The notes under the pieces: generated by a model
Databases searched by the model: none
Told to the model about the DNA's origin: nothing
The model's input: only the letters and a program-made list of their open reading frames with translations
Part shown: positions 1-64,000 of the stretch, one piece after another
How positions within the stretch are numbered: the stretch's first letter is position 1
Layout: the number at the start of each line of letters is the position of its first letter
Position numbers and translations under genes: made by a program
Source of the DNA: Candidatus Ratteibacteria bacterium
GTDB taxonomy: Bacteria > CAZDME01 > JAYEMH01
NCBI GenBank assembly: GCA_034717985.1
Contig: JAYEMH010000039.1
Location: 1,784 to 65,783 of the forward strand
Direction of reading: 5' to 3'
DNA length: 64,000 nucleotides

Positions 1-122
1 AAACGTCGACGGAATAAACATGTAAACAATCGCAAAAATAAGGTCGAATTTGATTTAATCTGTGTAATCTATTTTTTAATCTTTAAAATCAGGGGATGCT
101 GGCTTTTTCAGCAGACCCTAAA

Positions 123-160
123 TAGACGAAAAAAGTATACCACATAGGTATACCTTTGTC
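123..160 (-). promoter_or_regulatory. second copy of the TTGACA-N17-TATACT promoter/GGTATACC palindrome module, firing toward the window edge
   Basis: Minus-strand read TTGACAaaggtatacctatgtggTATACT; same architecture as 11295-11335. Confidence 0.4.
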
Positions 161-259
161 AAATCGCGTAGATTTTTTTATATCCTTCTTAACTTAAGTG
201 CACTATGAAAAAAATTTCCGAAAACAAGTTTTGGGAGAATCGCCGATAGTAAATAAATA

Positions 260-472
260 ATGCATCGTTTTCTTATTGTTATTGAAAAAGCAAACGGCAA
301 TTATTCAGCTTACTCACCAGATTTACCAGGTTGTGTCGCAACTGGGGTAACCCATGAAGAAGCTGAACTAAATATGCATCAGGCCGTTGAACTACATATC
401 CGTGGACTACTTGAAGATAAACTTCCAATTCCTGAATCGCACGCTTCAGCCGAATATGTAGCTGTTGTTTAA
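260..472 (+). CDS. HicB-family (UPF0150) antitoxin-like protein
   Basis: 70 aa; motif YSAYSPDLPGCVATGVTHEEA typical of HicB/UPF0150 RNase-H-fold antitoxins; lone plus-strand gene at the window edge. Confidence 0.55.
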   Translation: MHRFLIVIEKANGNYSAYSPDLPGCVATGVTHEEAELNMHQAVELHIRGLLEDKLPIPESHASAEYVAVV

Positions 473-517
473 GAGTTCAAGTATCAAAGAGCAAAATTCT
501 CGTTTCTCATTGAACAA

Positions 518-1807
518 TTACTGAAGCAGCCATTTCCATAAAGGGATAAATTTTATCACCCTGTTCTCAAACTTTTCCTCGCCTTCATAATCAGAGGTAA
601 TAACTAATAAATTGCTGGTTCCAGCTTTCATTTCTTTGCCGGCTTTTATAAGGGATTTAAACTCGCGCATCTTTGTATCGTAGTTTTCTATATCATAGCA
701 AACCTGAATTAGTTCTTTTATCACCGGTCCTTCTTTTAGCACAAAATCAACCTCTTTGCCTGAATAGTCCTGCCAATAATATATCTCTAATTTTGAAGAA
801 AGGGCCTTTCTTCTCATTAATTCCACGGCTACTGAATTTTCGTATAAGCGGCCAATGTTTTTCGAACTTCCGGTAGAAACAACATTTATCAAACCGGTAT
901 CAATTGCGTAAACTTTCCTGGGCGCAGTTACTTTTTCTTTTGTCTTAAAAGAGAACCTTTCAATTAAGAAAATCAGATAACATTCTTCAAGAAAATGCAG
1001 ATAATTCTGGGCAGTGTGGGTGCTTTTTAAACTAAATATATTCTTTAGTTTATTAAAAGTAACTTTACAGGAAAAATTGGAAATCAGATAATTAGAAAAT
1101 TCTTTTATGGTTTTTACATGCCTTATCTTATGTCTTAAGATTGTATCTTTCGTCAGAACTGTTGAATAAAGAGATAATAAATATCTTTTTTGATTTAGCT
1201 CTTTCAGGCTTTCGGGAAATCCGCCTCTCAGTAAAAAGGCTTCTAATTCTCTCCTTATTGAAGCTGTCTGTCTGGTTGTAAAGTGTTCTTTCTGGTATTT
1301 TAAATTACGGAATTTTAAAAATTCTCTGAAAGAAAAAGGAAAGAGTTCTAAAGAAAAATGCCTGCCGGTTAAATGAGTAGCTAATTCTTTACTTAAAAGC
1401 CTGGCATTGCTTCCGGTAATGACTAAATTAAAACCCTGTCTTTTCAGCCGGTTGACGAATAGTTCCCATTTTTCTATATTTTGTACTTCATCAAGTAATA
1501 TAAATTCAGGTTCTTCATAGAGTTCATAGAATGCCCTGAGAACTAAATTCAAATCTTCTGTTTTTAATCCGGCTAAATTCTCATCATCAAAATTTATATA
1601 GGCAAATCTTTTGCCCTTTAACAACTGATAACAAAGTATAGATTTACCTGCTCTTCTTGGGCCGGTGATTACTTTAATTAATCCTGACTTTAGAAAAACT
1701 CTATATTTATTTAAAAGCTCGCGGTCAATTATCTTCTCTCTGTTAAAGATAGATTCTAATTCCTCTTTCTGGTCAATTATTATTTGTTTAAGCGTTAAAT
1801 AATTCAT
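518..1807 (-). CDS. AAA+ ATPase with C-terminal DUF4143-like domain
   Basis: Walker A GPRRAGKS near N-terminus, Walker B ILLDEVQ; ~430 aa architecture typical of AAA_14+DUF4143 cassette ATPases. Confidence 0.7.
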   Translation of the reverse strand: MNYLTLKQIIIDQKEELESIFNREKIIDRELLNKYRVFLKSGLIKVITGPRRAGKSILCYQLLKGKRFAYINFDDENLAGLKTEDLNLVLRAFYELYEEPEFILLDEVQNIEKWELFVNRLKRQGFNLVITGSNARLLSKELATHLTGRHFSLELFPFSFREFLKFRNLKYQKEHFTTRQTASIRRELEAFLLRGGFPESLKELNQKRYLLSLYSTVLTKDTILRHKIRHVKTIKEFSNYLISNFSCKVTFNKLKNIFSLKSTHTAQNYLHFLEECYLIFLIERFSFKTKEKVTAPRKVYAIDTGLINVVSTGSSKNIGRLYENSVAVELMRRKALSSKLEIYYWQDYSGKEVDFVLKEGPVIKELIQVCYDIENYDTKMREFKSLIKAGKEMKAGTSNLLVITSDYEGEEKFENRVIKFIPLWKWLLQ

Positions 1808-1825
1808 AGTGCACAGTTCTCCTTA

Positions 1826-1863
1826 TTTTTATGCATTATAACTGCATAAAAGCAAAAAGTCAA
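1826..1863 (-). promoter_or_regulatory. consensus promoter TTGACT-N17-TATAAT overlapped by palindrome TTTATGCAgttataaTGCATAAA, for cassette gene 518..1807
   Basis: -35 1858-1863, -10 1835-1840 (minus strand). Confidence 0.55.
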
Positions 1864-2010
1864 GATAATTATCGGGTTTTGAGGTTTTGAAATTCCGGGG
1901 TCTTAAATTCCGATAAATAGGATAAATAGCGATAAATAGGGACGGATAAATAGGGACGATAAATAGGGACACCCTATTTCTAAATAGGGCAGACACCCTA
2001 TTTCCGCTAT

Positions 2011-2040
2011 CTCAATAAATCATATCCCTTTAATTCCAGC
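2011..2040. repeat. cassette junction motif copy (CTCAA..AAATCATATCCCTTTAATTCCAGC) preceded by hairpins AAATAGGG-aca-CCCTATTT
   Basis: One of six copies at 2011-2040, 3613-3651, 5151-5181, 5962-5995, 6046-6084, 6977-7013, each 30-50 bp 3' of a cassette ORF. Confidence 0.75.
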
Positions 2041-2076
2041 CAGGAGCAAGTGTCCCCAATACCATTCGTTTTCAGC

Positions 2077-3465
2077 TCAAGTAATGAGTTTGTCCTTGTG
2101 AAATAAATATACATTTTCTTTTTTTGCTATTTTTTTCATTTCCGGGGTAAATCCAGCTTTGCTAAACAAAGAAAAATATTCCTTTCTATTCTTTTTTCCC
2201 CACTCTACTTTTTGAGACTTTTCCCTTAAGTCTTCATAGATATTGGTCCCAATAGGCTTATTAGACCATTTAACTTCACCGAAAAGAATCTCATTTGCCA
2301 GGCTATTCAATGCAACAAGATCTATTTCTGCATCCTTATTCCACCAGCGGCCATAAGTTTCAAATTTAAGATGAATTTGGTTGTTCAGAATCGCGTTCAA
2401 GAAAATTTCACCTGATATTTTTTCATAGTTTCTGGATAGAAGTTCGGGAAGCGCTTTTTTTATTCTTATTGTTACCTCATTTATTCTATTTTCTTCAAGA
2501 AGAGATCGATTTCTAAAAACAAATCTAAACCAGAAATTGAAAAAATTATCATCTAACATATAGATGCCTTTCCTGCTCTTCTCGGGTATTTTTTCAGTAA
2601 CTGGTATTTCTTTTTTCGTAATCTGAAGATTTTCCAAAATAGAAATATAACGGGACGTCGTACCCTTATCAAAGCCGGTTTCATTTATAATTTCGGAAAG
2701 TTTATGTTTCCCTAAAGACAATGCTTCCAGTATTACAAAATAGTTCCGGGGTTCTTTTAATTTTTCTCTCAATAAAAATTCAACCTCTTCATAAAGAGGT
2801 TCTCCTTTTCTTAAAATCTCCTCCTTGATAACTTCAAGATAATCTCTATGATAGAACTTATTTAAATAGAGCGGGGTACCTCCAACAATGCTGTAAACAG
2901 ACAAAATTTCGTCAAATGCTTTGCGAGGAAAAACCTCTTTCACTTCCTTAAATCTAAAAGGTTTTATCAAAAACTGGCCTGTCCTTCTGCCATATAAAGG
3001 AGCCTTATAAAAAAGGGCGGTTTTTTCCATCATCGAGATACTTGAACCTAAAAGCAGCATATAAATCTTAGACTTCTTTAGATAAAGATCCCATGCCTTT
3101 TGAAAAGTTGAAGGTATCGCCTTATCACTTTCAGCTAAATAAGGAAATTCATCTATTATAATGCCTATTTTTTCTCTTCTATTAGCTATATATTTAAAAG
3201 CTGTTTCCCAGTCCTTAAATCCCTCCTCAGGTAGAAATTCATCTTTAAAGTATTCTGCTATAGTATCAGTAAACTTCCTTAGCTGATTACGAGCAGCTAT
3301 TCTTTCACATAAAAAATAGATGTGAGGTTTATTTTTTACAAACCGGATGCTAACTTCGGTCTTACCAACCCGCCGTTTACCATAGATTATAATTAATTGG
3401 GCTTTGTGCACATCCCATTTTTCATTAAGAAATTCCAGTTCTAATTCTCTGTTTATGAATCTCAT
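2077..3465 (-). CDS. archaeal-type ATPase (Arch_ATPase/DUF234 family)
   Basis: P-loop GKRRVGKTE, Walker B IIIDEFPYL, 462 aa; a consensus promoter sits upstream. Confidence 0.65.
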   Translation of the reverse strand: MRFINRELELEFLNEKWDVHKAQLIIIYGKRRVGKTEVSIRFVKNKPHIYFLCERIAARNQLRKFTDTIAEYFKDEFLPEEGFKDWETAFKYIANRREKIGIIIDEFPYLAESDKAIPSTFQKAWDLYLKKSKIYMLLLGSSISMMEKTALFYKAPLYGRRTGQFLIKPFRFKEVKEVFPRKAFDEILSVYSIVGGTPLYLNKFYHRDYLEVIKEEILRKGEPLYEEVEFLLREKLKEPRNYFVILEALSLGKHKLSEIINETGFDKGTTSRYISILENLQITKKEIPVTEKIPEKSRKGIYMLDDNFFNFWFRFVFRNRSLLEENRINEVTIRIKKALPELLSRNYEKISGEIFLNAILNNQIHLKFETYGRWWNKDAEIDLVALNSLANEILFGEVKWSNKPIGTNIYEDLREKSQKVEWGKKNRKEYFSLFSKAGFTPEMKKIAKKENVYLFHKDKLIT

Positions 3466-3495
3466 CCTAAACTCCTTCCTGCTAATCTAATCAGT

Positions 3496-3547
3496 ATAAT
3501 TCAATTTAGACTAATCTATTTTAGACTAATCAGGACGCTTTGTCAAT
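3496..3547 (-). promoter_or_regulatory. consensus sigma70 promoter TTGACA-N17-TAAAAT with GATTAGTCTAAA direct repeats, for cassette gene 2077..3465
   Basis: -35 at 3541-3546, -10 at 3518-3523 (minus strand); direct repeats overlap the -10. Confidence 0.55.
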
Positions 3548-3612
3548 CAAAAATTCTATCTCACCTTTTTGCTGAACATACATACAGTTCCGGGGTCCAG
3601 TTCCGGGGTCAA

Positions 3613-3651
3613 GTCTCAACATTTAACAAATCATATCTCTTTAATTCCAGC
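3613..3651. repeat. cassette junction motif copy GTCTCAACATTTAACAAATCATATCTCTTTAATTCCAGC preceded by TTCCGGGGTC direct repeats
   Basis: See above. Confidence 0.75.
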
Positions 3652-3693
3652 ATACTGGTAAATTCAGGCTTCCCGAATCACTTTCTACCAAAA

Positions 3694-4872
3694 CTACACA
3701 AGTGCGCTTAAGAACTTACTGGCGCTTATAACCCGAATATTATCCTTTATGAAATCAATGTTCCCTTCTTTCACCACCTCATAGATAAAGGGAATTTTAA
3801 GTTTCTCGCCAAAATATTTTAATGACGCCGGGATATCCTTATAGGTCGCCTTAACCTCAACACAAAACCAAACCTTGTTTCCAACCGTAATTAAAAAATC
3901 AACTTCCCTCTGTTCTTTGTCTCTCAGATAATACAGTTGAGCTTTATATCCTTCTGCGTCAAAAAGAAAGTGGCAAAATTTCAAAAGATGAGAGGCAATA
4001 ATATTTTCAAACCTGACATTTTCGTCTCCAATTTCAGACCAGTCCCACAAATACAACTTGGGTTCTTTTCTCAACGACTTTATAACATTAGTTTGAAAAG
4101 GATATATTCGGAAATGATAATAGAACTGTTCTAATATATCTACCCACAAAGATACTGTCTTATGGGTAACCCCTAAGTCTTCACGTAATGAATTCAAAGA
4201 AAAAAGAGACCCGGTTTTCCCTGGCAAAAGCTCAACTAACACCTGCAGGGCTGATATATCCCTTAGATTTTCAATATCCCGAATATCATCCTTTATGACC
4301 CTGTCAATTCTGGCGTTATGCCACCGTCGCAGCGTTTTCTCGCTTTGTTTGATAAATATTTCCGGGAAGCCGCCGAATTTAAATAAACGATTAAATAATT
4401 TCTTCTGCTGTGTATTTTCATCTGAGAAAACAAGTTCTTTGAAAGGATTACAAATTATCTCCGTGCTTGATAATTCGTGCAGGGAAAGAGGATGCAGCCT
4501 ATACGGATGATACCGGCCCAGCAATGAATCTCCACCTTTCTTATACACATCCAATCGTGCGCTGCCCGTTACCAGTATCTGAAATTCCTGTTTGTGCTTG
4601 TCATATTCCCCTTTTAAATAATTCTTCCATTTTCTATATTTATGAATTTCGTCAAAAACAATCAAATCTTTATCCGCCGGGAAGCTCTCGTTAAGAATAA
4701 GCTTTCTGTCTTGTCGATTATCCCAATTTAAATAGGCATATTTACCTGGAAAAAACTTATTGCTGATTTGTTTAGCCAGAGTAGTTTTGCCAATTTGGCG
4801 GGGGCCGGAAATAAAAACCATTTTATCCTTCAAATCATCCAAAACGTACTTTTCTAAATATCGCTTAATCAT
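3694..4872 (-). CDS. AAA+ ATPase, DUF4143 family (second copy, diverged)
   Basis: Walker A GPRQIGKTT, Walker B LIVFDEIHK; same architecture as 518..1807. Confidence 0.7.
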   Translation of the reverse strand: MIKRYLEKYVLDDLKDKMVFISGPRQIGKTTLAKQISNKFFPGKYAYLNWDNRQDRKLILNESFPADKDLIVFDEIHKYRKWKNYLKGEYDKHKQEFQILVTGSARLDVYKKGGDSLLGRYHPYRLHPLSLHELSSTEIICNPFKELVFSDENTQQKKLFNRLFKFGGFPEIFIKQSEKTLRRWHNARIDRVIKDDIRDIENLRDISALQVLVELLPGKTGSLFSLNSLREDLGVTHKTVSLWVDILEQFYYHFRIYPFQTNVIKSLRKEPKLYLWDWSEIGDENVRFENIIASHLLKFCHFLFDAEGYKAQLYYLRDKEQREVDFLITVGNKVWFCVEVKATYKDIPASLKYFGEKLKIPFIYEVVKEGNIDFIKDNIRVISASKFLSALV

Positions 4873-4901
4873 AAAATACCTCCATTTATCTCCTCTTATA
4901 A

Positions 4902-4929
4902 ATTATACCATAGTATAATTTTTTGTCAA
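4902..4929 (-). promoter_or_regulatory. promoter TTGACA-N16-TATAAT overlapped by palindrome ATTATACtatgGTATAAT, for cassette gene 3694..4872
   Basis: -35 4924-4929, -10 4902-4907 (minus strand). Confidence 0.5.
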
Positions 4930-5150
4930 ACATTTTCTACTTTAGGAGAATAATCTGGTTTTCTTGGGGACATTTTTATCTCAAGAGCTGGCACTAATTT
5001 CTATATGTTCTCTTCCATTATCTTTATTCTGCTTAATATATTATGCAATAGGGCAAGAAGTTCACCGATTAAGCTTTTCTCATTGATAATTAAATAATTA
5101 AATAAATTAAATAGCAGACACCCCTAAATAGGGACACCCTATTTCCCCTA

Positions 5151-5181
5151 TCTCAACAAATCATATCCCTTTAATTCCAGC
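5151..5181. repeat. cassette junction motif copy
   Basis: Preceded by the AAATAGGGACACCCTATTT hairpin at 5123-5146. Confidence 0.75.
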
Positions 5182-5235
5182 AATACCATTCGTTTTTAAT
5201 TCAGGTATGGGGCAAAACATGTACTGACCTCTCAA

Positions 5236-5625
5236 TCAAAGTCTATCTTTGAGTTTTATTAGTATCTTGTCCATCAATTCGAAATAACCTTTTATACCTT
5301 TATAAATTTTTTGCGCAACTTCTTCCTTGTAAGTATGAGATGTATCATTCCTTCTATCAGTCATTTCCTGAAGCTCAACCGTCTCATCTTCGGTAGAATA
5401 ACCTAATGAGAAAATTTCCCGGAAACACGTTTTCGGGGAATTACCGATAACACCCTCTTTTTCTTTGAGATACTCCTTAATAAACTTCCAAAAGGCCTCA
5501 AAAGAATATTCAAAACGCTGAATGGCGGCATCCCGGATAATTATTGAAAACGGTTCGTCGAATATTTTTTTTAATGTATCTAAAGCCTTCTGCGCATCTT
5601 TATATTTCAACTTTAATCTTTCCAT
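5236..5625 (-). CDS. HEPN-domain nucleotidyltransferase substrate-binding protein (HI0074 family)
   Basis: RRNDTSH matches the HEPN Rx4-6H motif; overlaps the upstream NTase gene by 13 nt (coupled pair). Confidence 0.6.
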   Translation of the reverse strand: MERLKLKYKDAQKALDTLKKIFDEPFSIIIRDAAIQRFEYSFEAFWKFIKEYLKEKEGVIGNSPKTCFREIFSLGYSTEDETVELQEMTDRRNDTSHTYKEEVAQKIYKGIKGYFELMDKILIKLKDRL

Positions 5626-5906
5626 ACAATCACCCCTTTCATTGCCTCTTTCTTAAAAGACTCTGAAACGTCTGCAAAAGTTACGATTTCCACTTTATAA
5701 GGAATATTCAAATCTTCTATTTTCTCGTTCAGTGAAATAATCTTTTTCTTATCAATATCCTCATAAGGAATAAGCCCGATGTCTACATCAGAGGTAGGAT
5801 GGTTATCTCCTCTGGCGCGCGAGCCAAAAAGCACTATCTTTACTCTTTCATCTTTTAATGTGTTTAACACTAATGCTTTTAATTTTGCTAAATACCTGTT
5901 TTCCAC
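5613..5906 (-). CDS. minimal nucleotidyltransferase (HI0073/MntA-like)
   Basis: GSRARGDNHPTSDVDIGL: GS...DxD pol-beta NTase signature. Confidence 0.65.
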   Translation of the reverse strand: MENRYLAKLKALVLNTLKDERVKIVLFGSRARGDNHPTSDVDIGLIPYEDIDKKKIISLNEKIEDLNIPYKVEIVTFADVSESFKKEAMKGVIVWKD

Positions 5907-5961
5907 AATGATATTCTCCTTATTACATTCCGCAATTCCGGGGTCACAATTCCGGGGTCAA

Positions 5962-6084
5962 GTCTCAACATTTAACAAATTATACTTTTTAATTCTTCTT
6001 CGCTCGGGATTCCCTTCGGTCACTTTGTCGGCTTAATCACTGCAGGTCTCAACATTTAACAAACCATATTCCTTTATTTCCAGC
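5962..6084. repeat. two tandem cassette junction motif copies with no cargo between them
   Basis: 5962-5995 and 6046-6084, each preceded by TTCCGGGGTC-type or hairpin sequence. Confidence 0.7.
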
Positions 6085-6115
6085 AAGGGGTTAAATATCA
6101 AAAGTTGCCAACTTC

Positions 6116-6532
6116 CTATAAAAATCTCTCAGTTATCTTAGTTAATATCATTTGTATATCGCCTTTCCCTTTAGTAAAAATAGAATATACCACATTTTTA
6201 TTAAGAGCTATATACTCATGCCCGACGATGTTTCGAAACCCAATCATTTTTTTCAATAATTCAAAATCATTACTGTCTAATATGCCTTTATCACCAAGCA
6301 TCTTTGCCGCTTCATAAGCCGTCTGCGGAAATCCATACCCTTCGTCCACCACTATATGCTGAATAATATCTATTAAGTGGTTTACTATCTGAAAAAGATT
6401 GTATTCGATGACGTCCTGAGTCTTCCCATCTTTTAAAAAATCCTCATAAGAAAGTCCACCATAGGCAGAAATTCGTTGAAAATGTTCCTCTATTTGCTTT
6501 ATTCTGCTCACTATAACGTCTTTATCCACCAT
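6116..6532 (-). CDS. hepT: HepT/DUF86 HEPN toxin
   Basis: RNIVGHEY HEPN motif near C-terminus; overlaps upstream mntA-like gene. Confidence 0.65.
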   Translation of the reverse strand: MVDKDVIVSRIKQIEEHFQRISAYGGLSYEDFLKDGKTQDVIEYNLFQIVNHLIDIIQHIVVDEGYGFPQTAYEAAKMLGDKGILDSNDFELLKKMIGFRNIVGHEYIALNKNVVYSIFTKGKGDIQMILTKITERFL

Positions 6533-6914
6533 AGCTATACCTCCTTTTGACTCTTGATATCTTCAATTCTCTTAAAGTGCGTGCGTCGTCATATGAATAG
6601 TAATTTCTGAAATAATCCCTTTTAAGATTCTCCTGCTTGTTAACCAAAAGCGGCTGGCCATGGGAAAATGCCTTTAAAACAAGTTCAGGGGGAGACTCAT
6701 TGGCCATAACTATATCTATCTTTCTTTTCAAAACCAGCGCTAATTCTGCGGTTAAATCATTTTTCTCAGGCGCATCTAAATTCCCCCCGATTAAAATATC
6801 TACATCACTTTCCCGAAGGGGTGTTTTAAGAGCAGAGCCAAACATAAAGGCATAATCAATCTTTTTGAATTTAGACAGAATTTTTCTGGCTTCTTCGATA
6901 TATTTTTCAGTCAT
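6522..6914 (-). CDS. mntA: MntA-type nucleotidyltransferase antitoxin
   Basis: FGSALKTPLRESDVDILI NTase motif; partner of adjacent HepT. Confidence 0.65.
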   Translation of the reverse strand: MTEKYIEEARKILSKFKKIDYAFMFGSALKTPLRESDVDILIGGNLDAPEKNDLTAELALVLKRKIDIVMANESPPELVLKAFSHGQPLLVNKQENLKRDYFRNYYSYDDARTLRELKISRVKRRYSYGG

Positions 6915-6957
6915 AATAAATTAATTTCCCTTCTCCGCTTCCAAAGAAGTTCCGGGA

Positions 6958-7878
6958 TCAAAAATTCCGGGGTCTGGTCTCAACATTTAACAAATTATAC
7001 CCTTTTATTATACTGCCGCAAACCATCTGGACCATATCGCTAAATTCTCCCATATCGCCTTTCCCTAAAGCAAGATAGTATTTATGGCGGTCATCTATCT
7101 GAATTATGGCCGGCGGGTAGCCTTTACTCAACAACTGGGTGATTAGAATCAAGCGGCCTACCCGGCCGTTTCCATCAAAAAAGGGATGGATGGCTTCAAA
7201 CTCATAATGGTCATTTGCTGCTTTACCAACAATATCCTTACCGTACCGATTGACATTGGATACAAACTTTTTCATCTTTATCGGAACCATCTGGGCTGAG
7301 GGAAGCGCCTTCTCGGTATTGGTAAGATTAACATAACCGGTCCTATATTTTCCCGGAAGCTTATTGTTGAAATTATACATCACTATAGAATGAAGCTTTA
7401 AGATATATTCTTCGTCAATTTTAAAGTTGGGTTTTATTCGCTCAAAGATAAATTCCAGGGCGTTTCTGTGATTTACTGCCTCTAAAACCTCAAAAAGATT
7501 TTTGCCTTTCACCTTTTCACCCTTAAATGCCTTCTCTGTCTCCCGGCGGGTCATTCGGTTCCCTTCAATGGCGTTGGAATTATAGGTCATCTCGAGACAG
7601 AATTTCTCCTGAATGGTTTTATTGCTTTTTAAGATTTTTATCGGGTTGCCCAGGTCATTTTTGAACCGGCGGATATACTCTCTTAAATCAACATGCTCTT
7701 TAAACAATTCGTCAATTTTATGAACTCGGGCCGGATGCGGTTTAATCCCCTTATCCAGCCAGCGGTAAACTGTTTTATAAGTAACCTCCATGAGTCTGGC
7801 CAATTCAGATCTGGATATCTTAGTCTGCTCAACGATTTTCCTTAACTTCTCGTTATCGGCAATTATTGCCTTTTTCAT
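6958..7878 (-). CDS. Fic/Doc family AMPylation-type protein with N-terminal HTH
   Basis: Canonical Fic motif [13 protein letters not shown]; N-terminal [23 protein letters not shown]; C-terminal residues run into the cassette junction motif. Confidence 0.8.
6977..7013. repeat. cassette junction motif copy overlapping the 3' end of the Fic gene
   Basis: The Fic ORF C-terminus ...GYNLLNVET is encoded by the motif. Confidence 0.7.
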
Positions 7879-7892
7879 TTCCCGCCTTTGTC

Positions 7893-7911
7893 AATAGGAC
7901 ATATGTCCTAT
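7893..7911. promoter_or_regulatory. perfect 18-bp palindrome ATAGGACATATGTCCTAT (likely operator) upstream of HTH-Fic gene
   Basis: Perfect inverted repeat 15 bp upstream of the Fic start; half-site TATGTCCTATA repeated at 7937-7947. Confidence 0.5.
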
Positions 7912-8041
7912 ATTTCCTTTCACCATAATTATACCATATGTCCTATAATAATCAAGGAAAATCATGTAAAAAACCCTGTTTTTTGCCGCGACTTTAAAAG
8001 AATGCTCCAGAGTATTTAGAAAATAGACGATTTTTATTTTT

Positions 8042-9181
8042 TTACTTATCGGTTGCTTTCTTCATAATTTCAAAGAATTGGCTGACATCTCTTATATCAA
8101 AAGCAACATCTTTGTTACTAACCAGAATTCCATCAGCCGTATCTATAGCCGGATTAAAACCGTGCATTCCCTGAGGGACATTATTACTCATAAAACTGGG
8201 GCTTATCAGGCATCCGGGATTCATCAGAAAAATTATTTCTCCATATCTTCTATCCGGGAAATATGCCCGCCAGTTTTTCAATTCTTCATCATTTAAAATC
8301 CTGCCCTGCCGGTTTTTCTTGAGCAGTTCAATAACGGCTGATTTCGTTTGTTCATTAAAAAACCAGAACCGGGCCATAGTGGAATCATACATTGCTAAAT
8401 AATCCTGCGGCATTTTAAAATTCAGTTTATCTATCTCCTTTTTTAAATCAATAGTTGAGTCAGTCGGTGTCATCCCGTGGTCGGAAAAAATATAGAGATT
8501 TACCTCTTTATATTTGTTGCCGGCAATTTTGAAAACCTGCTTTATTTTTTCCTCGTACGAATCGATAATTTCATTGACCTGGTTTTTCTCCTTACAGAAT
8601 TTATGTAACGCTCTATCTATGCCGGCTGAATAAAGAAAATAGACAGGGATGTCTTCTCTCTTTATTTTTTCGCCGACAATCCGAAAAAGTTCCGCATCAG
8701 CGGTGGTATAATTAAAACAGGCATATTTAATGCCTCTCGCCTTCCATACATCAAATATAGACTGGCAGTTGTCAAATCCTCCCGGCTCATAGATGCTTTT
8801 CCTCTCGCAAAGCTCAAAATAAGGCAGTAATTCAACCGGCACCACATAAGTCTCAAAATAGCCGGTGTAACCGGCTTTTTTCTGGCTGATTACCTCAATA
8901 ATCTTTCTTCCAAGACGGCTGTTCAGGCATTTCTTGGGGAGCCATCGGATATACTTAATCCAGCCGAACAAAACACTATTCGGGTTATAATGAAACAAGG
9001 ACCAGTGCTTATGCTCTTCAGGATATTTTCCGGTAACAATAGACGGCAAAATAGCGCTTGAATAGCCCAACAAGCTCTTTACCGGTCTTTTGGTCTTGGC
9101 TATCCCATCCAAAAACGGCCGGTTCTTAATATAAGTCCACCCCAACGCATCAATCAATATAAATATATTTACCTTTTCCAT
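8042..9181 (-). CDS. alkaline-phosphatase-superfamily enzyme, nucleotide pyrophosphatase/phosphodiesterase (NPP)-like
   Basis: ILIDALGW and LPSIVTGKYPEEHKHW resemble NPP/PF01663 metal-ligand and nucleophile regions. Confidence 0.5.
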   Translation of the reverse strand: MEKVNIFILIDALGWTYIKNRPFLDGIAKTKRPVKSLLGYSSAILPSIVTGKYPEEHKHWSLFHYNPNSVLFGWIKYIRWLPKKCLNSRLGRKIIEVISQKKAGYTGYFETYVVPVELLPYFELCERKSIYEPGGFDNCQSIFDVWKARGIKYACFNYTTADAELFRIVGEKIKREDIPVYFLYSAGIDRALHKFCKEKNQVNEIIDSYEEKIKQVFKIAGNKYKEVNLYIFSDHGMTPTDSTIDLKKEIDKLNFKMPQDYLAMYDSTMARFWFFNEQTKSAVIELLKKNRQGRILNDEELKNWRAYFPDRRYGEIIFLMNPGCLISPSFMSNNVPQGMHGFNPAIDTADGILVSNKDVAFDIRDVSQFFEIMKKATDK

Positions 9182-9219
9182 CTGTGTAATCTGCGCCTTT
9201 TAATCAGTGTAATCTGTGT

Positions 9220-10521
9220 TTACTTTTTAGCAAATTTCTCCCAATTATAAACAACAATCTCTCTTAAATCATTCCAATCCAATTTCTTCTTCCTATATTC
9301 CCTCGGAATCACCGGAAGATGCCGTAGCACAAAATCCATCTTCTTTTTTTTACTGTGGACTATGGACTGCCGACTGTCGACCATACAATCATAGTTTACA
9401 TAAACTCCCATCCCGCACATCCATGCCAACATTTTCGGCGACCCTTTAAAAATCAATCTCACCGCCCGAAATAACGAAAAATTTCCGCTTTTCTCCTGAT
9501 ATAAAATCAACTTACACCAGCCTTTAATCTTATATTTTAGCCTTTCTCTTTTTAAATTTAACTTCGCCAGCTCTCTGTAGTCTGCAATCTGTGGTCTGTG
9601 GTCTGTGGACTGTCGACTGCCTGCCCTGAGCGAAGTCGAAGGGTGGACTATTTGAAACTTCCCGCTCTCCCACAGCCAGATATCTTTATAATAATTTCTT
9701 AGTTTTTCCCATTCTTTCAATACTTCTTTGCGGCTTTTAAATAACAAATCCTCTTTCGGATTCAATTTAAAATCCATCCATTTCCTAATCTTTTCCATTA
9801 AAGGGGAGGAGGATGGTATCGGGGTGTAATCAAGCCGGTTCATTTGGGCCAACATATTTTTATAAAGCGGTTCATATTTGCCTTCGGCAATTAAAATAGA
9901 AGAGGCAAGATTAACATAGCCCTTACAAATTTGGTAGGTTTGCGTGGGCATTATCCCCTTCTTATCTCCAAATATTTCTTTTAATTGCTCTAAGGCCCGG
10001 TTAAAAATAACCACCATTGATTCTTCCTTTTTGATATCATCCCTTTTATAATCAGGGACTACATCTAAAATCTTCCGGTTTCCCCATACCACCTTGCCGT
10101 AGTTCTTTAATTCGTAGGTAAAAGCGGTTGGGGGCATTTTTGTTAAAGACTTTTCTAAAAAAAGACTTAAATCAACTTCAAGATCAAATTCTTCTTCTTT
10201 AAGCTTCCTTGAAACATTTATGCTGATTTGGTTCGGTTTATCTCTTAACATCCGATAATCTGCTTCTTTAGTTAATACAACTATGAATTCCGAATCGCTT
10301 AAAAATACCGGCCGATTATTTCTGTCAATATATACCGTTCCTTCTCCTTTGGAGAAACTGCCGATTAATATGACTGATTCTATATTCTGCCCGGATATAT
10401 TTTCAACGATAACCTCACAAACGTTTTTTAAAAAGTCTTGCACAACAAAATCATACGTCTTTATATTTAAGAATTTGTCTTTTAAAGATGTTTTTTCAGT
10501 TGCGGCTTTATTTTCTGCCAT
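9220..10521 (-). CDS. hypothetical protein, possible pol-beta-like nucleotidyltransferase domain; contains in-frame dispersed-repeat insertions
   Basis: LIGSFSKGEGTV...LSDSEF weakly resembles a GS...DxE NTase signature; two copies of the GTGGACT-type repeat inside the ORF translate in frame; 5' end overlaps udk. Confidence 0.3.
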   Translation of the reverse strand: MAENKAATEKTSLKDKFLNIKTYDFVVQDFLKNVCEVIVENISGQNIESVILIGSFSKGEGTVYIDRNNRPVFLSDSEFIVVLTKEADYRMLRDKPNQISINVSRKLKEEEFDLEVDLSLFLEKSLTKMPPTAFTYELKNYGKVVWGNRKILDVVPDYKRDDIKKEESMVVIFNRALEQLKEIFGDKKGIMPTQTYQICKGYVNLASSILIAEGKYEPLYKNMLAQMNRLDYTPIPSSSPLMEKIRKWMDFKLNPKEDLLFKSRKEVLKEWEKLRNYYKDIWLWESGKFQIVHPSTSLRAGSRQSTDHRPQIADYRELAKLNLKRERLKYKIKGWCKLILYQEKSGNFSLFRAVRLIFKGSPKMLAWMCGMGVYVNYDCMVDSRQSIVHSKKKKMDFVLRHLPVIPREYRKKKLDWNDLREIVVYNWEKFAKK

Positions 10522-11120
10522 GATTCCTCTATTGGTTTAATCCCGGAGACAATTATATCGGCAAATTGCCGCGTGGGTTCAATATGCTTAAAATGCATCG
10601 GTAAGACCGTAGCCTGATACTGCTTTTTGACTGATTCTTCGGTTCTCCCCCGCTCCTTTATATCCCGGCTGAGCCTTCGTTGAAAGCGCGCCTCCGGCGG
10701 GACCTCAACATAAATTTTTAAATCCATCAATGAACGAAGCTCCTTCTCGGCCAGAACCAGTATTCCTTCAAGAATAAGAAAATCCCCGGGGATAAGATTT
10801 TTGCCCGGCTCCTTCACTCTGGTATGGGTTTTGAAATCATAAATCGCTATTTGGACCGCCTTTCCGGTTTTAATCTTCTTTAGGTGGCTAACCAGTAAAC
10901 TCAGGTCAAAAGCCTCCGGCTCATCAAAATTCAGTTTTTCCCGGTCTTTTAATTCAAGCAGGATTCTGTCTTTATAATAAAAATCCAGAGGTATTACATC
11001 GCATCTATGACCCCCTAATTTATCCTTCAAGGCATAAGCTAAAGTGCTTTTTCCGGAGCCGGTGCCGCCGGCAATGCCAATTATTAACGGTTTAGTCATT
11101 TGGCTTCTTTTTCCAGCCAT
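10482..11120 (-). CDS. udk: uridine kinase
   Basis: IIGIAGGTGSGKSTLA P-loop and overall Udk/PRK family match; real start may be internal M (MTKPL, ~11099), overlapping the upstream HTH ORF stop as ATGA. Confidence 0.75.
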   Translation of the reverse strand: MAGKRSQMTKPLIIGIAGGTGSGKSTLAYALKDKLGGHRCDVIPLDFYYKDRILLELKDREKLNFDEPEAFDLSLLVSHLKKIKTGKAVQIAIYDFKTHTRVKEPGKNLIPGDFLILEGILVLAEKELRSLMDLKIYVEVPPEARFQRRLSRDIKERGRTEESVKKQYQATVLPMHFKHIEPTRQFADIIVSGIKPIEESWQKIKPQLKKHL

Positions 11121-11266
11121 TTGTCAATTTGTTCTTTTTTGAAGCGAATGGAACGTCCCACCCTGACGCAAGGAATGTCTCCTTCCTTAACCTTCTTGTA
11201 AACGGTCAAGGGATTGAGCTGCATATACTCAGCCAGCTCCTTGGTGGTCATTAATTTACTGTTCAT
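11096..11266 (-). CDS. small HTH_17 (excisionase/AlpA/MerR-type) DNA-binding protein, 56 aa (not in ORF track)
   Basis: Own translation MNSKLMTTKELAEYMQLNPLTVYKKVKEGDIPCVRVGRSIRFKKEQIDKWLEKEAK; sits behind a palindromic promoter. Confidence 0.5.
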   Translation of the reverse strand: MNSKLMTTKELAEYMQLNPLTVYKKVKEGDIPCVRVGRSIRFKKEQIDKWLEKEAK

Positions 11267-11294
11267 AAACCGGCTCCTTTCTTAACTTAAACTA

Positions 11295-11335
11295 AAAAAG
11301 AGTATACCATATCCGGTATACTCCTGTCAAATTTA
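11295..11335 (-). promoter_or_regulatory. sigma70-like promoter TTGACA-N17-TATACT embedded in palindrome AGTATACC..GGTATACT
   Basis: Read on minus strand: TTGACAggagtataccggatatgGTATACT; a near-identical module is at 123-160. Confidence 0.45.
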
Positions 11336-11361
11336 GTTTATTCTTTTATGCTTTTTTATAC

Positions 11362-12192
11362 TTACAAATATTTATGAATGTATTCGGGAATGTGGTATTC
11401 TACGTTAGAAAGGACATAGCCGATAACCTTGCCTTTGGCCTGCTGAATCAGAAACTGGGCGTGCTGGATGACTTCCAATCGGGTAGATTCGGCCTTGATA
11501 ACCAAAATTATGCCCTCAGCCAGCGGGGCCAGCACCTGCCCGTCGGTTACGGAAATTAATGGCGGGACATCCAGAATCAGGTGGTCATAGCTTCCCTTTA
11601 AGTAATTGAGAAGCTCTTTCATTTTTGCCTGTCCTAATAATTCGGCCGGGTTGGAGGGTTTGGTTCCGGAGGCAATAACCGAAAGGCCGGAAATCCTGCT
11701 CTTTTGAATAACCCCGTCAATTTCTGAGTTTCCGCTTAATACCCCGGCCAATCCCACCTCAAGAGGGAGATTCATAATTTTATTGATTTGACCTTTTCTT
11801 AAATCGGCATCAATCAGTAAAACATTTTTATGTGAATCCCGGGCTAAAGTAACGGCCAGGTTTATGGCGGTGAGAGTCTTGCCTTCCCCGGCCTGACTGC
11901 TGGTTAGAATTACCGTTTTCGGAGGCGCTTCCGGTTTACTGGCAAAAAGATGGGTGCGCAGAATCCGATATTGTTCGGAAACCGGCGAATTGGGGGCGTA
12001 ATAAGCGACTACGCGGGGGTCAATACCGGTATCATCCTTTTTTTCGGCAATATAACTCAAGCCGGAAGGAGTTTTAAACTGGGCAAAAAATGCCTTTAAA
12101 GCGGCCAGACGGGAAGAAGCCGCCCCTTTAGCCGGCCGTTCCTCTTTTTGCCTGGCTTTCTTGAGAATTTCGCTTATTCTGTCTTCGTTCAT
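11362..12192 (-). CDS. capsular/EPS tyrosine autokinase (BY-kinase, CpsD/CapB-like)
   Basis: Walker A TSSQAGEGKTLTAINLA, Walker B LLIDADL, separate cytoplasmic kinase as in Gram-positive Wzc systems. Confidence 0.8.
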   Translation of the reverse strand: MNEDRISEILKKARQKEERPAKGAASSRLAALKAFFAQFKTPSGLSYIAEKKDDTGIDPRVVAYYAPNSPVSEQYRILRTHLFASKPEAPPKTVILTSSQAGEGKTLTAINLAVTLARDSHKNVLLIDADLRKGQINKIMNLPLEVGLAGVLSGNSEIDGVIQKSRISGLSVIASGTKPSNPAELLGQAKMKELLNYLKGSYDHLILDVPPLISVTDGQVLAPLAEGIILVIKAESTRLEVIQHAQFLIQQAKGKVIGYVLSNVEYHIPEYIHKYL

Positions 12193-12202
12193 TTAGGAAC
12201 CT

Positions 12203-13732
12203 TTAAGTCAATATTTTACTTAAAATGACAACGACAATAATCGCAAAAAAGATTAAACCCACCACAGTTAATAAAAGTCCCTGTTTGAGCCGCTGGGACT
12301 GAATCTCCCGCGGGGTAAAGATGCGGGGAATGGAAGCCAAAACCGGCAAATCCAGCAGGACCTTGGCATCTTCTATACTGCTGATAGAATGGTCGGTAAA
12401 CTCCCGGACAAAAACAGCCGCAAATCCGAGAAGGGTTCCCACAAACAGCCCTAAAAAAGAAATCTTTATTTTATTAGGCTTAATCGGTTTAAGAGACAGG
12501 CGGGCTTCGTTTAAAACTTTAAACTTGGTTCCTTTTTCCGAGGTCTCCAGCCGCTGGGAAATCTTGGCCGCCTCTAAACGCTGTAAAAGCATACTATAAA
12601 TACCCTCATTTACCCGGGTATCGCGGGTTAATTCGGCTAATTGCTGCTCCTGGGCGGGGATGCTTTGCACCCGGGCTTGATAATCCTCTTCCAGGGCTTT
12701 CAGGGCTTGCTGGCGGGACTCTAAGGAATCAATCTTTAGTTCCACAGTGCGAAACTGCTGTTCCAGCTCCTGATAGACCGGGTTAAGGGCCGAGGTTTCT
12801 TCGCTAATCGTCTTTTCTTTTTCCAGGGTAATCTGCGTTTCAATATCATCAATTTCCCGGCGCAATTCCTGAACCAGGGGGTGGGTTTCCCTGGCATCAA
12901 CCATCAGGGTATTAAGCTGCATCTTTAAACCCACCAAATGCTCGGTTAACTGGGCCACCAGGGGATTCTGAATGCGGGTTACCTCGGCAATAACTATCTG
13001 CTCTTCCCCGCTGAGCTGCCTTTCTAAAAGTCTTTTGGTCCGCATCGCATCTTCCAGGTCTAAGTTTACCTTCAGAAGTTCGGACTGGAAATCTACCAGC
13101 CGGCCCAGGTTAACGTTTAGCTCCCCTGGTAGTTCGGCCTGGTATTTCTCCTTAAATTCCTTAAGGGCCCTCTCTGAACCCTCCAGCTTTTTCTTGTAAA
13201 TTGCCAGCTGGTTTTCAATAAATTGGATGGCCGAGGAGGCCTCTTCGGTTATAGACTGGATATTTCTTTCAATAAAGATATTGGTTAAGACAGCGGCAAC
13301 CTGCTGGACCTGCCTGGGATTCTCCCCGAGATAGGATATCTGGATGATATCGTGCCCTTTCATATCTACCTTGACTTTTTTCCGGATACCTAAAAGGAGA
13401 TTTTCAAATTCCGGCTGGGACTTGACTTTCTCAGCCAGGCCCACTTTCTTGACCAGCTCTACCAGACTGTTCCAGCTGAGAATCTCTTCGGTCAGGGCAT
13501 TTAAGCGTTCCTTGACTGCCGTAGAGACAGCTAAATCGCCGATTAAAGGACTGATAATTCTCTCCTCGGTTACCAATATAGTGGTATAAGAGTGATAAAC
13601 CCTGGGCAGGAGAAAACTACCTAAGGTGGCGGTGGCAAAAACGGTGATAAAGGGGATGATAAAGAGCCAGCGGCGGCGAAAAATCACCTGAACATAATCT
13701 TTTAAGCTGACTTTCATCTGGGTAATGGGCAT
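12203..13732 (-). CDS. polysaccharide chain-length determinant (Wzz/GumC/Wzc N-terminal domain) protein
   Basis: N- and C-terminal TM segments flanking long coiled-coil periplasmic region; adjacent to BY-kinase. Confidence 0.7.
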   Translation of the reverse strand: MPITQMKVSLKDYVQVIFRRRWLFIIPFITVFATATLGSFLLPRVYHSYTTILVTEERIISPLIGDLAVSTAVKERLNALTEEILSWNSLVELVKKVGLAEKVKSQPEFENLLLGIRKKVKVDMKGHDIIQISYLGENPRQVQQVAAVLTNIFIERNIQSITEEASSAIQFIENQLAIYKKKLEGSERALKEFKEKYQAELPGELNVNLGRLVDFQSELLKVNLDLEDAMRTKRLLERQLSGEEQIVIAEVTRIQNPLVAQLTEHLVGLKMQLNTLMVDARETHPLVQELRREIDDIETQITLEKEKTISEETSALNPVYQELEQQFRTVELKIDSLESRQQALKALEEDYQARVQSIPAQEQQLAELTRDTRVNEGIYSMLLQRLEAAKISQRLETSEKGTKFKVLNEARLSLKPIKPNKIKISFLGLFVGTLLGFAAVFVREFTDHSISSIEDAKVLLDLPVLASIPRIFTPREIQSQRLKQGLLLTVVGLIFFAIIVVVILSKILT

Positions 13733-13748
13733 AGAAGGCGGCCTTTAG

Positions 13749-14618
13749 TTAATATATATCCTGTATATCGTTGATGGCAGTGGCTCTCTGGAGAGGATTA
13801 AGAAGCTGGTCGAGAAATATACCTAATTTTGAGATTACCGTCGAGCGGACGTAAACAATCTCTCCCGGCTTTATAATAAGATTGTCTTCCATTTTTCCCC
13901 GGTAGAGCAGGTCATATAATTTGACGGTCTTTTTCGGGATATTAGGATCCGGGCTGAAGATATAGGCAAAGCGTAAAGATGCCCCGCGGGTCGGCATGCC
14001 GGATGCGGTAATGGCGTCTCTCACGGTCATCTTCTTTCCCTGGGTAGAATATCTTCCCGGCCGGGCCACGGCGCCAATCACATAAATAAACTGGCTGTTA
14101 TATTCAATAATTCTGACATCAACGCTCGGCTTTTCAATAAAGCCAGATAAAAAGGCCGCCAGTTTATCTCTTAGCTGAAATTTGCTTAAGCCTTCGGCTT
14201 TTATCGGGTCTAAATAGGGCAGGCAGACATAACCGTTCGGTTCAATGCGAAAATCTCCCGAAAACTCCGGGTGGCGCAAAACCGAAACCCGGATAATATC
14301 ATCCGGCCCCAGGGAATAACTGTCATTTTTTACCGCCTTAACTTCGGCAGAATCTTTGTCCCTTTCTTCAACAACCGGCAGTTCTATCACTTCTTCTTCA
14401 ATCAGCGGCAATTCCACTTCAATTTCACCCGCAGACTCCTCCGGCTCCGGATAAACCCGTTCTGTTTTGAGACGGCTTTCTTTTTCTTCAAATTGTTTCA
14501 CCACTCTATAACTGGCAAAGACAGAGGTGGAAAGAAGGAAAAGAGCGGTTAGAGAAGCTATAACGTATATAGAACGTTGATGGAATGTCATTATCGGCAC
14601 CTTTGGTTTAAAGTTCAT
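13749..14618 (-). CDS. polysaccharide export protein (Wza-like, SLBB domain)
   Basis: Signal peptide, PGRY and IKPGEIVYV motifs typical of Wza/KpsD Poly_export+SLBB. Confidence 0.7.
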   Translation of the reverse strand: MNFKPKVPIMTFHQRSIYVIASLTALFLLSTSVFASYRVVKQFEEKESRLKTERVYPEPEESAGEIEVELPLIEEEVIELPVVEERDKDSAEVKAVKNDSYSLGPDDIIRVSVLRHPEFSGDFRIEPNGYVCLPYLDPIKAEGLSKFQLRDKLAAFLSGFIEKPSVDVRIIEYNSQFIYVIGAVARPGRYSTQGKKMTVRDAITASGMPTRGASLRFAYIFSPDPNIPKKTVKLYDLLYRGKMEDNLIIKPGEIVYVRSTVISKLGIFLDQLLNPLQRATAINDIQDIY

Positions 14619-14676
14619 TTAGTATAAATTATAGCACAGAAAATCTCTGAAGTAAAGCCAAAATTGACTGCGGCAG

Positions 14677-16671
14677 CTAAGCCATACGGAGCGGGTCAAC
14701 ATCAACCGATATGTTAATTTTACTTCCCGCTGAAAAATCCCGCAAAACACCGGTAAAAACATCCTGCAGTTTTTTTAAATCTTTTGCTTTTAAGGTTATC
14801 TGCCGGCAATATTTTCCTTTGATTTTTGAATAGGGGGAGGAAAACGGCCCTAAAATTTCGAAATGTTTGTGTTTTCCGGCTTCTTTCAGTTTTAAAAAAA
14901 GACGATTGGAATTTTTCTTGACACTATTTTCATCTTTCCCTCGTACGGTTATATTCGTAAAATGGCTGAAGGGAGGATAGGTAAGCTCCCGGCGAAATTT
15001 TAATTCCTCACGGTAGAATGCCCGGTAATCATGATTTTTTACCGCCATAAGGCTAAAATGGTCAGGATGATAAGTTTGAATAATAACCCGGCCTTTTTTT
15101 CCCATCTGACCGGTTATCCGACTCAATAGCTGGAAGTTTTTTTCTCCGGAGCGAAAATCCGGCAAATTAAGAGTAACATCAGCCGATATAACACCAACCA
15201 GGGTGGCCCGGGGAAAACCCCGGTCTTTGGCAACCATTTGTGTACCAATGAGAAAATCACTATCTCCGGCCTCAAATTTCCTCAGGAGGTCTCGGCGGGC
15301 ATTTTCCCGCCGGACAGAATCGGTATCCATTCGAATAACCCGGGCTCCGCTAAATTTTCTGTTAACTGCCTCCTCTACCTTTTGTGTCCCTAAGCCCGTG
15401 TAGCGAATATATGAGCTGAAACATTGGGGGCAGACCGAGGGCGGAGACTGGCGATAGCCGCAATAATGACAATGCGCCAAACCGTCGTCCTGATGAAAAA
15501 TTAATGACACATTACAATCGGGACAACGCAAAACAAACCCGCATTGCCGGCATAGAAGAGCGGTGGCAAAACCCCGCCGATTTAAAAAGAGGATTATTCC
15601 CTCCCGATTTTTCATCCTTTCCCGGATTGCCTCTTCTAAGGACGGAGAAATAATCCTATACCCGCTCCTTACCCGGGTCATATCGACAATTTGCACCTCA
15701 CAGGGAGGCGTTTTATCGAACCTTTCCGGTAAAACAGCCATCTTGTATTTTTTTCTCTCGGCCTGATAAAAAGTTTCTAAAGATGGGGCGGCCGAACTTA
15801 AAATAACCAGGGCCCGATTCATTCGCGCCCGCTGAAGGGCCGCTTCCCGGGCATGATATTTCGGGTCATCACTTTGTTTGTACGAACCGTCATCTTCATC
15901 AAAAATAATAATCATTCCCAACTTATTGAAGGGGGCGAATATTGCCGAGCGGGCACCGATTACAATATCTGTTTCGCCTTTTTTTATCTTTTGCCACTGC
16001 TCATAATGCTCCCGCCGGGGAAGCCCGCTGTGCAGAACTCCCGCCCGGCGGCCATATTGCTTAACCAGCCTTTTGAAAATCCGGGGGATTTTTGAAACTT
16101 CCGGGACTAAAATAATAACCTGCTTCTCCATTTTCAGGCAACAATCTATCGCCTGGAGGCAAACTTCAGTCTTTCCGCTCCCGACAGCTCCAAAAAGCAG
16201 CAAAACTTCAAACAAACCTTTCTCTAATGTGTTTTTAATTAAATTCAAGGCCTTCGCTTGCGGCCGGTTTGGAATATGTTTAGGAAAAGCTGCTTTAGCG
16301 GAAAGAGAAGCTGCCTTTTTCCTTTCCCTTTTCGGGGCTCCCTTTTTTACGGCGGCCGGAACGGCTTCAAATAAAGCCTTTCCCCGGGAACAAAAATAAT
16401 ACCGGCTTATCCAGCCGGCTAAGCGGAATATCTCTTGATTTAACAGCGGCTCATCATCCAAAACCTGAAATATTTCTTTTATTTTTTCCTCAGGAATATC
16501 GGGCCGGTCGGTAAGCCCGACAATAAAACCCGGGAGCGTCTTTTTACCGAAGGGCACGCTTACTCTTTTTCCGATAACAGCTCTATCTTTCAGTTCCCGG
16601 GGAATACGGTAATGAAACTCTTTATTGATGGGTAAATCGAAGACAATTCCGGCGTAGGTTTTATTGCTCAT
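14677..16671 (-). CDS. priA: primosomal protein N' (replication restart helicase)
   Basis: GSGKTEV Walker A, DEDDGSY (DExx box), Cys4 zinc-binding insertion CRQCGF..CPDC..CHYCG. Confidence 0.85.
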   Translation of the reverse strand: MSNKTYAGIVFDLPINKEFHYRIPRELKDRAVIGKRVSVPFGKKTLPGFIVGLTDRPDIPEEKIKEIFQVLDDEPLLNQEIFRLAGWISRYYFCSRGKALFEAVPAAVKKGAPKRERKKAASLSAKAAFPKHIPNRPQAKALNLIKNTLEKGLFEVLLLFGAVGSGKTEVCLQAIDCCLKMEKQVIILVPEVSKIPRIFKRLVKQYGRRAGVLHSGLPRREHYEQWQKIKKGETDIVIGARSAIFAPFNKLGMIIIFDEDDGSYKQSDDPKYHAREAALQRARMNRALVILSSAAPSLETFYQAERKKYKMAVLPERFDKTPPCEVQIVDMTRVRSGYRIISPSLEEAIRERMKNREGIILFLNRRGFATALLCRQCGFVLRCPDCNVSLIFHQDDGLAHCHYCGYRQSPPSVCPQCFSSYIRYTGLGTQKVEEAVNRKFSGARVIRMDTDSVRRENARRDLLRKFEAGDSDFLIGTQMVAKDRGFPRATLVGVISADVTLNLPDFRSGEKNFQLLSRITGQMGKKGRVIIQTYHPDHFSLMAVKNHDYRAFYREELKFRRELTYPPFSHFTNITVRGKDENSVKKNSNRLFLKLKEAGKHKHFEILGPFSSPYSKIKGKYCRQITLKAKDLKKLQDVFTGVLRDFSAGSKINISVDVDPLRMA

Positions 16672-16674
16672 ATG

Positions 16675-17340
16675 TTAAATTTTGTCATACTCTTTCTTAA
16701 GTTTTTTCATATCCTCCCAAACCAAACGTTTATCGCCCGGATTACGCAAAAGATAGGCTGGATGATAGGTAACCAAAAGCTTCATGCCTCTCAAATCAAA
16801 CCACTGTCCCCGCAAAATACCGATTCTTTCCTGAGAATTTAGCAGGGTCTGGGCGGCAAATCTTCCCAAAGCACAAATTAACTTCGGCTTCATTACCTCC
16901 ACCTGCTCCCAGAGAATCTGCTGGCAGGTAGAAATTTCCTGTGGTTCCGGATCGCGATTATTAGGCGGGCGGCATTTCAGGATATTGGTAATATAAATGT
17001 CGGCCCTTTGCAGGCCGATGGCCGCCAGGATTTTATCAAGGAGCTTACCGGCCCGGCCCACAAAAGGATAACCCTGCAAGTCCTCTTCTCTGCCCGGCGC
17101 TTCTCCGACAAAAACCAGTTTAGCCCGGGCATTCCCCTCACCAAAAACCAGATGTTTCCTGTCTCGTCCTAAACTGCACCGCTGGCAATCGGCATATTTA
17201 TCTTTCAGGTCTTTAAGGCTGGCCTTTTTCTCTGCCTTTTTAAATTTATTCATTGAAAAATCCCCCTGTTGGGCACAAATATATTCCCGGGTTAATTTAA
17301 TTAAATCGCCTAATTCCTTCTTTAATTCTTGACGGTTCAT
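16675..17340 (-). CDS. uracil-DNA glycosylase, family 4
   Basis: GEAPGREEDLQGYPFVGRAGKLLD signature of family-4 UDG. Confidence 0.8.
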   Translation of the reverse strand: MNRQELKKELGDLIKLTREYICAQQGDFSMNKFKKAEKKASLKDLKDKYADCQRCSLGRDRKHLVFGEGNARAKLVFVGEAPGREEDLQGYPFVGRAGKLLDKILAAIGLQRADIYITNILKCRPPNNRDPEPQEISTCQQILWEQVEVMKPKLICALGRFAAQTLLNSQERIGILRGQWFDLRGMKLLVTYHPAYLLRNPGDKRLVWEDMKKLKKEYDKI

Positions 17341-17361
17341 ATAAGGGAATTGGTGTTCGGG

Positions 17362-20040
17362 TTAAATTAAGGTTTTAAGACTGGTGTCCAATTTATCAAG
17401 TTTTGCTTTAAGCTGTAATTCGGAATTCTTTGTTTTCTCCACCACATCCCGGGGCGCCTTTTGAAGAAAATCCTCATTTAAGAGGCGGATTTCAACCTGC
17501 GAGATACCCTCTTTTGTCCGGTCAATCTCTTTTTTTAACCGTTCTTTTTCTTTTTGAATATCAATCAGGCCTTCAAGCGGCATAAAAATTTCAAACTTAT
17601 TTACTATCGCGGTGGCGCAAAGCTTAGGCTTCTCGATTTTATTTTTAATGCGCAAATCTTTTATTCCGGCTAAGTTTTTTAAAATCTGATTATTTTCCAG
17701 TATTATTCGGCGAGAACTGGAAGCAGTTGTCCGAATTAAAATATCCACTTTTTCGGCCGGGGCAATATTTATTTCTCCCCTGAGATTTCTCACCGCCGTA
17801 ATTATCGTAATTAAAACCGCCATGCTTTTTTCGGCCGCGGGATTAATCAGTTTATGGTTTACCCTGGGCCAGGGGGCAAGCATAATCGTCTCTCCTTGAT
17901 GCGGCAGTTTCTGCCAGATTTCCTCGGTAATAAAAGGAGCAAAAGGATGAAGCAGGCGCAGAGATTTTTCTAAAATCCGGCAGAGTATTTCCTGGGTAAT
18001 CCGGCGATGATTCTTCTCCCCCAAATCTATTTTAGAAATTTCTAAATACCAATCGCAGAATTCATGCCAGAGAAAATTGTAGATAGAGAGAGCCGCCTCA
18101 TTAAAACGATATTTCCGGAGCGAGGTTTCCACCTGGCCGATAATTCTTTCTAAGCGGCTCATTATCCATGCATCGGCCGGATTAAATTCTTCGATTTTAA
18201 GATTTTTAGTGAGCGGCCGGTAATCATTCAGATTTCTTAAGACGAAGCGGGCCAGATTCCAGATTTTATTGGCAAAATTTCTTCCCATCTCAAACTTACT
18301 TTCCGAAAGAAGCACATCCTGCCCTTCACTGGTAAGACTGATAAGACTGAAGCGCACCGCATCGGTGCCAAATCGGTTAATCATATCCAGGGGGTCTATC
18401 CCATTTCCTAAAGATTTGCTCATTTTTCTTCCCAGTTCATCTAAAATAGTTCCGTGGATATAAACGTGCTTGAAAGGGATATTTTTAATAAACTCTAAAC
18501 CCATCATAATCATTCTGGCCACCCAGAAGAAAATTATCCCGCGGTCGGTAACCAGTGCTGAGGTCGGATAGAAATAACCTAAATCCCTGGTTTTCTTTGG
18601 CCAGCCCAGGGTAGAAAACGGCCAGAGAGCAGAAGAAAACCAGGTATCCAGCACATCTTCATCCTGCTCAATCTCTTTGGATTTACAAACCGGACATTTA
18701 TCCGGCTTGATGCGGGAGACAATAATCCCTGTTTTAGTATCCTCCGGTTTATCTCCTATTTTCTTCCGGCAGCGGCGGCAGTAATAAACGGGCAGCTGAT
18801 GTCCCCACCAGATTTGCCGGGAGATACACCAATCCTTTATCTCTTTCATCCATGAAAGATAAAATTTCTCCCAGCGCGGCGGGAAGAAATGAATTTTTTT
18901 CGACTTCACCGCTTTTATGGCCGGCTCAGCTAACTTTTTCATTTTGACAAACCACTGGAGCGATAAATGAGGCTCAACTACGGTATGACAGCGATAGCAT
19001 TTGCCTATGGCATGAAGATAGTCTTCCTCTTTTAATAAAAGCCCTTCTTTAATTAAATCTTCAACTACCTGCTGCCGGCATTTCTCCCGGGTTAAACCCT
19101 GATAAGGAGAACCGGCTTCAGCAGTCATCAAAGCCTGTCTGTCAATAACGACTGGCGCCTCCAGGCGGTGCCTTTGCCCAACCAGGAAATCAGCCGCGTC
19201 ATGAGCCGGGGTTACTTTAACTGCTCCCGTGCCGAATTTCGGATCGACAAAATCATCCGCCAGAACCGGAATTTCCCGATTCTGTAAAGGCAGTATAACA
19301 GTTTTACCAATTAGTTTTTTGAAACGCTTATCACGGGGATTAACGGCTACCGCCGTATCGCCCAGCATTGTCTCCGGACGGGTAGTCGCCACCGCGATAA
19401 ATTCATCCTTGGTTCCTTTTAACGGATATTTGATATAATAAAGCCGCCCTTTTTCCTCAGTATACTCTACTTCAATATCGGAAAGAGCCGTCAAGCACCT
19501 CGGGCACCAGTTAATAATATACCTCCCGCGATAGATGTATCCTTTTTTGTAAAGGCGGATAAAGGCCTCTTTGACCGCTTCGGATAATCCTTCATCCAGG
19601 GTAAATCTTTCTCTTGACCAATCACAGCTTGAGCCTAATTTTTTTAACTGCTTGATAATCGTTCGTCCATATTCATTTCTCCACCGCCAAACCTTATTTA
19701 TAAAAGCCGCCCGGCCAGTTTGATGACGATTCAAACCTTCCCGCTTTAATTGTTTCTCCACCACATTCTGGGTAGCAATGCCGGCATGGTCTGTTCCCGG
19801 CAGCCATAAGGCTTCTTTCCCTGACATTCTCTGCCAGCGGATAAGAATATCCTGGATGGTATTATTCAGGGCATGCCCCATATGAAGTTCGCCGGTTATA
19901 TTCGGCGGCGGGATGACAATGGTATAAGGCTTCTTTTTCTTATCTATCTTCGCCTGAAAGAAACCTTTCTTCTCCCAGAGCTTATACCACTTGTCTTCTA
20001 CATCTTTAGGATTGTATTGCGGCGGTAATTCTTTTGGCAT
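17362..20040 (-). CDS. valS: valine--tRNA ligase
   Basis: HMGH (HIGH) and KMSKS motifs, 892 aa with C-terminal coiled coil. Confidence 0.9.
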   Translation of the reverse strand: MPKELPPQYNPKDVEDKWYKLWEKKGFFQAKIDKKKKPYTIVIPPPNITGELHMGHALNNTIQDILIRWQRMSGKEALWLPGTDHAGIATQNVVEKQLKREGLNRHQTGRAAFINKVWRWRNEYGRTIIKQLKKLGSSCDWSRERFTLDEGLSEAVKEAFIRLYKKGYIYRGRYIINWCPRCLTALSDIEVEYTEEKGRLYYIKYPLKGTKDEFIAVATTRPETMLGDTAVAVNPRDKRFKKLIGKTVILPLQNREIPVLADDFVDPKFGTGAVKVTPAHDAADFLVGQRHRLEAPVVIDRQALMTAEAGSPYQGLTREKCRQQVVEDLIKEGLLLKEEDYLHAIGKCYRCHTVVEPHLSLQWFVKMKKLAEPAIKAVKSKKIHFFPPRWEKFYLSWMKEIKDWCISRQIWWGHQLPVYYCRRCRKKIGDKPEDTKTGIIVSRIKPDKCPVCKSKEIEQDEDVLDTWFSSALWPFSTLGWPKKTRDLGYFYPTSALVTDRGIIFFWVARMIMMGLEFIKNIPFKHVYIHGTILDELGRKMSKSLGNGIDPLDMINRFGTDAVRFSLISLTSEGQDVLLSESKFEMGRNFANKIWNLARFVLRNLNDYRPLTKNLKIEEFNPADAWIMSRLERIIGQVETSLRKYRFNEAALSIYNFLWHEFCDWYLEISKIDLGEKNHRRITQEILCRILEKSLRLLHPFAPFITEEIWQKLPHQGETIMLAPWPRVNHKLINPAAEKSMAVLITIITAVRNLRGEINIAPAEKVDILIRTTASSSRRIILENNQILKNLAGIKDLRIKNKIEKPKLCATAIVNKFEIFMPLEGLIDIQKEKERLKKEIDRTKEGISQVEIRLLNEDFLQKAPRDVVEKTKNSELQLKAKLDKLDTSLKTLI

Positions 20041-20075
20041 TGGTTACTCTTTTCAGAAAACAGATATTTCCGTCA

Positions 20076-20360
20076 TCACACTAATCTAACTTGCAACTGC
20101 TTATCTAATGCATGGGCAAGTTTAATCAGTGTCCTCAAGGAATATCGCTTGTTGTGAATATCCTCTAAACGAGACACTGTCTGCTGCGTTGTGTGTAATT
20201 GTCTGGCTAATTGTTTTTGAGTTAAGTGCTTCCTTTGCCGCAGTTTAGCTATCTGAATGGCCAATGAAGCATAAATCTCCTCTTCATCAAAAACCTTTCT
20301 AAACTCTGAATTTTTTAATTCCTTGTCCAAATAGTCTTTAAATCGAACTGTTTCTTTCAT
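20076..20360 (-). CDS. XRE-family HTH transcriptional regulator
   Basis: HLTQKQLARQLHTTQQTVSRLE HTH_3 motif; small antitoxin-like size. Confidence 0.6.
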   Translation of the reverse strand: MKETVRFKDYLDKELKNSEFRKVFDEEEIYASLAIQIAKLRQRKHLTQKQLARQLHTTQQTVSRLEDIHNKRYSLRTLIKLAHALDKQLQVRLV

Positions 20361-20894
20361 AATTAAGTTATCCTCCTTTATGCCGCTGTAAAAAAATTCT
20401 CATACACTCTTCGGCTCGTTTAATTTCCTCCCGGCGAATTTTCCATACAAACAATCATCATGTCTTACTGAAGCATCCGTTACCGTAAGTCGTATCTTGC
20501 CAACAGTTTTATTCAGCGAATCTTTTGCCCAATTGTTTCTTTTTAGTCTCGTTTTCAAAAAACCTTTTAATCTGAATCCTACTCACATCCTGCTACCTCT
20601 ATCAAATTTGACCACTGAAACACAGATAAATAATCCTTTCGTACAAATTAATGCTATCTGTGGTTATTTTTCCTTTCTTTCTTGCTTGTCCTCCCCGCTT
20701 AAATTTCCGTATTGTCAAAACTTACCACAGAAACACGGAAGAGATTTAATAACTCCCCTGCTATCTTTTTTTTAATTCTAAATTCTTTTTTCCCGTGTTT
20801 CCGCCCTTCCGTGCTTCCGTGGTAACTATCTTTGTGGTTTTCATAAGATTTTTGACACTACCTAAATTTCAGAACGAAATTTGGGGAGGGTTCT

Positions 20895-21075
20895 TTTTTC
20901 TCTGTGTCCTTTTTATTTTTTTGTCTTTCTGTTAGAGGGACGGGCATGCCCGTCCCCTACATATTTTTCAATCCTTTTAAAACCCTGCCTGCCCCGTAAC
21001 TCCGCCAAAGGCGGATGGTATTGGGGTAAATCCTGTCAAAAATTCTTTGTTTTTTTCTTTCAATTCTATTCTAAT
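20895..21075. repeat. ~100-150 bp direct repeat copy 1 (contains palindrome GGGACGGGCATGCCCGTCCC) flanking vapBC
   Basis: Near-identical to 21785-21900; copy 1 carries an extra ~45-bp internal segment. Confidence 0.7.
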
Positions 21076-21120
21076 ATTTAAATAAAACCGTTCCCTTTTT
21101 ACTTACTTATTATTTTTCGA

Positions 21121-21501
21121 TTAATTAGACGCTGGCCCTATTTTCTTATAAGCTATCCTTAATATAGCAGCTGCGTGTTGCAGCTTAGTATCTAAAGTCC
21201 ATAGAGAAACTTCATTTAATAGCGTAGTTGCCAGAAGATGAACATCAATAAGGCCAATGCCCTTACCCATCAAATTCTTGTTTTCAATAAATAATAATAC
21301 TTCTTCATTGTCTATCACCTCAACCATAGGGAGAGAACTAAGCAATGACAAAATTACTCTCCTGTTCTTAATATTACCGCATGCAAGTTCTCCAATAATG
21401 AAAGGATGGCAAACTACATCACCGTCATTCAGGAGTTGCTCGAGTTTAGAATTACTATTGTGTAAATGAGAAACCCATACTGATGTATCAACAAGAATCA
21501 T
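21121..21501 (-). CDS. vapC: PIN-domain ribonuclease toxin
   Basis: MILVDTSVW N-terminus, conserved acidic residues of PIN fold. Confidence 0.8.
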   Translation of the reverse strand: MILVDTSVWVSHLHNSNSKLEQLLNDGDVVCHPFIIGELACGNIKNRRVILSLLSSLPMVEVIDNEEVLLFIENKNLMGKGIGLIDVHLLATTLLNEVSLWTLDTKLQHAAAILRIAYKKIGPASN

Positions 21502-21692
21502 TAATTCACTCTCCTGCGAGGTATAATATGTAAATTCTTTTCGGTCCCCCCTAATTTAGCCAGCCTTTTACTGCTTTCTCGAGCAATTAGCGCTTCCAAA
21601 CCTAATCTGACTAGAGTGGTTTTCTCTTTAATTCCCGTGAGTCTTGATACTTTTTTAATCAAGTCGTCTTTAATATTTAATGTTGTTCTCAT
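21501..21692 (-). CDS. vapB: VapB-type antitoxin
   Basis: MRTTLNIKDDLIKKVSRLTGIKEKTTLVRLGLEALI; start taken at internal Met of the longer tracked ORF; 1-nt overlap with vapC. Confidence 0.55.
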   Translation of the reverse strand: MRTTLNIKDDLIKKVSRLTGIKEKTTLVRLGLEALIARESSKRLAKLGGTEKNLHIIPRRRVN

Positions 21693-21784
21693 ATAGCAAC
21701 TCCTTTCATATATTTCATATGTATTAGTATGCACCAAATATACATATATGTCAAGTTTTTTTGGTATAACGAGTCTGTAGAAAA

Positions 21785-21900
21785 AGCCCATTTTATTTTT
21801 TTGTCTTTCTGTTAGAGGGACGGGCGTGTCCGTCCCCTACATATTTTTTAATCCTTTTTAAATCCTGTAAATCCTGTCAAAAAAATTTTATTTTTTTTAT
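21785..21900. repeat. direct repeat copy 2 (GGGACGGGCGTGTCCGTCCC hairpin) between vapB and trxB
   Basis: Aligns with 20895-21075 over ~100 bp. Confidence 0.7.
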
Positions 21901-21922
21901 TTTCTCTCCGTGTGCTCTGTGG

Positions 21923-22855
21923 TTAATATTTTTTGTTTTTTCCGTTTAAATAATTCCGGGCCGATACGGCGGCCAGGGCACCTTCGCCGCAGGCAACAGT
22001 TATCTGCCGCACCTCTTTTGCGCGCACATCCCCCGCCGCATATATCCCCGGCAGAGAGGTTTCCATTTTCTCGTTGGTGATAATAAACTCGTCTTTATCC
22101 AGTTCAACAAGGCCTTCCAAAAAACCGGCGTTGGGTAAAAATCCAATATAAACAAAAATCCCGGAGGTTTCTATTTTACTTTCTTTATTACTCTCCTTGT
22201 CCCTGACCGTAATCGATTCAACAAAATCTTTGCCGTTTATAGAAACAACAACATGGTTTAAAATAAGTTTGATTTTTTTATTCTTCGTTAATCTTTCCTG
22301 GAAAATTCCATCGGCCCGCAATTCATTCCGCCGATGAACTAAAATTACCTCCCGGGCAAATTCAGTCAAAAATAAGGCCTCCTCGGCCGCCGTATTACCG
22401 CCGCCAAGCACTAAAACCGTTTTATCTTTATAAAGAGGGGCGTCGCAGATTGCGCAATATGAAACACCCCGGCCGATATATTCGTCTTCACCGGGAACAT
22501 TCAATTTCCTGGGAATACTGCCTGAAGCAACTATCAGCGCGTGAGCGGTGTAATCTCCTTTGTTTGAGTTAATCCTGAGCAGTTTTCCCGCCGGCTCAAT
22601 TCTTTTAACCTCCGTAAATTCGCTGATCTCCGCTTCAAATCTTTGAGCCTGCTCTTTAAGCTTCACAGCTAAATCTCTTCCCTGTACTCCTTCGGGAAAC
22701 CCTGGATAGTTCTCTATTATATCGGTATTGGCCAGTAAACCTCCGCACAATCCCTTCTCCACCAACAAGGTCTTTAACCTTTGCCTGGAGGTATAAATAG
22801 CGGCGGTCATTCCACCAGGCCCGCCGCCGATAACAATTACATCACGAATCTTCAT
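21923..22855 (-). CDS. trxB: thioredoxin-disulfide reductase
   Basis: VIVIGGGPGGMTAA FAD site, redox CAICD, GGGNTAAEEA NADPH site. Confidence 0.85.
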   Translation of the reverse strand: MKIRDVIVIGGGPGGMTAAIYTSRQRLKTLLVEKGLCGGLLANTDIIENYPGFPEGVQGRDLAVKLKEQAQRFEAEISEFTEVKRIEPAGKLLRINSNKGDYTAHALIVASGSIPRKLNVPGEDEYIGRGVSYCAICDAPLYKDKTVLVLGGGNTAAEEALFLTEFAREVILVHRRNELRADGIFQERLTKNKKIKLILNHVVVSINGKDFVESITVRDKESNKESKIETSGIFVYIGFLPNAGFLEGLVELDKDEFIITNEKMETSLPGIYAAGDVRAKEVRQITVACGEGALAAVSARNYLNGKNKKY

Positions 22856-23333
22856 TTAATAACACAACGGCAAAAGCCGCCGCTCCTTGTCCTTTTCCCA
22901 AAAATCCTAATTTTTCCTGGGTAGTTGCCTTGATATTAACTGCCTCCCGGAAAATTTCCAGAACTTTTGAAATGTTTGCCTGCATAGTTTCTACATAAGG
23001 TGAAATTTTCGGCTCTTCAATAACTACGCTGGCATCGATGTTGCCTATTTTCAAATTTTTCCCGCGAAGCTCATCTTTAATTTTCTCCAGAATCAGGAGA
23101 CTGGAAATATCTTTATAAAGCGGGCTGGTATCCGGAAACATCCTTCCGATATCGCCCAGGCCGGCGGCGCCTAAAAGCGCATCACCGATAGCATGGGCTA
23201 AAACATCGGCGTCGGAATGGCCATTTAAGCCGCGTGCAAAAGGAATCTCCACCCCGCCTAAAACCAGTTTCCGCCCGGAAACCAAAGGATGTACATCATA
23301 ACCAAAACCGATTTTCATCACATCATTCACCAT
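22842..23333 (-). CDS. ispF: 2-C-methyl-D-erythritol 2,4-cyclodiphosphate synthase
   Basis: GYDVHPL and GHSDADVLAHAIGDALLGAAGLGDIG signature. Confidence 0.9.
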   Translation of the reverse strand: MVNDVMKIGFGYDVHPLVSGRKLVLGGVEIPFARGLNGHSDADVLAHAIGDALLGAAGLGDIGRMFPDTSPLYKDISSLLILEKIKDELRGKNLKIGNIDASVVIEEPKISPYVETMQANISKVLEIFREAVNIKATTQEKLGFLGKGQGAAAFAVVLLNEDS

Positions 23334-23365
23334 TAACTATCTACCCCGTTAGAGAACAAAGTTCT

Positions 23366-24049
23366 CTAACGGGGTTCACTTTTTTTTAGTATGGCTTCGG
23401 CAAATACCAAATCCGCCGGCGTAGTAATCTTGATATTTTCTTTTTCCCCGGGAATAACTTTCACCGGATGCCCTATATGCTCCACCAATTCCGCATCATC
23501 AGTGCCATAGTAATTAGCTGCTTCGGCCTTTTCATAAGCAGAAAAAATGAGCCTGCGCTTGAACCCCTGCGGGGTTTGGACTGCCCAGAGAGAGTTGCGC
23601 TGGAGTGTCTTTACCACTTCTTGTTTTTCTACCTCCTTTATGGTATCCTCGCAGGGAATAGCCGGAACTACCGCCCCGGAGATCCGGGTTTCTTTTATCA
23701 CCCGATTAATCAATCTTCGGCTGACAAGCGGCCTTGCTCCGTCATGGAGGAGAACAATATTTGATTTCGGAGAAATTTCTTTTAAGCCGCAGGCGGCCGA
23801 GTCCTGTCTCCTTTTTCCCCCGAATACCACTTTATCTACCTTGAGCGAAAAATCGGAAAGAACCTTTTTTATCCGTCCGTCATCCCCGGCATTGATAACT
23901 AAAATTATCTCATCAACCGGGGATTCTCCGGTAAACCCCGAAAGAGCGTGAACAATTACCGGTTTATCCCCCAGAAATAAATAAGGTTTGGGAATCGGGT
24001 TTTTGAATCTCTCGCTCTTACCGGCCGCAACAACAATTACACTAACCAA
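23366..24049 (-). CDS. ispD: 2-C-methyl-D-erythritol 4-phosphate cytidylyltransferase
   Basis: VIVVAAGKSERF N-terminal motif and family-wide similarity. Confidence 0.85.
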   Translation of the reverse strand: MVSVIVVAAGKSERFKNPIPKPYLFLGDKPVIVHALSGFTGESPVDEIILVINAGDDGRIKKVLSDFSLKVDKVVFGGKRRQDSAACGLKEISPKSNIVLLHDGARPLVSRRLINRVIKETRISGAVVPAIPCEDTIKEVEKQEVVKTLQRNSLWAVQTPQGFKRRLIFSAYEKAEAANYYGTDDAELVEHIGHPVKVIPGEKENIKITTPADLVFAEAILKKSEPR

Positions 24050-24063
24050 AGTAAAATTCCCTT

Positions 24064-25071
24064 TTAGGGCTTGCGCCGCCCGGTGTGGAATCGGCCGAAA
24101 ATCATCCTTCCGGCTGAGGTCTGAAGAATACTGGTAACCACCACTTCCACCGTTTGTCCCAACCGGCTTTTTCCTTCTTCAACGACAATCATCGTTCCAT
24201 CGTCCAGATAAGCCACTCCCTGGTTGAATTCTTTGCCTTCCTTAACTATTTTGACTTCCATTCTTTCACCCGGCAGGACTACCGGTTTTACAGCATTGGC
24301 CAGTTCATTGATATTCAGAATTTTAATGTTTTCCAGGGCGGCCACCTTATTAAGGTTATAATCGTTGGTAAAAATTTGCGCATTGAGAGTCTTTGCAAGC
24401 CGCAAAAGTTTTGCGTCTACCGTATTCAGCTCAGGAAAATCCACATCCTGAATTATTACTTTGACAAATTTGCTTTTCTGCAATTTTCGCAGGATATCCA
24501 AGCCTTTTCGGCCGCGATTCCTTCTCAGGCTGTCAGAAGAATCGGCAATCGCCTGCGTTTCCTGCACTACAAAACGCGGCACCACCAGAACTCCTCCCAC
24601 AAAACCGGCGTCACACACCTCAGCAATGCGGCCGTCAATTATAACGCTGGTATCCAATATTTTAAAGCGGTTCTCCTCTGTTTCCCCGGCCCATTTGAGA
24701 AAAGGGGCCGAGAAACTTATCTCATCTTTCTTTCTAATGATAATCATAACCCCTAAGTAGCACAAAAGAACTGCCAATATCGGCCGGATGATAACACCCA
24801 AAAGACTGCTGCCGTAGAGAAAAGGAAAGGTATGGATTATCAAACTGGTTATTACCAAACCTAAAATTATCCCTAAAATTCCGGCAATCAGCCCTTTGGT
24901 TTTGGTCCTGGCAATACCTATTTCTGCGGCAATGATGAAAACACCGATAAAGAAACCGCTTACTGCCCCTGTCAGGGGAGGACAAACATCCAATTGTGCC
25001 TGCAGCGCTAAGCCATAACCGGACAAAACACAGATTAAAATTAAAATAAATCGAATAATAACATAACCCAA
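24064..25071 (-). CDS. membrane-anchored PIN + TRAM domain protein (YacL-like)
   Basis: N-terminal TM helices, PIN core ILDTSVIIDGRI, C-terminal TRAM-like region; conserved yacL-ispD-ispF neighbourhood. Confidence 0.7.
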   Translation of the reverse strand: MGYVIIRFILILICVLSGYGLALQAQLDVCPPLTGAVSGFFIGVFIIAAEIGIARTKTKGLIAGILGIILGLVITSLIIHTFPFLYGSSLLGVIIRPILAVLLCYLGVMIIIRKKDEISFSAPFLKWAGETEENRFKILDTSVIIDGRIAEVCDAGFVGGVLVVPRFVVQETQAIADSSDSLRRNRGRKGLDILRKLQKSKFVKVIIQDVDFPELNTVDAKLLRLAKTLNAQIFTNDYNLNKVAALENIKILNINELANAVKPVVLPGERMEVKIVKEGKEFNQGVAYLDDGTMIVVEEGKSRLGQTVEVVVTSILQTSAGRMIFGRFHTGRRKP

Positions 25072-25175
25072 TTCAAATTCACCTCCTTTTTAGTCGTTAG
25101 TCAGTAGTCGTTAGTATTTAGTTGTTTTTGCTTTCGCTAAATACTATTCACTAACAACTATTCACTATTCACGAG

Positions 25176-26534
25176 TTATTTAAAAACTATTTCGATTGCT
25201 TCATTTACCGTGGACACCGGCAAAAATTCTATTCCCGGTTTTGATAATTCAGGTGAAAAATTCGCTTTGGGAAGAATAATTTTTTTAAAACCTAAACGGA
25301 GCGCTTCTTTAACCCTCGCCCGGGCTTGAGATACTCCCCTTACTTCTCCGGTCAGCCCCACTTCGCCAAAAACCGCCAAAGCGCTTGATATGGGAACGTT
25401 CTTAAAACCAGAGGCTAAAGCTAAAATAACACCTAAATCAACCGCCGGTTCTTCCACTTTAACCCCGCCGGCAATATTAACAAAAACATCCTCGGAATGA
25501 ATATGGAAACCGGCCTTTTTTTCTAAAACCGCAATCAGCAAAAGCAGACGTTGATAATCAAATCCCTCGGCCGTCCGGCGGGGAAAACCAAAACTCGTTG
25601 GCGCAACCAGAGTCTGAAGTTCTATCAAGAGCGGGCGGCTTCCTTCCAGGCAAATAACCACAATCGAGCCAACTTTGTTTCCGGAATGCTCCTCTAAAAA
25701 AAGCTGGGAGGGATTCGGCACCTCCTGAAGACCGCCCGGAGTCATTTCAAAAACTCCAATTTCATTGGTGGCCCCAAAACGATTCTTAACGGTCCGCAAA
25801 ATCCGGTAACTGTGGTGTTTTCCTCCTTCAAAATAAAGAACCGTATCAACGATATGTTCCAGCACCTTGGGCCCAGCCAGACTTCCCTCCTTGGTAACAT
25901 GTCCGACAATACAAATGGGAATATTCAGCCTCTTGGCTAAACACATCAATTCAGTAGTAACCTCCTTTACCTGGCTGATACTTCCGGGGGAAGCAGAAAG
26001 CAGGGGGGTATAAGCTATCTGAATAGAATCAACGACAACCAAACTGGGAGACAGTTTCTCAATCTGAGATTTAATCTGTTCAAAATTATTTTCGGCTAAA
26101 AGGAACAGTTCCGAAGAATCAGTAATATTAAGGCGTTTCGCCCGCATCTTGAGCTGTTTCAAAGATTCTTCTCCGGATATATAAAGAACCTTCCCAAATT
26201 TTGTAGAAAAATTCGAACAAATCTGCAGCAAAAGCGTAGACTTCCCGATTCCGGGCTCTCCGCCGATAAGAATCAGGGAGCCGGGAACCACCCCGCCGCC
26301 CAAAATACGGTTGAATTCCTTGATCCCGGAGGTTTTTCTCTCCTCAATTTCGCTTTCGATATCCCTGATTCTCTGCGGTTTGACACCGGTTCTCTCCGGA
26401 GTTTTTTGCAAACGGACCATCTCTTCAAGCAGGGTGTTCCACTGGTTACAACCGGGACAGCGCCCTAACCAGCGAAGACTCTGGTATCCGCAATTCTGAC
26501 AGATAAACTTCACCTTCGTTTTATTTTCCAACAT
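25176..26534 (-). CDS. radA: DNA repair protein RadA/Sms
   Basis: N-terminal zinc finger CQNCGY..CPGC, Walker A GGEPGIGKSTLLLQ, C-terminal Lon-like domain. Confidence 0.9.
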   Translation of the reverse strand: MLENKTKVKFICQNCGYQSLRWLGRCPGCNQWNTLLEEMVRLQKTPERTGVKPQRIRDIESEIEERKTSGIKEFNRILGGGVVPGSLILIGGEPGIGKSTLLLQICSNFSTKFGKVLYISGEESLKQLKMRAKRLNITDSSELFLLAENNFEQIKSQIEKLSPSLVVVDSIQIAYTPLLSASPGSISQVKEVTTELMCLAKRLNIPICIVGHVTKEGSLAGPKVLEHIVDTVLYFEGGKHHSYRILRTVKNRFGATNEIGVFEMTPGGLQEVPNPSQLFLEEHSGNKVGSIVVICLEGSRPLLIELQTLVAPTSFGFPRRTAEGFDYQRLLLLIAVLEKKAGFHIHSEDVFVNIAGGVKVEEPAVDLGVILALASGFKNVPISSALAVFGEVGLTGEVRGVSQARARVKEALRLGFKKIILPKANFSPELSKPGIEFLPVSTVNEAIEIVFK

Positions 26535-26551
26535 TTATCTTCCTTCCACCG

Positions 26552-27406
26552 TCATTTTGCCGGCTTCTTGCGCGTCTTTTTTGGCTTCCGGAAAAGTTTC
26601 CAGGGATTCTCTTCGATATCTTTGATAAAAGCGTGAAGTTCATCGTAAAGTTCTTCCGAAGTGACCAGCTTCCCAATGGTTCCTTCTCCTCCTTCTATCT
26701 TCCCCAGGATATTTCTAAGTGAAGTAAGAGACTGGGAAAATTTTCCCATCTCTGAACGGAGGGAAGTGGATACCTCCTTGAAATTGGCTACGGTAACTTT
26801 CATTCCTTCGCGATTCTCCTCTGCCATATCATTAAGCCGGCCAAGCAGTAGATTTAATTTTTCGCTTGATTTATGCGCATTCTCTAAAATTTCCTTGATA
26901 CTCTCCTTGGCGTTGGTCTCTACTACGATGCTATTTAGACAGCTGGCTATCCCGTCCAGCTTTTCCATCATTTCCTCGCCCATTTTTAATGCCTTTTCAA
27001 ATCGAACCGGATCTTTTCCGACGATAACTTCTCCGGCTTTCAGGAGAGGTGCCTCGGCGGTGCCGGGAGTAATCTCAATATATTTTTCGCCCAACAGCCC
27101 CATAGTATTAATAAAAACCTCTGCATCTTGATAAATTTGCACTTCTTCTTTCACCCAAACTTTTAATTGGACCTTGGTTGTTTTCTTATTCACGAGGATT
27201 ATTTTATCTACCCGTCCGACTTCCACCCCGGCCACTCTTACCGGAGCACCTTTATCCAGCCCCCCGGTATAATTGAACACGACTTTAAAATGGTACCCTT
27301 TTTCGAATAAACGGAAGTCCCGGACAAAAAGAATCATTGCTGCTAAGATCGTCAGCCCTATCAGGACAAAAATTCCAACTTTAAATTCGGGATTCGATTT
27401 AACCAT
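26552..27406 (-). CDS. mlaD: MCE-domain protein (MlaD-like)
   Basis: N-terminal TM followed by MCE domain; adjacent to mlaF/mlaE. Confidence 0.7.
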   Translation of the reverse strand: MVKSNPEFKVGIFVLIGLTILAAMILFVRDFRLFEKGYHFKVVFNYTGGLDKGAPVRVAGVEVGRVDKIILVNKKTTKVQLKVWVKEEVQIYQDAEVFINTMGLLGEKYIEITPGTAEAPLLKAGEVIVGKDPVRFEKALKMGEEMMEKLDGIASCLNSIVVETNAKESIKEILENAHKSSEKLNLLLGRLNDMAEENREGMKVTVANFKEVSTSLRSEMGKFSQSLTSLRNILGKIEGGEGTIGKLVTSEELYDELHAFIKDIEENPWKLFRKPKKTRKKPAK

Positions 27407-27420
27407 AAGTTTCCCTCCAT

Positions 27421-28317
27421 TCAGGTATGACCGGCAATCGGGCCGTAAGCGCTGCCATTAATAAATTGGTGGACAACCGGGTTATTGGTCTTCTCAATTT
27501 CCTTCGGTGTGCCAATTTCAATTATTCTGCCCTGGTAAAGCATGCCGATACGGTCGGCAATTTTATAGGCACTGCTTATATCATGTGTAACAGCCACTGC
27601 GGTAACCGAAAGTTTGCTGTGCAAATCTAAAATTAAATTATTAATTGCGTCAGCCATAATCGGATCCACGCCGGTAGTCGGCTCGTCATATAAAATTACC
27701 TCCGGATTCATCGCAATCGCCCTGGCCAAAGCAACCCTTTTCTTCATCCCTCCGCTGAGTTCCGAAGGCATTAAATCTTCGATGCTTTCCAGGCCGACTA
27801 AAGAAAGCTTTTCCTTTACCACCCGCCGAAGCTCCTCCTCGCTTATTTTTTTGTGTTTTGCTAAACCAAAAGCGACATTTTCCCCCACCGTAAGAGAATC
27901 AAACAAAGCCGCGCTCTGAAACAGCATGCCGAAACGCAGCCGGATTCCATTCAAATCTTTCTCGGAGATTTTTCCGATATTTCTGCCGTCTATTGAAATT
28001 TCACCTGAATCCGGTTTTAGAATGCCCATTATATGTTTAAGGAGAACACTTTTTCCGCACCCGCTGCGGCCGATTATAACGAAAGTTTCGCCGTGGGCTA
28101 TATTTAAATTCAAATTATCCAGAACTTTCTTTTTATCGAAAAATTTAGTCACCTTCCGAATTTTAATCAATCCGAACTCCTGCTTTCCTTTTAAAATAGC
28201 GCTACTGACAAGAAAAAATCCGATACTAAAATTAACATACAGGAAGCAACCACGGAAATAGTGGTAGACCGCCCCACACCTTCGGCTCCGCCGGTGGTAA
28301 TAAAACCACGGTAACAA
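27421..28317 (-). CDS. mlaF: ABC transporter ATP-binding protein (MlaF-like)
   Basis: Walker A GRSGCGKS, signature LSGGMKKR, Walker B ILYDEP; the tracked N-terminus overlaps mlaE so the true start is probably ~28180 (non-ATG). Confidence 0.8.
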   Translation of the reverse strand: MLPWFYYHRRSRRCGAVYHYFRGCFLYVNFSIGFFLVSSAILKGKQEFGLIKIRKVTKFFDKKKVLDNLNLNIAHGETFVIIGRSGCGKSVLLKHIMGILKPDSGEISIDGRNIGKISEKDLNGIRLRFGMLFQSAALFDSLTVGENVAFGLAKHKKISEEELRRVVKEKLSLVGLESIEDLMPSELSGGMKKRVALARAIAMNPEVILYDEPTTGVDPIMADAINNLILDLHSKLSVTAVAVTHDISSAYKIADRIGMLYQGRIIEIGTPKEIEKTNNPVVHQFINGSAYGPIAGHT

Positions 28318-28967
28318 CTGACAATGGCAATTATCATTCCAAAAACAGAAGCTTTTATGAGTCCATTGATAATATCGCTGGGATTGACAAATTTAAGATT
28401 GTTCAGAAAAAAGGCGCCGTGAACACCCATCATTTTTACTCCAACGAAATATCCCCCGATAATCCCCATGAAATCGCTGAAAACCGTTAAAATGGGAAGG
28501 AGAGTCATACAGGCAATGAAACGAGGAACCACCAAATATTTTATCGGGCTGACAGCCAGGGATTCCAGAGCATCAATTTGTTCGGTAACTTTCATTGTTC
28601 CGAGTTCGGCGGTAATGGCCGCTCCCACCCTTCCGGCTAAAATCAAAGCGGTAAGCACCGGACCCAATTCCCGGGTCATAGAAAAACCCACCACGGCTCC
28701 GATTCCCGATTCAACGGAAAGACGGCGAAATTGATAATATGTTTGAACCACCAATACCATTCCGGTAAAGGCTCCGGTAATTAGAACTACGGGCAGACTT
28801 TTAATTCCAATTTTTACCATTTGGTCAGAAATATTCTTCCTTTCATAGGGAGGCGTAACCATCCAGTAAAGCGTATCAAAAAATAACATGAAAAGCCTGC
28901 CGGCATGGTTAACCGCCTTGAAGCAATAACGGCCTAAGAAATAAAGGAAATGGGCAAACATAAGCAC
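28191..28967 (-). CDS. mlaE: ABC transporter permease (MlaE-like)
   Basis: Multi-TM permease of MlaE/Ttg2B family. Confidence 0.8.
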   Translation of the reverse strand: MLMFAHFLYFLGRYCFKAVNHAGRLFMLFFDTLYWMVTPPYERKNISDQMVKIGIKSLPVVLITGAFTGMVLVVQTYYQFRRLSVESGIGAVVGFSMTRELGPVLTALILAGRVGAAITAELGTMKVTEQIDALESLAVSPIKYLVVPRFIACMTLLPILTVFSDFMGIIGGYFVGVKMMGVHGAFFLNNLKFVNPSDIINGLIKASVFGMIIAIVSCYRGFITTGGAEGVGRSTTISVVASCMLILVSDFFLSVALF

Positions 28968-28974
28968 CTGAGTT

Positions 28975-30345
28975 TTAACCTCCCATCTTCACCAGGTTTT
29001 CAAACCGGGCGTAATCTTCAATAAAAGCCAGTTTAACCGTTCCGGTCGGTCCGTTGCGCTGTTTGCCGATAATAATTTCGGCAATGCCTTTGTTGTCTTC
29101 CGTCGGGGTATAATATTCTTCCCGATAAATAAAAGCGACCAGATCGGCATCCTGCTCTATCGCCCCGGATTCTCTTAAATCGGAAAGCTGCGGCCTTCGA
29201 TTCTGCCGGCCTTCCACCGCCCGGCTTAACTGTGAAATGCCAACAACCGGAAGATTCAACTCCTTGGCCAGCGATTTTAAAGAGCGGGAAATTTCAGAAA
29301 TTTCCTGCTGACGATTTTCCGTTTTTCCCCGGCCCTGCATAAGCTGGAGATAATCCACGATTATTAATTTTATATCCTGGCGGGTCTTAAGCCGACGGGC
29401 TTTAGCCCGCAGTTCTAAAACTGAAATAGCCGCCGAATCATCGATAAAAATTGATGCCTCGGACAATCTTCCGGCAGCAATCGTCAATTTTGGCCAGGCT
29501 GATTCGCCTAAAAAACCGCCTAAAAGTTTTCTGCCGTTCACCCGGGATTCAGACCAGAGCATCCGCTGGACTAACTGTTCTTTGGACATTTCTAAGCTGA
29601 AAAAAGCTACCGGTATTTTTTTCTCCACCGCGACGTGCTGAACGATATTCATACAGAGGGAAGTTTTTCCCATCGCCGGCCGGCTGGCAATAACCACTAA
29701 ATCACCGGCTTGAAATCCAGTTGTCAAATTATCTAAATCTTTAAAGCCGGAAGGCACGCCGGTTATATGCTCTTTACGATTATAAAGGTCTTCAATAACT
29801 TCAAAACTGTCTTTAAGAACCTCTTTGAGCGGAGTGAATGTTTGTTCGATTCGTCTCTGGGCTATCTCAAAAATCATCTGCTCAGCCCGATCCAGAAGAA
29901 TATCCGTGTCCTCGGCGCTTTCATAACTTTCGGTGATAATCCGGGTGGCAGTATTAATCAGATGTCTGAGAAGCGACTTTTCCTTAACAATTTTTGCATA
30001 ATACTCCAGGTGGGCCGAAGTCGGCACGGAATTAATTAAAGAAGTTAGATAAGCCGCCCCTGCAACTTCATCCAATTGTCCGAGTTTCTTGAGTTTGGCC
30101 GTTAGCGTGATTAAATCTATCGCCTCGCGGCGTTCGTACAAATCGAGAATGGCCGCGAAAATCTTTTGATGCCCGTCTTTATAGAAACTTTGCGGCGAGA
30201 GTATTTCTACCGCTCTTCCGATGGCATCCTCCTCCAGAAGCATACAGCCGAGAACAGACATTTCTGCTTCTAAATTTTGCGGAGGAAGTTTCTCTTTGGA
30301 AAGGATTTCTTTTCCTGCCATAACTATCACTCCTTTATCACCCAC
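28975..30345 (-). CDS. dnaB: replicative DNA helicase
   Basis: N-terminal PQNLEAEMSVLGCML, Walker A RPAMGKTS, full DnaB architecture. Confidence 0.9.
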   Translation of the reverse strand: MGDKGVIVMAGKEILSKEKLPPQNLEAEMSVLGCMLLEEDAIGRAVEILSPQSFYKDGHQKIFAAILDLYERREAIDLITLTAKLKKLGQLDEVAGAAYLTSLINSVPTSAHLEYYAKIVKEKSLLRHLINTATRIITESYESAEDTDILLDRAEQMIFEIAQRRIEQTFTPLKEVLKDSFEVIEDLYNRKEHITGVPSGFKDLDNLTTGFQAGDLVVIASRPAMGKTSLCMNIVQHVAVEKKIPVAFFSLEMSKEQLVQRMLWSESRVNGRKLLGGFLGESAWPKLTIAAGRLSEASIFIDDSAAISVLELRAKARRLKTRQDIKLIIVDYLQLMQGRGKTENRQQEISEISRSLKSLAKELNLPVVGISQLSRAVEGRQNRRPQLSDLRESGAIEQDADLVAFIYREEYYTPTEDNKGIAEIIIGKQRNGPTGTVKLAFIEDYARFENLVKMGG

Positions 30346-30770
30346 ACCTTGGTGGTAACTTCTACTTCCGGATGAAGTTTAATTGCGACATGATAAATAC
30401 CCAGGCTTTTTATGGGCTCGCCCAATACAATTTTTCTCTTATCGATTTGGATACCTTCTCTGGCCAGGGCATCGGCAATATCCTGCGAGGTTACCGAACC
30501 ATGGAGTTTGTTATCCTCTCCGGCTAAAACCTTGATGGTGCTGGAAATACTCTCTATTTTTTGAGCTAACTTCCGGAAGGACTCCGTTTCTTTCTCTTTT
30601 TTTTTGGACTCGCTTTTCCTTTCCTCATTGATAATCTTCATATTACCCGGTGTCGCTTTCAAGGCCAAATCTCCGGCAATAAGAAAATTCCGGGCGTAGC
30701 CAGCGGCAACCTCAACAACATCGTTTTCCTTTCCTACCCCTGCAACTTCCTTTTTTAAAATGACTTTCAT
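30327..30770 (-). CDS. rplI: 50S ribosomal protein L9
   Basis: MKVILKKEVAGVGKENDVVEVAAGYARNFLI. Confidence 0.85.
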   Translation of the reverse strand: MKVILKKEVAGVGKENDVVEVAAGYARNFLIAGDLALKATPGNMKIINEERKSESKKKEKETESFRKLAQKIESISSTIKVLAGEDNKLHGSVTSQDIADALAREGIQIDKRKIVLGEPIKSLGIYHVAIKLHPEVEVTTKVWVIKE

Positions 30771-30881
30771 TGGTTTCTCCCTTTCCTAATAAAGTCCATA
30801 GACCACAGTTCTATTTTAGTCCATAGTCCATAGAGAAAGCAAAAAGATCTATCGACTGTGGACTGATAACTATGGACTATT

Positions 30882-31130
30882 TCATTCTGCGACAAAAGGC
30901 AAAAGGTTGACTGCCCTTGCCCTTTTAATCACTTTGGCTAACATCCTCTGATGATAAGTGCAGTTCCCGGAAATACGACGCGGAATAATTTTGCCTCTTT
31001 CCGTAATGTAGCGCCGGAGCCTCGGTGTATCTTTATAATCAACTGAATCGAGTTTCTCAACACAAAATTTACAAACCTTTTTCTTATAAAAAGTCTTTTT
31101 TTTTCTTGGTATTTTTTTTCTTTTCGCCAT
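30882..31130 (-). CDS. rpsR: 30S ribosomal protein S18
   Basis: CKFC...[23 protein letters not shown] signature. Confidence 0.9.
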
Positions 31131-31146
31131 TTATCCTCTCCTTTTC

Positions 31147-31575
31147 CTAAAAGGGCACTTCGTCGTTTTTACTGCCCAAATCGATAACTGTTTCATTCTT
31201 TTTCTCAACTTCTTCTCCTGTTTTGGGAGCCGCTGCTCCGCCGGGTCGTCCCCCTAAAAACTGGACCCTTTCGGCAATAACATCTAATGCGCTCCGCTTT
31301 TCCCCGGATTGAGTCTCCCAGGAACGGCTCTGAAGTCTCCCCTCAACAAAAACAGGGCGCCCTTTATTTAAAAACCGGCTGCAGCTTTCCCCCTGTTTTC
31401 CCCAGACAACAATACGCAGAAAACAAACTTCCTCTTTTTTCTCCCGGTTAGCGGTCATGTAAACACGGTTAATCGCTATCCCAAAATTACATACCGGCCG
31501 GCCGTCAGGCAGGTAACGCAATTCAGGATCACGGGTGAGATTTCCGATGAGAAAAACTTTATTCAGATTAGCCAT
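31147..31575 (-). CDS. ssb: single-stranded DNA-binding protein
   Basis: MANLNKVFLIGNLTRDPELRY OB-fold N-terminus, acidic tail DEVPF. Confidence 0.9.
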   Translation of the reverse strand: MANLNKVFLIGNLTRDPELRYLPDGRPVCNFGIAINRVYMTANREKKEEVCFLRIVVWGKQGESCSRFLNKGRPVFVEGRLQSRSWETQSGEKRSALDVIAERVQFLGGRPGGAAAPKTGEEVEKKNETVIDLGSKNDEVPF

Positions 31576-31867
31576 TTTTTTGTTCTCCTGTTTTAAAGAT
31601 AGAAAAGCGTAAAATGTTTTCTTTAAGCTGCCAGACCTTTCTTAATGCAGCTAAAACATCTTGAGGAATGGAAAAGTAAAGAAGATAAGATAGAGCATCT
31701 TTTTTCCCTTTGATAGAATACTGCAATCTTTTTTTACCCCATTCTTCAATCTTTTCCACTGTGCCTTTGGACTGTTTGATTAAATCCTCGATTGACTTAA
31801 CAGTTTCCTTTAACTTTTGCTCATCCATAACCGGATCAAGGAAAAACAAGCCTTCATAATGTCTCAA
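31568..31867 (-). CDS. rpsF: 30S ribosomal protein S6
   Basis: MRHYEGLFFLDP N-terminus; rpsF-ssb-rpsR-rplI order. Confidence 0.85.
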   Translation of the reverse strand: MRHYEGLFFLDPVMDEQKLKETVKSIEDLIKQSKGTVEKIEEWGKKRLQYSIKGKKDALSYLLYFSIPQDVLAALRKVWQLKENILRFSIFKTGEQKNG

Positions 31868-31953
31868 AATTCCACCTCCTTTTGACCGTTAAACAGTTAA
31901 CTGGTTCGCCTGTTAGCCGGTTAACCCGCTAACTGGTTTACTGGCTAACCAGT

Positions 31954-33042
31954 TTATCTGAATTTAAATTGAACAATATCTCCATCCTGCATTTGATAAT
32001 CTTTAGCCTCGGTCTTGATAAGACCCTTTTCCTTTAAGGCCGGAGGAGAAGCAAACTTTTCCAGAGCGGAAAATTTGTATACCTCGGCACATATAAAACC
32101 CTTTTCCATATCAGAATGAATTTTCCCGGCCGCCTGTTTAGCCGGAGTTCCCCTGGCGATCGGCCAGGCTTGAACCAATCCATCTTCAGCAGTAAAAAAA
32201 GTAATAAGGTCCAAAACTTTGTAAGCGCCGCGCACCAGATTTTCTAACGATTCCTCTTTTAAGCCTAAACCTTTCTTGAATTCTTCTCTTTCTGATTCCT
32301 GGAGTTCCGCTAATTCTCCTTCCCATGAGGCACACAGCGCCGCCACTTCGGCTTTTTCATTCCTGATTTTCTTTCTTATCGCCTCAAGGAAAGGATGATT
32401 GCATCTGGGAATAACTTTTTCGCCGACATTAGCCGCATAAAGCACCGGCTTGAAGGTCAGAAGCGCATATTCCTTGATTTTTCCGGTTTCTTCCGGCGAA
32501 AATGAAAGCTGACTGAGTTTTTCTCCGCCGGACAAGGCATCCTTCAGCTTTTTCAGTAATTTCTTTTCTTCGTTGAATTTTCCTTCACCGGTCCGAATCT
32601 GTCTTTCGACTTTTTCCAATCTTCTTTCAATTAGATTGAGATCGGCCAGCAGCAGTTCCGTATCGATTATCTCTATATCGCGAACCGGGTCCAATTGAAC
32701 GTCAATATGAGCAATCTCTTTATTCTCAAAACAACGCACCAGATGAATTAAAGCATCCGCTTCTCTGACATAGGAAAGAAATTCATTCCCTAAGCCCTCT
32801 CCGTGACCAGCTCCTTTGACCAATCCGGCTAAATCAATAATTTTTATCTGAGCGGGGAGTTTTTTCTTTCCTTGAAGCAGCCTGAAAATTACATCCAATC
32901 GCTCATCATTTACCCGGGCAAAACCAACATTCGGCTTTATAGTGCAAAAGGGATAATTCGAAACTCCGGCCTCTGCCCGGGTCAAAGCATTAAACAGGGT
33001 CGATTTGCCGACATTGGGTAATCCCAGTATCCCCACTTGCAT
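31954..33042 (-). CDS. ychF: ribosome-binding ATPase YchF
   Basis: GILGLPNVGKSTLFNALT G1 motif, TGS domain C-terminus. Confidence 0.9.
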   Translation of the reverse strand: MQVGILGLPNVGKSTLFNALTRAEAGVSNYPFCTIKPNVGFARVNDERLDVIFRLLQGKKKLPAQIKIIDLAGLVKGAGHGEGLGNEFLSYVREADALIHLVRCFENKEIAHIDVQLDPVRDIEIIDTELLLADLNLIERRLEKVERQIRTGEGKFNEEKKLLKKLKDALSGGEKLSQLSFSPEETGKIKEYALLTFKPVLYAANVGEKVIPRCNHPFLEAIRKKIRNEKAEVAALCASWEGELAELQESEREEFKKGLGLKEESLENLVRGAYKVLDLITFFTAEDGLVQAWPIARGTPAKQAAGKIHSDMEKGFICAEVYKFSALEKFASPPALKEKGLIKTEAKDYQMQDGDIVQFKFR

Positions 33043-33139
33043 TAAATTTTCTCCTCAGAAATAGGCTGTAGGTTATTGAACATAGGTTATAGGTTTTCTG
33101 CCTACTACCTATTACCTATCACCTTTAGCACAAAATTTA

Positions 33140-35260
33140 TTACTTGAACAATGAGTTTTTCAGTATAAAACTGGCAAAAACAATGGAAACCATAGACATT
33201 AGTTTAATTAAAATGTTCAGGGCCGGGCCAGCCGTATCCTTCAAAGGATCGCCTACCGTATCACCTACGACGGCCGCTTTATGGGCAAAGGTGCCTTTCT
33301 CTCCCTCTTGAGACTCAATCATCTTTTTGGCATTATCCCAGATACCGCCCGCGTTGGCCATAGTAATGGCTAAAGTAAATCCACAGATTAAGGCGCCGGC
33401 CAAAAGTCCGGCCACCGCCTCAACACCAAAAAGCAGGCCAATAAGTATCGGTGAAAGTATCGCGACCGCCGCCGGCAAAACCATCTCTTTCTGGGCCGCT
33501 CTGGTGCAAAGGTCGACACAGCGAGCATAATCGGCCTTTGCCTTGCCTTCCATTAAACCGGATATTTCTCTAAACTGACGCCGCACCTCTTCCACAATAC
33601 TGTAAGCTGTCCGTCCGACCGCCTTGATAGTCAAAGAGGAAAACAAAAAGGGAAGCATCCCGCCGATAAATAAACCGCAAATAACCGCCGGGTTCAGCAA
33701 TGATAAATTGATAGCCAGGGAAAGGTTTTCTCTGGTCATAATGATAATCAGCTCGTTACGATAAGCGGCAATCAAAGCCAGGGCCGTTAACGCGGCCGAA
33801 CCAATGGCAAATCCCTTTCCGGTTGCCGCGGTCGTATTGCCTAAAGCATCAAGGGCATCGGTCCGCTGGCGAACCTCCGGCGGTAAACCGGACATCTGGG
33901 CATTTCCTCCGGCATTATCCGCCACCGGGCCATAGGCATCGGTAGCTAAGGTCATTCCTAAGGTAGAAAGCATTCCCACAGCGGCAATACCCACTCCGTA
34001 AAGACCTAAATTGGGATTCTGGGCCCCGCCGGAAGCAAAATAGCTTATTAAAATAGCCAGGGCGACCGTTATAACCGGGATTGAAGAAGCGAGCATTCCC
34101 CAGGCTAAACCGTTAATAATGGTTACCGCCGGCCCGCTCCGGGCTGACTGAGCAACCTGACGAGTCGGTGAATAACGGCTGGAGGTAAAAAATTCCGTTG
34201 AAACTCCGATAATTAATCCGGCCAGAAGTCCGGTCAAAACTGCCCAGTAGATATTAAAAAATTGACTTCCCAAAACAAACCTGATTAAAAAGTAAGCGCC
34301 GCCGGCAACCAAAATGGCGGTGCTAAAAATACCCCGGCGCAAAGCTTTAAGCAGGACAGCCGCCTCTGCTTTATCCCCGGCTTTAATAAAAAACGTCCCG
34401 ATAATCGAGGCAACAACTCCAATAGCCGCCATCAGCATCGGGACAACCAATCCATAAATGCCTAAACCGGCCGCCACGCCTAAAGCGGCCGCCGCCACAA
34501 TGGTGCCAACGTAAGATTCGTAAAGATCGGCACCCATTCCGGCGACATCACCAACATTATCTCCGACGTTATCGGCGATAACAGCGGCATTCCTGGGGTC
34601 ATCTTCAGGAATATTCGCCTCGACTTTGCCGACTAAATCAGCGCCAACATCCGCTGCCTTGGTAAAAATGCCTCCGCCGACTCTGGCAAAGAGAGCCTGA
34701 AAACTCGCCCCCATACCGAAACAAAGCATGGTGCTGGTAATATATTGGATTTTTTGCGTTTTAAGAATTTCTCCGGCTAACACCTTTGCCTGATAGTACC
34801 AGTCCAGAAGGTAATACCAGATACTCAAATCCAAAAGCCCTAAACCGACCACCAATAGACCCATCACTGCCCCGCTGGAAAAAGCCACCTTTAAGCCCTG
34901 GTTAAGGCTGAATCTGGCCGCCTGAGCAGTCCTTCCGCCCGCCTGGGTAGAAATTTTCAAACCCAAAAAACCGGCTAGCCCTGAGAAAAAACCGCCGGTT
35001 AGAAAAGCAAACGGCACAAAAATAACCAGGTAACCCCGCCAGGCCAGAAAAAGCAGTACTAAAAACATAAAAGCAAAAAATATTCCGACGACAGAGTACT
35101 GCCTTTTTATATACGCCAGAGCGCCCTCTTTAACCGCCTGGGCAATTTCCTTCATCTTCGGGGTGCCTTCGTCTTTTTTCATAACGTAGCGAGTGAGAAA
35201 AGCGGCAAAAATCAAAGCCGCTATCGAACCAACAAAAGCCAGCCAAATTAGGTTAACCAT
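33140..35260 (-). CDS. hppA: membrane-bound proton/sodium-translocating pyrophosphatase
   Basis: GADLVGKVE and DNVGDNVGD signature motifs, ~16 TM, 706 aa. Confidence 0.9.
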
Positions 35261-35301
35261 TTATTCTCCTTCCAAATTTCCCTTTTATCCACTTATTCAA
35301 A

Positions 35302-35451
35302 TTAAACTTTATCCGGCGAAATAAGAACAGTCTTACCGTTCTTCCAAATAGCAAGAGGACGGCCTGTTTTTTTGTGTCGAGCCACTACTCCTTTCACAGC
35401 TTCTTTCAGGGCAAGCATTGCTTTATCCTGCAAAGACATCCTTTTTTTCAT
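35302..35451 (-). CDS. small basic hypothetical protein (49 aa), possible cognate partner of upstream zeta-like kinase (not in ORF track)
   Basis: Own translation MKKRMSLQDKAMLALKEAVKGVVARHKKTGRPLAIWKNGKTVLISPDKV; ATG lies 5 nt after the zeta-like gene stop. Confidence 0.25.
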   Translation of the reverse strand: MKKRMSLQDKAMLALKEAVKGVVARHKKTGRPLAIWKNGKTVLISPDKV

Positions 35452-35455
35452 AAAT

Positions 35456-36034
35456 TTACCTCGCTAATAATTTTATTTTTTCAAATAACCCTTGATGGAT
35501 TATTGAAACCTGCCCATTTTTTGTTTTTGCTATTAATGTTGGGATAGATCCGGCATTATCAAACAGCATCCACGAATCAAGTAAAGGCTGGTATAATTTA
35601 AAAAAGTTGCAGATCGACCTTTTAAAACGTCTTCTCACATCTTGCGCCGGAACATTGTGCCCACCGTATGAAATCCGATCCTTAATACGGGCTATAGCCA
35701 GCTCTTCATCCGGAATCCACAAAAAGAATAGGTGAAGCTTGTACCCTTTTGTTCTTAATTCCTTGAAAAAATTAACATATGATTTACCTGCAAGTGTTGA
35801 TTCAAATGAAAAATCTATCCCGGCCCTAGCAAATTCATGAATTTGACTTAGAACAAGTTTTCCTGCTTTAATGGCTTCGCTTCGAGGAGAAAAGGGCGAA
35901 AGTCCTTGCGCGATAAGATCCGCATTGACAAAATTTGGACATTTTGCATAGTTAGGCAAAAATTCCTTAGCAAAGGTTGTTTTACCTGAACCATTAGGTC
36001 CCGCTATTATGTAAACGTTTTTATAGTTCTTCAT
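35456..36034 (-). CDS. zeta-toxin/AAA_33-like P-loop kinase
   Basis: IIAGPNGSGKTTFAKEF Walker A, ~190 aa compact kinase fold resembling zeta toxin/COG4185. Confidence 0.55.
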   Translation of the reverse strand: MKNYKNVYIIAGPNGSGKTTFAKEFLPNYAKCPNFVNADLIAQGLSPFSPRSEAIKAGKLVLSQIHEFARAGIDFSFESTLAGKSYVNFFKELRTKGYKLHLFFLWIPDEELAIARIKDRISYGGHNVPAQDVRRRFKRSICNFFKLYQPLLDSWMLFDNAGSIPTLIAKTKNGQVSIIHQGLFEKIKLLAR

Positions 36035-36124
36035 TTGTCTTATGTTTATTGTTTGTCGTCTGTGGTCTATTATCTGTGGTCAGCGGTCTATCTTTTTGTC
36101 TATCCGTGTTTAATGGCTGCCGAG

Positions 36125-36198
36125 CTAGGACTCGAACCTAGAAACCGGGCTCCAAAAACCCGTGTGTTGCCATTACACTACTCGGCAGTTAAATCCGT
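36125..36198 (-). tRNA. tRNA-Gln (anticodon UUG), CCA encoded
   Basis: Hand-folded cloverleaf: acceptor UGCCGAG/CUCGGCA with U1:A72 and G73 (GlnRS identity elements), D arm GUGU/ACAC, anticodon stem CGGGU/GCCCG with loop UUUUGGA, T arm CUAGG-UUCGAGU-CCUAG, 3' GCCA. Confidence 0.8.
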
Positions 36199-36283
36199 AT
36201 TTCGTGAATCGTAATTCCTGAATCGTTTTTAACATCTTACTATTCACTATTCACCATCCACTATTCACCGTTTTTAAGAACGT

Positions 36284-36370
36284 TGATTCTATTAAACCTA
36301 TTCATTGCTGCTTTCAGACCATGGCGGATAAAAACCTCTATTGGCAGGGTAATAAGTAAAAAGGGGTAGG
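36284..36370 (-). pseudogene. diverged duplicate of the pth 3' end (encodes ...IEVFIRHGLKAAMNRFNRINVL-like peptide)
   Basis: 24-bp exact match GATTCTATTAAACCTATTCATTGC plus ~65% identity over a further ~60 bp to pth codons at 37084-37170. Confidence 0.6.
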
Positions 36371-36390
36371 TTCTATCAAACCTAAAATCT

Positions 36391-36735
36391 TTAATCAAAT
36401 TCCCCAACCTCCACTTTTAGTATTTTAGCCTTCAAATCAAAAATATCCTCTTTAATAACCTTCCAAGTTCGCTCTAAATTTACCCCAGAGTATTCGTGAA
36501 TAAGAATATCTCTCATTCCAGCAATCTTTTTCCATGGTATTTCAGGGTATTTTTCTCTGAATTCCAAAGGAATATTCTTTACCGCCTCACCTATAATTTC
36601 CAATCGTCTTAAAACAGCATCCTGTATCTGAGTATTTTCAAAAAAGTCATCCCCGGTAATTTCTTTTGTATATTCTTCTATTTTCCCGATGCAGTCCAAA
36701 ATATCCTCGATATATACCCGCATGTTTTTTTTCAT
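36391..36735 (-). CDS. hepT: HepT/DUF86 HEPN toxin
   Basis: [15 protein letters not shown] and RDILIHEY (Rx4HxY) HEPN motifs. Confidence 0.7.
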
Positions 36736-37019
36736 AGAATCGCCACCTGTTCTTTTAAAATCTTCTCCTTAAGAAGGGGCTTGATTGTATTGTACTCCAC
36801 CAAATCTACTCTTCTCCCTAACTTTTCTTCAATTTCCAGTTTAACCCCTACAAAATCGAGTAAGCTGATATCCTTCTCAATTTCTACCAATATATCAATA
36901 TCGCTATCCTCTCTCATCTCTCCTCGAACACAGGAGCCAAATAATCCTATTTTTTTCACCCCATAGCGCTGTAAAATTGGAAGAATTTTTCGCTTTATCT
37001 CATCTATGTTTTTCGTCAT
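36732..37019 (-). CDS. mntA: MntA-type nucleotidyltransferase antitoxin
   Basis: [22 protein letters not shown]. Confidence 0.7.
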
Positions 37020-37083
37020 ATCATCACCCTTAGAACATAGCGACTATTGATTTTCCCTCTGTGGTTAAATTCTTTGCCTGTGG

Positions 37084-37650
37084 TTAATTCAAAACATCGA
37101 TTCTATTAAACCTATTCATTGCCGGTTCAATGCCGTCGGTGATAAAGACTTCTATCGTCTGGATTATATAATCAATAAAAAAAGGTAAATCTCTTTTCTG
37201 CTTTTGGCTGAATTCAGCCAGCACATAATTACTCAACTCTCTTTTTTCCCCTCCCTCAACCCCCAATCGCAAACGTGGAAATTCACCCGTTCCTAACACT
37301 TCAATAATGGATTTTAACCCGTTATGCCCCCCGGCGGATCCCTTCCCCCGAAAACGCACTTTTCCCCAGGGAAGATTAACATCATCTACCACAACCAATA
37401 TATTTTTTAATTTTAAGCGAAACTTCTTGACTAATTGTTTAACTGTTCCGCCGCTTAAATTAACATAGGTAAGCGGCCTGGCTAAAATTACTGTTTCTTT
37501 TCCCATAAGAATCTTTCCCCACCGGGCCGAATAATCTTTCTTATCCAATTTAATTTCATGCTTTTTCGCCAGAGCCTCAACTGCTAAAAAACCAAAATTG
37601 TGCCGGGTCTTCCGGTAACGCGGCCCCGGATTCCCCAAGCCAACAATCAT
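37084..37650 (-). CDS. pth: peptidyl-tRNA hydrolase
   Basis: MIVGLGNPGPRYRKTRHNFGF; start moved to internal Met because the tracked N-terminal extension is translated repeat DNA. Confidence 0.85.
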   Translation of the reverse strand: MIVGLGNPGPRYRKTRHNFGFLAVEALAKKHEIKLDKKDYSARWGKILMGKETVILARPLTYVNLSGGTVKQLVKKFRLKLKNILVVVDDVNLPWGKVRFRGKGSAGGHNGLKSIIEVLGTGEFPRLRLGVEGGEKRELSNYVLAEFSQKQKRDLPFFIDYIIQTIEVFITDGIEPAMNRFNRIDVLN

Positions 37651-37747
37651 TTTCACAAATTCTTCTCCCTTTTTTAATCCATAGACCATAAAAAAGTCCA
37701 TAGTCCTCAGACCATAGTCCATAGAAAAAAAACAAAAAATCTATCCA

Positions 37748-38473
37748 CTATGGACTGCTTTTTATTTCTCCCTTCTCTTCTCCCTTCACTTCCTTCCCTT
37801 TTACCTCTTGCCCCTCTTCTTCTACTTCTTCCTTCTTTTCTTTCTTAATCAATTCCGGTTCGGTAACTTCTTCCTCTGGCGGCTTTTCTTCTTCAACCTC
37901 TTCTTTTTTCGGGGGAACAACAGAGATTATTGCTTGTTCCAGATCAATTAAAATTTTGACCTTGGGAGGCAGGAATAAATCTTTTACCTGAATAGAATCT
38001 CCAATCATTAATTTGGAAACGTCAACTTCGAATTTTTCAGGAATATCCGTTGGCAAACACTCTACCTCTATTTCCCAGAGCACATGGTCTAAAACCCCTT
38101 CCTGCTGAGTTACCCCTGGAGACTCTCCTTTGACCTGCACCGGAATTTTAGCCGTAATCGCTTTATCAACGGTAAATTGGTAAAAATCTACATGGAGAAT
38201 TTTCTCCGTAATCGGGTCGTGCTGCACCTCTTTTATAAACACTTGTTTAGCTGGCCGCTTTTTCCCATCCGGTGTAATGTGTATATTAACAATTGCGTTT
38301 TCTCCGTAATCAGAGTGTAAAATCGCTTTAAACTCTTTCTCGTCAATATCAATGATAATGTTCTCTTTTTTCCCATAGATCACTGCCGGAACGAGCCCTT
38401 TTTTTCGTAAACGGCGGGAAACACCTGTTCCTCTTTCTTCCCGGGAATGTGCGGTCATAACAATTTCCTTCAT
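37748..38473 (-). CDS. rplY: 50S ribosomal protein L25/general stress protein Ctc
   Basis: RKKGLVPAVIYG L25 N-domain plus C-terminal charged extension. Confidence 0.85.
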   Translation of the reverse strand: MKEIVMTAHSREERGTGVSRRLRKKGLVPAVIYGKKENIIIDIDEKEFKAILHSDYGENAIVNIHITPDGKKRPAKQVFIKEVQHDPITEKILHVDFYQFTVDKAITAKIPVQVKGESPGVTQQEGVLDHVLWEIEVECLPTDIPEKFEVDVSKLMIGDSIQVKDLFLPPKVKILIDLEQAIISVVPPKKEEVEEEKPPEEEVTEPELIKKEKKEEVEEEGQEVKGKEVKGEEKGEIKSSP

Positions 38474-38533
38474 TTGACTTCTCCTTTTTTACGGGAAACG
38501 ATAAACGTATTCCCATCTGCCACAATTACTTAG

Positions 38534-39478
38534 TTAAACAAACAACGAACTTACCGAGCTTCCTTCATGAATTCTTTTAATCGCCTCTCCCAGAAGGTTG
38601 GCAACTGATAATACCTCAATTTTACGGCATTCTTTTGCTTCTTCTTTTAACGAAATGGTATTGGAAACCACCATCTTTTTCAAATTAGACTTTTCTATCC
38701 TTCTCAGCGCTAAACCAGAAAGAACCGCGTGTGAACATCCGGCGTAAACCTCCTTTGCCCCTTGTTTTTCAACTGCTTCCGCCGCTTTGATTAAAGTGTC
38801 AGCCGTATCCACCATATCGTCAAGAATTAAAGCTGTCTTTCCCTCTATCTCACCAATGACGTTCATCACTTCACTAATATTGGCCCGGGGGCGGCGTTTA
38901 TCAATCAGTGCCAAGCCAAAATTCATCCTGGCGGCAAAAGCCCGCGCCCGCTTGGCGCTTCCCATATCTGGTGAAACCACTACCGCGTTATCCAATTTTA
39001 TCCGCTTAAAGTAATCAATAAAAATGGGAGCGGCAAAAAGATGATCAACCGGAATATCAAAAAAACCTTGAATCTGACCCGAATGGAGATCAATAGTGAG
39101 AATACGGTTGGCCCCGGCCCGGGTAATTAAATCTGCGGCCAATTTCGCCGTAATCGGAACGCGGGGCTGATCTTTACGATCCTGACGGGCATAGCCAAAA
39201 TAGGGAATAACCGCCGTAATTCTATCAGCCGATGCCCGTTTAAAAGCATCAAGCATAATTAAAAGTTCCATAAAGGTATGATTAACCGGCCGTGAAGTCG
39301 ATTGAACAACAAATATATCCATACCGCGGACATTTTCCTCAATCTTAACCGAAATTTCCGCATCGCTAAATTGTCCGACAGAAATCCGGCCTGGATCTAA
39401 TCCCAGGTATTTAACGATTTCTTTAACCAGGTTCGGATTTGAATTGCCCGCGAAAATTTTTAATGCCCCATTATGCAT
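38534..39478 (-). CDS. prs: ribose-phosphate pyrophosphokinase
   Basis: Full-length PRPP synthetase with PRPP-binding DDMVDTADT motif. Confidence 0.9.
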   Translation of the reverse strand: MHNGALKIFAGNSNPNLVKEIVKYLGLDPGRISVGQFSDAEISVKIEENVRGMDIFVVQSTSRPVNHTFMELLIMLDAFKRASADRITAVIPYFGYARQDRKDQPRVPITAKLAADLITRAGANRILTIDLHSGQIQGFFDIPVDHLFAAPIFIDYFKRIKLDNAVVVSPDMGSAKRARAFAARMNFGLALIDKRRPRANISEVMNVIGEIEGKTALILDDMVDTADTLIKAAEAVEKQGAKEVYAGCSHAVLSGLALRRIEKSNLKKMVVSNTISLKEEAKECRKIEVLSVANLLGEAIKRIHEGSSVSSLFV

Positions 39479-40806
39479 TATTTTCTCCTTTTGGTTAGGG
39501 GCTGCTGGTTTTTTTCAGCAAACCCTGGATATATTCCCTTCTTTACTTTTACCGGCCCTGAAATATTAGCATGGCTGCCGATGATAACATCTTTTTCAAT
39601 TAAAGTTTTTAGTTTTGTTCCGGCATCTAAATTAGAAATAATGGTGCCGGCTCCAATTTCCACATTGCCCTTCAGAAGACAATCGCTGATATAAGAAAAA
39701 TGACGAATCCGTGAGCCCCGTCCGATGCGGCTATTATTAATTTCTACCAGGTTTTCAACAATAGAGCCATCCTCAACAAAACTCCGGCCTCTGACATGCG
39801 AAAACGGACCGATGGAAACCCGGGCTTTTATTTCGCTTTCTTCAATAATTGACATCAAAATTTTAACCTGATTACCTATTTTTGCATCTTTGATATGCGA
39901 TTGAGGTCCAATCTGGCATCCATGGCCGATTGAAGTTTTCCCGCGAATAAAAGTGAAAGGATAAATGGTAGTGTCCATACCGATCGTTACCCCGCTGTCA
40001 ATAAAGGTATTATCAGGGTCGATGATAGTTATTCCTCTTTCCATTAGTTGATCCAGAATCCGGTAGCGTAAAACACGTTGAGCCTGAGTGAGTTGTTTAC
40101 GGGTATTAACTCCCAGAACTTCCGTTGAATCCAGAATAGCTAATCGCTCCACCGGCAAACCCTGCGCGACTAAAATTTCAATTACATCGGTCAAATAATA
40201 TTCCTCCTGTTTATTATGGGAGGTAACTTTTTTTAAGGCTTTAAAAAGAGTGCGGCTGTCAAAACAATAGGTACCGGCATTAATCTCTTTTATCTTAGCT
40301 TCACCCGGAGCCAGGTCTTTATCTTCGACAATTTTTTCAATCCTCTCTTCGCTATCCAGGATTATCCGGCCATACCCGGTAGGATTAGAAATCTCGGTGG
40401 TCAAAACGGTAGCTGCCGCCCGTTTTGCTTTATGTTTTTTTATCAGCCTTCGTAAAGTTTGAACAGTCAAAAGCGGCGTGTCGCCGCAAAGAACCAGTAT
40501 TACCCCGGAAAAATTTTTAAGCCGGGAAGCTGTCTGTAAGACAGCGTGGCCTGTGCCCAGGCGTCTTTTTTGTATTATAAAATCAACCGAACTGTTTCTC
40601 TGAAGCACTTTTTGGGCCGGGGCCTTTCCCTCTTCGCTGACAATGACTAAATTCCTCTTTAAAGGAATCTTCTCCAGGGTTTCGATTATATACTTGATCA
40701 TCGGTTTCCCGACTACTTCGTGAATGATTTTTTGGAAGTTCGATTTAATCCGGGTGCTATGCCCGGCGGCTAAAATAATACCTATTACATTTTCCATCTT
40801 TTTCAC
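39478..40806 (-). CDS. glmU: bifunctional UDP-GlcNAc pyrophosphorylase / GlcN-1-P acetyltransferase
   Basis: N-terminal ILAAGHSTRIKS NTP-transferase motif, C-terminal left-handed beta-helix hexapeptide repeats. Confidence 0.9.
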   Translation of the reverse strand: MKKMENVIGIILAAGHSTRIKSNFQKIIHEVVGKPMIKYIIETLEKIPLKRNLVIVSEEGKAPAQKVLQRNSSVDFIIQKRRLGTGHAVLQTASRLKNFSGVILVLCGDTPLLTVQTLRRLIKKHKAKRAAATVLTTEISNPTGYGRIILDSEERIEKIVEDKDLAPGEAKIKEINAGTYCFDSRTLFKALKKVTSHNKQEEYYLTDVIEILVAQGLPVERLAILDSTEVLGVNTRKQLTQAQRVLRYRILDQLMERGITIIDPDNTFIDSGVTIGMDTTIYPFTFIRGKTSIGHGCQIGPQSHIKDAKIGNQVKILMSIIEESEIKARVSIGPFSHVRGRSFVEDGSIVENLVEINNSRIGRGSRIRHFSYISDCLLKGNVEIGAGTIISNLDAGTKLKTLIEKDVIIGSHANISGPVKVKKGIYPGFAEKNQQPLTKRRK

Positions 40807-40833
40807 CTGTAAAAAAAATTAATTATTAAAAAA

Positions 40834-41253
40834 TCATGTTGAACTACCAAACGATTTGGACTTCTCTCTTTCATAAACTTCCATTACCTTTTTTTGAACA
40901 TAGTCCCTTGTTTCAACAGAAATAGGATGGGCAATATCCTTATGTGTATCCTGACGCGCTTCCCTTTCACCTCTTTCTGTATGAATAATTTCTCTTCGGG
41001 GTGCCGGCTCTATAGCGCTTCCACAATCATTGCAAAACTTGCTTCCGATTACATTCGGATGTCCGCATTTGGAGCATGCCTGGCGAAGTTTACGACTGGG
41101 CATAGCGACAAATAATCCTTTCTTGCCCTCGATAATCTTCAGGTCCCGCACGATAAAACAGTTGTCCATGGTGATACTCGCATAAGCTCTCAGTTTTCCC
41201 TCTTTAGAGTTCCTCATAAACACTTTGACTTCTGTAATCTCCACGGTCATCAC
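40834..41253 (-). CDS. spoVG: SpoVG-family protein with C-terminal zinc-ribbon extension
   Basis: TVEITEVKVFMRNSKEGKLRAYASITMDNCFIVRDLKIIEGKKGLFVAMPSRK SpoVG core, then CSKCGH...CNDCG ribbon. Confidence 0.8.
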   Translation of the reverse strand: MMTVEITEVKVFMRNSKEGKLRAYASITMDNCFIVRDLKIIEGKKGLFVAMPSRKLRQACSKCGHPNVIGSKFCNDCGSAIEPAPRREIIHTERGEREARQDTHKDIAHPISVETRDYVQKKVMEVYEREKSKSFGSST

Positions 41254-41309
41254 TCCCTTCTTGCGTTGTTCAACCTTCTAAGTTGCGCTTTTAACCAGAA
41301 TACCTCTTA

Positions 41310-42179
41310 TTACGCCCCAAAAAAACTTTTTACGATGCGCACCTCCTTTCGTAATTTAAGTTTATTGATAAAATATTCCGCCTGGCGAATGTTTTTCACC
41401 GGGGCAAATAGCGCCGAACCGCTTCCGCAAAGATTCACCGGGTCTAACCCGGCTTGAGACAGACTCCGGCAATAACCTAAAATATCCGGCCTGATTTTAA
41501 AAACTGTTTTTTCTAAACCATTGTAGAGAGAAACTTTCAGCCGCTTCAGGTTTCCACTCTCTAAAGCGCCGGTTAACTGCCTGATTTTCTCCATATGCTT
41601 TTTCCGCCCGATCTTTTTATCGGGAGAGAAGGCCTGATAAACCTTGGCCGTAGATAACGGCCGGACCGGGGGAAATAACAGAAAATAGAAGGACTTCCTG
41701 CCCTTTAAAGCGTTAATTTTTTCTCCCCTCCCACGGGCCCAGGCGGTATTACCTTCAATAAAAAAAGGCACATCACTTCCCAGCTCTTTCGCCCACTTGA
41801 CTAATTCTTTCCGGCTCAGTTTGAGATTCCATAATTTATTCATGCCCCGAAGCACGGCCGCGGCATCACTACTGCCTCCGCCTAAACCCGCCCCAACGGG
41901 GATGTTCTTCTTTAAGTTAATGAATATTCCTTTTTTAAGCCCCGTCCGCCGAAAAAACAGTCTGGCCGCCCGATAAGCTAAATTACTCTTTCCTTTTGGA
42001 ATTTGAGAATGGCTGGAGGAAATTTTGATTCCACTTGGTCTTTCTTTTAACTCAATCTCATCAAAGAAATTCACCGTCTGCATTACTGTTTCTATATTGT
42101 GAAATCCGTCTTTCCTTTTTCCAAATACCGCCAAATACAAATTAATTTTGGCCGGGGCTTTAACCTTTATCTCCTTCAT
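41310..42179 (-). CDS. ispE: 4-diphosphocytidyl-2-C-methyl-D-erythritol kinase
   Basis: APAKINLYLAV and PVGAGLGGGSSDAAA GHMP kinase motifs. Confidence 0.85.
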   Translation of the reverse strand: MKEIKVKAPAKINLYLAVFGKRKDGFHNIETVMQTVNFFDEIELKERPSGIKISSSHSQIPKGKSNLAYRAARLFFRRTGLKKGIFINLKKNIPVGAGLGGGSSDAAAVLRGMNKLWNLKLSRKELVKWAKELGSDVPFFIEGNTAWARGRGEKINALKGRKSFYFLLFPPVRPLSTAKVYQAFSPDKKIGRKKHMEKIRQLTGALESGNLKRLKVSLYNGLEKTVFKIRPDILGYCRSLSQAGLDPVNLCGSGSALFAPVKNIRQAEYFINKLKLRKEVRIVKSFFGA

Positions 42180-42184
42180 TTTAA

Positions 42185-43978
42185 TTAATCCACAGGGATA
42201 GACCTTCGTAATCCTTCTAAACGAAGGGTCTTATTTAAAACCGCTTTGTTTTCCGGATCCAGACTCAAAGATTTCTCCCAGGCATCCCGGGCTTTCTTCC
42301 ATTTTCGTTTCTTATGATAAACATCACCCAGATGCTCAAATATGACCGGGTCTTCCTGAAGGATAACGGCCCGCTTTAACTCTTTTAAAGCTGAATCCAG
42401 CATACCCTTTTTATAATGCGTCCAGGCTAAAGTATCCAGATAGGCGCCATTTTTCGGCTCAAAGGATAAAGCCTTATTCGCCAACTCCACCGCTTCATCC
42501 AGATGAATACCTCTTTCGGCATACATATAGGCCAGGTAATTGTAGGCGGCGGCAAATTCTGGATTTAGTCGTATCGCCTCCTGAAATTCATATATGGCCA
42601 GGGGTAAATCGCCAATCTGTTCATAAACAATAGCCAGATAAAAATGGCTCGCCTCATCATCGGGAGAAAGACTAATTGCCCGTCTAAAAAAATCCGCCGC
42701 CTGCTCTATCTCTTTCAATTTTAAAGAGGCAAACCCCTGAATAAAATATATGCTTCTATCCCAAATTTCTTTTCCCTCCAGTAAATCAAGGGCCTTTTGG
42801 AATTTATCTTCCTGCAAATAAATATAGGCCAGCTTTGTATGCGCTTTTGCATCATCCGGCTTTAAAGCAATAACATCTTGATAGGCCTTGATTGCCTCAG
42901 GCCGCCGATTCATCTCTTGATAAAGATGGGCAATGACGGTTTTTGCCCCAATATTTTTGGGGTCTATTTGAAGAATCTTTTGAAAAATTTCCAGCGCTTG
43001 TTCTTTCTTTTCCAGCTGGTAAAAAAACAGTCCGGCAATATTTAAAGCCCGGATATTCAAGGGAGCTAACTCTAAAATAACCTGATAACACTCAATGGCC
43101 TTATCGTATTGCTTTAATTCGGTATAAGCCCGGGCTAAACGATAGTTGAGGCTGATACTGTTTGATTGGGCTTTGAGCAGTTTTTCATAAACCCTGACGG
43201 CCGAGGACCACTTCCCCTGCAACTCATAAATCGTCCCTAAAGCATAGCCTATTTTTTGATCGTCAGGAAAAAGTAACCGCGCCCGCTCTAAAAGCCTGGC
43301 CGCCTTTTTCTTTTTTCCATCCAAGCTTAAAATCATCGCCATCTGAATATAGCTTTGCTTATTTTCGGGTTTAAATTTACTCAGTTTTTCTAAAACCTGA
43401 AAGGCTTGAGAATAGTTTTCCTGTTGAACATAAAGCGCGGCCAAAGCAAAGTATGAATCCTCGAATTCCGGATTAAGGTCAATGACATTTCTATAATAAG
43501 CTGCGGCCTGCGCGCTTTTGCCTTGAACCGCAAAAAGGAGGGCTAAATACTTATAGGGGGCGGGATTCTGCGGAGCAAGTTTTAGAAGAATCCGGAATTC
43601 CTTTTCTGCCTGACTGAATGCTCCGGCCTTAAAATAAGCAATGCCTAAAGACTGACGGATGCTGAAAGAGCCGGATTCCACATCTACTGCCTTCTGGAAT
43701 TCTTTTATCGCTTCCTTGAGCTTTCCCTGACGCTCAAGGAGCAGCCCGGTGGTATAGTGAGCTATTGTTTCCGAATTCCAGCTCGTTTGCTCATCAGTCC
43801 CGTTAGAGAATTCTTTGCTAACGGGAAGGCTTGCCGGCTTCATCCCGATTTCTCCTTTAGGAAGACTAGCGCAGCCGGCGAGTATCACACTAAAAAAAAC
43901 TATAAGATGAAAGCTTGCAGCCTTTATCAATCTACCTGTACCCATTAGTATCCAAAACCTTAAAGTTTTCTGAAACAA
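42185..43978 (-). CDS. TPR-repeat lipoprotein
   Basis: Lipobox LAGC, >12 tetratricopeptide repeats. Confidence 0.6.
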   Translation of the reverse strand: MFQKTLRFWILMGTGRLIKAASFHLIVFFSVILAGCASLPKGEIGMKPASLPVSKEFSNGTDEQTSWNSETIAHYTTGLLLERQGKLKEAIKEFQKAVDVESGSFSIRQSLGIAYFKAGAFSQAEKEFRILLKLAPQNPAPYKYLALLFAVQGKSAQAAAYYRNVIDLNPEFEDSYFALAALYVQQENYSQAFQVLEKLSKFKPENKQSYIQMAMILSLDGKKKKAARLLERARLLFPDDQKIGYALGTIYELQGKWSSAVRVYEKLLKAQSNSISLNYRLARAYTELKQYDKAIECYQVILELAPLNIRALNIAGLFFYQLEKKEQALEIFQKILQIDPKNIGAKTVIAHLYQEMNRRPEAIKAYQDVIALKPDDAKAHTKLAYIYLQEDKFQKALDLLEGKEIWDRSIYFIQGFASLKLKEIEQAADFFRRAISLSPDDEASHFYLAIVYEQIGDLPLAIYEFQEAIRLNPEFAAAYNYLAYMYAERGIHLDEAVELANKALSFEPKNGAYLDTLAWTHYKKGMLDSALKELKRAVILQEDPVIFEHLGDVYHKKRKWKKARDAWEKSLSLDPENKAVLNKTLRLEGLRRSIPVD

Positions 43979-43996
43979 GCAATGTTAAAAACGATA

Positions 43997-44092
43997 TTAT
44001 CTTTTCTTCTTCTTATGCCGGTCTCTTCTCAGTCTCTTCTTCCTTTTGTGTTTAGCAATCTTGCGCTTTTTTCTTTTTTTCCCACAGGGCAC
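43997..44092 (-). CDS. 31-aa lysine/arginine-rich peptide, candidate ribosomal protein bS22-like (not in ORF track)
   Basis: Own translation from GTG: MPCGKKRKKRKIAKHKRKKRLRRDRHKKKKR, preceded by SD AGGGGGTG and in-frame TGA; resembles the ~33-aa KKRRKRMxKKKHRKLL bS22 pattern. Confidence 0.35.
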   Translation of the reverse strand: MPCGKKRKKRKIAKHKRKKRLRRDRHKKKKR

Positions 44093-44173
44093 TATTTTTC
44101 ACCCCCCTTTAATTTTTATTTTCTAACTAAGGGAAACGGTAAACGTAAGAAGGTAGATGGTCGTTTAAGCAAT

Positions 44174-45043
44174 TTAGTAAATAACTTTATTCAGCGGGTA
44201 CTCAATAATTCCCTCCGCACCCGCCTTCTTCAGCTCAGGAATTAAACGACGCACCTCAATTTCGTCTATGACCGTCTCCAGAGCATACCATCCTTTTCCA
44301 CTTAGACGGGAAACAGTCGGCTGGCGCAAGGCGGAAATTATCGCCAGAACCTTATCGAGAGAAACCTCAGGAACGTTCATCTTTAATCCTGCTTTTCCCT
44401 TAGCCAGAAGCGCTCCTTTAATGAGTAACGATAAATTTTCGATTTTTTCCCTTTTCCAATTATCTTTCCAGGCTTCCCGATTGGCAATTAATTTGGTCGT
44501 CGACTCAGCTACCACCCCTATAATTTTTAGATTGTGCTCGGCCAGGCTCCTGCCGGTTTCGGTCAGCTCAACAATCGCATCAACCAGCTCCGGGGTTTTC
44601 ATCTCGGTCGCACCCCAGGAAAATTCCACCTCGGCTTTAACCTTTTTTTTGCGCAAGAACTCTTTGGTAACGTTAACCAGTTCAGTGGCAATTCGCTTCC
44701 CCTCTAAATCCTGAACACTTTTTATCCGGGAATCCCGGGGAACAGCCAAAACCCATTTTACCGGAATAAAACCTTGCTTGGCATAAACTAAATCAGCCGC
44801 TTCTACTATCTTGGCCAGGCTATCCATTATCCAATCTTTACCGGTTATTCCGGCATCAATAACCCCTTCTTCTACATAGCGGGGAATTTCCTGGGCACGA
44901 ATAAGGATAGGTTCGATTTCCCGGTCATCTATGGCCGGGAAATAGGAACGGGAACCCACGGAAATGTTGAATCCGGCCTTTTTCAATAATCTAAAAGTTG
45001 ATTCTTGCAAGCTGCCTTTGGGCAATCCTAATTTTATTTTCAT
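44174..45043 (-). CDS. hisG: ATP phosphoribosyltransferase, long form
   Basis: [13 protein letters not shown]-terminus, C-terminal regulatory domain; start set at internal Met. Confidence 0.85.
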
Positions 45044-45217
45044 TTTTCTCCCTGCTCTGCATCCCATTCTTTAATCCGTTTGCTTTTCTTCCGCGAATAA
45101 ATCCTGACACTGGGCTTTATCCGGGTGAGCGGATTTATCAACCACTTCTTTCTTGCTTTAACTGTTTTTTTTTTGGCTTTTTCACCTGAGTCCAACAACT
45201 TAATTCAATCTTAAGAA

Positions 45218-45769
45218 TTATTGCTTCTGCATGCTTTGAATGAAAATCCGTCGGGCAAATTCCTTGAATTTAGGCTCCATTTTATTCAGGATGTCTTCGG
45301 CCTCATCCGGACTCAAAGAAAACTTATCAGGCAAAATCTTCTTAAAACGCCGCCGTAATTTCACCGCAATAATATGCGGATTCTCGTTTTCAAACTCCTG
45401 GCGGTCAATCTCCATAACATCTCCGATTGTATATATCCCCTTTTGATTATCAAAGGACAAATCAAGATTTTCAGATATTTTTAAAACCTTATTAAAAGAC
45501 CGCCCGGAGGAAATTGCCTTTTTGTCCCCTGAAAATTCGATCTTCTCCTTGGATTCTTCAGTCTTTGGTCGTGTCGCCTTTCTCCGGACATAAGGATTGG
45601 CTTTTATGAGGCTATTTATATCCTCCTTCCGAAAGCGGAGATTTCCCCCTATTTTATAAGCGGTAAGTCTGCCGCTTCGGAGGAAATTATAAATCTGGCT
45701 GCGGCTAATCTTTAAAATCCTTTCGACTTCTTTTCTGGTAAGCAGCTCTTCTATACTTGTATTAGGCAT
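45218..45769 (-). CDS. HTH_17 (excisionase/MerR-type) DNA-binding protein with ~120-aa C-terminal extension
   Basis: TRKEVERILKISRSQIYNFLRSGRLTAYKIGGNLRFRKEDI HTH; paralogous to the small ORF at 11096..11266. Confidence 0.5.
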   Translation of the reverse strand: MPNTSIEELLTRKEVERILKISRSQIYNFLRSGRLTAYKIGGNLRFRKEDINSLIKANPYVRRKATRPKTEESKEKIEFSGDKKAISSGRSFNKVLKISENLDLSFDNQKGIYTIGDVMEIDRQEFENENPHIIAVKLRRRFKKILPDKFSLSPDEAEDILNKMEPKFKEFARRIFIQSMQKQ

Positions 45770-46009
45770 ATATCAGCATAGCAATAGGGTATATATATAG
45801 CGCTCTGTCAAATAAATAAGGGGTGCATAGTTCACAGATGGGCACAGATGAGAAGAAACAGATGATCTCAGATATTTCCAACGATATCTGTGCTAATCTT
45901 GCATCTTTTAATCTGTGCTAATCTGTGCTTTAATCATACCTTTATTTTGTTTACAAGGCAATATAGTATGCGGGGATATTAACAATTTTTTTTCTTTTTG
46001 TCAAGAATT

Positions 46010-46070
46010 TTCCTAATGCCCCCTATTCGACAGGATTAACAGGATGTTTTATCATCTTCTTTAAATCGCT
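46010..46070 (-). pseudogene. diverged duplicate of the RND-pump gene 3' end (encodes ...KHPVNPVE* vs genuine ...DHINPVE*)
   Basis: 19-bp exact repeat CCCTATTCGACAGGATTAA at 46022-46040 and 46690-46708 with extended ~65% similarity on both sides. Confidence 0.6.
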
Positions 46071-46152
46071 CAAAATTCATACCTTCCACAAACTTTTCTA
46101 TACTTTCCATAGAGCCCGGAATATCTTGCAAATAAAGTTTATTGTTTCTCAT
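46036..46152 (-). pseudogene. hepT: truncated hepT (DUF86) N-terminal fragment, 38 codons
   Basis: Own translation MRNNKLYLQDIPGSMESIEKFVEGMNFERFKEDDKTSC* aligns to HepT N-termini (e.g. 36391..36735: [21 protein letters not shown]); ATGA overlap with mntA stop; reading frame runs into the duplicated pump-3' sequence. Confidence 0.5.
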
Positions 46153-46442
46153 AAATAGGCTGCCTCTTTCAGAATAGATTTTTTCAACTCTTCTCTTAAG
46201 GCTCTCTCTGGTACCACATCTACCTTCTGATTGAGTTTTTCTTCAAGGAATAAAGCCAGCCCCAAAAAATCAAAAAGGTCTGCATTTTCTTCAAATTCCA
46301 CAAGGATATCAATGTCACTACCCTTTTTTTGCTCTCCCTTTATAAATGAGCCGAAAAGCCCCAACCTTTTCACTTTATATTTCTTCATGATTTCTTCCCT
46401 TACCTGCTCAAGTAATCTTAGAATTTCTTCTTTTGACATCAT
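46149..46442 (-). CDS. mntA: MntA-type nucleotidyltransferase (orphaned antitoxin)
   Basis: [24 protein letters not shown]; start at internal MMSKEE. Confidence 0.65.
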   Translation of the reverse strand: MMSKEEILRLLEQVREEIMKKYKVKRLGLFGSFIKGEQKKGSDIDILVEFEENADLFDFLGLALFLEEKLNQKVDVVPERALREELKKSILKEAAYL

Positions 46443-46687
46443 CTCTTTGTCTCCGCAACAAAAATTAATCTGGAAATATTCAATTCTTAATGTGATAATC
46501 TGCCTCATTATCCCACAAAAAAAAAGAGAAGTCAATAAAAAAACCCCGTCGTAAAACGGGAGTTTTTTGAAACTTAGCCTCTTTCCAAACTATTTATTTG
46601 TTAAACCCTTTTTCACCTCTTTAAAAATGAATCTCCGTCTTTTAACTTAAACCTCAAGAAAACTTTCAACAGAATTTTCGTAAGGCC

Positions 46688-49600
46688 CTATTCGACAGGA
46701 TTAATGTGATCTGTAGTTAATCTCTTCCCAAAAAATTTAAGCTTGAAATCATCAAAAATTAAATAAAAACTGGGCAGGAGAAAGAGAGTCAAAACGGTAG
46801 AAACCGAAAGTCCCCCGATAACCGTGATCGCCAAAGGCGACCAGAGTCCGGAGGCTTCACTGCGATCCATGGCCATAGGCAGAAGGCCGATTACCGTAGT
46901 CAAACTGGTGATTAAAATAGGCCTGAGGCGGTCCTGTCCGGCATTAAAAATTGCCTTCATCCGCTCCATCCCGGCCCGCCGTAAATCATTAAGATGGGCA
47001 AGAAAAATTATGGCGTTGTTAACCGCAATGCCGGCCAGCATAATTATTCCGATTAATACCGAGATACCTTTCATAGTCCCGGTCAAAAGCATAAAAATCA
47101 CCACCCCGATTAAGGCCAGGGGCAAAGTAGTCATAATGAGAAAGGGCTGCCAGAAACTTTCAAAAAAAGCAGCCAGAACCATATAAATCAATATAATGGT
47201 GATGACAACAACGGAAAGGAGCTGCCTCTGATTTTCCTTCATTTCTTCATAACTGCCGCCAATTTTATAATGATATTTCGGAGGCATCTCCATAGGTTTA
47301 AGCGCCTTTTGCACCTTCTCCACCGCCTTCCCCATCGGAAGTCCGGTGACGGTTGCGGTAACTTGAATCATCCGTCTTTTGTCTTTTCTCCAGATTTCGC
47401 TGGGTCCATAGGCAGAGGAAAAAACTGCCATTTGCCCAAGATAAACCGGCTGGCCCTCTGGATTGACCAAGGTTAAACGTCTCAAATCTTCAAATGAATC
47501 GCGGTCTTCTTTTTGAAGCCGGACAATAGTCTCCACTTCCTTCCCCTTGGTATGGTAGCGAGTCGGCACCAGCCCCCTTAACTGAGCATGCAGGGCATCA
47601 GCAATTGCCTGAACAGAGAATCCCCAGAGCAGGGCTTTTTCTCTGTCAACAATAACGCCAATCTCCGGCCGCGGGGCACGCATTCTCAGACGCACCTCGG
47701 TTAAACCTTTGATACCATTCATTTTCTGCGAAATAACCCCGGCGAGCTTTTTTAACTTATCGTAGTCATGTCCGTAAATATCGATAGTTAATTCTTTGGT
47801 CACCATGCGCTTCGGTTCTTTAAAATAGATAAAGGCCTTCTCGATTTTTTCAACCTCTTTACGTAAAATATCGATAATTTGCCGGGTCGAACGCCGCCTC
47901 ATCCTCCGGGGTTCCAATTTAACGTTAATACGCGGGGACCAGGGTTTAATCCGCGAAGTAACCATTTTTACTTCAGGAAATTTCATAAGCATCTCCTCTA
48001 CCCTTTTTACTACTTCATCTGATTTTTCAAGTTTTGTCCCGGTAGGCATTTCTATAAAAATGGTAAATTCTTTTTCCTCCGTTCCTCCCCAGAGTTCCGA
48101 ACCCCGCTTTATAAAAATAAATCCGGAGATAAGAAACAAAATCAAAATAAGACTGATAAATAGAAACCGGAATCTAAGCGCGAAAGCCAGGAGACTCCGA
48201 TACCAGCTTTTTATCCTGGGGGAACCGGTAGAAAGAAGTGTCTCCCAGGATTCCTTATCATTTTTACTTTTCCCGGCTGACTCTGAAGTTTCGGGATAAA
48301 ACTTAATCCGGGCGCAAAGCATCGGAACCAGGGTTAAAGCAATAAAAAGGGAAGCCAGAAGGGCAAATACAATAGTAAGTCCTAAACTGCTGTAAAGCAG
48401 CCGGATTTTTTTGTTAGCAATAAGCAGGAATGGTAAAATTACCACGACGGTAGTAATAGTTGAGGCAACGATGGCTTTCCCCATTTCCTCGCTGCCCAGA
48501 ACAGCCGCCTTTCCGGCCGGCAGGCCTTTTTCCCTTTTTTGAAAAACATTTTCTAAAACCACTACCGAACTATCGACAATCATTCCGACCCCTAAGGCTA
48601 AACCGCTCAGGGTCATAACGTTCAAACTTAACCCCCCTAAATACATAAAAGCAAAGGTTATCATCAAACAACAGGGAATTGATAAACCGACAATCAAAGT
48701 TGCCCGCAGGCTCTTTAAAAAAACCAAAAGAACAAAAACCGCCAGCAGGCCTCCAAAGATCAAAGAAACCCTGACCGTCTTGATTGAAGAACGAATAAAA
48801 TCCCCTTGATTAAAAACAGTAACCAGCTTCAACTCGCGGCTCTGAAGGGCTAAACTTTCTTTTAGCGCTCGGGCAATGGCCTCGGTAACCATAATCGTAT
48901 TGGCCGTGCTTTCTTTTTGAATGTAGAGGGTTACCGCCGAAGTAAAATTCGTTCTGGAAAAACCGGTCGGGTCAAGAAAGAAATCTCTGACGACCGCCAC
49001 ATCTTTAAGCTTCACTAACGACCCGCCTTTCGGAGAGATAACTATTCCCAGATTTTTTATATCTCCCAGGGTTTTAAATTGCCCGCTCATTCTGATCAGG
49101 AATTTATCTTTTTTCCGCTCTATATCCCCAAGCAGCAGATTAAGATTATTCACACTGATAATCTCCACCAGTCTTTTAATGGGAATCCCCTGGGCTTGCA
49201 GTTTAGCCTGATCTATCTCGATCAAAATCTTTCGTTCCCTGCCCCCTACCACCTCAATCTTGGCCACTCCGCCAATTCTTTTTATTTTCGGTTTTATATT
49301 CTCTTCGACAATCCGGCGGATAACCTCCGGACTGAAGCGGCTGACTACAGAAACTATCATCACCGGCATATCCGAATAGTTGAATCGGGCAATTACCGGT
49401 TTCTCTATCTCCGACGGCAGTTTATTTTTTATTCGATTGAATTTCTCTCTCACTTCAAGCGCGGCAAAGTTCATATTTGTCCCTGGCTCAAAACTGATTT
49501 CTACCGTACTTGAGCCTTCTTCAGAGAGTGATTCAATTTTCCTGAGGTGGCTGAGGTCTCCCATCGCATCTTCTATGGGTTTGGTAACTAAATTTTCTAC

Positions 49601-49777
49601 CCCGACCGGAGGCATACCGCCTCGGATAGAAACATAAATGGTAATGGTAGAAAACCCGACGTTAGGCATTAATTCCATCGGAAGACCACCGAGGGCAACA
49701 GCTCCAATTACAATTACACCCAGGGTAATCATAAGAATGGTTATCGGACGGTTATTAGCAAAACGAGGCAGGGTCAT
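46688..49777 (-). CDS. RND efflux permease (AcrB/HAE family), subunit 2
   Basis: 12-TM, two large periplasmic loops, 1029 aa. Confidence 0.85.
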   Translation of the reverse strand: MTLPRFANNRPITILMITLGVIVIGAVALGGLPMELMPNVGFSTITIYVSIRGGMPPVGVENLVTKPIEDAMGDLSHLRKIESLSEEGSSTVEISFEPGTNMNFAALEVREKFNRIKNKLPSEIEKPVIARFNYSDMPVMIVSVVSRFSPEVIRRIVEENIKPKIKRIGGVAKIEVVGGRERKILIEIDQAKLQAQGIPIKRLVEIISVNNLNLLLGDIERKKDKFLIRMSGQFKTLGDIKNLGIVISPKGGSLVKLKDVAVVRDFFLDPTGFSRTNFTSAVTLYIQKESTANTIMVTEAIARALKESLALQSRELKLVTVFNQGDFIRSSIKTVRVSLIFGGLLAVFVLLVFLKSLRATLIVGLSIPCCLMITFAFMYLGGLSLNVMTLSGLALGVGMIVDSSVVVLENVFQKREKGLPAGKAAVLGSEEMGKAIVASTITTVVVILPFLLIANKKIRLLYSSLGLTIVFALLASLFIALTLVPMLCARIKFYPETSESAGKSKNDKESWETLLSTGSPRIKSWYRSLLAFALRFRFLFISLILILFLISGFIFIKRGSELWGGTEEKEFTIFIEMPTGTKLEKSDEVVKRVEEMLMKFPEVKMVTSRIKPWSPRINVKLEPRRMRRRSTRQIIDILRKEVEKIEKAFIYFKEPKRMVTKELTIDIYGHDYDKLKKLAGVISQKMNGIKGLTEVRLRMRAPRPEIGVIVDREKALLWGFSVQAIADALHAQLRGLVPTRYHTKGKEVETIVRLQKEDRDSFEDLRRLTLVNPEGQPVYLGQMAVFSSAYGPSEIWRKDKRRMIQVTATVTGLPMGKAVEKVQKALKPMEMPPKYHYKIGGSYEEMKENQRQLLSVVVITIILIYMVLAAFFESFWQPFLIMTTLPLALIGVVIFMLLTGTMKGISVLIGIIMLAGIAVNNAIIFLAHLNDLRRAGMERMKAIFNAGQDRLRPILITSLTTVIGLLPMAMDRSEASGLWSPLAITVIGGLSVSTVLTLFLLPSFYLIFDDFKLKFFGKRLTTDHINPVE

Positions 49778-52700
49778 TTCCTAAACTTCTCCAGAAAACT
49801 TTCAATGACGATGTAAACCGAAGGGATGACGATTAGAGTCAGAAAGGTAGCGGCGGTTAAACCGCCAATTACAGTAATGGCTAAGGGGGCGCGCAGTTCT
49901 TTGCCTTCGCTCATTCCCAGGGCAAGAGGAAGAAGTCCTAAAATGGTAGTAAAAGAAGTCATAAGAATCGGACGGACTCGAATCTTGGCCGCCTTTATTG
50001 CCGCATCCCGAATGCCTAAACCCTGCTGGCGCAGGCGATTAACAAAATCGATAAGAATAATACCGTTGTTGACTACAATTCCCCCCAGCATAATAATGCC
50101 TAAAAAAGCCACCGCACTAAGAGGGGTATTGGTTAAAAATAAAGCGGCGGCGACACCAATAATCGCCATGGGAATGGTGAACATAATTACAAACGGCTGG
50201 ATTAATGATTCAAAAAGAGAGGCCATAATCATATAAACAAGCAGGATAGCCAGAATTAAAGCGAAGCGAATATTAGAAAAGGCGGATTGCATCTCTTCAC
50301 TTTCACCGGCTAATTTCACCGTGTAATCCTGAAGAACAGTCAAATTTTCGATAATCTCTTTCACTTCGGAAAATATATCAGTCAGACGCCGACGATAGAC
50401 ATTGGCCGTAACCTGAACAATCCTTTCCTGCTCTTGCCTTTTTATTTCACTGGGACCTAAATCCATTTTTAAGGACGCAACCTGATCAAGATAAACCGGT
50501 TCGCCCCGGGGCGTATAAATAAAAATATTCCTTAAATCAGAAATGCCGGCCCGGTCCTGAGGACGCAATCTAACCCGGACGTCGTATTCTTCACCCAGTT
50601 CTTTAAATTTAGTCGCCACATCCCCTTTAATAGCTACCCGGGTCACCTGAGAAATATCATTAACCGAGAGGTGGTAAAGCACCGCCCTATCTTTATCGAC
50701 TTTAACCCTGGTTTCAAGAGTCGGCTCGGCCATTGTATCTTTTATCCCGTAGAGTCCCTTTATTTTCGCTAATTGCCTTTTTACCTCACCGGATAATTTT
50801 TTTAAAACGGCCAGGTCATAACCTTTCACGCTTACGGCTACCGGGGCGGTAGTTAAAAAACTAGAACCAAAGACACTTTCCTGGAGGAGATATTCAAATT
50901 TGCTGCCCGGGAATTTTGCTTCCTGAATTCTCTTTTTTAGCTCTTGAAGGATTTCGGCCGTGGAGCGAATCCGGGTAGGCAAAGCCATCCCTTTAGGGGC
51001 GCCTGAGGCCCGGCTTTTCATCTGCTGTTCTTTTCGGCTGAAAAGATTAACCATAAATTGAGCCTGGTGAGAGCCCAGGGTTTCGATTGATTCCTCAGGT
51101 GTCGCCTCTTTACTTGAACCGATATTTAAAGTCATTTCTTTTACTTCGGGAATTTCAAAGAGAATATTCTCCAGCCTTTCGGCGGCCCGGGTGGTAACTT
51201 TAAGCTTGGTCCCCATCGGCTTATCCAATTTAACAATAAACTGACGCTGATCCATCTTGGGCATAAATTCCTTGTCCAGGCGGAAGATAACGCCTAAACT
51301 GACAATAAAAAGGGAAAAAGACACCAGTAAGATAACCGGAATAGTTCTTTTGGTTATTAAATTAAAAAAGCCGGTGACTTTCCCTGATTCTACAAAGGAG
51401 GAGTCTAACGGGGGAACACTTTTTTTCCTGGTTGTTTGCGCATTGAGGGCTATTTTCCTGAAGAAAAGAGGAATTAAGGTAACAGCCACAAAGAGAGAGG
51501 CTATCAGTGAAAAGATAACCGTAAATGCCAGTTGTTTGAAAAGCTGTCCGGCCACTCCGCTGATAAAAACAAAAGGGAAGAAAACTGAAATAGTAGTCAG
51601 AGTAGAGGCGACTACCGCATTGTAAACTTCGTTACTGCCCCGGATGGCGCTTTTCTCAGGGGTTTCTCCCATCTGGCGGTGCCGGAAGATATTTTCAATT
51701 ACCACGACGCTATTATCAACCAGCATACCTACCCCTAAAGCCAAACCTCCCAGAGACATCATATTTAAACTCATCTTGAAGAACATATTGGCAAAGAACA
51801 TCATAATCAAAGCGGCCAGGATGGAAAGCGGAATGGAAAAAGTGATAATAACTGCGGAGCGGAAATTTTTTAGAAAAAACAAGAGAACCAAAAATGCCAA
51901 TGCCATTCCTATAAGAGCGGCATTGCTCACTTCCTTAAGGGATCTTTTTACGAAATTTGACTGGTCATAGACGACATTAATCCGGAGTCCTTCCGGTAAA
52001 TCCGGCTTTAACTGTTTAATAACCCGGCTAACCCGGGCAGCCACCTGCAGGGTATTGGCATCGGCTTGTTTACGGATGGATACGGAAATATTATCCAGCT
52101 TGTTGTATCGGGAAACGCTGGTTTTCTCCTTAAAGGTATCTTTCACCTTAGCGATATCGCGCAGGTATATCAGCCGCCGCTCTTCTTCTTTGTCCTTTTC
52201 ACCGGGATGAAACCAATCCTTCTCTTTATCATCGACCGCCAGGATAGCCGTATTTTCAATCTCATCGATACTTTTAAACTCACCCATGGTCCTAACTAAA
52301 AACTCGAAAAACTCAGCTTCGATTGTCCCTGCCGGAAAATTTAAATTGCTCTCTTTTAAAGACTGAACGATCGAAAGAAGAGATATGCCGGAGGCCTGAA
52401 GACGTCCCTGGTCAATTTCTACCAGAATTTCTCTTTCCTCGCCTCCGGTTAGAATCACCGAGGCTACCCCTTCAATTTTTTCTAATTTTTCCTTGATTTC
52501 CCGGCGGCAAATCTCTTTCAATCCATAGAGACTGAATTCCTCTCCGGTAACGCTTAAAACCATCATTGGAAGTTCCAGCGGGTTATATTTTACGACGACT
52601 GAATCTTCCGATTCCCGGGGGAGACGTTCTTTTATTAAATCAATCTTCTCGCGGACGCTCAAAGAAGCAAAATCCATATTTGTTCCCCAGTTAAAATCAG

Positions 52701-52977
52701 CGATTACCAAACTTATCCCTTCTTTGGATGTCGAAGAAATGCGGCGCAAATTAGGAACCGTACCCACTACTTCTTCAATCGGCTTGGTAATAAGGGTCTC
52801 TATTTCCTGAGGAGCGGCATTTTCGTAACGGGTAACAATACTTAACTGGGGAAAAACAATAGGAGGGAAAAGTTCCCGGGGGAGCCTCGTCCAGGCGATA
52901 ATTCCGATAAGAATTATACCCAGAAAAACCATGCTGATAGTTACGGGCTTTTTTACCGAAAATTCAGAGAGAGTCAT
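49774..52977 (-). CDS. RND efflux permease (AcrB/HAE family), subunit 1
   Basis: 1067 aa paralogue, 4-nt overlap with downstream permease (MdtBC-like tandem). Confidence 0.85.
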   Translation of the reverse strand: MTLSEFSVKKPVTISMVFLGIILIGIIAWTRLPRELFPPIVFPQLSIVTRYENAAPQEIETLITKPIEEVVGTVPNLRRISSTSKEGISLVIADFNWGTNMDFASLSVREKIDLIKERLPRESEDSVVVKYNPLELPMMVLSVTGEEFSLYGLKEICRREIKEKLEKIEGVASVILTGGEEREILVEIDQGRLQASGISLLSIVQSLKESNLNFPAGTIEAEFFEFLVRTMGEFKSIDEIENTAILAVDDKEKDWFHPGEKDKEEERRLIYLRDIAKVKDTFKEKTSVSRYNKLDNISVSIRKQADANTLQVAARVSRVIKQLKPDLPEGLRINVVYDQSNFVKRSLKEVSNAALIGMALAFLVLLFFLKNFRSAVIITFSIPLSILAALIMMFFANMFFKMSLNMMSLGGLALGVGMLVDNSVVVIENIFRHRQMGETPEKSAIRGSNEVYNAVVASTLTTISVFFPFVFISGVAGQLFKQLAFTVIFSLIASLFVAVTLIPLFFRKIALNAQTTRKKSVPPLDSSFVESGKVTGFFNLITKRTIPVILLVSFSLFIVSLGVIFRLDKEFMPKMDQRQFIVKLDKPMGTKLKVTTRAAERLENILFEIPEVKEMTLNIGSSKEATPEESIETLGSHQAQFMVNLFSRKEQQMKSRASGAPKGMALPTRIRSTAEILQELKKRIQEAKFPGSKFEYLLQESVFGSSFLTTAPVAVSVKGYDLAVLKKLSGEVKRQLAKIKGLYGIKDTMAEPTLETRVKVDKDRAVLYHLSVNDISQVTRVAIKGDVATKFKELGEEYDVRVRLRPQDRAGISDLRNIFIYTPRGEPVYLDQVASLKMDLGPSEIKRQEQERIVQVTANVYRRRLTDIFSEVKEIIENLTVLQDYTVKLAGESEEMQSAFSNIRFALILAILLVYMIMASLFESLIQPFVIMFTIPMAIIGVAAALFLTNTPLSAVAFLGIIMLGGIVVNNGIILIDFVNRLRQQGLGIRDAAIKAAKIRVRPILMTSFTTILGLLPLALGMSEGKELRAPLAITVIGGLTAATFLTLIVIPSVYIVIESFLEKFRK

Positions 52978-52982
52978 ATTTT

Positions 52983-54146
52983 CTACAGTCCCAACGCTTC
53001 TTCCTCTACAACCTGAACGGGCATATCGTCAGAAACTTCATCGACATTCAGTATGACTAGGTCATCCGGGGATAGTCCGCTAATCACTTCGGCATATTCG
53101 TCGCTAACATAATCAATGTCAATTTCCCGGCTTTTGGCTTTATTCTCGCGGGGTTCAACGATAAAAACCTTAAGTCTATCTTCTATTTCCTGGATAGCCG
53201 CGGTGGGAATTATTATAACCCCTTTCTTATCAAAAATAACAATTTCTACCCGGGTGAACATACCCGATAAAAGACGCTCTTCAGGATTATCAACAGAAAT
53301 TTTGACTATTACGGTGCGGCTTTTTTCCGCCACCATCGGCTGAATAGAACCAATCACCCCGGAAAACATCTCTCCCGGATAAGCATCAACATATAACTTG
53401 GCGCGCTGACCGATAGAAAGTTTTTTCACTTCCCTTTCAATAACGCCTACTTCGGCAATGGCTATTCTAGCGTCAACCAGAACTCCAACCTTGGTATTGG
53501 TGAGAACCAGTTCTCCAATGTCAATGAGACGGCTTCCCAGCACACATTCATCAGGGGCGTAAAACCGAGTTTTGTCCATTTCCAGTCTGGCAAATTCCAC
53601 TTCTCTTCTTTTGCCTTCAACCTCTAATCGTCCCTGTTCATATTCAAGAGCCGCTTGTTCTAATTTCAACTTGATAACCGCCCCGATATCATAGAGCCGC
53701 TTATACATTTCGTATTCTTTCTTTTTGGCGGCTAATCCCGCTAGAGTCGATTTCAGTTTTGTCTCAGCATATTTTAACCGCTGTAAATAATCCTTCGGGT
53801 CAAGTTCAGCCACAACTTCAGCTTTACCAATCCTCTCTCCTTCAAGGAAATTAAAAGATTTTAGCACCCCTTGAACTTCAAACTTCATATCAACTTCTCG
53901 GTCTCCTTTTATATTTCCCATAGCGGCGATAATATCCTGATAGTCGGTTTTGGCTGTCCGAAAGACCTTAACCGGCAGGCCCTGAACTTCCGCCGGGGGA
54001 GCGGATTCCTTTTCCGAAACAACCGCTTTCTCCTTTTCAAGTTTCATTTTTGCGGGAATTAATACCTTCTGCCAAACCACCCGGATACTAACCAGGATTA
54101 CCGCCAGTATAAGGAGCGATAAAATTCCCCGTTTCTTTTTCGTCAT
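52983..54146 (-). CDS. RND efflux periplasmic adaptor (membrane fusion protein, HlyD family)
   Basis: N-terminal TM, coiled-coil hairpin, beta-barrel/MP domains. Confidence 0.8.
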   Translation of the reverse strand: MTKKKRGILSLLILAVILVSIRVVWQKVLIPAKMKLEKEKAVVSEKESAPPAEVQGLPVKVFRTAKTDYQDIIAAMGNIKGDREVDMKFEVQGVLKSFNFLEGERIGKAEVVAELDPKDYLQRLKYAETKLKSTLAGLAAKKKEYEMYKRLYDIGAVIKLKLEQAALEYEQGRLEVEGKRREVEFARLEMDKTRFYAPDECVLGSRLIDIGELVLTNTKVGVLVDARIAIAEVGVIEREVKKLSIGQRAKLYVDAYPGEMFSGVIGSIQPMVAEKSRTVIVKISVDNPEERLLSGMFTRVEIVIFDKKGVIIIPTAAIQEIEDRLKVFIVEPRENKAKSREIDIDYVSDEYAEVISGLSPDDLVILNVDEVSDDMPVQVVEEEALGL

Positions 54147-56092
54147 AGCCGTTTCCTCCCATAAGAGTAAAAGAAACTAATGCCAATGGCGCGATCAATC
54201 GCCGCCAGCGCCAGATAGCATTCCATCACCGCTTTTGCATAATTCATTTCCTGCTCATTCAGGTTAATTTTAACCTCCAGAAGTGCGCTCAAAGGAATTA
54301 TATCCAGGCTTTTTCTCAATTCAGCGATTTCTACTTCCTTTTGGTAATATTTTATTTTGCTTTTGACCGCCTCCAGCATTATTTTGGCGCGTTCATAAAG
54401 AAAATATGCCTCTTTCACTTCCATGATAACTTTTTGCCTCAGCCGGCGGTAATCATTCATAGTTTTCTGAAAGGCAATTTCCGCTTCTTTACTTTTGGAA
54501 AAATACTCTAAATCATCAAGCAGTCCAAATTTGAAATTGTGTGTCCGGGCTTCGGTAGTTAAATTTGTCTCGGCAATCTCGGACGGATTAACCTTCTGGC
54601 GGCTGTGAGAATAATCAAAAGAACTGCCGCCAAATGACCAACTGAGTTTGCCTAAAACTGACCACTCATCCTTCATCCGGAGGATGTCACCGGTATAGGC
54701 TTCGCCGGATTCACCGATATTCCCGATCAAACTCAATTCGGGCCAGGTTTTGCGTTTTGCAATTTTCTCGCCGTATTTTGAGACAGCTAAACTCAATTGC
54801 GAAATTTTAATTTCCGGGCGATTGCGCAAAGCCAGATATAAACAATGCTCTAAATTAATTCTTAATTCGTTGGTATAATCCAGCCCGGTATCGATTTCCA
54901 GGGCAAAAGGGACATCTAAGCTTAAAACCTGCTGAAACTTTAACTTGGCCAGAGATAAAGCCTGCTGGCTGGCAACCAGGGCATAACCAACCTGATTAAA
55001 CTTGGATTCAATATTCAAAAACTCCACCCGGGAAACATAGCCGGATTTATACTGTTTTTCAGTCATCTCCAAGAATTTTTTCGCTTCCTCATACAGGGCC
55101 TTTTGTGCTTTAACCACGTTCTGGTAATGAATTAACCGGTAATAAGCCTGTTTTACCTGGTAAACAAGCTTCTGTTTTACCGTCTTAAAATTCTCCTGGG
55201 TAATCTTTTGGCCTAATTTCGCCTGGTGGAGGCGAAAAACACTTCTGCCTCCGTCAAAAATCAACTGCTGAAACTGCAAAACGCGCTTCCTGGACTCATA
55301 ATCACTTTCAGTTGTTTTCCCGTAAGTATCACTAATTTCACCCACCACCGCCGGAAAAATAACGCGCCAGGATTCAAACAATTTCATCTCGGCTAATTCC
55401 GCCTGCTTTTTAGCAATTTTAACCGGGAGACTGTTTAAAATCGCTATTTGTATACAGCTTGGCAGATTGACAATCGGTTTCTCCCCCTCAGGTCTTTTAA
55501 GCTCTTTTAGGGGCGGAGAAACCTTCTTCTTTCTCTCTTTCTTCTTTTTTTTGGCGATCACTTTTTTTATCTTTAGCTCCGCAATTTCCTCTTCCTGCTG
55601 ACGAATTTCTTCGGCTTTTTTTCTCACCACCCCATCCACTTCTTCTTTTGTCTCCCGGATAATTCGCCGGTTCATTTTATCCCAGAGTCCAATCGCCTGT
55701 CGAGCTTTCGAATGCTGGGGATAAATTTGAACTGCCGCTCTTAACTCCTCTTTGGCCTGACTCCACTTTTTCATCCGGAAGTACTTTTTTCCTAAATTAT
55801 AATGCTTGAAGAATAAGTCGTTCTTTTCCGCTTCTTTCTTTAACTCCGAAGATGTCATCTTTAAAAATTCCCGGGCGGCTTCATCTTTCGGGTCAAGCTT
55901 GATAAGCCGCAAAAGTTCTTTCCGGGTTTTTTCTAACTCACCCCGGAGATAGTAATCCCTGGCCTGAGAATAAAGCTTCTGGGTCTGCAAGAATAAAGCT
56001 TCTTCCGTTTGCGCTTTACCGAAGCAAATATCTCCAGAACCAAAAACTAAAATCAATACGAGAATTATTCTAAAAGATTTGCCTATCATCAA
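54143..56092 (-). CDS. outer-membrane efflux protein (TolC-like) with ~200-aa N-terminal TPR/lysine-rich extension
   Basis: C-terminal two OEP repeats; N-terminal signal peptide then TPR-like helices and KKKKKERKKK tract. Confidence 0.75.
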   Translation of the reverse strand: MMIGKSFRIILVLILVFGSGDICFGKAQTEEALFLQTQKLYSQARDYYLRGELEKTRKELLRLIKLDPKDEAAREFLKMTSSELKKEAEKNDLFFKHYNLGKKYFRMKKWSQAKEELRAAVQIYPQHSKARQAIGLWDKMNRRIIRETKEEVDGVVRKKAEEIRQQEEEIAELKIKKVIAKKKKKERKKKVSPPLKELKRPEGEKPIVNLPSCIQIAILNSLPVKIAKKQAELAEMKLFESWRVIFPAVVGEISDTYGKTTESDYESRKRVLQFQQLIFDGGRSVFRLHQAKLGQKITQENFKTVKQKLVYQVKQAYYRLIHYQNVVKAQKALYEEAKKFLEMTEKQYKSGYVSRVEFLNIESKFNQVGYALVASQQALSLAKLKFQQVLSLDVPFALEIDTGLDYTNELRINLEHCLYLALRNRPEIKISQLSLAVSKYGEKIAKRKTWPELSLIGNIGESGEAYTGDILRMKDEWSVLGKLSWSFGGSSFDYSHSRQKVNPSEIAETNLTTEARTHNFKFGLLDDLEYFSKSKEAEIAFQKTMNDYRRLRQKVIMEVKEAYFLYERAKIMLEAVKSKIKYYQKEVEIAELRKSLDIIPLSALLEVKINLNEQEMNYAKAVMECYLALAAIDRAIGISFFYSYGRKRL

Positions 56093-56272
56093 TTTCCCGC
56101 CACTCTATACAATTTATACGACGTTAAAACGAAGTATAGCATATATGTATGACTAAAACAAGGGGAAATTACGTTATATTGGAACCCACAATTTGGAAGG
56201 AACTGCCGGCAGGAAAAAAAGAAAATTTTACTATAGACTGTGGACTATGGACTATCGACTGTGGACTAAAAA

Positions 56273-58744
56273 CTACCCCATCACCACTTCTACCTGATAG
56301 GTTTTGCCGGGCCGGAAATTTCTGATAATGTTTCCCTTGATTTTTTTTCCGTTGACCAGAATTTCCTTCACCCCTTTTTGCGCTCCCCGGGGATTTTTAA
56401 TATGGATTTCAAAATTAGCTCCGCGAAAAGGGCGGCTGACACGGCATTCCTTCCATTCTTCAGGGAGACAGGGATCAATCAGCAAACCTTTGTAATCATG
56501 CTGAACACCGAGAATCCATTCGGTGGCGGCCATAAAATTCCAGCCGGCTGTTCCGGTAATCCAGGTAAATGCCCCTTCTCCATACCGATACGGATGCTCC
56601 GGGCCGATTAAATATTCGGCATAAGCATATGGTTCGGTTTTATAAAGTTCGTAATTATCTTGAGCATTGGGCATGATTTTTTTCATGCTTCGATAGGCAG
56701 TATTTCCTCTTCCGGCCATACAGTTAGCAACAGTCATAAAAGTAGCCGCGTGGCAAAAAACCGCCGCATTCTCTTTGGTCCCTTCGGAAAACATGGTCAT
56801 TCTTCCCAGGCGGGAATCATAGTTGGAATAGGCGGGATAAAACAAAGCATAACCGTATTTACCGTCTAAATATTTGTCGGTAGAGGCAATCAGTTTTTTT
56901 AAGCGTTCTCCTTTTGCCACCCCGCTTAAAATTGCCCAGCTCTGGGGATTAAGAAATATCTTACCAGCTTCGTTTTTACCCGCGCCGTAATTATATCCCT
57001 CGTCGGTAAATCCCCGGGAATACCATTGTCCGTCCCATGCAATTTTATTGATTTTCCCGCTCATAACCTCAGCCATATCGAGAAATGCCTCAGCCTTTGA
57101 TTTTTTGTTAATTAAATTTGCCAGTTCAGCCAAAATCTTGAGGGAACGCACTAGCGCCATCGCCAGCCAGACACTTTCTCCTTTATGTTTGATGCCGGCG
57201 GCATCAATACCGTCATTCCAATCAGCATGACCGATTAAAGGCAGTCCCCTTTCTCCGACGTCACTAAAGGTGAAATTTAAATTTTTCTCCAGGTGTTCGA
57301 ATAACGTTCCCGCCCCCTCTTTGGCAGCGCCGCCTTTCCAATTTCGATCGATTTCCCAACCTTTAATCCAGCAGTCCTTTAAATAAGGAATATGCTGGAG
57401 TAGAATTCCTTTGTCCCCGGTTTCCTTGATGTAAGAAGCAACCGTTGGCGTCAGCCATATCTGATGGTCTTTATTAGGACGGTGATTTGCCGGACCGGTT
57501 GTATCTGACCATCCCGGAGCCGAGGTGCCGTCCTGGCGAATAAGAGAAGCAATCTTTATTATTTTCTTGCGGGTCAACTCAGGGTCAATAGAAACAATTG
57601 ATTCGGCGTCCTGGCAGGAATCACGGTATCCCCGTCCGCCGGAACTTTCGTGGTAATAAGACGGTGAACGCGACCAAAAATTGCAGATATAAAGCTGATA
57701 TTTTACCCAGACGTTTACAATCTTATCAAAGTCTTTGTCAGGCGTTTCTACCCGCACGTTTCCCAATATTCTCTTCTGCCAGAGTTTCTTTACCTTTTCT
57801 AATTCTCTTTTCGCTTCATCTAAATCTCGATATTTATCTAAAAGTTTTTTTACATAAGCTGCCGCCTTGGGATATTGCCATGGGTGTCTTCCATCAATCT
57901 TCATATCGCCGCATAAGGTCTGTCCCATCACCACCACAAATTCTTTTGTCTCGCCCGGCTTTAATTTCAATTCATGTTTCAAGAGACCAATTCCATCCTC
58001 CCCCGAACAGAACTCGGAATTTTTAAATTTTCCCTCCCCTAAAAAAGCCGGATTAGCCTCTGTCCGGAATCGGCCCAGGCTGGATTCTTTCTGCGTGGCA
58101 CAGCCCTTAACCGGCAGACTGCCGGCAAAGAAAATCAGGTAAGGGTTGGGCTGAATATTCATATCGCCCCAGACAGCTGTTTTCCGGCCGAGAATTGAAT
58201 TTGTTTTTTTATCAAACCAAATGCGGTTATAAAGGTTCATAATGTTTCTATACCTGATTTCCATATGAAAATCCCCGATTAGCCATTCTACATAAGGGAA
58301 AACTTCTAAATTTTTAGGGCGTTTGGTGAGATTACTAATTTTAATGACCCAAACTTCGCAGGTATCTTTCCGGGGGACAAAATAGGTAAGTTCTGAACGA
58401 ATGCCATAGTAATTTGTTTCAACTGTTGTATACCCCAGGCCGTGACGGGCTTTGAAGGATTTGGGGGGAATTCTTAAAGGCTGGAAAGTGGCGCTCCATG
58501 ATTTCCGGGTATCTTTATCCCTGATAAAAAGATAACGGCCGGGACGGTCAATCTCCCAGTTCCCCTGTTCCCAGCGAAGAAGCCGGTCGTTACGGCAGTC
58601 CCTATAAAAGGAATAGCCGCCGCCGGCCTGAGAAATTATGGCGCAATAGTCTTCATTGGTTAAATAATTTATCCAGGGACGGGGAGGGGAGGGGTTTGTA
58701 ATAATAAACTCGGTTCCGTCTTTAGAAAAATGTCCGTATTTCAT
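56273..58744 (-). CDS. GH94 glycoside phosphorylase (cellobiose/cellodextrin/chitobiose phosphorylase family)
   Basis: N-terminus MKYGHF..PRPWINYL..SQAGGGYSFYRD and catalytic-region GHADWNDG match the cellobiose phosphorylase fold; 823 aa. Confidence 0.7.
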   Translation of the reverse strand: MKYGHFSKDGTEFIITNPSPPRPWINYLTNEDYCAIISQAGGGYSFYRDCRNDRLLRWEQGNWEIDRPGRYLFIRDKDTRKSWSATFQPLRIPPKSFKARHGLGYTTVETNYYGIRSELTYFVPRKDTCEVWVIKISNLTKRPKNLEVFPYVEWLIGDFHMEIRYRNIMNLYNRIWFDKKTNSILGRKTAVWGDMNIQPNPYLIFFAGSLPVKGCATQKESSLGRFRTEANPAFLGEGKFKNSEFCSGEDGIGLLKHELKLKPGETKEFVVVMGQTLCGDMKIDGRHPWQYPKAAAYVKKLLDKYRDLDEAKRELEKVKKLWQKRILGNVRVETPDKDFDKIVNVWVKYQLYICNFWSRSPSYYHESSGGRGYRDSCQDAESIVSIDPELTRKKIIKIASLIRQDGTSAPGWSDTTGPANHRPNKDHQIWLTPTVASYIKETGDKGILLQHIPYLKDCWIKGWEIDRNWKGGAAKEGAGTLFEHLEKNLNFTFSDVGERGLPLIGHADWNDGIDAAGIKHKGESVWLAMALVRSLKILAELANLINKKSKAEAFLDMAEVMSGKINKIAWDGQWYSRGFTDEGYNYGAGKNEAGKIFLNPQSWAILSGVAKGERLKKLIASTDKYLDGKYGYALFYPAYSNYDSRLGRMTMFSEGTKENAAVFCHAATFMTVANCMAGRGNTAYRSMKKIMPNAQDNYELYKTEPYAYAEYLIGPEHPYRYGEGAFTWITGTAGWNFMAATEWILGVQHDYKGLLIDPCLPEEWKECRVSRPFRGANFEIHIKNPRGAQKGVKEILVNGKKIKGNIIRNFRPGKTYQVEVVMG

Positions 58745-58770
58745 TACAGTTTATCCTCCTGTTCATTAAC

Positions 58771-58806
58771 GTAAAAATCTGCTGCCCCGACGCTTCGGGG
58801 TCAGGT
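58771..58806 (-). terminator. Rho-independent terminator after hicA (hairpin CCCCGAAGCGTCGGGG + T-tract)
   Basis: GC-rich 6-bp stem with GAAGCG-type loop followed on minus strand by AGATTTTTAC. Confidence 0.55.
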
Positions 58807-58824
58807 GCAGTAATTTAGCATCAT

Positions 58825-59040
58825 TTATAAATCATCTGGTGTCAACCCTGTCCGTTTGGCTATACGAGCAAGCATACGAGGCCCTATCTCTTCCCTATCG
58901 TGAAATGCAAAAATACAATCTGGCCATCCGGGTCTAGAAAGAACTCTGTGTGAAGTCCTATCGTGACGCTTGATGCTCCAACCAATACGCAACACTGCTG
59001 ATAGAACACGACGTGCCTTTGTAGATGGCCATTGACTCAT
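58825..59040 (-). CDS. hicA: HicA-family mRNA interferase toxin
   Basis: ARRVLSAVLRIGWSIKRHDRTSHRVLSRPGW... YcfA/HicA fold pattern. Confidence 0.7.
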   Translation of the reverse strand: MSQWPSTKARRVLSAVLRIGWSIKRHDRTSHRVLSRPGWPDCIFAFHDREEIGPRMLARIAKRTGLTPDDL

Positions 59041-59237
59041 GCTGGCACCGCAAAAAGTTCATCTAATTCTGGAATAGATTCTCCATGTTCCAAACGATCT
59101 GCTATCACGCGAAGAGCCAAAGCTTCTACTTTGAAGATTGCCTCTTCGCGACTTTGACCATATCCCATCACGCCAGGCAAATCTTTAACTTCTGCTATCC
59201 AGCGACCGTCATTTTCAAGTTCTATTTCGATACGCAT
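59037..59237 (-). CDS. hicB: HicB-family antitoxin
   Basis: MRIEIELENDGRWIAEVKDLPGVMGYGQSREEA UPF0150 pattern; 4-nt overlap with hicA. Confidence 0.7.
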   Translation of the reverse strand: MRIEIELENDGRWIAEVKDLPGVMGYGQSREEAIFKVEALALRVIADRLEHGESIPELDELFAVPA

Positions 59238-59351
59238 CTAATCACACCTCCCTTATAATTTTCTCGACCATCATCGGCAAATCTAATTTTAATGCTAATG
59301 TGAAACTCACCTGCCCCGAACTTTCAAAATCAGTTGTAGCGCGTTAGAGGT

Positions 59352-59606
59352 TTATTTATCGTTATACTTAGTAAAGATTTTTTCAATCGCTTCCCGCCTG
59401 TCCGTTCGAACGTGCTCAGTATACGCCTTGGCAGAAACAATGGCGATTTCATCTTTTTTTAATTCATTTTGTGTTTTTATTTGTTCAATGTAATCTTTGA
59501 ATAAATCTACCAATTCGAAAAATTTAGTACACAATTTTCTGTTTGCAATAGTGGTTCCAATGGTACCCGCGATAATCCCCAATACAATACCCAAAATAAA
59601 ATTCAT
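59352..59606 (-). CDS. small single-pass membrane protein, unknown
   Basis: N-terminal hydrophobic helix ILGIVLGIIAGTIGTTIA. Confidence 0.3.
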   Translation of the reverse strand: MNFILGIVLGIIAGTIGTTIANRKLCTKFFELVDLFKDYIEQIKTQNELKKDEIAIVSAKAYTEHVRTDRREAIEKIFTKYNDK

Positions 59607-59810
59607 AAAATCTCCTTTTATTTTTCACACAACGAGTCTGTAGCAAAAGCCCATTTCCTGAGAAAAAGCCAACAATCAGATTAAATCTCTCGTCAAGAGC
59701 AAACTTCGCTTTTAGTGATAAAAACCTTTTTTTGAACTTTTCCTACAGTTTCAACATTGGAAATCACCTGCCCCGCCGCTTCGGGGTCAGACACATTGAT
59801 TTATTATAAA

Positions 59811-60269
59811 TTATTGAAATACAAGAGAATTCAAATTGTTAAGTTTTCGCCCCTCCATTAGGTAGTCATCAATGGATTTTTTATATTGATTCTCAGCATT
59901 GTTGTATTCTTCCCAACCAATTTTTTCTTTTTGACTTTTCTTGTAGAGCAACTGCTGTTTATTGAGGAGAAAATTAATTGTAACTAGCAATTTGTCAAAG
60001 AAAGATATAAGTTGATTCAAATATTTCTTCTCATTATCATCCAAATTATCTCCATTTTCTTTCTTAAAGGAAAGCATTCCTTTCCTTTTTATTTCAAATT
60101 TTCTCAATATTTCATGACAATCATTAAGTATTTTCTCGAAGTCAACTTTTTTAAAAAGACTTATAAATATTCCACCTTTTTTTAAAATCTTATCGTGTAG
60201 CTGAATATATTCAGAAAGCAAATCATTGACCTCAAAAGAGAGTTTTTTCAATATTTCTGTATTATTCAT
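59811..60269 (-). CDS. hypothetical helical protein
   Basis: ORF only; no recognisable motif. Confidence 0.3.
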   Translation of the reverse strand: MNNTEILKKLSFEVNDLLSEYIQLHDKILKKGGIFISLFKKVDFEKILNDCHEILRKFEIKRKGMLSFKKENGDNLDDNEKKYLNQLISFFDKLLVTINFLLNKQQLLYKKSQKEKIGWEEYNNAENQYKKSIDDYLMEGRKLNNLNSLVFQ

Positions 60270-60312
60270 TTCTACCTATAATACGGCGCTACACCCTTTT
60301 CTTATTTTATTA

Positions 60313-60648
60313 TTAAACCTTTGGCGATTTCTTCTGTAACGTTCTTGCGCCGCGAAAATCGTGCTTTCGTTTCATGCGGTCAATCAGCTTCCCGTTTTTC
60401 TGTTCGATCAAAAGAAGGGAAAGTAAAATCTCCCGCCAGTCCTCAATGGTCCCATTGACACCAGCAACTTCCAGTCCGTCACTGGCGTACCATATCTCAA
60501 ATTTCTGCTTACAGCATCCACACTTGAGCAGATACCGAGGAGTCTTCTTTCCTGTACCCTTTTTGTGGTACACCCTGATTTGCGGCTGGCTGAATCGGGA
60601 TGTGTCATAGAACCGATTGGCTCGTTTTGGGATTTGCTGTTTCATCAT
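60313..60648 (-). CDS. hypothetical Cys-rich protein (CGCCKQK)
   Basis: ORF only. Confidence 0.3.
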   Translation of the reverse strand: MMKQQIPKRANRFYDTSRFSQPQIRVYHKKGTGKKTPRYLLKCGCCKQKFEIWYASDGLEVAGVNGTIEDWREILLSLLLIEQKNGKLIDRMKRKHDFRGARTLQKKSPKV

Positions 60649-60843
60649 TACATTATTATCTCCGTGCTAACAATCAATAAACGTATCACGCAATTTACGG
60701 CGTTTTTTTTAATGGAAGACAGGTTATAAACCTGTCCTTCCCGGTATTTGGTTTTTGATATTTTCTTTATCCTCTGCCCATGTGGATGGGTTATTGATTA
60801 TGTATTCATCTGTAGGGGCAGGCGCGCCTGACCCGTTAATTTT

Positions 60844-61044
60844 TTATTTTAAGGATTCTGATAATTGTATGTCAGAATGAATTATTTGATTTACAACAGA
60901 TGACACATCTTTGTTTTTCCTTTTGGCGATTTTGTCAACAAAAGTAAAGGCAGATGCATCGAGATAAACCGGAATATTCAATTCTAATTTAGGCCTATAG
61001 AATTTCCCTTTTTCCCCTTTTGAAAAGTTATATTCTTTTTTCAT
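60844..61044 (-). CDS. BrnA/CopG-like antitoxin (orphan?)
   Basis: MKKEYNFSKGEKGKFY N-terminal motif typical of BrnA-type antitoxins; no adjacent DUF497 toxin. Confidence 0.4.
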   Translation of the reverse strand: MKKEYNFSKGEKGKFYRPKLELNIPVYLDASAFTFVDKIAKRKNKDVSSVVNQIIHSDIQLSESLK

Positions 61045-61152
61045 ATTATCACCTCATATTGTTTTGATTCATTTTTTGAGGATCCCATTCAAAATCATAA
61101 CGCATTATTTAATCCTTTACCCCGACGCTTCGGGGTTCACTGGATTGCCTGG

Positions 61153-61368
61153 TTATGCAAGAATATGAACTTTCGCCGGTATATGATTGAGGGTCAAATC
61201 TCTTAAATCAAGTTTTTTGCTAGCATTATCAATGTCAACACCTACCAGTTCACCTTTGTCATCATAATCAAGATTAATCCCAGCTGATATTTCACGTGTT
61301 TCGACACTCGTCTTTGACGATAAATCGATATACAAGGAATCTGTTTCGGAATAGTAATTCAGCTTCAT
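61153..61368 (-). CDS. DUF2283 family small protein
   Basis: YYSETDSLYIDL...GELVGVDIDNAS pattern of DUF2283. Confidence 0.55.
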   Translation of the reverse strand: MKLNYYSETDSLYIDLSSKTSVETREISAGINLDYDDKGELVGVDIDNASKKLDLRDLTLNHIPAKVHILA

Positions 61369-61607
61369 AATTTAAACCTCCTGTCAAAAAATGCGTTGTG
61401 AATCGTAATTTTATCTTCAAGGGTCACAACGCGTAATATTTTACCCTCCATTTCCTCAAGTCGTCCCCAAAAGCGGAAGCGATTGTTCTCTTGTTGTTCT
61501 ACTTTCAAAGGGTTTTCGATAATTTTTATACGCCAATCTTTCTTAAGATAAGAACGTTTACGTAAAACCTCATTCTCAAAATATTGGGTGAATCCGTATT
61601 TCGTCAT
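61365..61607 (-). CDS. DUF4258 family protein (putative toxin partner of DUF2283)
   Basis: 4-nt overlap with the DUF2283 gene, size and pattern. Confidence 0.5.
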   Translation of the reverse strand: MTKYGFTQYFENEVLRKRSYLKKDWRIKIIENPLKVEQQENNRFRFWGRLEEMEGKILRVVTLEDKITIHNAFFDRRFKL

Positions 61608-61638
61608 ATAATCAGCGTCTTTTTAAATAGAGGACAGG

Positions 61639-62094
61639 TTATAAGCCTGTCCCTACAGGTATATTTATATCATTTTCGTCTTTTTCCCACGTTGCGGGAT
61701 TATTTATAATATATTCGCGGATATTATTTAAAGATTTGTCATTCCGTATAATGTGGTCGTGAAACGATCGCTGCCATAGATGTTTATTGAACGATTTCCA
61801 ATTATCATTTTTGACACCATCAATATATTTTTTTGTTGTTATGGTTTTGAACCGATGAATAATATCGGACAATGATAATTTATCTGTAGGGACAGGCCTC
61901 TGTGCCTGTCCGTTATTTAATAATTTATCATTTTCGCCCGCATTATTTAATTCCATTTTGTTGTCACATATCCGGCCAAATAATTCCTTGCGGTTGTTGG
62001 TACAAATCGTTACGTAATAATAACCGTTTGATGTATAATCATGGCCTTTTAATCGATTATTTCTACGTGTGTAAAATTTATTTTTCTTATTCAT
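61639..62094 (-). mobile_element. degenerate IS200/IS605-like Y1 (HUH) transposase / RAYT-like gene lacking the HUH motif
   Basis: GHDYTSNGYYYVTICTNNRKELFG and LWQRSFHDHIIRNDKSLNNIREYIINNP match the COG1943 family; the expected HxH region is replaced by palindrome-encoded GQAQRPVPTD; flanked by GGACAGG..CCTGTCC REP-like hairpins. Confidence 0.55.
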
Positions 62095-62164
62095 AACATA
62101 AAAATCAGCGACTGGTGCCCGCAGAGCGAAGCGGAGCGGGTAAACAGTCCACTGATTTGCTTTG

Positions 62165-62467
62165 TTAGCTACTAGACTTAAGCAATTTAATGCTTCTGAC
62201 AATATTTTTCTCTTCAACTAATTGCTCAGTTACAAACTTATGCAATATACTTGATATATAGGTTTGGTAAGGGATGCCTTCTTGTTCAGCATGTAATTTC
62301 AATAAATTTAAATCCTGGCCATTAACCCTTAAACTAATATTCTTCTTTTCTTTGGCCCTTTTTATGATATGTTCTATCTTTGTTCGTGTCTTTGCAGATA
62401 CGGGTCTATATTGCATGATATTTTCTTCAATGCGCTTCTCGTATTTGTTTAATTTTGCATTTTTCAT
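62165..62467 (-). CDS. brnA: BrnA-type (RHH/CopG) antitoxin
   Basis: NISLRVNGQDLNLLKLHAEQEGIPYQTYISSILHKFV. Confidence 0.6.
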   Translation of the reverse strand: MKNAKLNKYEKRIEENIMQYRPVSAKTRTKIEHIIKRAKEKKNISLRVNGQDLNLLKLHAEQEGIPYQTYISSILHKFVTEQLVEEKNIVRSIKLLKSSS

Positions 62468-62730
62468 TTTACACCACCTTTATATTTGTTATATAATTTT
62501 CTACTTGGATACACTGTTTTTAAAATAATATTTGAATTTTCATCTATCACAAAGGGCACCGCATAAATATAATCTTTTATCTCTATAACAAATATGCTCT
62601 GATTAGGTTTCCTCGGATGATCAAGGATATCTAAATATTTGTTATCTAATATAACTTCCGATATTTCTTCAAAAGATATATTTCGTTCAAGTTTTAACTG
62701 TTGATCCTTATCTTCATCCCAAATTATCAT
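62464..62730 (-). CDS. brnT: BrnT-type (DUF497) toxin
   Basis: IIWDEDKDQQLKLERNISFEEISEV N-terminus typical of DUF497; 4-nt overlap with brnA. Confidence 0.6.
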   Translation of the reverse strand: MIIWDEDKDQQLKLERNISFEEISEVILDNKYLDILDHPRKPNQSIFVIEIKDYIYAVPFVIDENSNIILKTVYPSRKLYNKYKGGVK

Positions 62731-62883
62731 ATCTTATTATACGGCTATTGTATATACATTGTCAACTATTATTTTTATTTTTATTTTTGTTTTTTGTAGC
62801 TAACATTCAAGCTCAGCTGCTTTTCGGAGCGGCGAAGCCGCGGAAAAAAGTCAGTTGCAGCGCATTGTTAGCGAAAACTAATT

Positions 62884-63249
62884 TTATTCTTTTATTGAAT
62901 TCTCATTGCAAACAGTTTGCCGACGCTGTTGAGCATACTGTAATGCTATTTTATTCCATTCATTTGTTTTATCAGAAATAGTTACTTTTAAAGAAATTTC
63001 ACCATTATTAGGATGAGTCCTGATAGGTATTTCTGGTAATCGACCGGATAAGGTACGTTTATCTCGTGCGTATGCGAGAGCTATACGGTTCCATGAATCT
63101 GAAAAATTAGATATATTCACCTGTGGAAAGTAATCAGGCTTGTTTTTATGAAAGTATTTATCAATAATTCCACTAATTCTATTAAGAATTGATACAAGAT
63201 TTTTTTTAATACTTTTGTCATACATCATTAAACTCTCCTTATGCTTCAA
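62884..63249 (-). CDS. hypothetical protein with internal duplicated motif (SDSWNRIALAYARDKR / TNEWNKIALQYAQQRR)
   Basis: ORF only; overlaps upstream gene by 11 nt. Confidence 0.3.
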   Translation of the reverse strand: MKHKESLMMYDKSIKKNLVSILNRISGIIDKYFHKNKPDYFPQVNISNFSDSWNRIALAYARDKRTLSGRLPEIPIRTHPNNGEISLKVTISDKTNEWNKIALQYAQQRRQTVCNENSIKE

Positions 63250-63958
63250 CTATTACTTTATATTTTCCTCTCATTAGCGAAATAAAATTATACATTTGAT
63301 CTGCAAACCCTGCTAACAGTTGAAGATGGTAGCGTTCATTTAAACGATTCTGGGACATAGTATCAATACACAAGAAAGCAACATCATCTGCAGTATCTGT
63401 TGAATCTTGTGCAACAGATCTTATAGGCACAACTATTGTACTCCTATAGTATCTTTGCCAATGCTGCCGTTGATTATTGTAATTCCTTTCTTTAGTTAAA
63501 TCAGCAGAAAAAAAATGAGAACACAAACCAAGGTTGCTTGGCAACAATGCTTGATCAAAGGCTGTGTTAAGCAACTTACCAATCTCATATTGCATTGGGT
63601 CATTATCACGCTCGCAATTTTCCTCACTTCTAATATAGGTAGAACAATATCTTTTACCGTTTGATTCTTTTGTAATCAATTTAACAGTAGCCAAACATGG
63701 TCGACCAATCAACCCTTCATATATACTACAAATTTTCTGGCATACAGATCTTAAAGTTTTCTCTTCTGCTACAACCAATTGTGATCTATCTGTTATTGGA
63801 TTATGTCTATGAAACATGGCACGTAAAACATCACGATAACCATGGTTTATTCTATGAATTTTATACATCGCCGCCTGAAAAGCTTGAACCTTTCTACGTA
63901 TAACTGCTGAATAAATTCCCGCAATAAGAAAGAAGGCAATGCAAAGAAAAAAGACCAT
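63239..63958 (-). CDS. hypothetical membrane-anchored protein
   Basis: N-terminal TM helix; no recognisable domain. Confidence 0.3.
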   Translation of the reverse strand: MVFFLCIAFFLIAGIYSAVIRRKVQAFQAAMYKIHRINHGYRDVLRAMFHRHNPITDRSQLVVAEEKTLRSVCQKICSIYEGLIGRPCLATVKLITKESNGKRYCSTYIRSEENCERDNDPMQYEIGKLLNTAFDQALLPSNLGLCSHFFSADLTKERNYNNQRQHWQRYYRSTIVVPIRSVAQDSTDTADDVAFLCIDTMSQNRLNERYHLQLLAGFADQMYNFISLMRGKYKVIVEA

Positions 63959-64000
63959 TAGAGAAAGAAGCCCTGGTTTCTGACTTATTAGTTTTTCATA

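Follow-up and report, generated by a model that had tools for sequence, protein, structure and literature searches.

The gene array described here may be a small island of defense and toxin–antitoxin genes. It would have grown by tandem accretion, with an att-like site at the 3′ boundary of the mobile HTH-Fic gene receiving the units. We put the probability of this reading at roughly 40%. The array lies in the window, that is, the whole 64-kb stretch of DNA that was analyzed; its genes, its junctions, and three comparable sites are listed in Table 1.

Origin of the junction motif in the HTH-Fic gene

An earlier note on this DNA had described six copies of a 38-bp motif, placed 3′ of successive minus-strand cassette ORFs. 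All six are present, on the + strand between 2,010 and 7,015, and they lie 31 to 54 nt past the preceding ORFs. The number of matches expected by chance, as judged from shuffles, is zero, and a profile built from the six copies recovers no further copy within the 64 kb; its one additional match is the Fic end on a related contig.

The motif had also been taken to copy the 3′ end of the Fic gene, and this stands. The last ~20 Fic codons are the template of the repeated motif, which matches a C-terminus (...SIIKGYNLL) that is conserved across the family (120 homologues). The motif does lie in the Fic end, but it does not, as supposed, encode the actual C-terminus; given the 15 final residues of Fic, it corresponds to residues about 289–301. 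Homology of copies c1 and c3 to Fic exceeds the 38 bp, taking in the Q-M-V codons and reaching about 55–75 nt. The noncoding copies c1, c2, c3, and c5 have changes in common (GCTGGAATTAAAG.. and a 3-nt deletion) that neither the resident Fic gene nor the 120 homologues show, which means that they arose by copying as noncoding site arms and not by independent truncations. Judged by sequence comparison, the motif is a decayed copy of the Fic 3′ end.

Two types of junction can be distinguished. Type B (c2, c4, c5, and c6) contains a 7-nt insert, mostly with GACCCCGGAA boxes, whereas type A (c1 and c3) lacks this insert and is followed by hairpins. An 18-bp core, TTTGTTAAATGTTGAGAC, does not differ among the four type-B copies and the related contig L034, whereas most positions of the 18 nt on its left are variable; the boxes keep their sequence and have spacers of 3–5 nt. 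The core has no clear dyad symmetry, which counts against accretion. The copies form nested direct repeats: c6 and c4 are 87% identical over 52 nt, and c3 and c1, on either side of a 3,141-bp unit of two genes, share 96% identity over 49 nt. Other features noted earlier were likewise found, namely the flanking repeat TTCCGGGGTC (seven exact copies, every one in the array), the AAATAGGGACACCCTATTT hairpins, and a junction pair (c5/c4) with nothing encoded between its members.

Fic is not the fixed chromosomal target that had been assumed. Its homologues (>3,000, in Omnitrophota, Saganbacteria, Margulisiibacteriota, and Elusimicrobia) occur in many unrelated genomic contexts, and Fic is itself a mobile, toxin-like cassette consisting of promoter and ORF. 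Fic cassettes are often flanked by copies of the 3′ end of their own upstream neighbor. Insertion at the Fic 3′ end does not recur among 45 other Fic loci, which counts against accretion at this end.

Table 1. Positions of array genes, junction modules, and comparable insertion sites in the window
Feature	Position	Strand	Details
HTH-Fic gene, array anchor	6958..7878	-	306 aa; Pfam Fic 72.9 bits; PADLOC PDC-S04/SoFic
Cassette 1: MntA-like NTase (6522-6914) + HepT (6116-6532)	6116..6914	-	NCBIfam HepT_toxin 104.6 bits (cutoff 60); MntA match 45.3 bits, below cutoff; begins 45 nt past Fic stop; no own promoter
Cassette 2: NTase (5613-5906) + NTase_sub_bind/HEPN (5236-5625)	5236..5906	-	No own promoter
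Cassette 3: AAA_14+DUF4143 ATPase, ORF 3694-4872	3694..4958	-	PADLOC PDC-S01; own 12/12 promoter 4929-4902
Cassette 4: ATPase_2+DUF234 ATPase, ORF 2077-3465	2077..3546	-	PADLOC PDC-S27; own promoter 3546-3518; operator-like repeat GATTAGTCTAAA
Cassette 5, last unit: AAA_14+DUF4143 ATPase, ORF 518-1807	518..1863	-	PDC-S01, E 4e-107; own promoter 1863-1835; no motif follows
Module c6, type B	6946..7040	-	Functional Fic 3′ end; motif 6977-~7015 (+), within Fic ORF; core TTTGTTAAATGTTGAGAC 6977-6994; two GA(C/T)CCCGGAA boxes 6950-6974
Module c5, type B	6046..6086	-	Motif 6047-6084 (+); core intact, left arm diverged; no boxes; then 46-nt cargo-less spacer
Module c4, type B	5932..6000	-	Motif 5962-~6000 (+), degenerate; left arm decayed, frameshifted; core 5962-5979 intact; two GACCCCGGAA boxes 5936-5959
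Module c3, type A	5116..5207	-	Motif 5151-5181 (+); pseudo-Fic 3′ end ..RMVLLELKGYDLLR*, then hairpin AAATAGGGTGTCCCTATTT
Module c2, type B	3584..3672	-	Motif 3614-3651 (+); left arm; core 3613-3630; two GACCCCGGAA boxes 3588-3610
Module c1, type A	1893..2083	-	Motif 2010-2040 (+); pseudo-Fic 3′ end with 17-nt insertion; tandem and inverted (G)ATAAATAGGGAC repeats; one GACCCCGGAA box
MntA/HepT pair at Pth	36285..37122	-	Pth 3′ end 37099-37122; displaced diverged copy 36285-36335; central 24/24 nt identical
NTase + truncated HepT at AcrB-type gene	46021..46704	-	Stop region 46686-46704; displaced copy 46021-46039; 19/19 nt identical
PIN gene unit at TrxB-like terminator	20911..21883	-	Direct repeats, 77-nt (93.5%) and 17-nt

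Cargo units and promoters

The cargo had been annotated correctly; it comprises three AAA-ATPase/PD-(D/E)XK genes and two NTase/HEPN pairs, next to the HTH-Fic gene. The claim that each cassette carries its own promoter is true of three of the five units, the ATPase genes, and fails for both NTase/HEPN pairs. In a promoter scan, near-consensus promoters (10–12 of 12) were found only at the three ATPase genes and at Fic; both NTase/HEPN pairs begin 45–56 nt past a junction. The promoter and ORF of cassette 3 are 75–78% identical at the nucleotide level to copies in other contigs, the proteins being labelled Nitrospinae, Planctomycetes, or Elusimicrobia. The GC content of the array is 34–38%, versus 42–46% in core genes, a difference that favors accretion. 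Each of the five units consists of a single complete gene or operon and carries <200 nt of additional DNA; such exact trimming of five units by random decay is a lot to ask and counts against accretion.

A related contig lacking one unit

An empty site, which the note had suggested looking for, was found in a relative. Contig L034, which is 95% identical, lacks one 1,015-bp unit, namely cassette 1 (MntA-like/HepT). Its arrangement runs from the Fic left arm through the core into the c4 right arm, the breakpoint being inside the invariant 18-bp core, and module c4 is, from the core onward, identical to the Fic-proximal junction of L034. Fic is there joined directly to cassette 2, the orthologues of which have 92–99% protein identity. 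A deletion between direct repeats can explain this difference equally well; hence, L034 is no proof of active mobility of 1-kb cassettes.

The same footprint at other gene ends

The footprint, in which the 3′ end of the upstream gene is repeated beside the cassette, recurs at three further sites in the window and is therefore not confined to Fic, contrary to the earlier idea of a Fic-specific target. At the Pth and AcrB-type genes, the central stretch of the repeats is perfect (24 and 19 nt, respectively), and the flanks are diverged yet homologous, as expected for hybrid attL/attR sites. The repeats of the PIN unit contain the terminator hairpin downstream of the TrxB-like gene. Other candidate phyla show the footprint with Fic itself as the inserted cassette, and cases from other lineages (L031, L019, L057, and L061/L064) support accretion. 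On the other side, four different gene ends in one 64-kb window would require several integrase specificities or a sequence-independent mechanism, which counts against it.

Search for a recombinase and comparison with integrons

No gene or pseudogene for a tyrosine or serine recombinase was found in the 64 kb, which counts against accretion. The earlier statement that the window holds no recombinase thus holds for integrases and resolvases but overlooks a RAYT-like Y1 transposase at 61639-62217. A survey of neighboring ORFs of at least 140 aa at 11 other Fic cassettes flanked by repeats shows no recurring recombinase family among the best 25 of 124 families, which leaves room for single occurrences beyond those 25.

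The junctions had been likened to integron sites. They share no common attC-like hairpin (12 folds, z-scores −1.8 to +1.0), type-B junctions show no hairpin on folding, and an Rfam search gave no match. The GTTRRRY string has no RYYYAAC partner in the junctions, except by chance in c5. Since there is neither an attC-like fold nor an inverse core or IntI, and two of the five units are without a promoter of their own, the array is not an integron, and we reject this reading.

Proposed mechanism

In the accretion that we propose, each arriving unit would recombine within the short core, give Fic a new end, and displace the previous gene end downstream, where, free of coding constraint, it would decay. 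The 38-bp motif would thus represent a series of displaced Fic pseudo-3′-ends, each of which would keep its adjoining arms (GACCCCGGAA boxes or AAATAGGG hairpins). The units, presumably remnants of larger elements, now carry nothing but addictive or defense cargo (PDC-S01 and PDC-S27 ATPase-nucleases and NTase/HEPN pairs). As for the serial site-specific integration put forward earlier, the array does resemble the outcome of repeated recombination at the Fic end; that a site-specific recombinase made the junctions is what we infer, and this enzyme would act in trans, being encoded elsewhere, or would have been lost. The repeats may still mediate loss, or gain, of whole units. Such a route of accretion and decay has been described for ICE/IME/CIME and for tycheposons (PMC5704250; bioRxiv 10.1101/2020.12.28.424599).

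Alternative explanations

A possible, though doubtful, alternative is that cassettes pass from one related genome to another, accompanied by a short copy of the neighboring gene's 3′ end, and are exchanged through homology, with no dedicated recombinase. Circles excised between direct repeats, or linear DNA that is taken up, would enter through a Campbell-type or unequal crossover in the longest stretch of identity, and repeat-mediated deletion would remove the cassettes again. The variety of unrelated targets (Fic, Pth, AcrB, a terminator, a glycosyltransferase, and a 660-aa gene), repeat lengths ranging from 19 to >77 nt, and the negative recombinase search agree with this, as do displaced copies (L019 and Pth) that resemble divergent alleles of the target end, the differences being conservative and codon-like. 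However, 18–24 nt of identity within 77–90% identical repeats is a poor RecA substrate, and neither the origin of the first duplication nor the invariance of the GACCCCGGAA boxes and core despite drifting arms is explained.

That invariance would suit an active cassette-capture system, functionally integron-like yet unrelated to integrons, which we consider unlikely. The mobile entities would be the ~1-kb units, each bounded on the left by boxes or hairpins and on the right by a Fic-like end, and a trans-encoded recombinase recognizing the 18-bp core and boxes would excise and insert them. Both end types are common to unrelated cargos and tightly apposed to the ORFs, there is one cargo-less unit (c5–c4), and presence or absence relative to L034 is unit-sized. 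Yet the modules were seen in one lineage only and not in JGI metagenome contigs or IMG/VR, the ATPase promoter-plus-ORF units also occur elsewhere without these ends, and there is no recombinase candidate or support for circles.

It is quite improbable that the repeats are long target-site duplications made in situ by sequence-independent insertion, either transposition-like or repair-associated, with selection keeping only those insertions at gene ends, where the duplication leaves the gene intact. At every site, the repeats are target-derived and directly adjoin the inserts, and some are little diverged (the 77-nt terminator repeat, 93.5% identical, and c1/c3, 96%). However, at Pth, AcrB, and L019, homology of the displaced copies continues, in diverged form, past the identical core, unlike in fresh duplications; moreover, the units lack a transposase, and no prokaryotic transposase is known to make 19–100-nt duplications.

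Hardly tenable is an ancient fixed cluster with terminators, operators, or REP elements spread by a RAYT-like transposase as intergenic repeats and no role in gene gain, because, although AAATAGGGAC hairpin arms recur in other Omnitrophota intergenic regions and a RAYT-like gene lies in the window, it is largely refuted by the conserved Fic C-terminus (the repeat derives from Fic coding sequence), the profile search of the 64 kb (the repeat is confined to one 5-kb stretch), and the L034 comparison (the cluster differs between 95%-identical strains), besides the type-B junctions having no hairpin.

Relation to known systems

Accretion at the Fic end has several parallels. SCC composite islands show comparable growth at the 3′ end of rlmH/orfX. 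Tandem accretion of ICE/IME/CIME at a protein-gene 3′ end is known from ICESt1/ICESt3-CIME at fda (PMC5704250). In all of these, the target ORF stays intact, successive elements lie in tandem, and integrase-less units keep att repeats; the array units resemble CIMEs (cis-mobilizable elements), which keep att repeats without an integrase. The present units differ in being 1–1.5 kb long, with a single gene or operon and no integrase in the units or the 64 kb; the target gene is a mobile cassette in its own right, the array belongs to Candidatus Ratteibacteria/Omnitrophota, and recombinase dependence is putative.

Archaeal tRNA gene-capture arrays are also tRNA-anchored and arise by repeated integration. 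The same holds for the tycheposon islands of Prochlorococcus (bioRxiv 10.1101/2020.12.28.424599). There, as here, new arrivals displace older ones outward, partial target copies are scattered, and genomes are streamlined; here, the target is a protein-coding gene end, and integrase fragments were not seen.

Integron arrays and CALINs (clusters of attC sites without an integrase) share co-oriented cassettes, a site 3′ of each ORF, toxin–antitoxin and defense cargo, and one empty unit, but our array lacks the attC-type imperfect palindrome, inverse core, and IntI, has strong promoters in three cassettes, and uses as its site a copy of a gene's coding end. Xer/dif-dependent elements, i.e., IMEX arrays at dif and the pdif modules of Acinetobacter plasmids, likewise have short repeated sites delimiting small recombinase-less modules, with a host recombinase in trans; in the array, only arm ATTTGTTAAAT resembles the dif XerD arm (9/11, by eye), the XerC arm and the 6-bp spacer layout have no convincing counterpart, and all sites are direct and inside a gene end. 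Orphan toxin/immunity arrays downstream of rhs/cdiA genes also repeat upstream-gene fragments before successive downstream modules, but the fragments here encode only the last 13–25 residues and stop, and recombination would swap no functional domain.

Taken as a whole, this locus of an uncultivated bacterium looks like the outcome of recombination that occurred repeatedly at a single spot: behind a mobile, toxin-like Fic gene, five small defense or toxin–antitoxin units are separated by decayed copies of the last Fic codons.

The junction motif and the 3′ end of the Fic gene

The six copies of the junction motif (c1–c6) sit at the positions first assigned to them. A pattern search allowing up to three mismatches recovered four of the six, with 0 expected from shuffles, and a profile built from the six copies recovered all of them and nothing more in the 64 kb, plus the Fic end of one related contig. 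The decamer TTCCGGGGTC occurs exactly seven times, each time adjoining a junction, and the AAATAGGGACACCCTATTT hairpin is present in two copies. Translated from the minus strand, the motif gives LELKGYDLLNVET, which matches the C-terminal region of the Fic protein (the earlier note had placed it at the very C terminus). A stretch of this region is conserved in all 120 of the best Fic homologues, whose tails differ beyond it. The motif is therefore a copy of the Fic 3′ end. A polymorphic toxin (Rhs/CDI-like) reading was rejected because the repeated fragment encodes just the last 13 residues and the stop.

The copies fall into two types. In the type B junctions (c2, c4, c5, and c6), an 18-bp block, TTTGTTAAATGTTGAGAC, is invariant. 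In all of these except c5, two GA(C/T)CCCGGAA boxes, spaced by 3 to 5 nt, come 2 to 3 nt after the block. In the type A junctions (c1 and c3), 7 nt of this block are missing and hairpin repeats come next; homology to Fic here reaches further upstream, into the Q-M-V codons, for 55 to 75 nt in all. The noncoding copies c1, c2, c3, and c5 have derived changes in common (GCTGGAATTAAAG.. and a 3-nt deletion) that are absent from the resident Fic and from every homologue. These four copies thus descend from one another as noncoding sequence, and independent truncations of Fic are ruled out as their source.

The hairpin arm AAATAGGGAC(A) beside c1 and c3 recurs in other Omnitrophota contigs. In one group of loci it stands directly behind the Fic stop codon, and in contig L049 it forms a long palindrome between convergent genes; it may represent a REP-like or terminator repeat family.

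The target Fic ORF is intact, and direct repeats with the Fic 3′ end flank each unit. The repeats are nested: c6 and c4 (87% identity over 52 nt) bracket a 1,015-bp unit, and between c3 and c1 (96% over 49 nt and a further 85% over 27 nt) lies a 3,141-bp unit with ATPase3, c2, and ATPase2. The closest Fic (97% protein identity) lies on L034, a Logan contig of a close strain whose DNA is 95% identical to the window and which has the same phosphodiesterase gene upstream of Fic. In L034, Fic is joined straight to the NTase/HEPN pair, in the order left arm of Fic, core, and right arm of c4; the 1,015-bp MntA/HepT unit is missing, and at the repeat the two alignments share 57 nt. L034 thus provides an unoccupied site in a related genome with the breakpoint inside the repeat, as characterizes a 3′-end accretion island. 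Such an empty site had been proposed as a check in the earlier note; gain and loss by repeat recombination look alike there.

In the Omnitrophota contig L031, a reversed DUF4143 ATPase gene has an intact Fic on one side and, on the other, a further copy of at least the last 60 nt of Fic, with 43-nt matches at 97.7% identity between the Fic ends. Four AAA_14+DUF4143 genes surround Fic in this contig (8565–15825), the one between the Fic-end copies and three more. Besides the window's lineage, L031 is the only one among 45 loci compared in which DUF4143/AAA_14 ATPases occur downstream of Fic. A protein HMM of the Fic C terminus, which is too insensitive for short, frameshifted copies, found a second copy in L031 only among 75 loci.

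Cargo genes and promoters

All genes of the array lie on the minus strand, and their initial annotation is confirmed by Pfam, NCBIfam, and PADLOC. Judging from these profile matches, the genes matching PDC-S01, PDC-S27, PDC-S04, and PDC-S09 (the last with E 3e-12) are predicted to be candidate defense genes. The type VII toxin–antitoxin system MntA/HepT consists of an RNase (HepT) and a nucleotidyltransferase (MntA) encoded by an overlapping gene pair, and the 11-nt overlap between the MntA-like and HepT genes of the array reproduces this layout. DUF4143 and DUF234 are counted among the PD-(D/E)XK nuclease families (PMC3424549).

Near-consensus promoters had been ascribed to every cassette. 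They are present in the three ATPase genes and in Fic, with three of the five units carrying sigma70-type promoters of 11–12/12; in the two NTase/HEPN pairs, the promoter scan detected no near-consensus promoter, and the claim does not extend to them. In other contigs, too, the unit promoters are conserved along with their genes. Both the ATPase2 and the ATPase3 unit consist of promoter plus ORF, and their DNA is 75 to 78% identical to copies in contigs whose proteins are labeled Nitrospinae, Planctomycetes, or Elusimicrobia; no direct repeats surround the homologues at the four other loci examined. For the DUF4143 ATPase unit, DNA homology runs from ~70 to 85 nt upstream of the start codon to the stop codon, and the promoter is conserved with the ORF across contigs of differing phylum labels.

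Features of the array, of the remaining window, and of comparison contigs (L numbers). Positions without a contig name are window positions.
Feature	Position	Strand	Details
Junction c1, type A	2010–2040		
Junction c2, type B	3614–3651		
Junction c3, type A	5151–5181		
Junction c4, type B	5962–~6000		
Junction c5, type B	6047–6084		
Junction c6, type B	6977–~7015		inside Fic ORF
Two AAA_14+DUF4143 ATPases		−	PADLOC PDC-S01, E 4e-107 and 2e-56
Single ATPase_2+DUF234 ATPase		−	PADLOC PDC-S27, E 2e-44
HTH-Fic gene, SoFic-like	6958–7878	−	PADLOC PDC-S04, E 1e-36
NTase/NTase_sub_bind-HEPN pair		−	Pfam, NCBIfam, PADLOC
HepT	6116–6532	−	HepT_toxin 104.6 bits, cutoff 60
MntA-like NTase	6522–6914	−	MntA 45.3 bits, below cutoff 60; Pfam Polbeta/NTP_transf_2 domains
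DUF4143 ATPase promoter	4902–4958		AAGTAGAAAATGTTTGACA..TGGTATAAT
Promoter counterparts	L077 2205–2290; L078 5931–6000; L079 5253–5322		
Fic operator sites	7894–7911; ~7930–7945		also L035, L081–L083, L006, L019, L064
Fic cassette repeat	L019		42 nt, codon-like differences
Fic cassette repeat	L064		27 nt
Fic cassette repeat	L057		at least 57 nt
Fic cassette repeat	L061		47 nt, three copies
PIN unit	20911–21883		77-nt repeats (93.5%) with terminator of TrxB-like gene
MntA/HepT insertion	36285–37122		between Pth 3′ end and displaced Pth end; central 24/24 nt identical
NTase + truncated HepT	46021–46704		between AcrB-type stop region and displaced copy; 19/19 nt, flanks diverged
RAYT-like Y1 transposase	61639–62217	−	
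GGACAGG..CCTGTCC hairpins	61625–61660; 61885–61910		inside and just after RAYT-like gene
38-nt repeat of this hairpin	60700–60737		0.9 kb from RAYT-like gene
AAATAGGGAC(A) occurrences	L049 17776–17880; L004 2985; L008 10904; L045 2985		

Fic as a cassette and similar footprints elsewhere

Comparison between genomes shows that Fic is itself a cassette. Homologues with 57 to 80% identity are spread across Omnitrophota, Saganbacteria, Margulisiibacteriota, WOR-1, and Elusimicrobia, and their neighbors are unrelated housekeeping genes. The conserved unit comprises a promoter of ~80 nt with a ATAGGACATATGTCCTAT operator and the ORF up to the LL codons. Direct repeats of 18 to 57 nt, far above shuffles, flank the cassette in 14 of 59 loci with both flanks (approximately 12 distinct loci, since three are near-identical copies of one), and in those examined in detail the upstream one of the repeats is formed by the 3′ end of the gene before the cassette. 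A second pair of occupied and empty sites, here for a 364-aa Fic-like gene, is provided by contigs L061 and L064. The Fic 3′ end is not a general hotspot, as 45 other loci have unrelated housekeeping genes downstream, and neither the window's Fic nor the array is followed by a copy of the phosphodiesterase gene end.

The Fic operator is a conserved palindrome between promoter and start codon, with a half-site overlapping the −10 box, and presumably allows autoregulation via the N-terminal HTH of the protein. In L061 (890–3215; also in L022 and L062), which is of WOR-1/Saganbacteria type, three copies of a glycosyltransferase 3′ end with a 28-nt element (CGCGGTAGAGCAGGGGTTGGTGT..) mark the limits of two distinct Fic-family cassettes; one of these cassettes and the 28-nt element are missing from the related L064 (9870–10960).

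Three further small toxin–antitoxin insertions in the window display the same footprint, in which the cassette is bordered by a repeated gene end; the repeats here derive from the 3′ end or the terminator of the housekeeping gene that lies upstream. The flanks of the Pth repeat have diverged (..GLKAAMNRFNRINVLKNGE versus ..GIEPAMNRFNRIDVLN, each followed by the stop). At 46040–46150 (−), the HepT-like ORF stops after ~38 codons, exactly at the start of the displaced AcrB 3′ copy, and a tandem ATCCTGT at this joint suggests a microhomology-mediated deletion.

Recombinases and integron-like features

No tyrosine or serine integrase/resolvase domain was found among the scanned ORFs of at least 100 aa in the 64-kb window. 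The initial view that the window holds no recombinase is therefore right for integrases; it overlooks a RAYT-like Y1 (IS200-type) transposase, the sole recombinase-like gene present. This gene scores 50.5 bits against REP_Tyr_transpos, below the cutoff of 80, and has HUH-like FHDH and YYVT motifs. In a REP/RAYT system, the RAYT gene is flanked by REP hairpins that are also dispersed in the genome. The array hairpins share just TAGGGACA with the GGACAGG..CCTGTCC hairpins of the RAYT-like gene. Among the top 25 of 124 families listed, no recombinase family recurs beside 11 other repeat-flanked Fic cassettes, and none recurs downstream of Fic in 45 loci among the top 25 families; with either comparison covering 25 families, single recombinase occurrences are possible.

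The GC content is low (33–36%) at both window ends. At the very start of the window, past a HicB-like antitoxin gene (260–472, +), an 11/12 consensus promoter (134–162, −) faces leftward, and further accessory genes are probably present just beyond the window start. Several ORFs of 111 to 433 aa, at 9220–10521, 59811–60648, and 62884–63958 (all −), are without a Pfam match (E ≤ 1e-4 or 1e-5), and those at 60 to 64 kb share a low-GC stretch with the RAYT-like gene and a CopG-like antitoxin.

Integrons combine the tyrosine recombinase IntI with an attI site beside the array (absent in CALINs), and their cassettes are mostly promoterless and expressed from Pc. The attC site is an imperfect palindrome (R″-L″...L′-R′) with extrahelical bases that folds single-stranded. 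Folding of both strands of all six junctions gave no shared hairpin (z-scores −1.8 to +1.0) and hence no attC-like common structure. The 7-nt ATTTAAC/GTTAAAT pair is present in c5 only, no inverse core partner was seen at the junctions, an Rfam scan of positions 1–9000 returned nothing at E ≤ 1, and no IntI was found among the window ORFs scanned. Because these defining features fail and three units have their own promoters, integrons and CALINs are excluded, and the integron-like reading of the earlier note is not supported.

A Xer/dif site is 28 bp long, with two 11-bp arms of partial dyad symmetry and a 6-bp spacer. Compared by eye with E. coli dif, ATTTGTTAAAT agrees with the XerD arm at 9/11 positions and the presumed XerC arm at ~5/11, a weak likeness to dif. 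The GC skew gave no hint of a replication terminus at the array. The right-half motif pattern had 0 matches in JGI metagenome contigs, and both motif halves had 0 in IMG/VR; a single IMG/VR match to the 18-bp core is taken as chance, and 12 IMG/VR matches to a tandem GACCCCGGAA pattern were dismissed as coding T-P-E repeats in high-GC phage contigs.

Discussion

The best-supported reading of the locus, to which we assign a probability of about 40%, is that units accreted in tandem at an att-like site within the Fic 3′ end. Each arriving unit would have supplied a new Fic gene end, displacing the old one, and the units would since have been reduced to addictive or defense cargo, resembling CIMEs (cis-mobilizable elements that keep att repeats without an integrase). 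This route has been described for ICE/IME/CIME tandems (PMC5704250) and for tycheposon islands (bioRxiv 10.1101/2020.12.28.424599). The serial site-specific integration envisaged originally is partly supported: the data agree with recombination at the Fic 3′ end in which copies of the site are left behind, and active mobility of the cassettes is not supported. On this reading, the locus is an accretion island at a gene 3′ end, which is a known type; what sets it apart are the unusually small, integrase-less units, the mobile gene that serves as anchor, and the uncultivated lineage.

Homology-driven exchange, Campbell-type or unequal and proceeding without a dedicated enzyme, is a lesser possibility. 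The identical core with diverged homologous arms seen at the further footprints would fit hybrid att sites or crossovers between diverged alleles, unlike fresh target duplications. We consider it unlikely that the units form a true small-cassette system in which a recombinase acting in trans recognizes the core and boxes: in favor of an enzyme-defined site are the core, which does not vary, the conservation of the boxes, and the fact that the arms accompany unrelated cargo, but no recombinase was found, four different gene ends are involved in one window, and the units are extremely compact, all of which speaks against a single dedicated system.

Doubtful, too, is the joint reading that an integron-independent system of ~1-kb cassettes exists in Ratteibacteria/Omnitrophota and that the footprints across candidate phyla reflect one shared mechanism. 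In such a system, promoter-bearing defense or toxin–antitoxin units may be excised and inserted at gene 3′ ends; the agent may be a trans-acting recombinase or the cassette-borne AAA-ATPase/PD-(D/E)XK proteins, and the site may consist of the 18-bp core and flanking GACCCCGGAA boxes. More generally, the pseudo-3′-end footprints that several candidate phyla show at Pth, AcrB, glycosyltransferase, and Fic genes could be traces of a single, so far undescribed mechanism by which single-gene selfish cassettes insert. Long target duplication in situ, the pattern from which the diverged arms depart, is improbable. Fixed regulatory or REP repeats are a very improbable explanation.

Defense islands of streamlined uncultivated phyla are known mostly as gene lists, and the route by which defense genes enter them is unclear, since integrons are rare in these genomes and no integrases lie nearby here. 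The present locus is a readable record of island growth, in which displaced gene ends order the insertion events; the close strain differs by exactly one unit, and the footprint also marks Fic, PIN, and MntA/HepT cassettes here and in other candidate phyla. Should a dedicated enzyme be involved, the 18-bp core and boxes constitute a concrete, testable site; if there is no enzyme, the locus documents defense-gene shuffling by short gene-end homologies alone. Either way, the very abundant PDC-S01/PDC-S27 ATPase–nuclease and HTH-Fic genes are flagged as minimal mobile units of promoter plus ORF.

Follow-up and report, generated by a model that had tools for sequence, protein, structure and literature searches.

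Aminoglycoside nucleotidyltransferases (ANT) transfer NMP to a sugar hydroxyl of the aminoglycoside. In the LicA/LicC/LicD system a kinase, a nucleotidyltransferase (NTase) and a phospho-group transferase are encoded together and place phosphocholine on a surface glycan. Genes for surface-glycan modification are classic phase-variable loci; an example is licA of Haemophilus, in which slippage within CAAT repeats inside the gene causes phase variation. LicD and fukutin are NTase-fold phosphotransferases, and the alkaline phosphatase (AlkP) superfamily likewise includes phospho-group transferases, for example EptA and LtaS. Canonical NPPs of this superfamily release 5'-NMP, not nucleoside, and NPP1 degrades cGAMP.

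In the Hailong system HalB is an oligodeoxyadenylate synthase paired with the HalA ion channel (PMC13434031). Here we describe three adjacent genes, U, X and N, in a 64,000-nucleotide stretch of DNA (the window) from Candidatus Ratteibacteria bacterium, and compare them with these systems.

Results

X (9220..10521, minus strand) encodes a 433 aa protein of an unannotated family, with a predicted pol-beta-type NTase fold and a large C-terminal helical domain. Scans of Pfam, NCBIfam and PADLOC gave zero matches to X (nothing at E<=1 in NCBIfam), no curated NTase sequence model being matched in Pfam or NCBIfam, and the best NTase in a PDB sequence-profile search was a marginal MNT-like match (E 0.049). 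A protein search for names in source records returned 'hypothetical protein' only. The AF2 model of X (pLDDT 88.2, pTM 0.88) is confident except at residues 1-14 and 292-306 and in a 10-residue block over the site-2 loop (see below). In a Foldseek search of the PDB with this model, 20/20 matches at E<=1e-3 were NTases (HalB, AAD(9), ANT(4')/KNTase), 1kan and 6nmk scoring E about 2e-4; AadA followed at E 3.4e-3 and GlnE was also among the fold matches. The GS..DxE signature corresponds to G54-S55 ... D76-S77-E78. Its hG[GS] motif is LIGS at 52-55, where strand 47-53 passes into helix 54-57 in the model, and its [DE]h[DE]h carboxylate pair is D76-S-E78-F at the start of strand 77-83. Candidates for the third carboxylate are E115/D117, on strand 116-122 and variable in the family, and E137, with at least 90% conservation. 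Across 74 family members G54, E60, D76 and R175 did not vary, and conservation of S55 and E78 was at least 90%. The family numbers 1175 representatives (clusters at 50% identity), and weak matches to DUF294, NTP_transf_2, SMODS or Polbeta were obtained for 5/74 members, two of them matching DUF294. The NTase fold suggested for this protein by the first-pass annotation was recovered by structure prediction and is upheld by the confident model, the Foldseek matches and the conserved signature.

These data show X to be, on its modelled structure, a pol-beta-superfamily NTase-fold enzyme with an aminoglycoside-NTase-like two-domain build, belonging to a new enzyme family without a Pfam or NCBIfam model. 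Aminoglycoside NTases are its best full-architecture matches (6xxq, TM 0.55 by target, rmsd 6.0), and X shares with ANT(4')/KNTase, AAD(9)/ANT(9) and AadA a GS...DxE-bearing pol-beta NTase domain and, C-terminal to it, a helical domain. X differs from them in exceeding their length by ~180 aa, in having a far bigger helical domain and a beta-hairpin inserted between GS and DxE, in showing 11-14% sequence identity and no HMM match, and in its EPS rather than antibiotic-resistance context.

N (8042..9181, minus strand) encodes a 379 aa NPP-type (alkaline-phosphatase superfamily) protein predicted to be a metallo-phosphodiesterase or phosphotransferase. It matched Pfam Phosphodiest PF01663 (E 7.8e-18, 65.6 bits, cut-off 23) over residues 6-342, corresponding to profile positions 2-341 of 342. 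Among 51 family sequences D11, S41, H193, D234, H235 and H340 were invariant and D189 at least 90% conserved. The AF2 model of N (pLDDT 95.2) gave Foldseek matches to ENPP5, Xac NPP, ENPP4, ENPP6 and ENPP7 (E 2e-16 to 3e-14, TM 0.67-0.69), with PDB 6ael also among the fold matches. In profile, conserved metal ligands and fold N thus agrees with the NPP family assignment made on first pass, and its sequence and model mark it as a bona fide NPP/alkaline-phosphatase-superfamily enzyme with an intact metal site and a predicted phosphodiesterase or pyrophosphatase activity. N shares with the Xanthomonas NPP and ENPP4/5/6/7 the six metal ligands and the nucleophile, but its nucleophile, at the start of helix 41-50, is Ser41 instead of Thr, its sequence identity to them is 13-16%, and it is linked, and at times fused, to GT4 glycosyltransferases. 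N starts directly with strand 1 and so lacks a signal peptide, from which we infer that, in a further difference from these NPPs, it is probably cytoplasmic. A PglZ identity for N was rejected, Phosphodiest being its sole Pfam match at E<=0.1 and PADLOC giving none.

U (10482..11120, minus strand; 212 aa), whose 3' end shares 40 nt with the beginning of X, is a uridine-kinase homologue, matching Pfam PRK (E 7.9e-38) and NCBIfam NF004018 uridine kinase (225.6 bits, cut-off 180). NF004018 was passed by 9/9 module-linked U sequences (the window and 8 other loci) and TIGR00235 by 1/9, with the window U at 204.6 against a cut-off of 220.3. That this neighbouring udk belongs to the same conserved module as X and N had been missed by the first-pass annotation.

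The genomic context of X was compared across 42 loci from GTDB species genomes, picked with an X peptide pattern derived from a 10-sequence alignment and phylogenetically clumped (~16 are Rokubacteria/Methylomirabilota); gene presence in these loci, some of them of 70% GC, was scored by six-frame HMM scans. N was near X in 37/42 loci and directly adjacent in 21/42, a udk-like gene lay in the X flank in 23/42 and directly upstream in 18/42, and contiguous U-X-N was present in 15/42. N follows X in each of the three close relatives, in Desulfogranum and in a further MAG contig (ENA/NCBI), and N is fused to GT4 in two cases (P0161, L011). Among 120 neighbour genes of X loci were GT1/GT4 (24), GT2 (15), Wzy (12), Wzx (6) and XrtA-type deacetylase (5). 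In one locus (L032) the order is chain-length determinant, pepcterm ATPase, tyrosine kinase, XrtA deacetylase, glycosyltransferase, U-X-N, stp2-like GT4 and a Wzx::exosortase fusion; here the deacetylase matched TIGR03006 at 332 bits (cut-off 276), a Pfam exosortase domain is present, and the pepcterm ATPase match to TIGR03015 (311 bits) lies under the cut-off of 324.5. The closest relative (L001) has X-N after an LPG_synthase_TM gene, with udk and EPS genes absent nearby. These data show that X lies between U and N in a conserved three-gene module, U-X-N, embedded in Wzx/Wzy-dependent, XrtA/PEP-CTERM-type EPS loci of about ten phyla and typically followed by a GT4 gene. No literature was found tying a uridine kinase, NTase fold or phosphodiesterase to EPS/PEP-CTERM/exosortase loci.

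In the window a gene for a small excisionase-family HTH protein (11096..11266) lies just upstream of udk, as an HTH_17 gene does in a further locus (L004). Beyond it, at higher coordinates, lie genes for a polysaccharide-biosynthesis tyrosine autokinase (11362..12192; TIGR01007, 154.6 bits, cut-off 108), an XrtA-system polysaccharide chain-length determinant (12203..13732; TIGR03007, 350.3 bits, cut-off 278.85) and a polysaccharide export protein (13749..14618) whose best match, TIGR03027 (XrtA/PEP-CTERM export), scored 82 bits, below the cut-off of 180; all four are on the minus strand. The window thus shares the TIGR03007 chain-length determinant with XrtA/PEP-CTERM EPS loci (NCBIfam TIGR030xx), and in related loci U-X-N is surrounded by the pepcterm ATPase, XrtA deacetylase, stp2-like GT4 and exosortase genes; unlike the components of those loci, U, X and N match no NCBIfam XrtA-system model. 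Genes for glycosyltransferases, Wzx, Wzy and exosortase were not found beside the module in this window, and phmmer searches of its six-frame ORFs with the exosortase and Wzx halves of the L032 fusion, a low-sensitivity, single-sequence comparison, returned nothing.

X and N had been tentatively read as a nucleotide second-messenger synthase and hydrolase, X making a cyclic or linear oligonucleotide in the manner of a CD-NTase or HalB and N degrading it, possibly in defence. The top PDB fold match of X is indeed HalB (PDB 9dbj, 9dbh; E 6e-6), with which it shares the NTase core, one of 74 family relatives matched SMODS (E 1.1e-5), the cGAMP-degrading activity of NPP1 and the 6ael fold match would suit N, and a toxin-antitoxin/Fic island adjoins U-X-N in the window. 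The TM to HalB is, however, only 0.23-0.25 by query and 0.39-0.45 by target length, HalB is ~217 aa and accompanied by HalA, and CdnC (6u7b, 6p8v) was a marginal Foldseek match (E about 0.48-0.85, TM <0.25), so that a cGAS/DncV-like fold was not recovered. X itself gave no SMODS/CD-NTase, Cap or PADLOC match, PADLOC did not match N, and no effector, Cap or HalA gene adjoins X in the window, its neighbours being udk, N and EPS genes. A CBASS/CD-NTase identity and a Hailong identity for X were both rejected on these grounds. With GT4/GT2 glycosyltransferases, Wzx, Wzy and XrtA-system genes as the conserved neighbours in the 42 loci, we regard a second-messenger or defence pair as very improbable.

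Two repeats lie within X, on the plus strand at 9352-9381 and 9574-9651, slightly displaced from the positions first reported. As initially described they are real and translated in frame without stops, and the peptides then quoted are correct. The repeat unit is a tandem heptamer, ACTRTGG on the plus strand and AGTCCAC/AGACCAC on the coding strand. Site 1 (9574..9651, minus strand; codons 291-316) comprises a heptamer tract at 9574-9624, which includes three perfect tandem TCTGTGG units at 9588-9608, together with a 27-nt motif and TGGACTAT; site 2 (9346..9393, minus strand; codons 377-392) contains the tract at 9352-9381. Heptamer-like GTAATCTG units also occur in a 23-nt tandem repeat in the X-N spacer (9172..9216), and further copies of the repeat are present at 30785-30885, 37685-37765 and 56227-56269. 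The window holds seven lag-7 periodic tracts against 0-3 at lags 5, 6 and 8-10, and 2-4 matches to 22-27-nt repeat patterns against 0 in 100 shuffles. Since (AGTCCAC)n contains no stop codon in any frame, open reading is intrinsic to the unit and only retention of frame needs selection. The mini-hairpin described within the repeat exists as a 4-bp stem, but predicted folding of the region is no stronger than that of shuffled sequences (z +0.38).

The 27-nt motif (9617..9643, plus strand) is a cosmopolitan, TGCCTGCCCTGAGCGAAGTCGAAGGG-type element that contains the GAGCGAAGTCGAAGGG of the first-pass annotation. The 76%-identical orthologue lacks it and has a site 1 exactly 27 nt shorter. The motif matched no Rfam family, nothing was found in the literature on the 15-mer, and no general link to heptamer arrays was found; its flanks are weakly enriched for complementarity (16 versus 5 copies with at least 9/10 pairs). 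A general association with GIY-YIG genes was rejected, 1/173 copies being adjacent to one, despite one plasmid match under a GIY-YIG gene.

The presence of repeats within the coding sequence, the 17-18-aa insertion at site 1 that is found in no other family member, and the derivation of the window from a MAG might suggest that the X ORF represents a pseudogene, two fused genes or a repeat-made assembly chimera, and the ORF had earlier been flagged as a possible recent fusion or pseudogene. Orthologues P0002 (76% identity) and P0003 (51%) nevertheless align with X over the whole length, up to and including the YNWEKFAKK that is invariant at the C-terminus; three orthologues are collinear with X from N- to C-terminus, full-length and spanning both sites. 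More than 1000 family representatives are likewise ~400 aa long and span both flanks of both sites. The dN/dS values for X were 0.28 before, 0.11 between and 0.15 after the repeats, and 1.8 (site 1) and 0.71 (site 2) inside them. Codons downstream of each repeat are therefore under purifying selection, and with collinear orthologues and a single, confident fold this rules out the fusion or pseudogene reading, to which, together with a chimera made by assembly error, we assign a next to negligible likelihood. Assembly error could still account for the 27-nt insertion by itself. The results show that 9220-10521 is one intact, translated gene.

Both repeats fall in loops. In the AF2 model pLDDT at site 1 is <50 at residues 292-294 and 296-306, and the site-2 loop, which varies in length across the family, underlies the 10-residue block of mean pLDDT 64. 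Together with the orthologues and dN/dS values these low-confidence loops show that the repeats, which consist of a heptamer array specific to the lineage and present at both sites, with the 27-nt motif recently inserted into site 1, are tolerated in a real protein, where they occupy two disordered surface loops, keep frame and evolve neutrally. Rickettsia palindromic elements and other MITEs are likewise short intergenic-type repeats carried in frame at a structurally tolerant surface site (PMC10969869). Those elements are ~150-bp and palindromic, whereas the insert in X consists of 30-78 nt of tandem heptamers plus the 27-nt motif, its in-gene copies being single arms without a hairpin. X thus represents a clean small case of intergenic-type repeats colonising tolerant enzyme loops with no damage done, and warns against labelling repeat-bearing ORFs pseudogenes.

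A heptamer tract could in principle also render X phase-variable, a 7-nt slippage shifting the frame and switching EPS decoration off. Such switching would befit a surface-glycan modification gene, site 1 does hold three perfect tandem units, and its tract differs in length between orthologues. However, there are just three such units, the orthologue carries a degenerate, in-frame tract, the difference between the orthologues is insertion of the 27-nt motif with unit number unchanged, and three independent assemblies encode one and the same P0002 protein, making phase variation in our view a far-fetched reading of the tract.

Discussion

Gene structure, folds and genomic association are results of this analysis; the chemistry considered here is our hypothesis. 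U-X-N is most likely a nucleotide-dependent glycan-decoration module, whose phosphodiester step, itself nucleotide-dependent, would decorate the repeat unit of the polysaccharide. X would move an NMP, probably UMP or CMP, from the NTP onto a sugar hydroxyl, as ANT enzymes do. N, with Ser41 as nucleophile and a bimetal site, would then process the sugar-P-nucleoside diester, leaving a phosphate or phosphodiester-linked substituent and releasing the nucleoside, which U would re-phosphorylate. Because canonical NPPs release 5'-NMP, the second of these steps would need an unusual choice of leaving group, and the udk could simply feed UTP into UDP-sugar synthesis. Taking the intact X gene, the U-X-N module in EPS loci, the neutral repeats and this putative mechanism jointly, we lean slightly towards accepting the account as a whole. 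Its most specific form, in which Udk-X-NPP is an undescribed three-enzyme XrtA/PEP-CTERM EPS pathway that attaches a phosphate-linked substituent by way of a glycan nucleotidylylated for a time, with a pol-beta NTase working on a polysaccharide sugar, an intracellular NPP resolving the diester and a dedicated uridine kinase recycling the nucleoside, is offered tentatively, as a possible though rather improbable reading.

A route closer to LicA/LicC/LicD may also be considered, since U-X-N is likewise a kinase, nucleotidyltransferase and phospho-enzyme encoded together. Here U would phosphorylate a small ribose-like alcohol, X would make an NDP-derivative or carry out a LicD-like transfer, and N would move the phospho-substituent to the glycan via covalent Ser41. 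Gene order fits the three enzyme classes, which are tightly coupled, precedents for such transfers are found in the AlkP superfamily and among LicD/fukutin enzymes, and some genomes encode N as a fusion to GT4. Against this, none of U, X and N is homologous to the Lic proteins by HMM, X matching neither LicD nor a cytidylyltransferase; the kinase is a uridine-kinase homologue scoring above the equivalog cut-off in 9/9 cases, so that a non-nucleoside substrate is not indicated; and pol-beta NTases normally take hydroxyl, not phosphate, acceptors. We consider this route unlikely.

Alternatively, X may act like GlnE/GlnD and AMPylate or UMPylate an EPS-machinery protein, with N removing the nucleotide. 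The GlnE fold match, the two family members matching DUF294 and the tyrosine autokinase in the same operon, a usual regulatory target, are consistent with such a role. Nevertheless, the tight coupling and fusion of N to GT4 point to metabolism and not signalling, and the linkage to udk would be left unexplained; regulatory nucleotidylylation thus seems to us decidedly doubtful.

With glycan decoration as the preferred reading, the module bears on a broad group of organisms. Bacteria of soil, sediment and groundwater widely carry XrtA/PEP-CTERM EPS loci, whose polymers are, to our knowledge, chemically almost unknown. Genes so far labelled uridine kinase, hypothetical protein and alkaline phosphatase family would in these loci point to a specific chemical step, probably a phosphodiester-type decoration consuming a pyrimidine nucleotide, and if the pathway through a nucleotidylylated glycan is true X would found a new functional class of NTase-fold enzymes.

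An NPP-type phosphodiesterase beside a predicted nucleotidyltransferase

The minus-strand ORF at 8042-9181 (N, 379 aa) matched Pfam Phosphodiest (PF01663) over its full length (E 7.8e-18; 65.6 bits, cut-off 23). Across 51 homologues residues D11, S41, H193, D234, H235 and H340 were invariant and D189 was at least 90% conserved, a set corresponding to the predicted bimetal site and serine nucleophile of the alkaline phosphatase superfamily. The structural model of N (pLDDT 95.2) matched ENPP5, Xanthomonas NPP, ENPP4, ENPP6 and ENPP7 with TM-scores of 0.67-0.69, and the first-pass annotation of this ORF as an NPP enzyme was correct by Pfam match, metal site and fold. In the model the protein starts directly with strand 1, so N is predicted to lack a signal peptide and to be cytoplasmic. 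Its family (>2850 matches) includes fusions to GT4 glycosyltransferases, among them the homologue P0161, a 569-aa ORF at locus L008 (10001-11710) and an ORF of ~810 aa at locus L011 (~9215-11647).

The neighbouring minus-strand ORF at 9220-10521 (X, 433 aa) had no match in Pfam, NCBIfam or PADLOC. An exhaustive profile search recovered representatives of 1175 clusters at E<=1e-3, most of them ~400 aa long. Family members with a source name all carry the label hypothetical protein, and all lack Pfam domains; a protein identical to X is likewise recorded as hypothetical in a Candidatus Ratteibacteria MAG. Residues G54, E60, D76 and R175 were invariant in 74 members, with at least 90% conservation of S55, K/R58, E137, G142, G147, N174, E178, Y196 and K200, and of E78 in a closer 10-sequence alignment. 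The consensus LTGSxARGEG...D-x-E-F is the pol-beta nucleotidyltransferase (NTase) signature. When the PDB was searched with Foldseek, only NTases were matched at E<=1e-3, thus supporting the NTase fold first proposed in part from the signature, with a two-domain layout like that of aminoglycoside NTases. Matches included Hailong HalB (6e-6), AAD(9) (6xxq, TM 0.55 by target) and ANT(4')/KNTase, with AadA weaker (E 3.4e-3) and GlnE and CCA/poly(A) polymerases further down; ANT enzymes were the best full-length structural matches. Assignment of X to CD-NTase or Hailong systems was not supported, CdnC being marginal (E 0.5-0.85).

X is one intact gene carrying in-frame heptamer repeats

Both ORFs and the in-frame repeats noted at first pass were confirmed. 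The repeats in X are tandem heptamers (ACTRTGG on the plus strand; AGTCCAC, AGACCAC or AGTCGAC on the coding strand). Site 1 (9574-9651, codons 291-316) includes three perfect TCTGTGG units and a 27-nt block, and site 2 (9346-9393, the tract itself at 9352-9381) covers codons 377-392; the peptides across the repeats are SLRAGSRQSTDHRPQ and DSRQSIVHSK. As (AGTCCAC)n has no stop codon in any frame, the absence of stops is intrinsic to the unit and selection is needed only to keep the length a multiple of three. Rickettsia palindromic elements and other MITEs inserted in frame into genes offer the closest precedent (PMC10969869).

It had been suggested that X might be a fusion or pseudogene. Orthologues P0002 (76% identity, 411 aa) and P0003 (51%, 394 aa) are collinear with X from N to C terminus, with strong conservation flanking both repeat sites and including the C-terminal VVYNWEKFAKK. 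Nei-Gojobori dN/dS between X and the 76% orthologue was 0.28 up to site 1, 1.8 within it, 0.11 in the stretch between the two repeats, 0.71 within site 2 and 0.15 from there to the end. The AlphaFold2 model, for which 74 sequences of the family were used, was confident (pLDDT 88.2, pTM 0.88) and less so at residues 1-14, 292-306 and a 10-residue block over the site-2 loop (mean pLDDT 64). The end-to-end orthologues, low dN/dS outside the repeats and confident model do not support a fusion or pseudogene; the repeats thus code for disordered loops on the surface of a protein that is under purifying selection along its whole length. The repeat insertions in these two loops are harmless. Synonymous divergence from the 76% orthologue (L001, the closest relative, 10001-11236) was uneven, with dS of 0.30 over codons 23-290 and 0.9-1.2 over codons 317-433, which may reflect a recombination breakpoint near site 1.

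In a wider alignment site 1 was a 17-18-aa insertion unique to the window X, with a shorter one in P0002, and site 2 fell in a loop of variable length in the family. The 76% orthologue also carries heptamers at both of these positions, and the absence of the 27-nt block (9617-9643 in the window) makes its site 1 shorter by exactly 27 nt. The block contains the GAGCGAAGTCGAAGGG motif of the first-pass annotation and appears to have been inserted recently, adding exactly 9 codons to an older heptamer tract. Phase variation of X through the heptamers is a weaker rival: the orthologue differs by the 27-nt block rather than by the number of units.

The 20-mer CCCTGAGCGAAGTCGAAGGG occurred exactly in at least 120 unrelated metagenome contigs among the matches listed and in 44 viral contigs, and six plasmids had exact or near-exact partial matches to the block. 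Conservation extended over only ~27 nt (gaGCcTGCCCTGAGCGAAGTCGAAGGG; loci L051-L130 and L171-L214), with unrelated flanks between contigs and occasional inverted or tandem partial copies. The block had no Rfam family, was found in no paper in a literature search, and showed no general association with heptamers or with GIY-YIG genes; one copy (L058) precedes a GIY-YIG-like ORF by 77 nt, and a single plasmid match lies under a GIY-YIG gene.

The heptamer family is dispersed and non-random in the window (G+C 41%): repeat patterns of 22-27 nt gave 2-4 matches against 0 in shuffles, and 7 lag-7 tracts were counted, whereas nearby lags gave 0-3. Arrays of 7-nt units (ACTRTGG, ACTATTC, TTAGTCG) occupy intergenic spacers of an all-minus-strand gene array at 25085-25176, 30785-30885, 33050-33130, 36043-36100, 36236-36269, 37685-37765 and 56227-56269. 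These copies outside X are mostly inverted pairs forming long hairpins on the transcribed strand (folding z-scores -5.9 at 25085-25176, -4.4 at 30785-30885 and -3.6 at 37685-37765) and may act as terminators or RNA-stabilising elements. Each of the two copies in X is a single arm, and neither shows excess folding (z +0.38 and -0.91).

A udk-X-N module in exopolysaccharide loci

The udk gene (U, 10482-11120), a uridine kinase homologue, shares 40 nt with the start of X. In each of the three close relatives N comes after X, the two genes overlapping as ATGA in one, and the order is the same in Desulfogranum marinum (L007) and in the ENA/NCBI MAG contig L008, where udk, X and an N::GT4 fusion are contiguous. 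A survey of GTDB species, each represented by a single genome, recovered 42 loci, distributed over Omnitrophota, Desantisbacteria, Acidobacteriota, Methylomirabilota/Rokubacteria, Nitrospirae, Planctomycetota, Binataceae, Spirochaetota and Proteobacteria. HMM searches of all six frames of these loci detected N in 37, adjacent to X in 21, and a udk-like gene in 23, adjacent to X in 18; U-X-N was contiguous in 15. All nine module-linked udk homologues tested scored above the cut-off of the NCBIfam uridine kinase equivalog NF004018.

The commonest families among 120 neighbouring genes were GT1/GT4 (24), GT2 (15), Wzy (12) and Wzx (6), with five XrtA-type deacetylases with DUF3473. A GT4 gene typically follows X-N, its best match being the XrtA-system stp2 family, under the cut-off. 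In the rokubacterial locus L032 the order is chain-length determinant, pepcterm ATPase, tyrosine kinase, XrtA deacetylase, glycosyltransferase, U-X-N, GT4 and a Wzx::exosortase fusion. Upstream of udk in the window are an excisionase-type HTH gene, a tyrosine autokinase, an XrtA-system chain-length determinant (TIGR03007, 350 bits; cut-off 278.85) and an export protein. U-X-N is a conserved, unannotated Udk-NTase-NPP module of exopolysaccharide (EPS) loci, and these data show three tightly coupled enzymes, predicted to be cytoplasmic, encoded in one operon for EPS assembly. A literature search found no published description of it.

The window and L001 share ValRS-UDG-PriA synteny (11096-20040 and 3503-9999, respectively). 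Between PriA and X-N lie export protein, chain-length determinant, tyrosine kinase, HTH and udk genes in the window, and a lone LPG_synthase_TM (flippase-like) gene in L001; X-N is a stable unit whose upstream partners have been swapped. The small excisionase/HTH_17 gene just upstream of udk (11096-11266) has a counterpart (957-1136) at locus L004 of the 51% relative, where a bAvd/23S_rRNA_IVP gene lies between it and udk; the HTH protein may regulate the module. On the other side, in the 'cassette array' of the first-pass annotation (1-7900), direct repeats of ~50 nt, belonging to two families (1992-2040, 5133-5181, 6036-6084, 3599-3650, 5948-5999 and 6963-7014), lie between genes that encode three AAA_14/DUF4143 or ATPase_2/DUF234 ATPases, an NTase_sub_bind/HepT-like protein, an MNT-HepT pair and a Fic protein, the 3' end of whose ORF is overlapped by one repeat copy.

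Possible role of the module

The predicted active sites of both X and N are intact, and the first-pass annotation had tentatively read the two as a second-messenger synthase/hydrolase pair. This weaker alternative was not supported: the neighbours are EPS genes, no gene for a defence effector or for a cyclic-nucleotide receptor was present beside the module in the window, and CD-NTase similarity was marginal. By analogy with ANT enzymes, X would instead transfer NMP onto a sugar hydroxyl of the repeat unit, N would act on the resulting sugar-phosphate-nucleoside diester to leave a phosphate or phosphodiester-linked group and release nucleoside, and Udk would recycle the nucleoside. This putative loop is the only scheme found with a role for all three genes; it needs N to expel nucleoside, whereas NPP enzymes usually release NMP. 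A LicA/LicC/LicD-like pathway, with a kinase step followed by activation and transfer, is the main rival. Regulatory nucleotidylylation, which leaves the link to udk without an explanation, is a weaker one. The U-X-N module is probably a glycan-decoration enzyme set.

Follow-up and report, generated by a model that had tools for sequence, protein, structure and literature searches.

Insertion of a HepT/MntA-like toxin-antitoxin pair between pth and tRNA-Gln in a Candidatus Ratteibacteria genome, beside a second, truncated pth terminus

In the 64,000-nt stretch of Candidatus Ratteibacteria DNA analysed here (positions 1,784 to 65,783 of contig JAYEMH010000039.1, assembly GCA_034717985.1; "the window" below), a two-gene toxin-antitoxin module, mntA-hepT, lies between the peptidyl-tRNA hydrolase gene, pth, and the gene for tRNA-Gln(UUG), with a truncated second copy of the pth terminus on its far side. 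Comparison with the empty sites of related genomes indicates that the insertion is real. On balance, the explanation that we prefer, if by no wide measure of confidence, is that the pair was acquired through recombination with DNA of a related Ratteibacterium, leaving behind two alleles of the pth terminus. For the source genome this is a clear but ordinary gene acquisition, one more toxin-antitoxin module beside a tRNA gene, because what was inserted is a widely travelled toxin-antitoxin unit and the pth tail was most probably left by recombination with a related genome.

The locus is laid out as follows, with the pth start set at the GTG shared with a relative, L088:

37084-37656, minus strand: pth (peptidyl-tRNA hydrolase), complete (PF01195, 5.7e-62; TIGR00447, 1.2e-53)
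37084-37185, minus strand: repeat copy 1, the last 33 codons and stop of the intact pth (PFFIDYIIQTIEVFITDGIEPAMNRFNRIDVLN, then stop)
37099-37122, no strand assigned: 24-nt exact core, copy 1, encoding AMNRFNRI
37057-37083, minus strand: 27 nt following the pth stop (CCACAGGCAAAGAATTTAACCACAGAG), shared with the L088 empty site
37020-37056, minus strand: junction and leader
36732-37019, minus strand: mntA, minimal nucleotidyltransferase antitoxin, 95 aa (PF01909, 2.6e-18)
36391-36735, minus strand: hepT, HEPN RNase toxin, 114 aa (PF01934, 5.6e-31)
36366-36411, minus strand: junction DNA between the shortened cassette and the recognisable pth remnant
36261-36374, minus strand: repeat copy 2, a 5'-truncated pth 3' end (ending YPFLLITLPIEVFIRHGLKAAMNRFNRINVLKNGE, then stop), a second pth allele
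36285-36308, no strand assigned: 24-nt exact core, copy 2
36188-36268, minus strand: spacer from pth remnant to tRNA-Gln, with a heptamer array and a 14-nt repeat present 2.2 times (36196-36226)
36114-36187, minus strand: tRNA-Gln(UUG) (anticodon ttg), the downstream neighbour of pth in all relatives

Relative to the nearest empty site, the insertion covers 869 nt (36188-37056), more than the ~750 bp given in a preliminary description of this DNA, and mntA and hepT make up its whole gene content. The same description had noted the lack of an integrase, and this holds: none is found in the insert, and Pfam searches with 20 window ORFs (of at least 183 aa) returned no recombinase or transposase domain. 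It had also expected relatives to lack the pair, and none of five related Ratteibacteria loci (L081, L082, L088, L089 and L090) has mntA-hepT in the pth-to-tRNA-Gln interval. In L088, the pth of which is 84% identical to that of the window at the amino acid level, 130 nt separate pth from tRNA-Gln; in L081 (79%), L089 and L090 the spacing is 23-66 nt and an H+-PPase gene follows the tRNA; and in L082 it is 52 nt, with a zeta-like pair between tRNA-Gln and the PPase gene. The window and L088 pth genes are 87% identical in nucleotide sequence over their full length, and the pth-contiguous copy of the repeat remains colinear with the L088 empty site for 27 nt past the stop codon (26 of 27 identical), where homology stops abruptly at 37057/37056, the left edge of the insertion. 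L081 shows the same colinearity. The remnant, for its part, is divergent on both sides of the core. Since the contiguous copy and the empty sites are orthologous before the core, after it and for 27 nt beyond the stop, there appears to be no switch between donor and recipient sequence at the core itself. A scan of informative sites in pth did detect heterogeneity (Fisher P = 0.0007), driven largely by the divergent post-stop sequence of L081, and signs of mosaicism are ambiguous. The sequence AACCACAGAG was considered as a mark of insertion and rejected: these genomes have it in other intergenic spacers too, as a generic motif.

The direct repeat itself is much as first described: a diverged copy of the pth 3' end lies at 36274-36354 (matching 37088-37168 over 81 nt, 74% identical), the two copies bracket mntA and hepT, with tRNA-Gln(UUG) next, and both contain an exact 24-nt core, GATTCTATTAAACCTATTCATTGC, at 36285-36308 and 37099-37122. 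If an in-frame 6-nt gap is allowed, the repeat reaches approximately 36261-36374 versus 37084-37185 (~100 nt), and the C-terminus of Pth matches the remnant at 36276-36374 in a tblastn search (57% identity over 35 aa, E 7e-8); Pfam returned nothing for the remnant peptide, even at E <= 10. The core occurs only these two times in the window with three mismatches tolerated, the chance expectation being 0, so that it is not a generic terminator motif. What kind of sequence is it, then? It corresponds to the AMNRFN(RI) codons, where the pth terminus is most conserved in this clade, and the longest exact runs between the window and L088 (22 nt) and between the window and L089 (14 nt) both fall at the same position. 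The repeat arms outside the core are about 61-63% identical. Within it, the two copies agree at 24 of 24 positions, somewhat more than the 19-22 of 24 seen in real orthologues of similar divergence, and for this reason there is a slight possibility that the core underwent crossing-over or short-tract gene conversion. The "CTATTCAC hairpin repeats" of the preliminary description proved to be a period-7 direct tandem array (ACTATTC, 4.3 units, 36239-36268), with no inverted repeat there; heptamer tandem arrays are ordinary, occurring throughout the source genome.

The pattern of substitution between the two copies indicates that the distal one was once a functional second allele of pth, not a decayed duplicate. 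They differ at 24 of 90 nt and have 19 of 30 amino acids in common, the differences including a synonymous two-base change in a Leu codon and an in-frame indel; it is on the dN/dS of 0.24, and on a simulation of random mutation in which amino acid identity this high arises with P = 0.010, that the two-allele reading is based. An intact core arises in the same simulation with P = 0.0002. Compared with the window pth, L088 and L081, the remnant has a dS of 0.84-0.97, versus 0.72-0.84 among those three over the same codons, and a raised dN (0.22-0.30 versus 0.09-0.18), values that would fit an orthologous terminus from the same subclade, subsequently under relaxed selection. Which of the two belonged to the resident chromosome? 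The pth-contiguous copy is the nearer to L088 and L081 (identity 0.79 and 0.78, respectively, versus 0.69 and 0.70 for the remnant), so that a naive reading would make it native and the remnant imported; a remnant of foreign origin, in turn, requires a donor with the cassette inside pth. We lean, without great conviction, toward the distal remnant being the displaced resident terminus. The spacer on its side carries a GAATAGTGAATAG heptamer array that is absent from the relatives' loci, which hints that this side may be resident DNA; elsewhere in the window an ACTATTC-unit array is found in one place, at 25143-25172 (~25.16 kb), behind the end of a RadA-like gene.

A sequence of events that would lead to this arrangement begins with a related Ratteibacterium already carrying the cassette just downstream of its own pth, from which a module of about 0.65 kb, mntA-hepT, would have been gained in the pth-to-tRNA-Gln spacer. 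Fixation would have involved homologous recombination on the pth side and an illegitimate join within the hepT 3' end, i.e., homology-facilitated illegitimate recombination (HFIR); alternatively, and with the same outcome, a circularised fragment could have entered by a Campbell-type single crossover. Either would produce an insertion-duplication with two pth-terminus alleles: a complete pth end in its normal context, and a 5'-truncated, now untranslated one beside the old spacer and tRNA-Gln. In the window one copy is indeed complete and in normal context, and the other is 5'-truncated and abuts downstream chromosomal DNA. Loss of both conserved ends of the cassette, described below, suggests that the junctions were illegitimate. 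No microhomology is demonstrable at the junction of hepT and remnant; the junction DNA (36366-36411) has no significant similarity to pth, whether of the window or of relatives (P >= 0.08), and the match obtained on extending the remnant upstream to the YVLAEF motif is not significant. Insertion-duplications of the HFIR and Campbell types have been described for naturally transformable bacteria and for E. coli conjugation (PMC3240628). In those cases, as proposed here, foreign DNA is fixed by one homologous crossover and one illegitimate join, the new DNA comes to lie beside the homologous anchor, and the anchor is duplicated if the join lies upstream of the homologous position; the present case differs in that it is deduced from a single natural genome and that an essential gene's end serves as the duplicated anchor. 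Its dependence on one genome reflects the outcome of searches for a donor lineage or a filled-site relative, none of which turned up in reference genomes, proteins or metagenomes. Reference-genome contigs scanned with Pth gave nothing above 46% identity, and thus these genomes include no usable relatives; a protein search with the 43-aa remnant peptide gave no candidate, and a metagenome scan with the remnant ORF matched nothing but generic pth ends (67% over 18 aa at best). The lineage that the remnant came from is unsampled.

The same observations can be arranged differently. It is conceivable, if doubtful, that the intact pth end is the resident one and that the remnant, with or without the spacer, came in with the cassette from a donor pth locus; homology in tRNA-Gln or farther on would have anchored this DNA, and an illegitimate join would lie in the resident spacer, past CCACAGAG. 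Such co-insertion of donor flank would agree with the close resemblance of the contiguous copy to L088 and L081, including their post-stop sequence, with the near invariance of tRNA-Gln among lineages, which could make it a homology anchor, and with pth-to-PPase identity ratios with relatives that look vertical. It would, however, need a donor in which the last ~35 codons of pth came immediately after the cassette, so that in the donor either an essential gene was disrupted or the locus had been duplicated already, and the heptamer array in the remnant-side spacer is typical of the source genome and is not seen in relatives. Could both copies instead have arisen in place? Tandem duplication of the 3' end of pth, before the cassette inserted or as it did so, with neutral decay of the spare copy, has in its favour the perfect flanking duplications known from the cassette family (L121, below) and a divergence, at 26-27%, within neutral reach since the split from L088 (whole-gene dS 0.39); the signature of purifying selection (dN/dS, the Leu change and the in-frame indel) and the low probabilities with which random decay yields 19 of 30 shared amino acids or an intact core make it highly improbable, and the model was rejected on the substitution pattern.

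Pairs of HEPN and MNT genes are described as the most abundant prokaryotic toxin-antitoxin modules (PMC7641770). They are called "mobile," and movement of bare two-gene modules without a transposase or integrase has rarely been documented at the nucleotide level; the present locus offers a dated, bounded acquisition for which five relatives supply empty sites, a scar of recombination in the form of two alleles of an essential gene's terminus, and a tie to a cassette family shared by archaea and several bacterial phyla at about 85% DNA identity. The window cassette is 82-86% identical in nucleotide sequence to copies in one archaeon, in Bipolaricaulota, in Cloacimonetes and in other bacterial phyla, and cassette GC content is 0.34-0.38 versus 0.38-0.48 in the flanks. 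More than 100 HepT clusters have identities of 77-87%. Its relatives occupy nine unrelated loci, always as a bare pair with no recombinase nearby; none adjoins pth or has pth-like sequence in its flanks. No match to the cassette DNA was found among PLSDB plasmids or INPHARED phages, and relatives in viral contigs reach only 46-47%. These comparisons point to a promiscuous, discrete cassette with ends that have been eroded in the window. On the left, only the last ~12-17 nt of the junction and leader (AAGGGTGATGAT, with the Shine-Dalgarno-like AAGGGTGA) are homologous to the family leader, and the conserved left end of the family, GTTATATGAAATGGCGG, is absent; on the right, homology to the hepT family ends at 36412, and the last seven hepT codons (EVGEFD and stop) therefore come from non-cassette DNA; hepT lacks the usual ~10 C-terminal residues and the cassette its conserved right end. 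Two relatives have repeats of their own: in L121, perfect 122-nt direct repeats of the upstream flank lie on both sides of the cassette, and a sister contig, L122, is without the second copy; in L094 the flanking repeats are 85% identical.

Genomic islands and cis-mobilizable elements (CIMEs) use a tyrosine integrase to enter the 3' ends of tRNA or protein genes, restoring the gene as they do so. The preliminary description read the locus in these terms, as a lineage-specific insertion, which is borne out, bearing the att signature of an element that targets the pth 3' end, which is not. A minimal, non-autonomous element of this kind, integrated site-specifically at the 24-bp core, bringing its own replacement terminus and relying on an integrase in trans, is very improbable. 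The resemblance is real: the insert lies between direct repeats of a gene's 3' end, one of which completes that gene, empty sites occur in relatives, the genes of the compact insert are tightly packed between the repeats, and the exact core stands out from arms of ~61-63% identity and slightly exceeds that of orthologues. Unlike genomic islands and CIMEs, though, the insert has no integrase (nor was any recombinase found among the 20 window ORFs searched) and no crossover at a common core, the contiguous copy running past the core and 27 nt beyond the stop in orthology to the L088 and L081 empty sites; no other codon run of the clade's pth terminus is as conserved as the core; and the cassette family shows no preference for pth, with no pth fragment at its nine other loci, and has lost its own conserved ends here. 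A diverged duplication of a gene end with an exact core is thus insufficient for calling an att site, as the core may be nothing but the best-conserved codons. The idea that incoming DNA supplied a replacement pth end and displaced the old one downstream may nevertheless be right; if so, what recombined was the pth locus of a sister genome, not a site-specific cassette. Another possibility, and a very unlikely one, is that an integron integrase placed an integron-type cassette at a secondary (non-attI) site, that the cassette's attC and 5' end have since eroded, and that the pth remnant is an unrelated rearrangement. Integron cassettes, CALINs and lone attC sites (PMC9668308; PMC9024848) are, like the window unit, small, promoter-poor and composed of one or two genes, and, like the cassette family, they commonly carry toxin-antitoxin cargo, are spread across phyla and domains (PMC9668308) and have recombinase-box-like ends. 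The left and right ends of the family (GTTATATGAAAT and CTTCACATAAC) form imperfect inverted repeats (13/19, P ~0.02), and L107-L111 have a 97-nt hairpin with 12-nt complementary arms (ATTTCGTATAAC and GTTATATGAAAT) directly before the cassette (DNA fold z -4.2), the one type of convincing hairpin site returned by a complementary-arm scan of the cassette relatives. Unlike integron cassettes, the window unit has no demonstrable attC, neither conserved end and no complementary ATAAC...GTTAT arm pair, and it ends inside hepT; the box sequences depart from RYYYAAC/GTTRRRY; downstream of hepT no paired site or structure is present in L094 or L113, and the corresponding region of L108 folds strongly but with its ends unpaired; no integrase, IntI included, is seen, and the pth remnant is left unexplained. 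A more general reading, which we regard as unlikely but worth stating, is that the ~0.7-kb mntA-hepT unit is a self-contained, cross-domain mobile cassette that first lands beside housekeeping genes and then spreads among related genomes on flank homology; its conserved inverted termini of ~17-19 nt (GTTATATGAAATGGCGG and CCGCCGCTTCACATAAC) would on that reading resemble tyrosine-recombinase boxes, and host flanks would be left duplicated, as at pth, L121 and L094. If true, toxin-antitoxin genes would have a general way of spreading without an integrase.

The pair itself is best called HepT/MntA-like, a type VII toxin-antitoxin system by sequence, a label chosen because both proteins score near but under the NCBIfam thresholds: MntA with 59.2 bits against a 60-bit cut-off (NF047752, MntA_antitoxin, 2.9e-16), and HepT with 51.9 against 60 bits (HepT_toxin equivalog). 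MntA matches PDB 1WOT (3.6e-17), and its translation reads G28-S29-x10-D40-x-D42; HepT has R75-x4-H80-x-Y82, and its family profile matches the Shewanella HepT (5YEP/6M6U) at 3e-5, with the catalytic motif aligned to GLRNIAVHDY. These are the GSX10DXD and RX4HXY motifs as defined for the system (PMC7641770), and the domains bearing them, PF01909 and PF01934, respectively, are those of type VII HepT/MntA. In Shewanella oneidensis (SO_3166/SO_3165; 5YEP, 6M6U; PMC7641770), as here, mntA is upstream of hepT and overlaps it, in the window by 4 nt and on the same strand (36732-37019 and 36391-36735). Similarity of the window proteins to those studied is distant (profile E 3e-5), and the window HepT, unlike its family, has lost its last ~10 residues. 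Toxin and antitoxin activities would follow from these family assignments: HepT would act as a HEPN RNase, and its neutralisation by MntA is predicted to occur through adenylylation of the RX4HXY tyrosine. No terminator-like site lies between pth and mntA; the two toxin-antitoxin genes are probably co-transcribed with pth.

The insertion of the toxin-antitoxin pair downstream of pth is real and bounded, and the locus clearly documents, at the level of nucleotides, the acquisition of a bare toxin-antitoxin module. Read along the minus strand, the gene order is:

37748-38473, minus strand, ribosomal protein L25 gene
37084-37656, minus strand, pth
36732-37019, minus strand, mntA (predicted antitoxin)
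36391-36735, minus strand, hepT (predicted toxin)
36261-36407, minus strand, 48-codon open frame with a Pth-like ending
36114-36187, minus strand, tRNA-Gln(UUG), the sole Rfam match in the region
35302-36034, minus strand, zeta-toxin-like kinase and 49-aa partner
33140-35260, minus strand, H+-pyrophosphatase (PPase) gene

The duplicated pth 3' end noted in the preliminary description was borne out: a repeat search of the window aligned 36274-36354 with 37088-37168 (81 nt, 74% identity), tblastn with the Pth C-terminus recovered the distal copy (E 7e-8), and the 24-nt core shared by the two copies (36285-36308 and 37099-37122) occurs exactly twice in the window, where chance would predict none. 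The codon alignment of the copies (PFFIDYIIQTIEVFITDGIEPAMNRFNRIDVLN vs PFLL--ITLPIEVFIRHGLKAAMNRFNRINVLKNGE) has a 6-nt gap, in frame.

Pth shows 99% identity to a protein annotated in a Candidatus Ratteibacteria MAG. In reference genomes the best Pth match had 46% identity, with none closer; five informative relatives were drawn from metagenome-derived proteins, with these pth loci:

L088: Pth 84% aa; tRNA-Gln 130 nt downstream of pth
L081, L089 and L090: Pth 79%, 69% and 59% aa, respectively; downstream of pth 23-66 nt, tRNA-Gln, then PPase
L082: Pth 62% aa; downstream of pth 52 nt, tRNA-Gln, zeta-like pair, then PPase

None of the five loci (0/5) contains mntA-hepT, so the proposed check for an empty site in related genomes came out as expected; the pair is a gain in the window lineage, loss in the other lineages being the less parsimonious alternative. 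The zeta-toxin-like P-loop kinase (192 aa) and its 49-aa partner (window 35302-36034, L082 6782-7513; 79% and 86% aa identity) are missing in L081, L089, and L090; variable toxin-antitoxin-like pairs are therefore found on both sides of tRNA-Gln.

The reading of the two copies as the att sites of a new, minimal integrative element is not supported. A crossover within the core would make each copy a donor/target mosaic, the opposite of the pattern found, which has no donor/target switch at the core. The window and L088 are 87% identical in nucleotide sequence across the full pth, and their alignment continues for 27 nt past the stop codon (window CCACAGGCAAAGAATTTAACCACAGAG, L088 CCACAGGAAAAGAATTTAACCACAGAG) before similarity ends entirely at window 37056; the post-core stretch has its homologue in L081 as well, where a mutated stop codon makes the tail longer. 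Both before and after the core, then, the contiguous copy, at the end of intact pth, has the sequence and the surroundings normal for a pth terminus. The distal copy has diverged on both sides (55-63% identity to every sampled relative outside the core) and has a different post-stop sequence. AMNRFNRI, the peptide encoded by the core, is the stretch of the Pth terminus best conserved in the clade, and the longest exact runs between the window and L088 (22 nt) or L089 (14 nt) fall at the same place; the identity of the core can be explained without an att site. Because the match between copies (24/24) is slightly above the range among real orthologues (19-22/24), a short gene conversion may have taken place here.

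Could the distal copy instead be a decayed local duplicate? Over 30 aligned codons the copies differ at 24/90 nt and keep 19/30 residues, with a dN/dS of 0.24; one Leu codon carries two base changes and still encodes Leu. When 24 random substitutions were simulated, amino acid identity this high was seen in only 1.0% of trials, and the core was left unhit in 0.02%. Local decay is rejected on these values, and dN/dS and the simulation together indicate that the distal copy diverged as part of a working pth gene and is a second allele. At the same codons, synonymous distances from the distal copy to the window, L088, and L081 are 0.84-0.97, vs 0.72-0.84 among those three, and non-synonymous distances 0.22-0.30 vs 0.09-0.18: such values would be expected of a terminus that came from the same subclade and then went through a period without selection. 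Neither a protein search with the remnant peptide nor a metagenome scan with the remnant ORF found its source lineage.

For the duplicated pth end the best reading is a recombination scar made up of two alleles, with acquisition most likely by homologous plus illegitimate recombination with DNA of a related genome. In order, the locus has a complete pth end followed by 64 nt, then the cassette and a further 20-45 nt or so, then a second pth allele truncated at its 5' end, and lastly the old spacer with tRNA-Gln. Incoming DNA with the cassette just downstream of the donor's pth would have recombined homologously with the resident pth on its pth side, and its other end would have been joined illegitimately, inside hepT on the incoming molecule and inside pth on the resident one, a process defined as homology-facilitated illegitimate recombination (PMC3240628); the same product would also result if a circular fragment had integrated by a single, Campbell-type crossover. 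The evidence leans towards the remnant being the displaced resident terminus, because its stop codon leads directly into a GTGAATAG heptamer array, an array found at just one other place in the window, downstream of a RadA-like gene at 25.16 kb, and at none of the relatives' loci, and because no donor with a disrupted pth is then required. The opposite assignment, with the contiguous copy resident and the remnant imported, is favoured by the contiguous copy being more similar to L088 and L081 than the remnant is, and may be the correct one. Along pth the grouping by informative sites shifts (window 37057-37656 compared with L088 and L081): the window goes with L088 over the first 200 nt and past the stop codon, and L088 goes with L081 over the middle 300 nt (Fisher P 0.0007 to 0.004). 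Recombination among the three lineages or uneven rates may lie behind this shift.

The pair itself appears, from its motifs and homologies, to be a typical HepT/MntA module: HepT has R75-x4-H80-x-Y82 and MntA has G28-S29-x10-D40-x-D42, matching both signature motifs of type VII HepT/MntA systems (RX4HXY and GSX10DXD; PMC7641770). A profile built from HepT homologues places the HepT motif in alignment with Shewanella HepT structures (E 3e-5), and MntA matches the minimal nucleotidyltransferase 1WOT (3.6e-17). No terminator-like site was found between pth and mntA, so mntA-hepT may be read through from the L25-pth operon.

The locus also points to a cross-domain cassette family. The HepT family comprises >100 clusters at 75-87% identity in many phyla, and the window cassette DNA is 82-86% identical to copies in an archaeal MAG (L096), Bipolaricaulota (L108), Cloacimonetes (L113), and others, with a cassette GC of 0.34-0.38 irrespective of flanks at 0.38-0.48. 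At nine other loci the cassette stands as a bare two-gene insertion amid housekeeping genes, with no recombinase within several kb and no pth-like sequence nearby; searches of PLSDB plasmids and INPHARED phages found no copy of it, and Pfam matches on 20 window ORFs included no recombinase or transposase. The family has a common left end, GTTATATGAAATGGCGGAtAAGGTGATAAT-ATG, and right end, ..KILKVREELKENNG* TAAGATTTGCACyGCCGCTTCACATAACAGAG. The window cassette has neither, and its homology to the family spans only about 37031-37036 to 36412; the last seven codons of hepT are therefore foreign DNA, and both junctions appear to be illegitimate.

Flank-vs-flank alignment with shuffled controls detected strong direct repeats around the cassette in the window (z 24), L094 (z 59), and L121 (z 99), and none at six other loci. 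In L094 the cassette lies between two diverged copies (1176-1385 and 2103-2462; 85% identity, one internally deleted) of an 84-aa ORF unit, a layout resembling a small cassette array. L121 (contig JASEHC010000011.1) has perfect 122-nt direct repeats of its upstream flank (4527-4648 and 5432-5553); its sister contig L122 has the cassette and lacks the second flank copy. The two contigs have clearly diverged in the 3' end of the upstream gene and the intergenic sequence next to it, and are near-identical over flank, leader, and cassette. The L121/L122 pattern points to a very recent transfer or duplication. These cases suggest that the family may often move from one related genome to another along with part of its flank.

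One lead on primary mobility is an integron-attC-like origin. The family's two ends form imperfect inverted repeats (13/19, P about 0.02), and in L107-L111 a 97-nt hairpin (2102-2198) with 12-nt complementary arms, ATTTCGTATAAC...GTTATATGAAAT, directly precedes the cassette, its right arm being the conserved left end. This resembles an integron attC site or a Xer half-site; the paired hairpin site is absent at other cassette loci. Both toxin-antitoxin cassettes and transfer between domains have been described for integrons (PMC9668308). The L107-L111 contigs, which come from different samples, part from one another within a strongly palindromic region downstream of the cassette.

Elsewhere in the window are further MNT/HEPN-type pairs (a 97-aa MNT with a 129-aa partner, and a 130-aa MNT with a 138-aa DUF86-like protein), a Fic-motif protein, and a solitary MNT, 47% identical to MntA and without a HEPN partner, that adjoins an HTH_17 (excisionase-type) protein (jointly 5236-5906, 6116-6914, 6958-7878, 46149-46535, and 45218-45769).

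What had been described as CTATTCAC-type hairpin repeats is instead one of many period-7 tandem arrays, which directly follow stop codons in many intergenic spacers of the window genome, Ratteibacteria relatives, and a Cloacimonetes contig. They lie in the window at 9588-9613, 25090-25172, 30817-30833, 33101-33124, 36054-36089, 36239-36268, 37695-37724, and 56230-56275, and also in L081 (700-750), L082 (6568-6618), and L113 (1896-1928). Units include TCTGTGG, ACTATTC, AGTCCAT, ACTATGG, TAACGAA, and CACAGAG, and the unit at the same locus varies between lineages.
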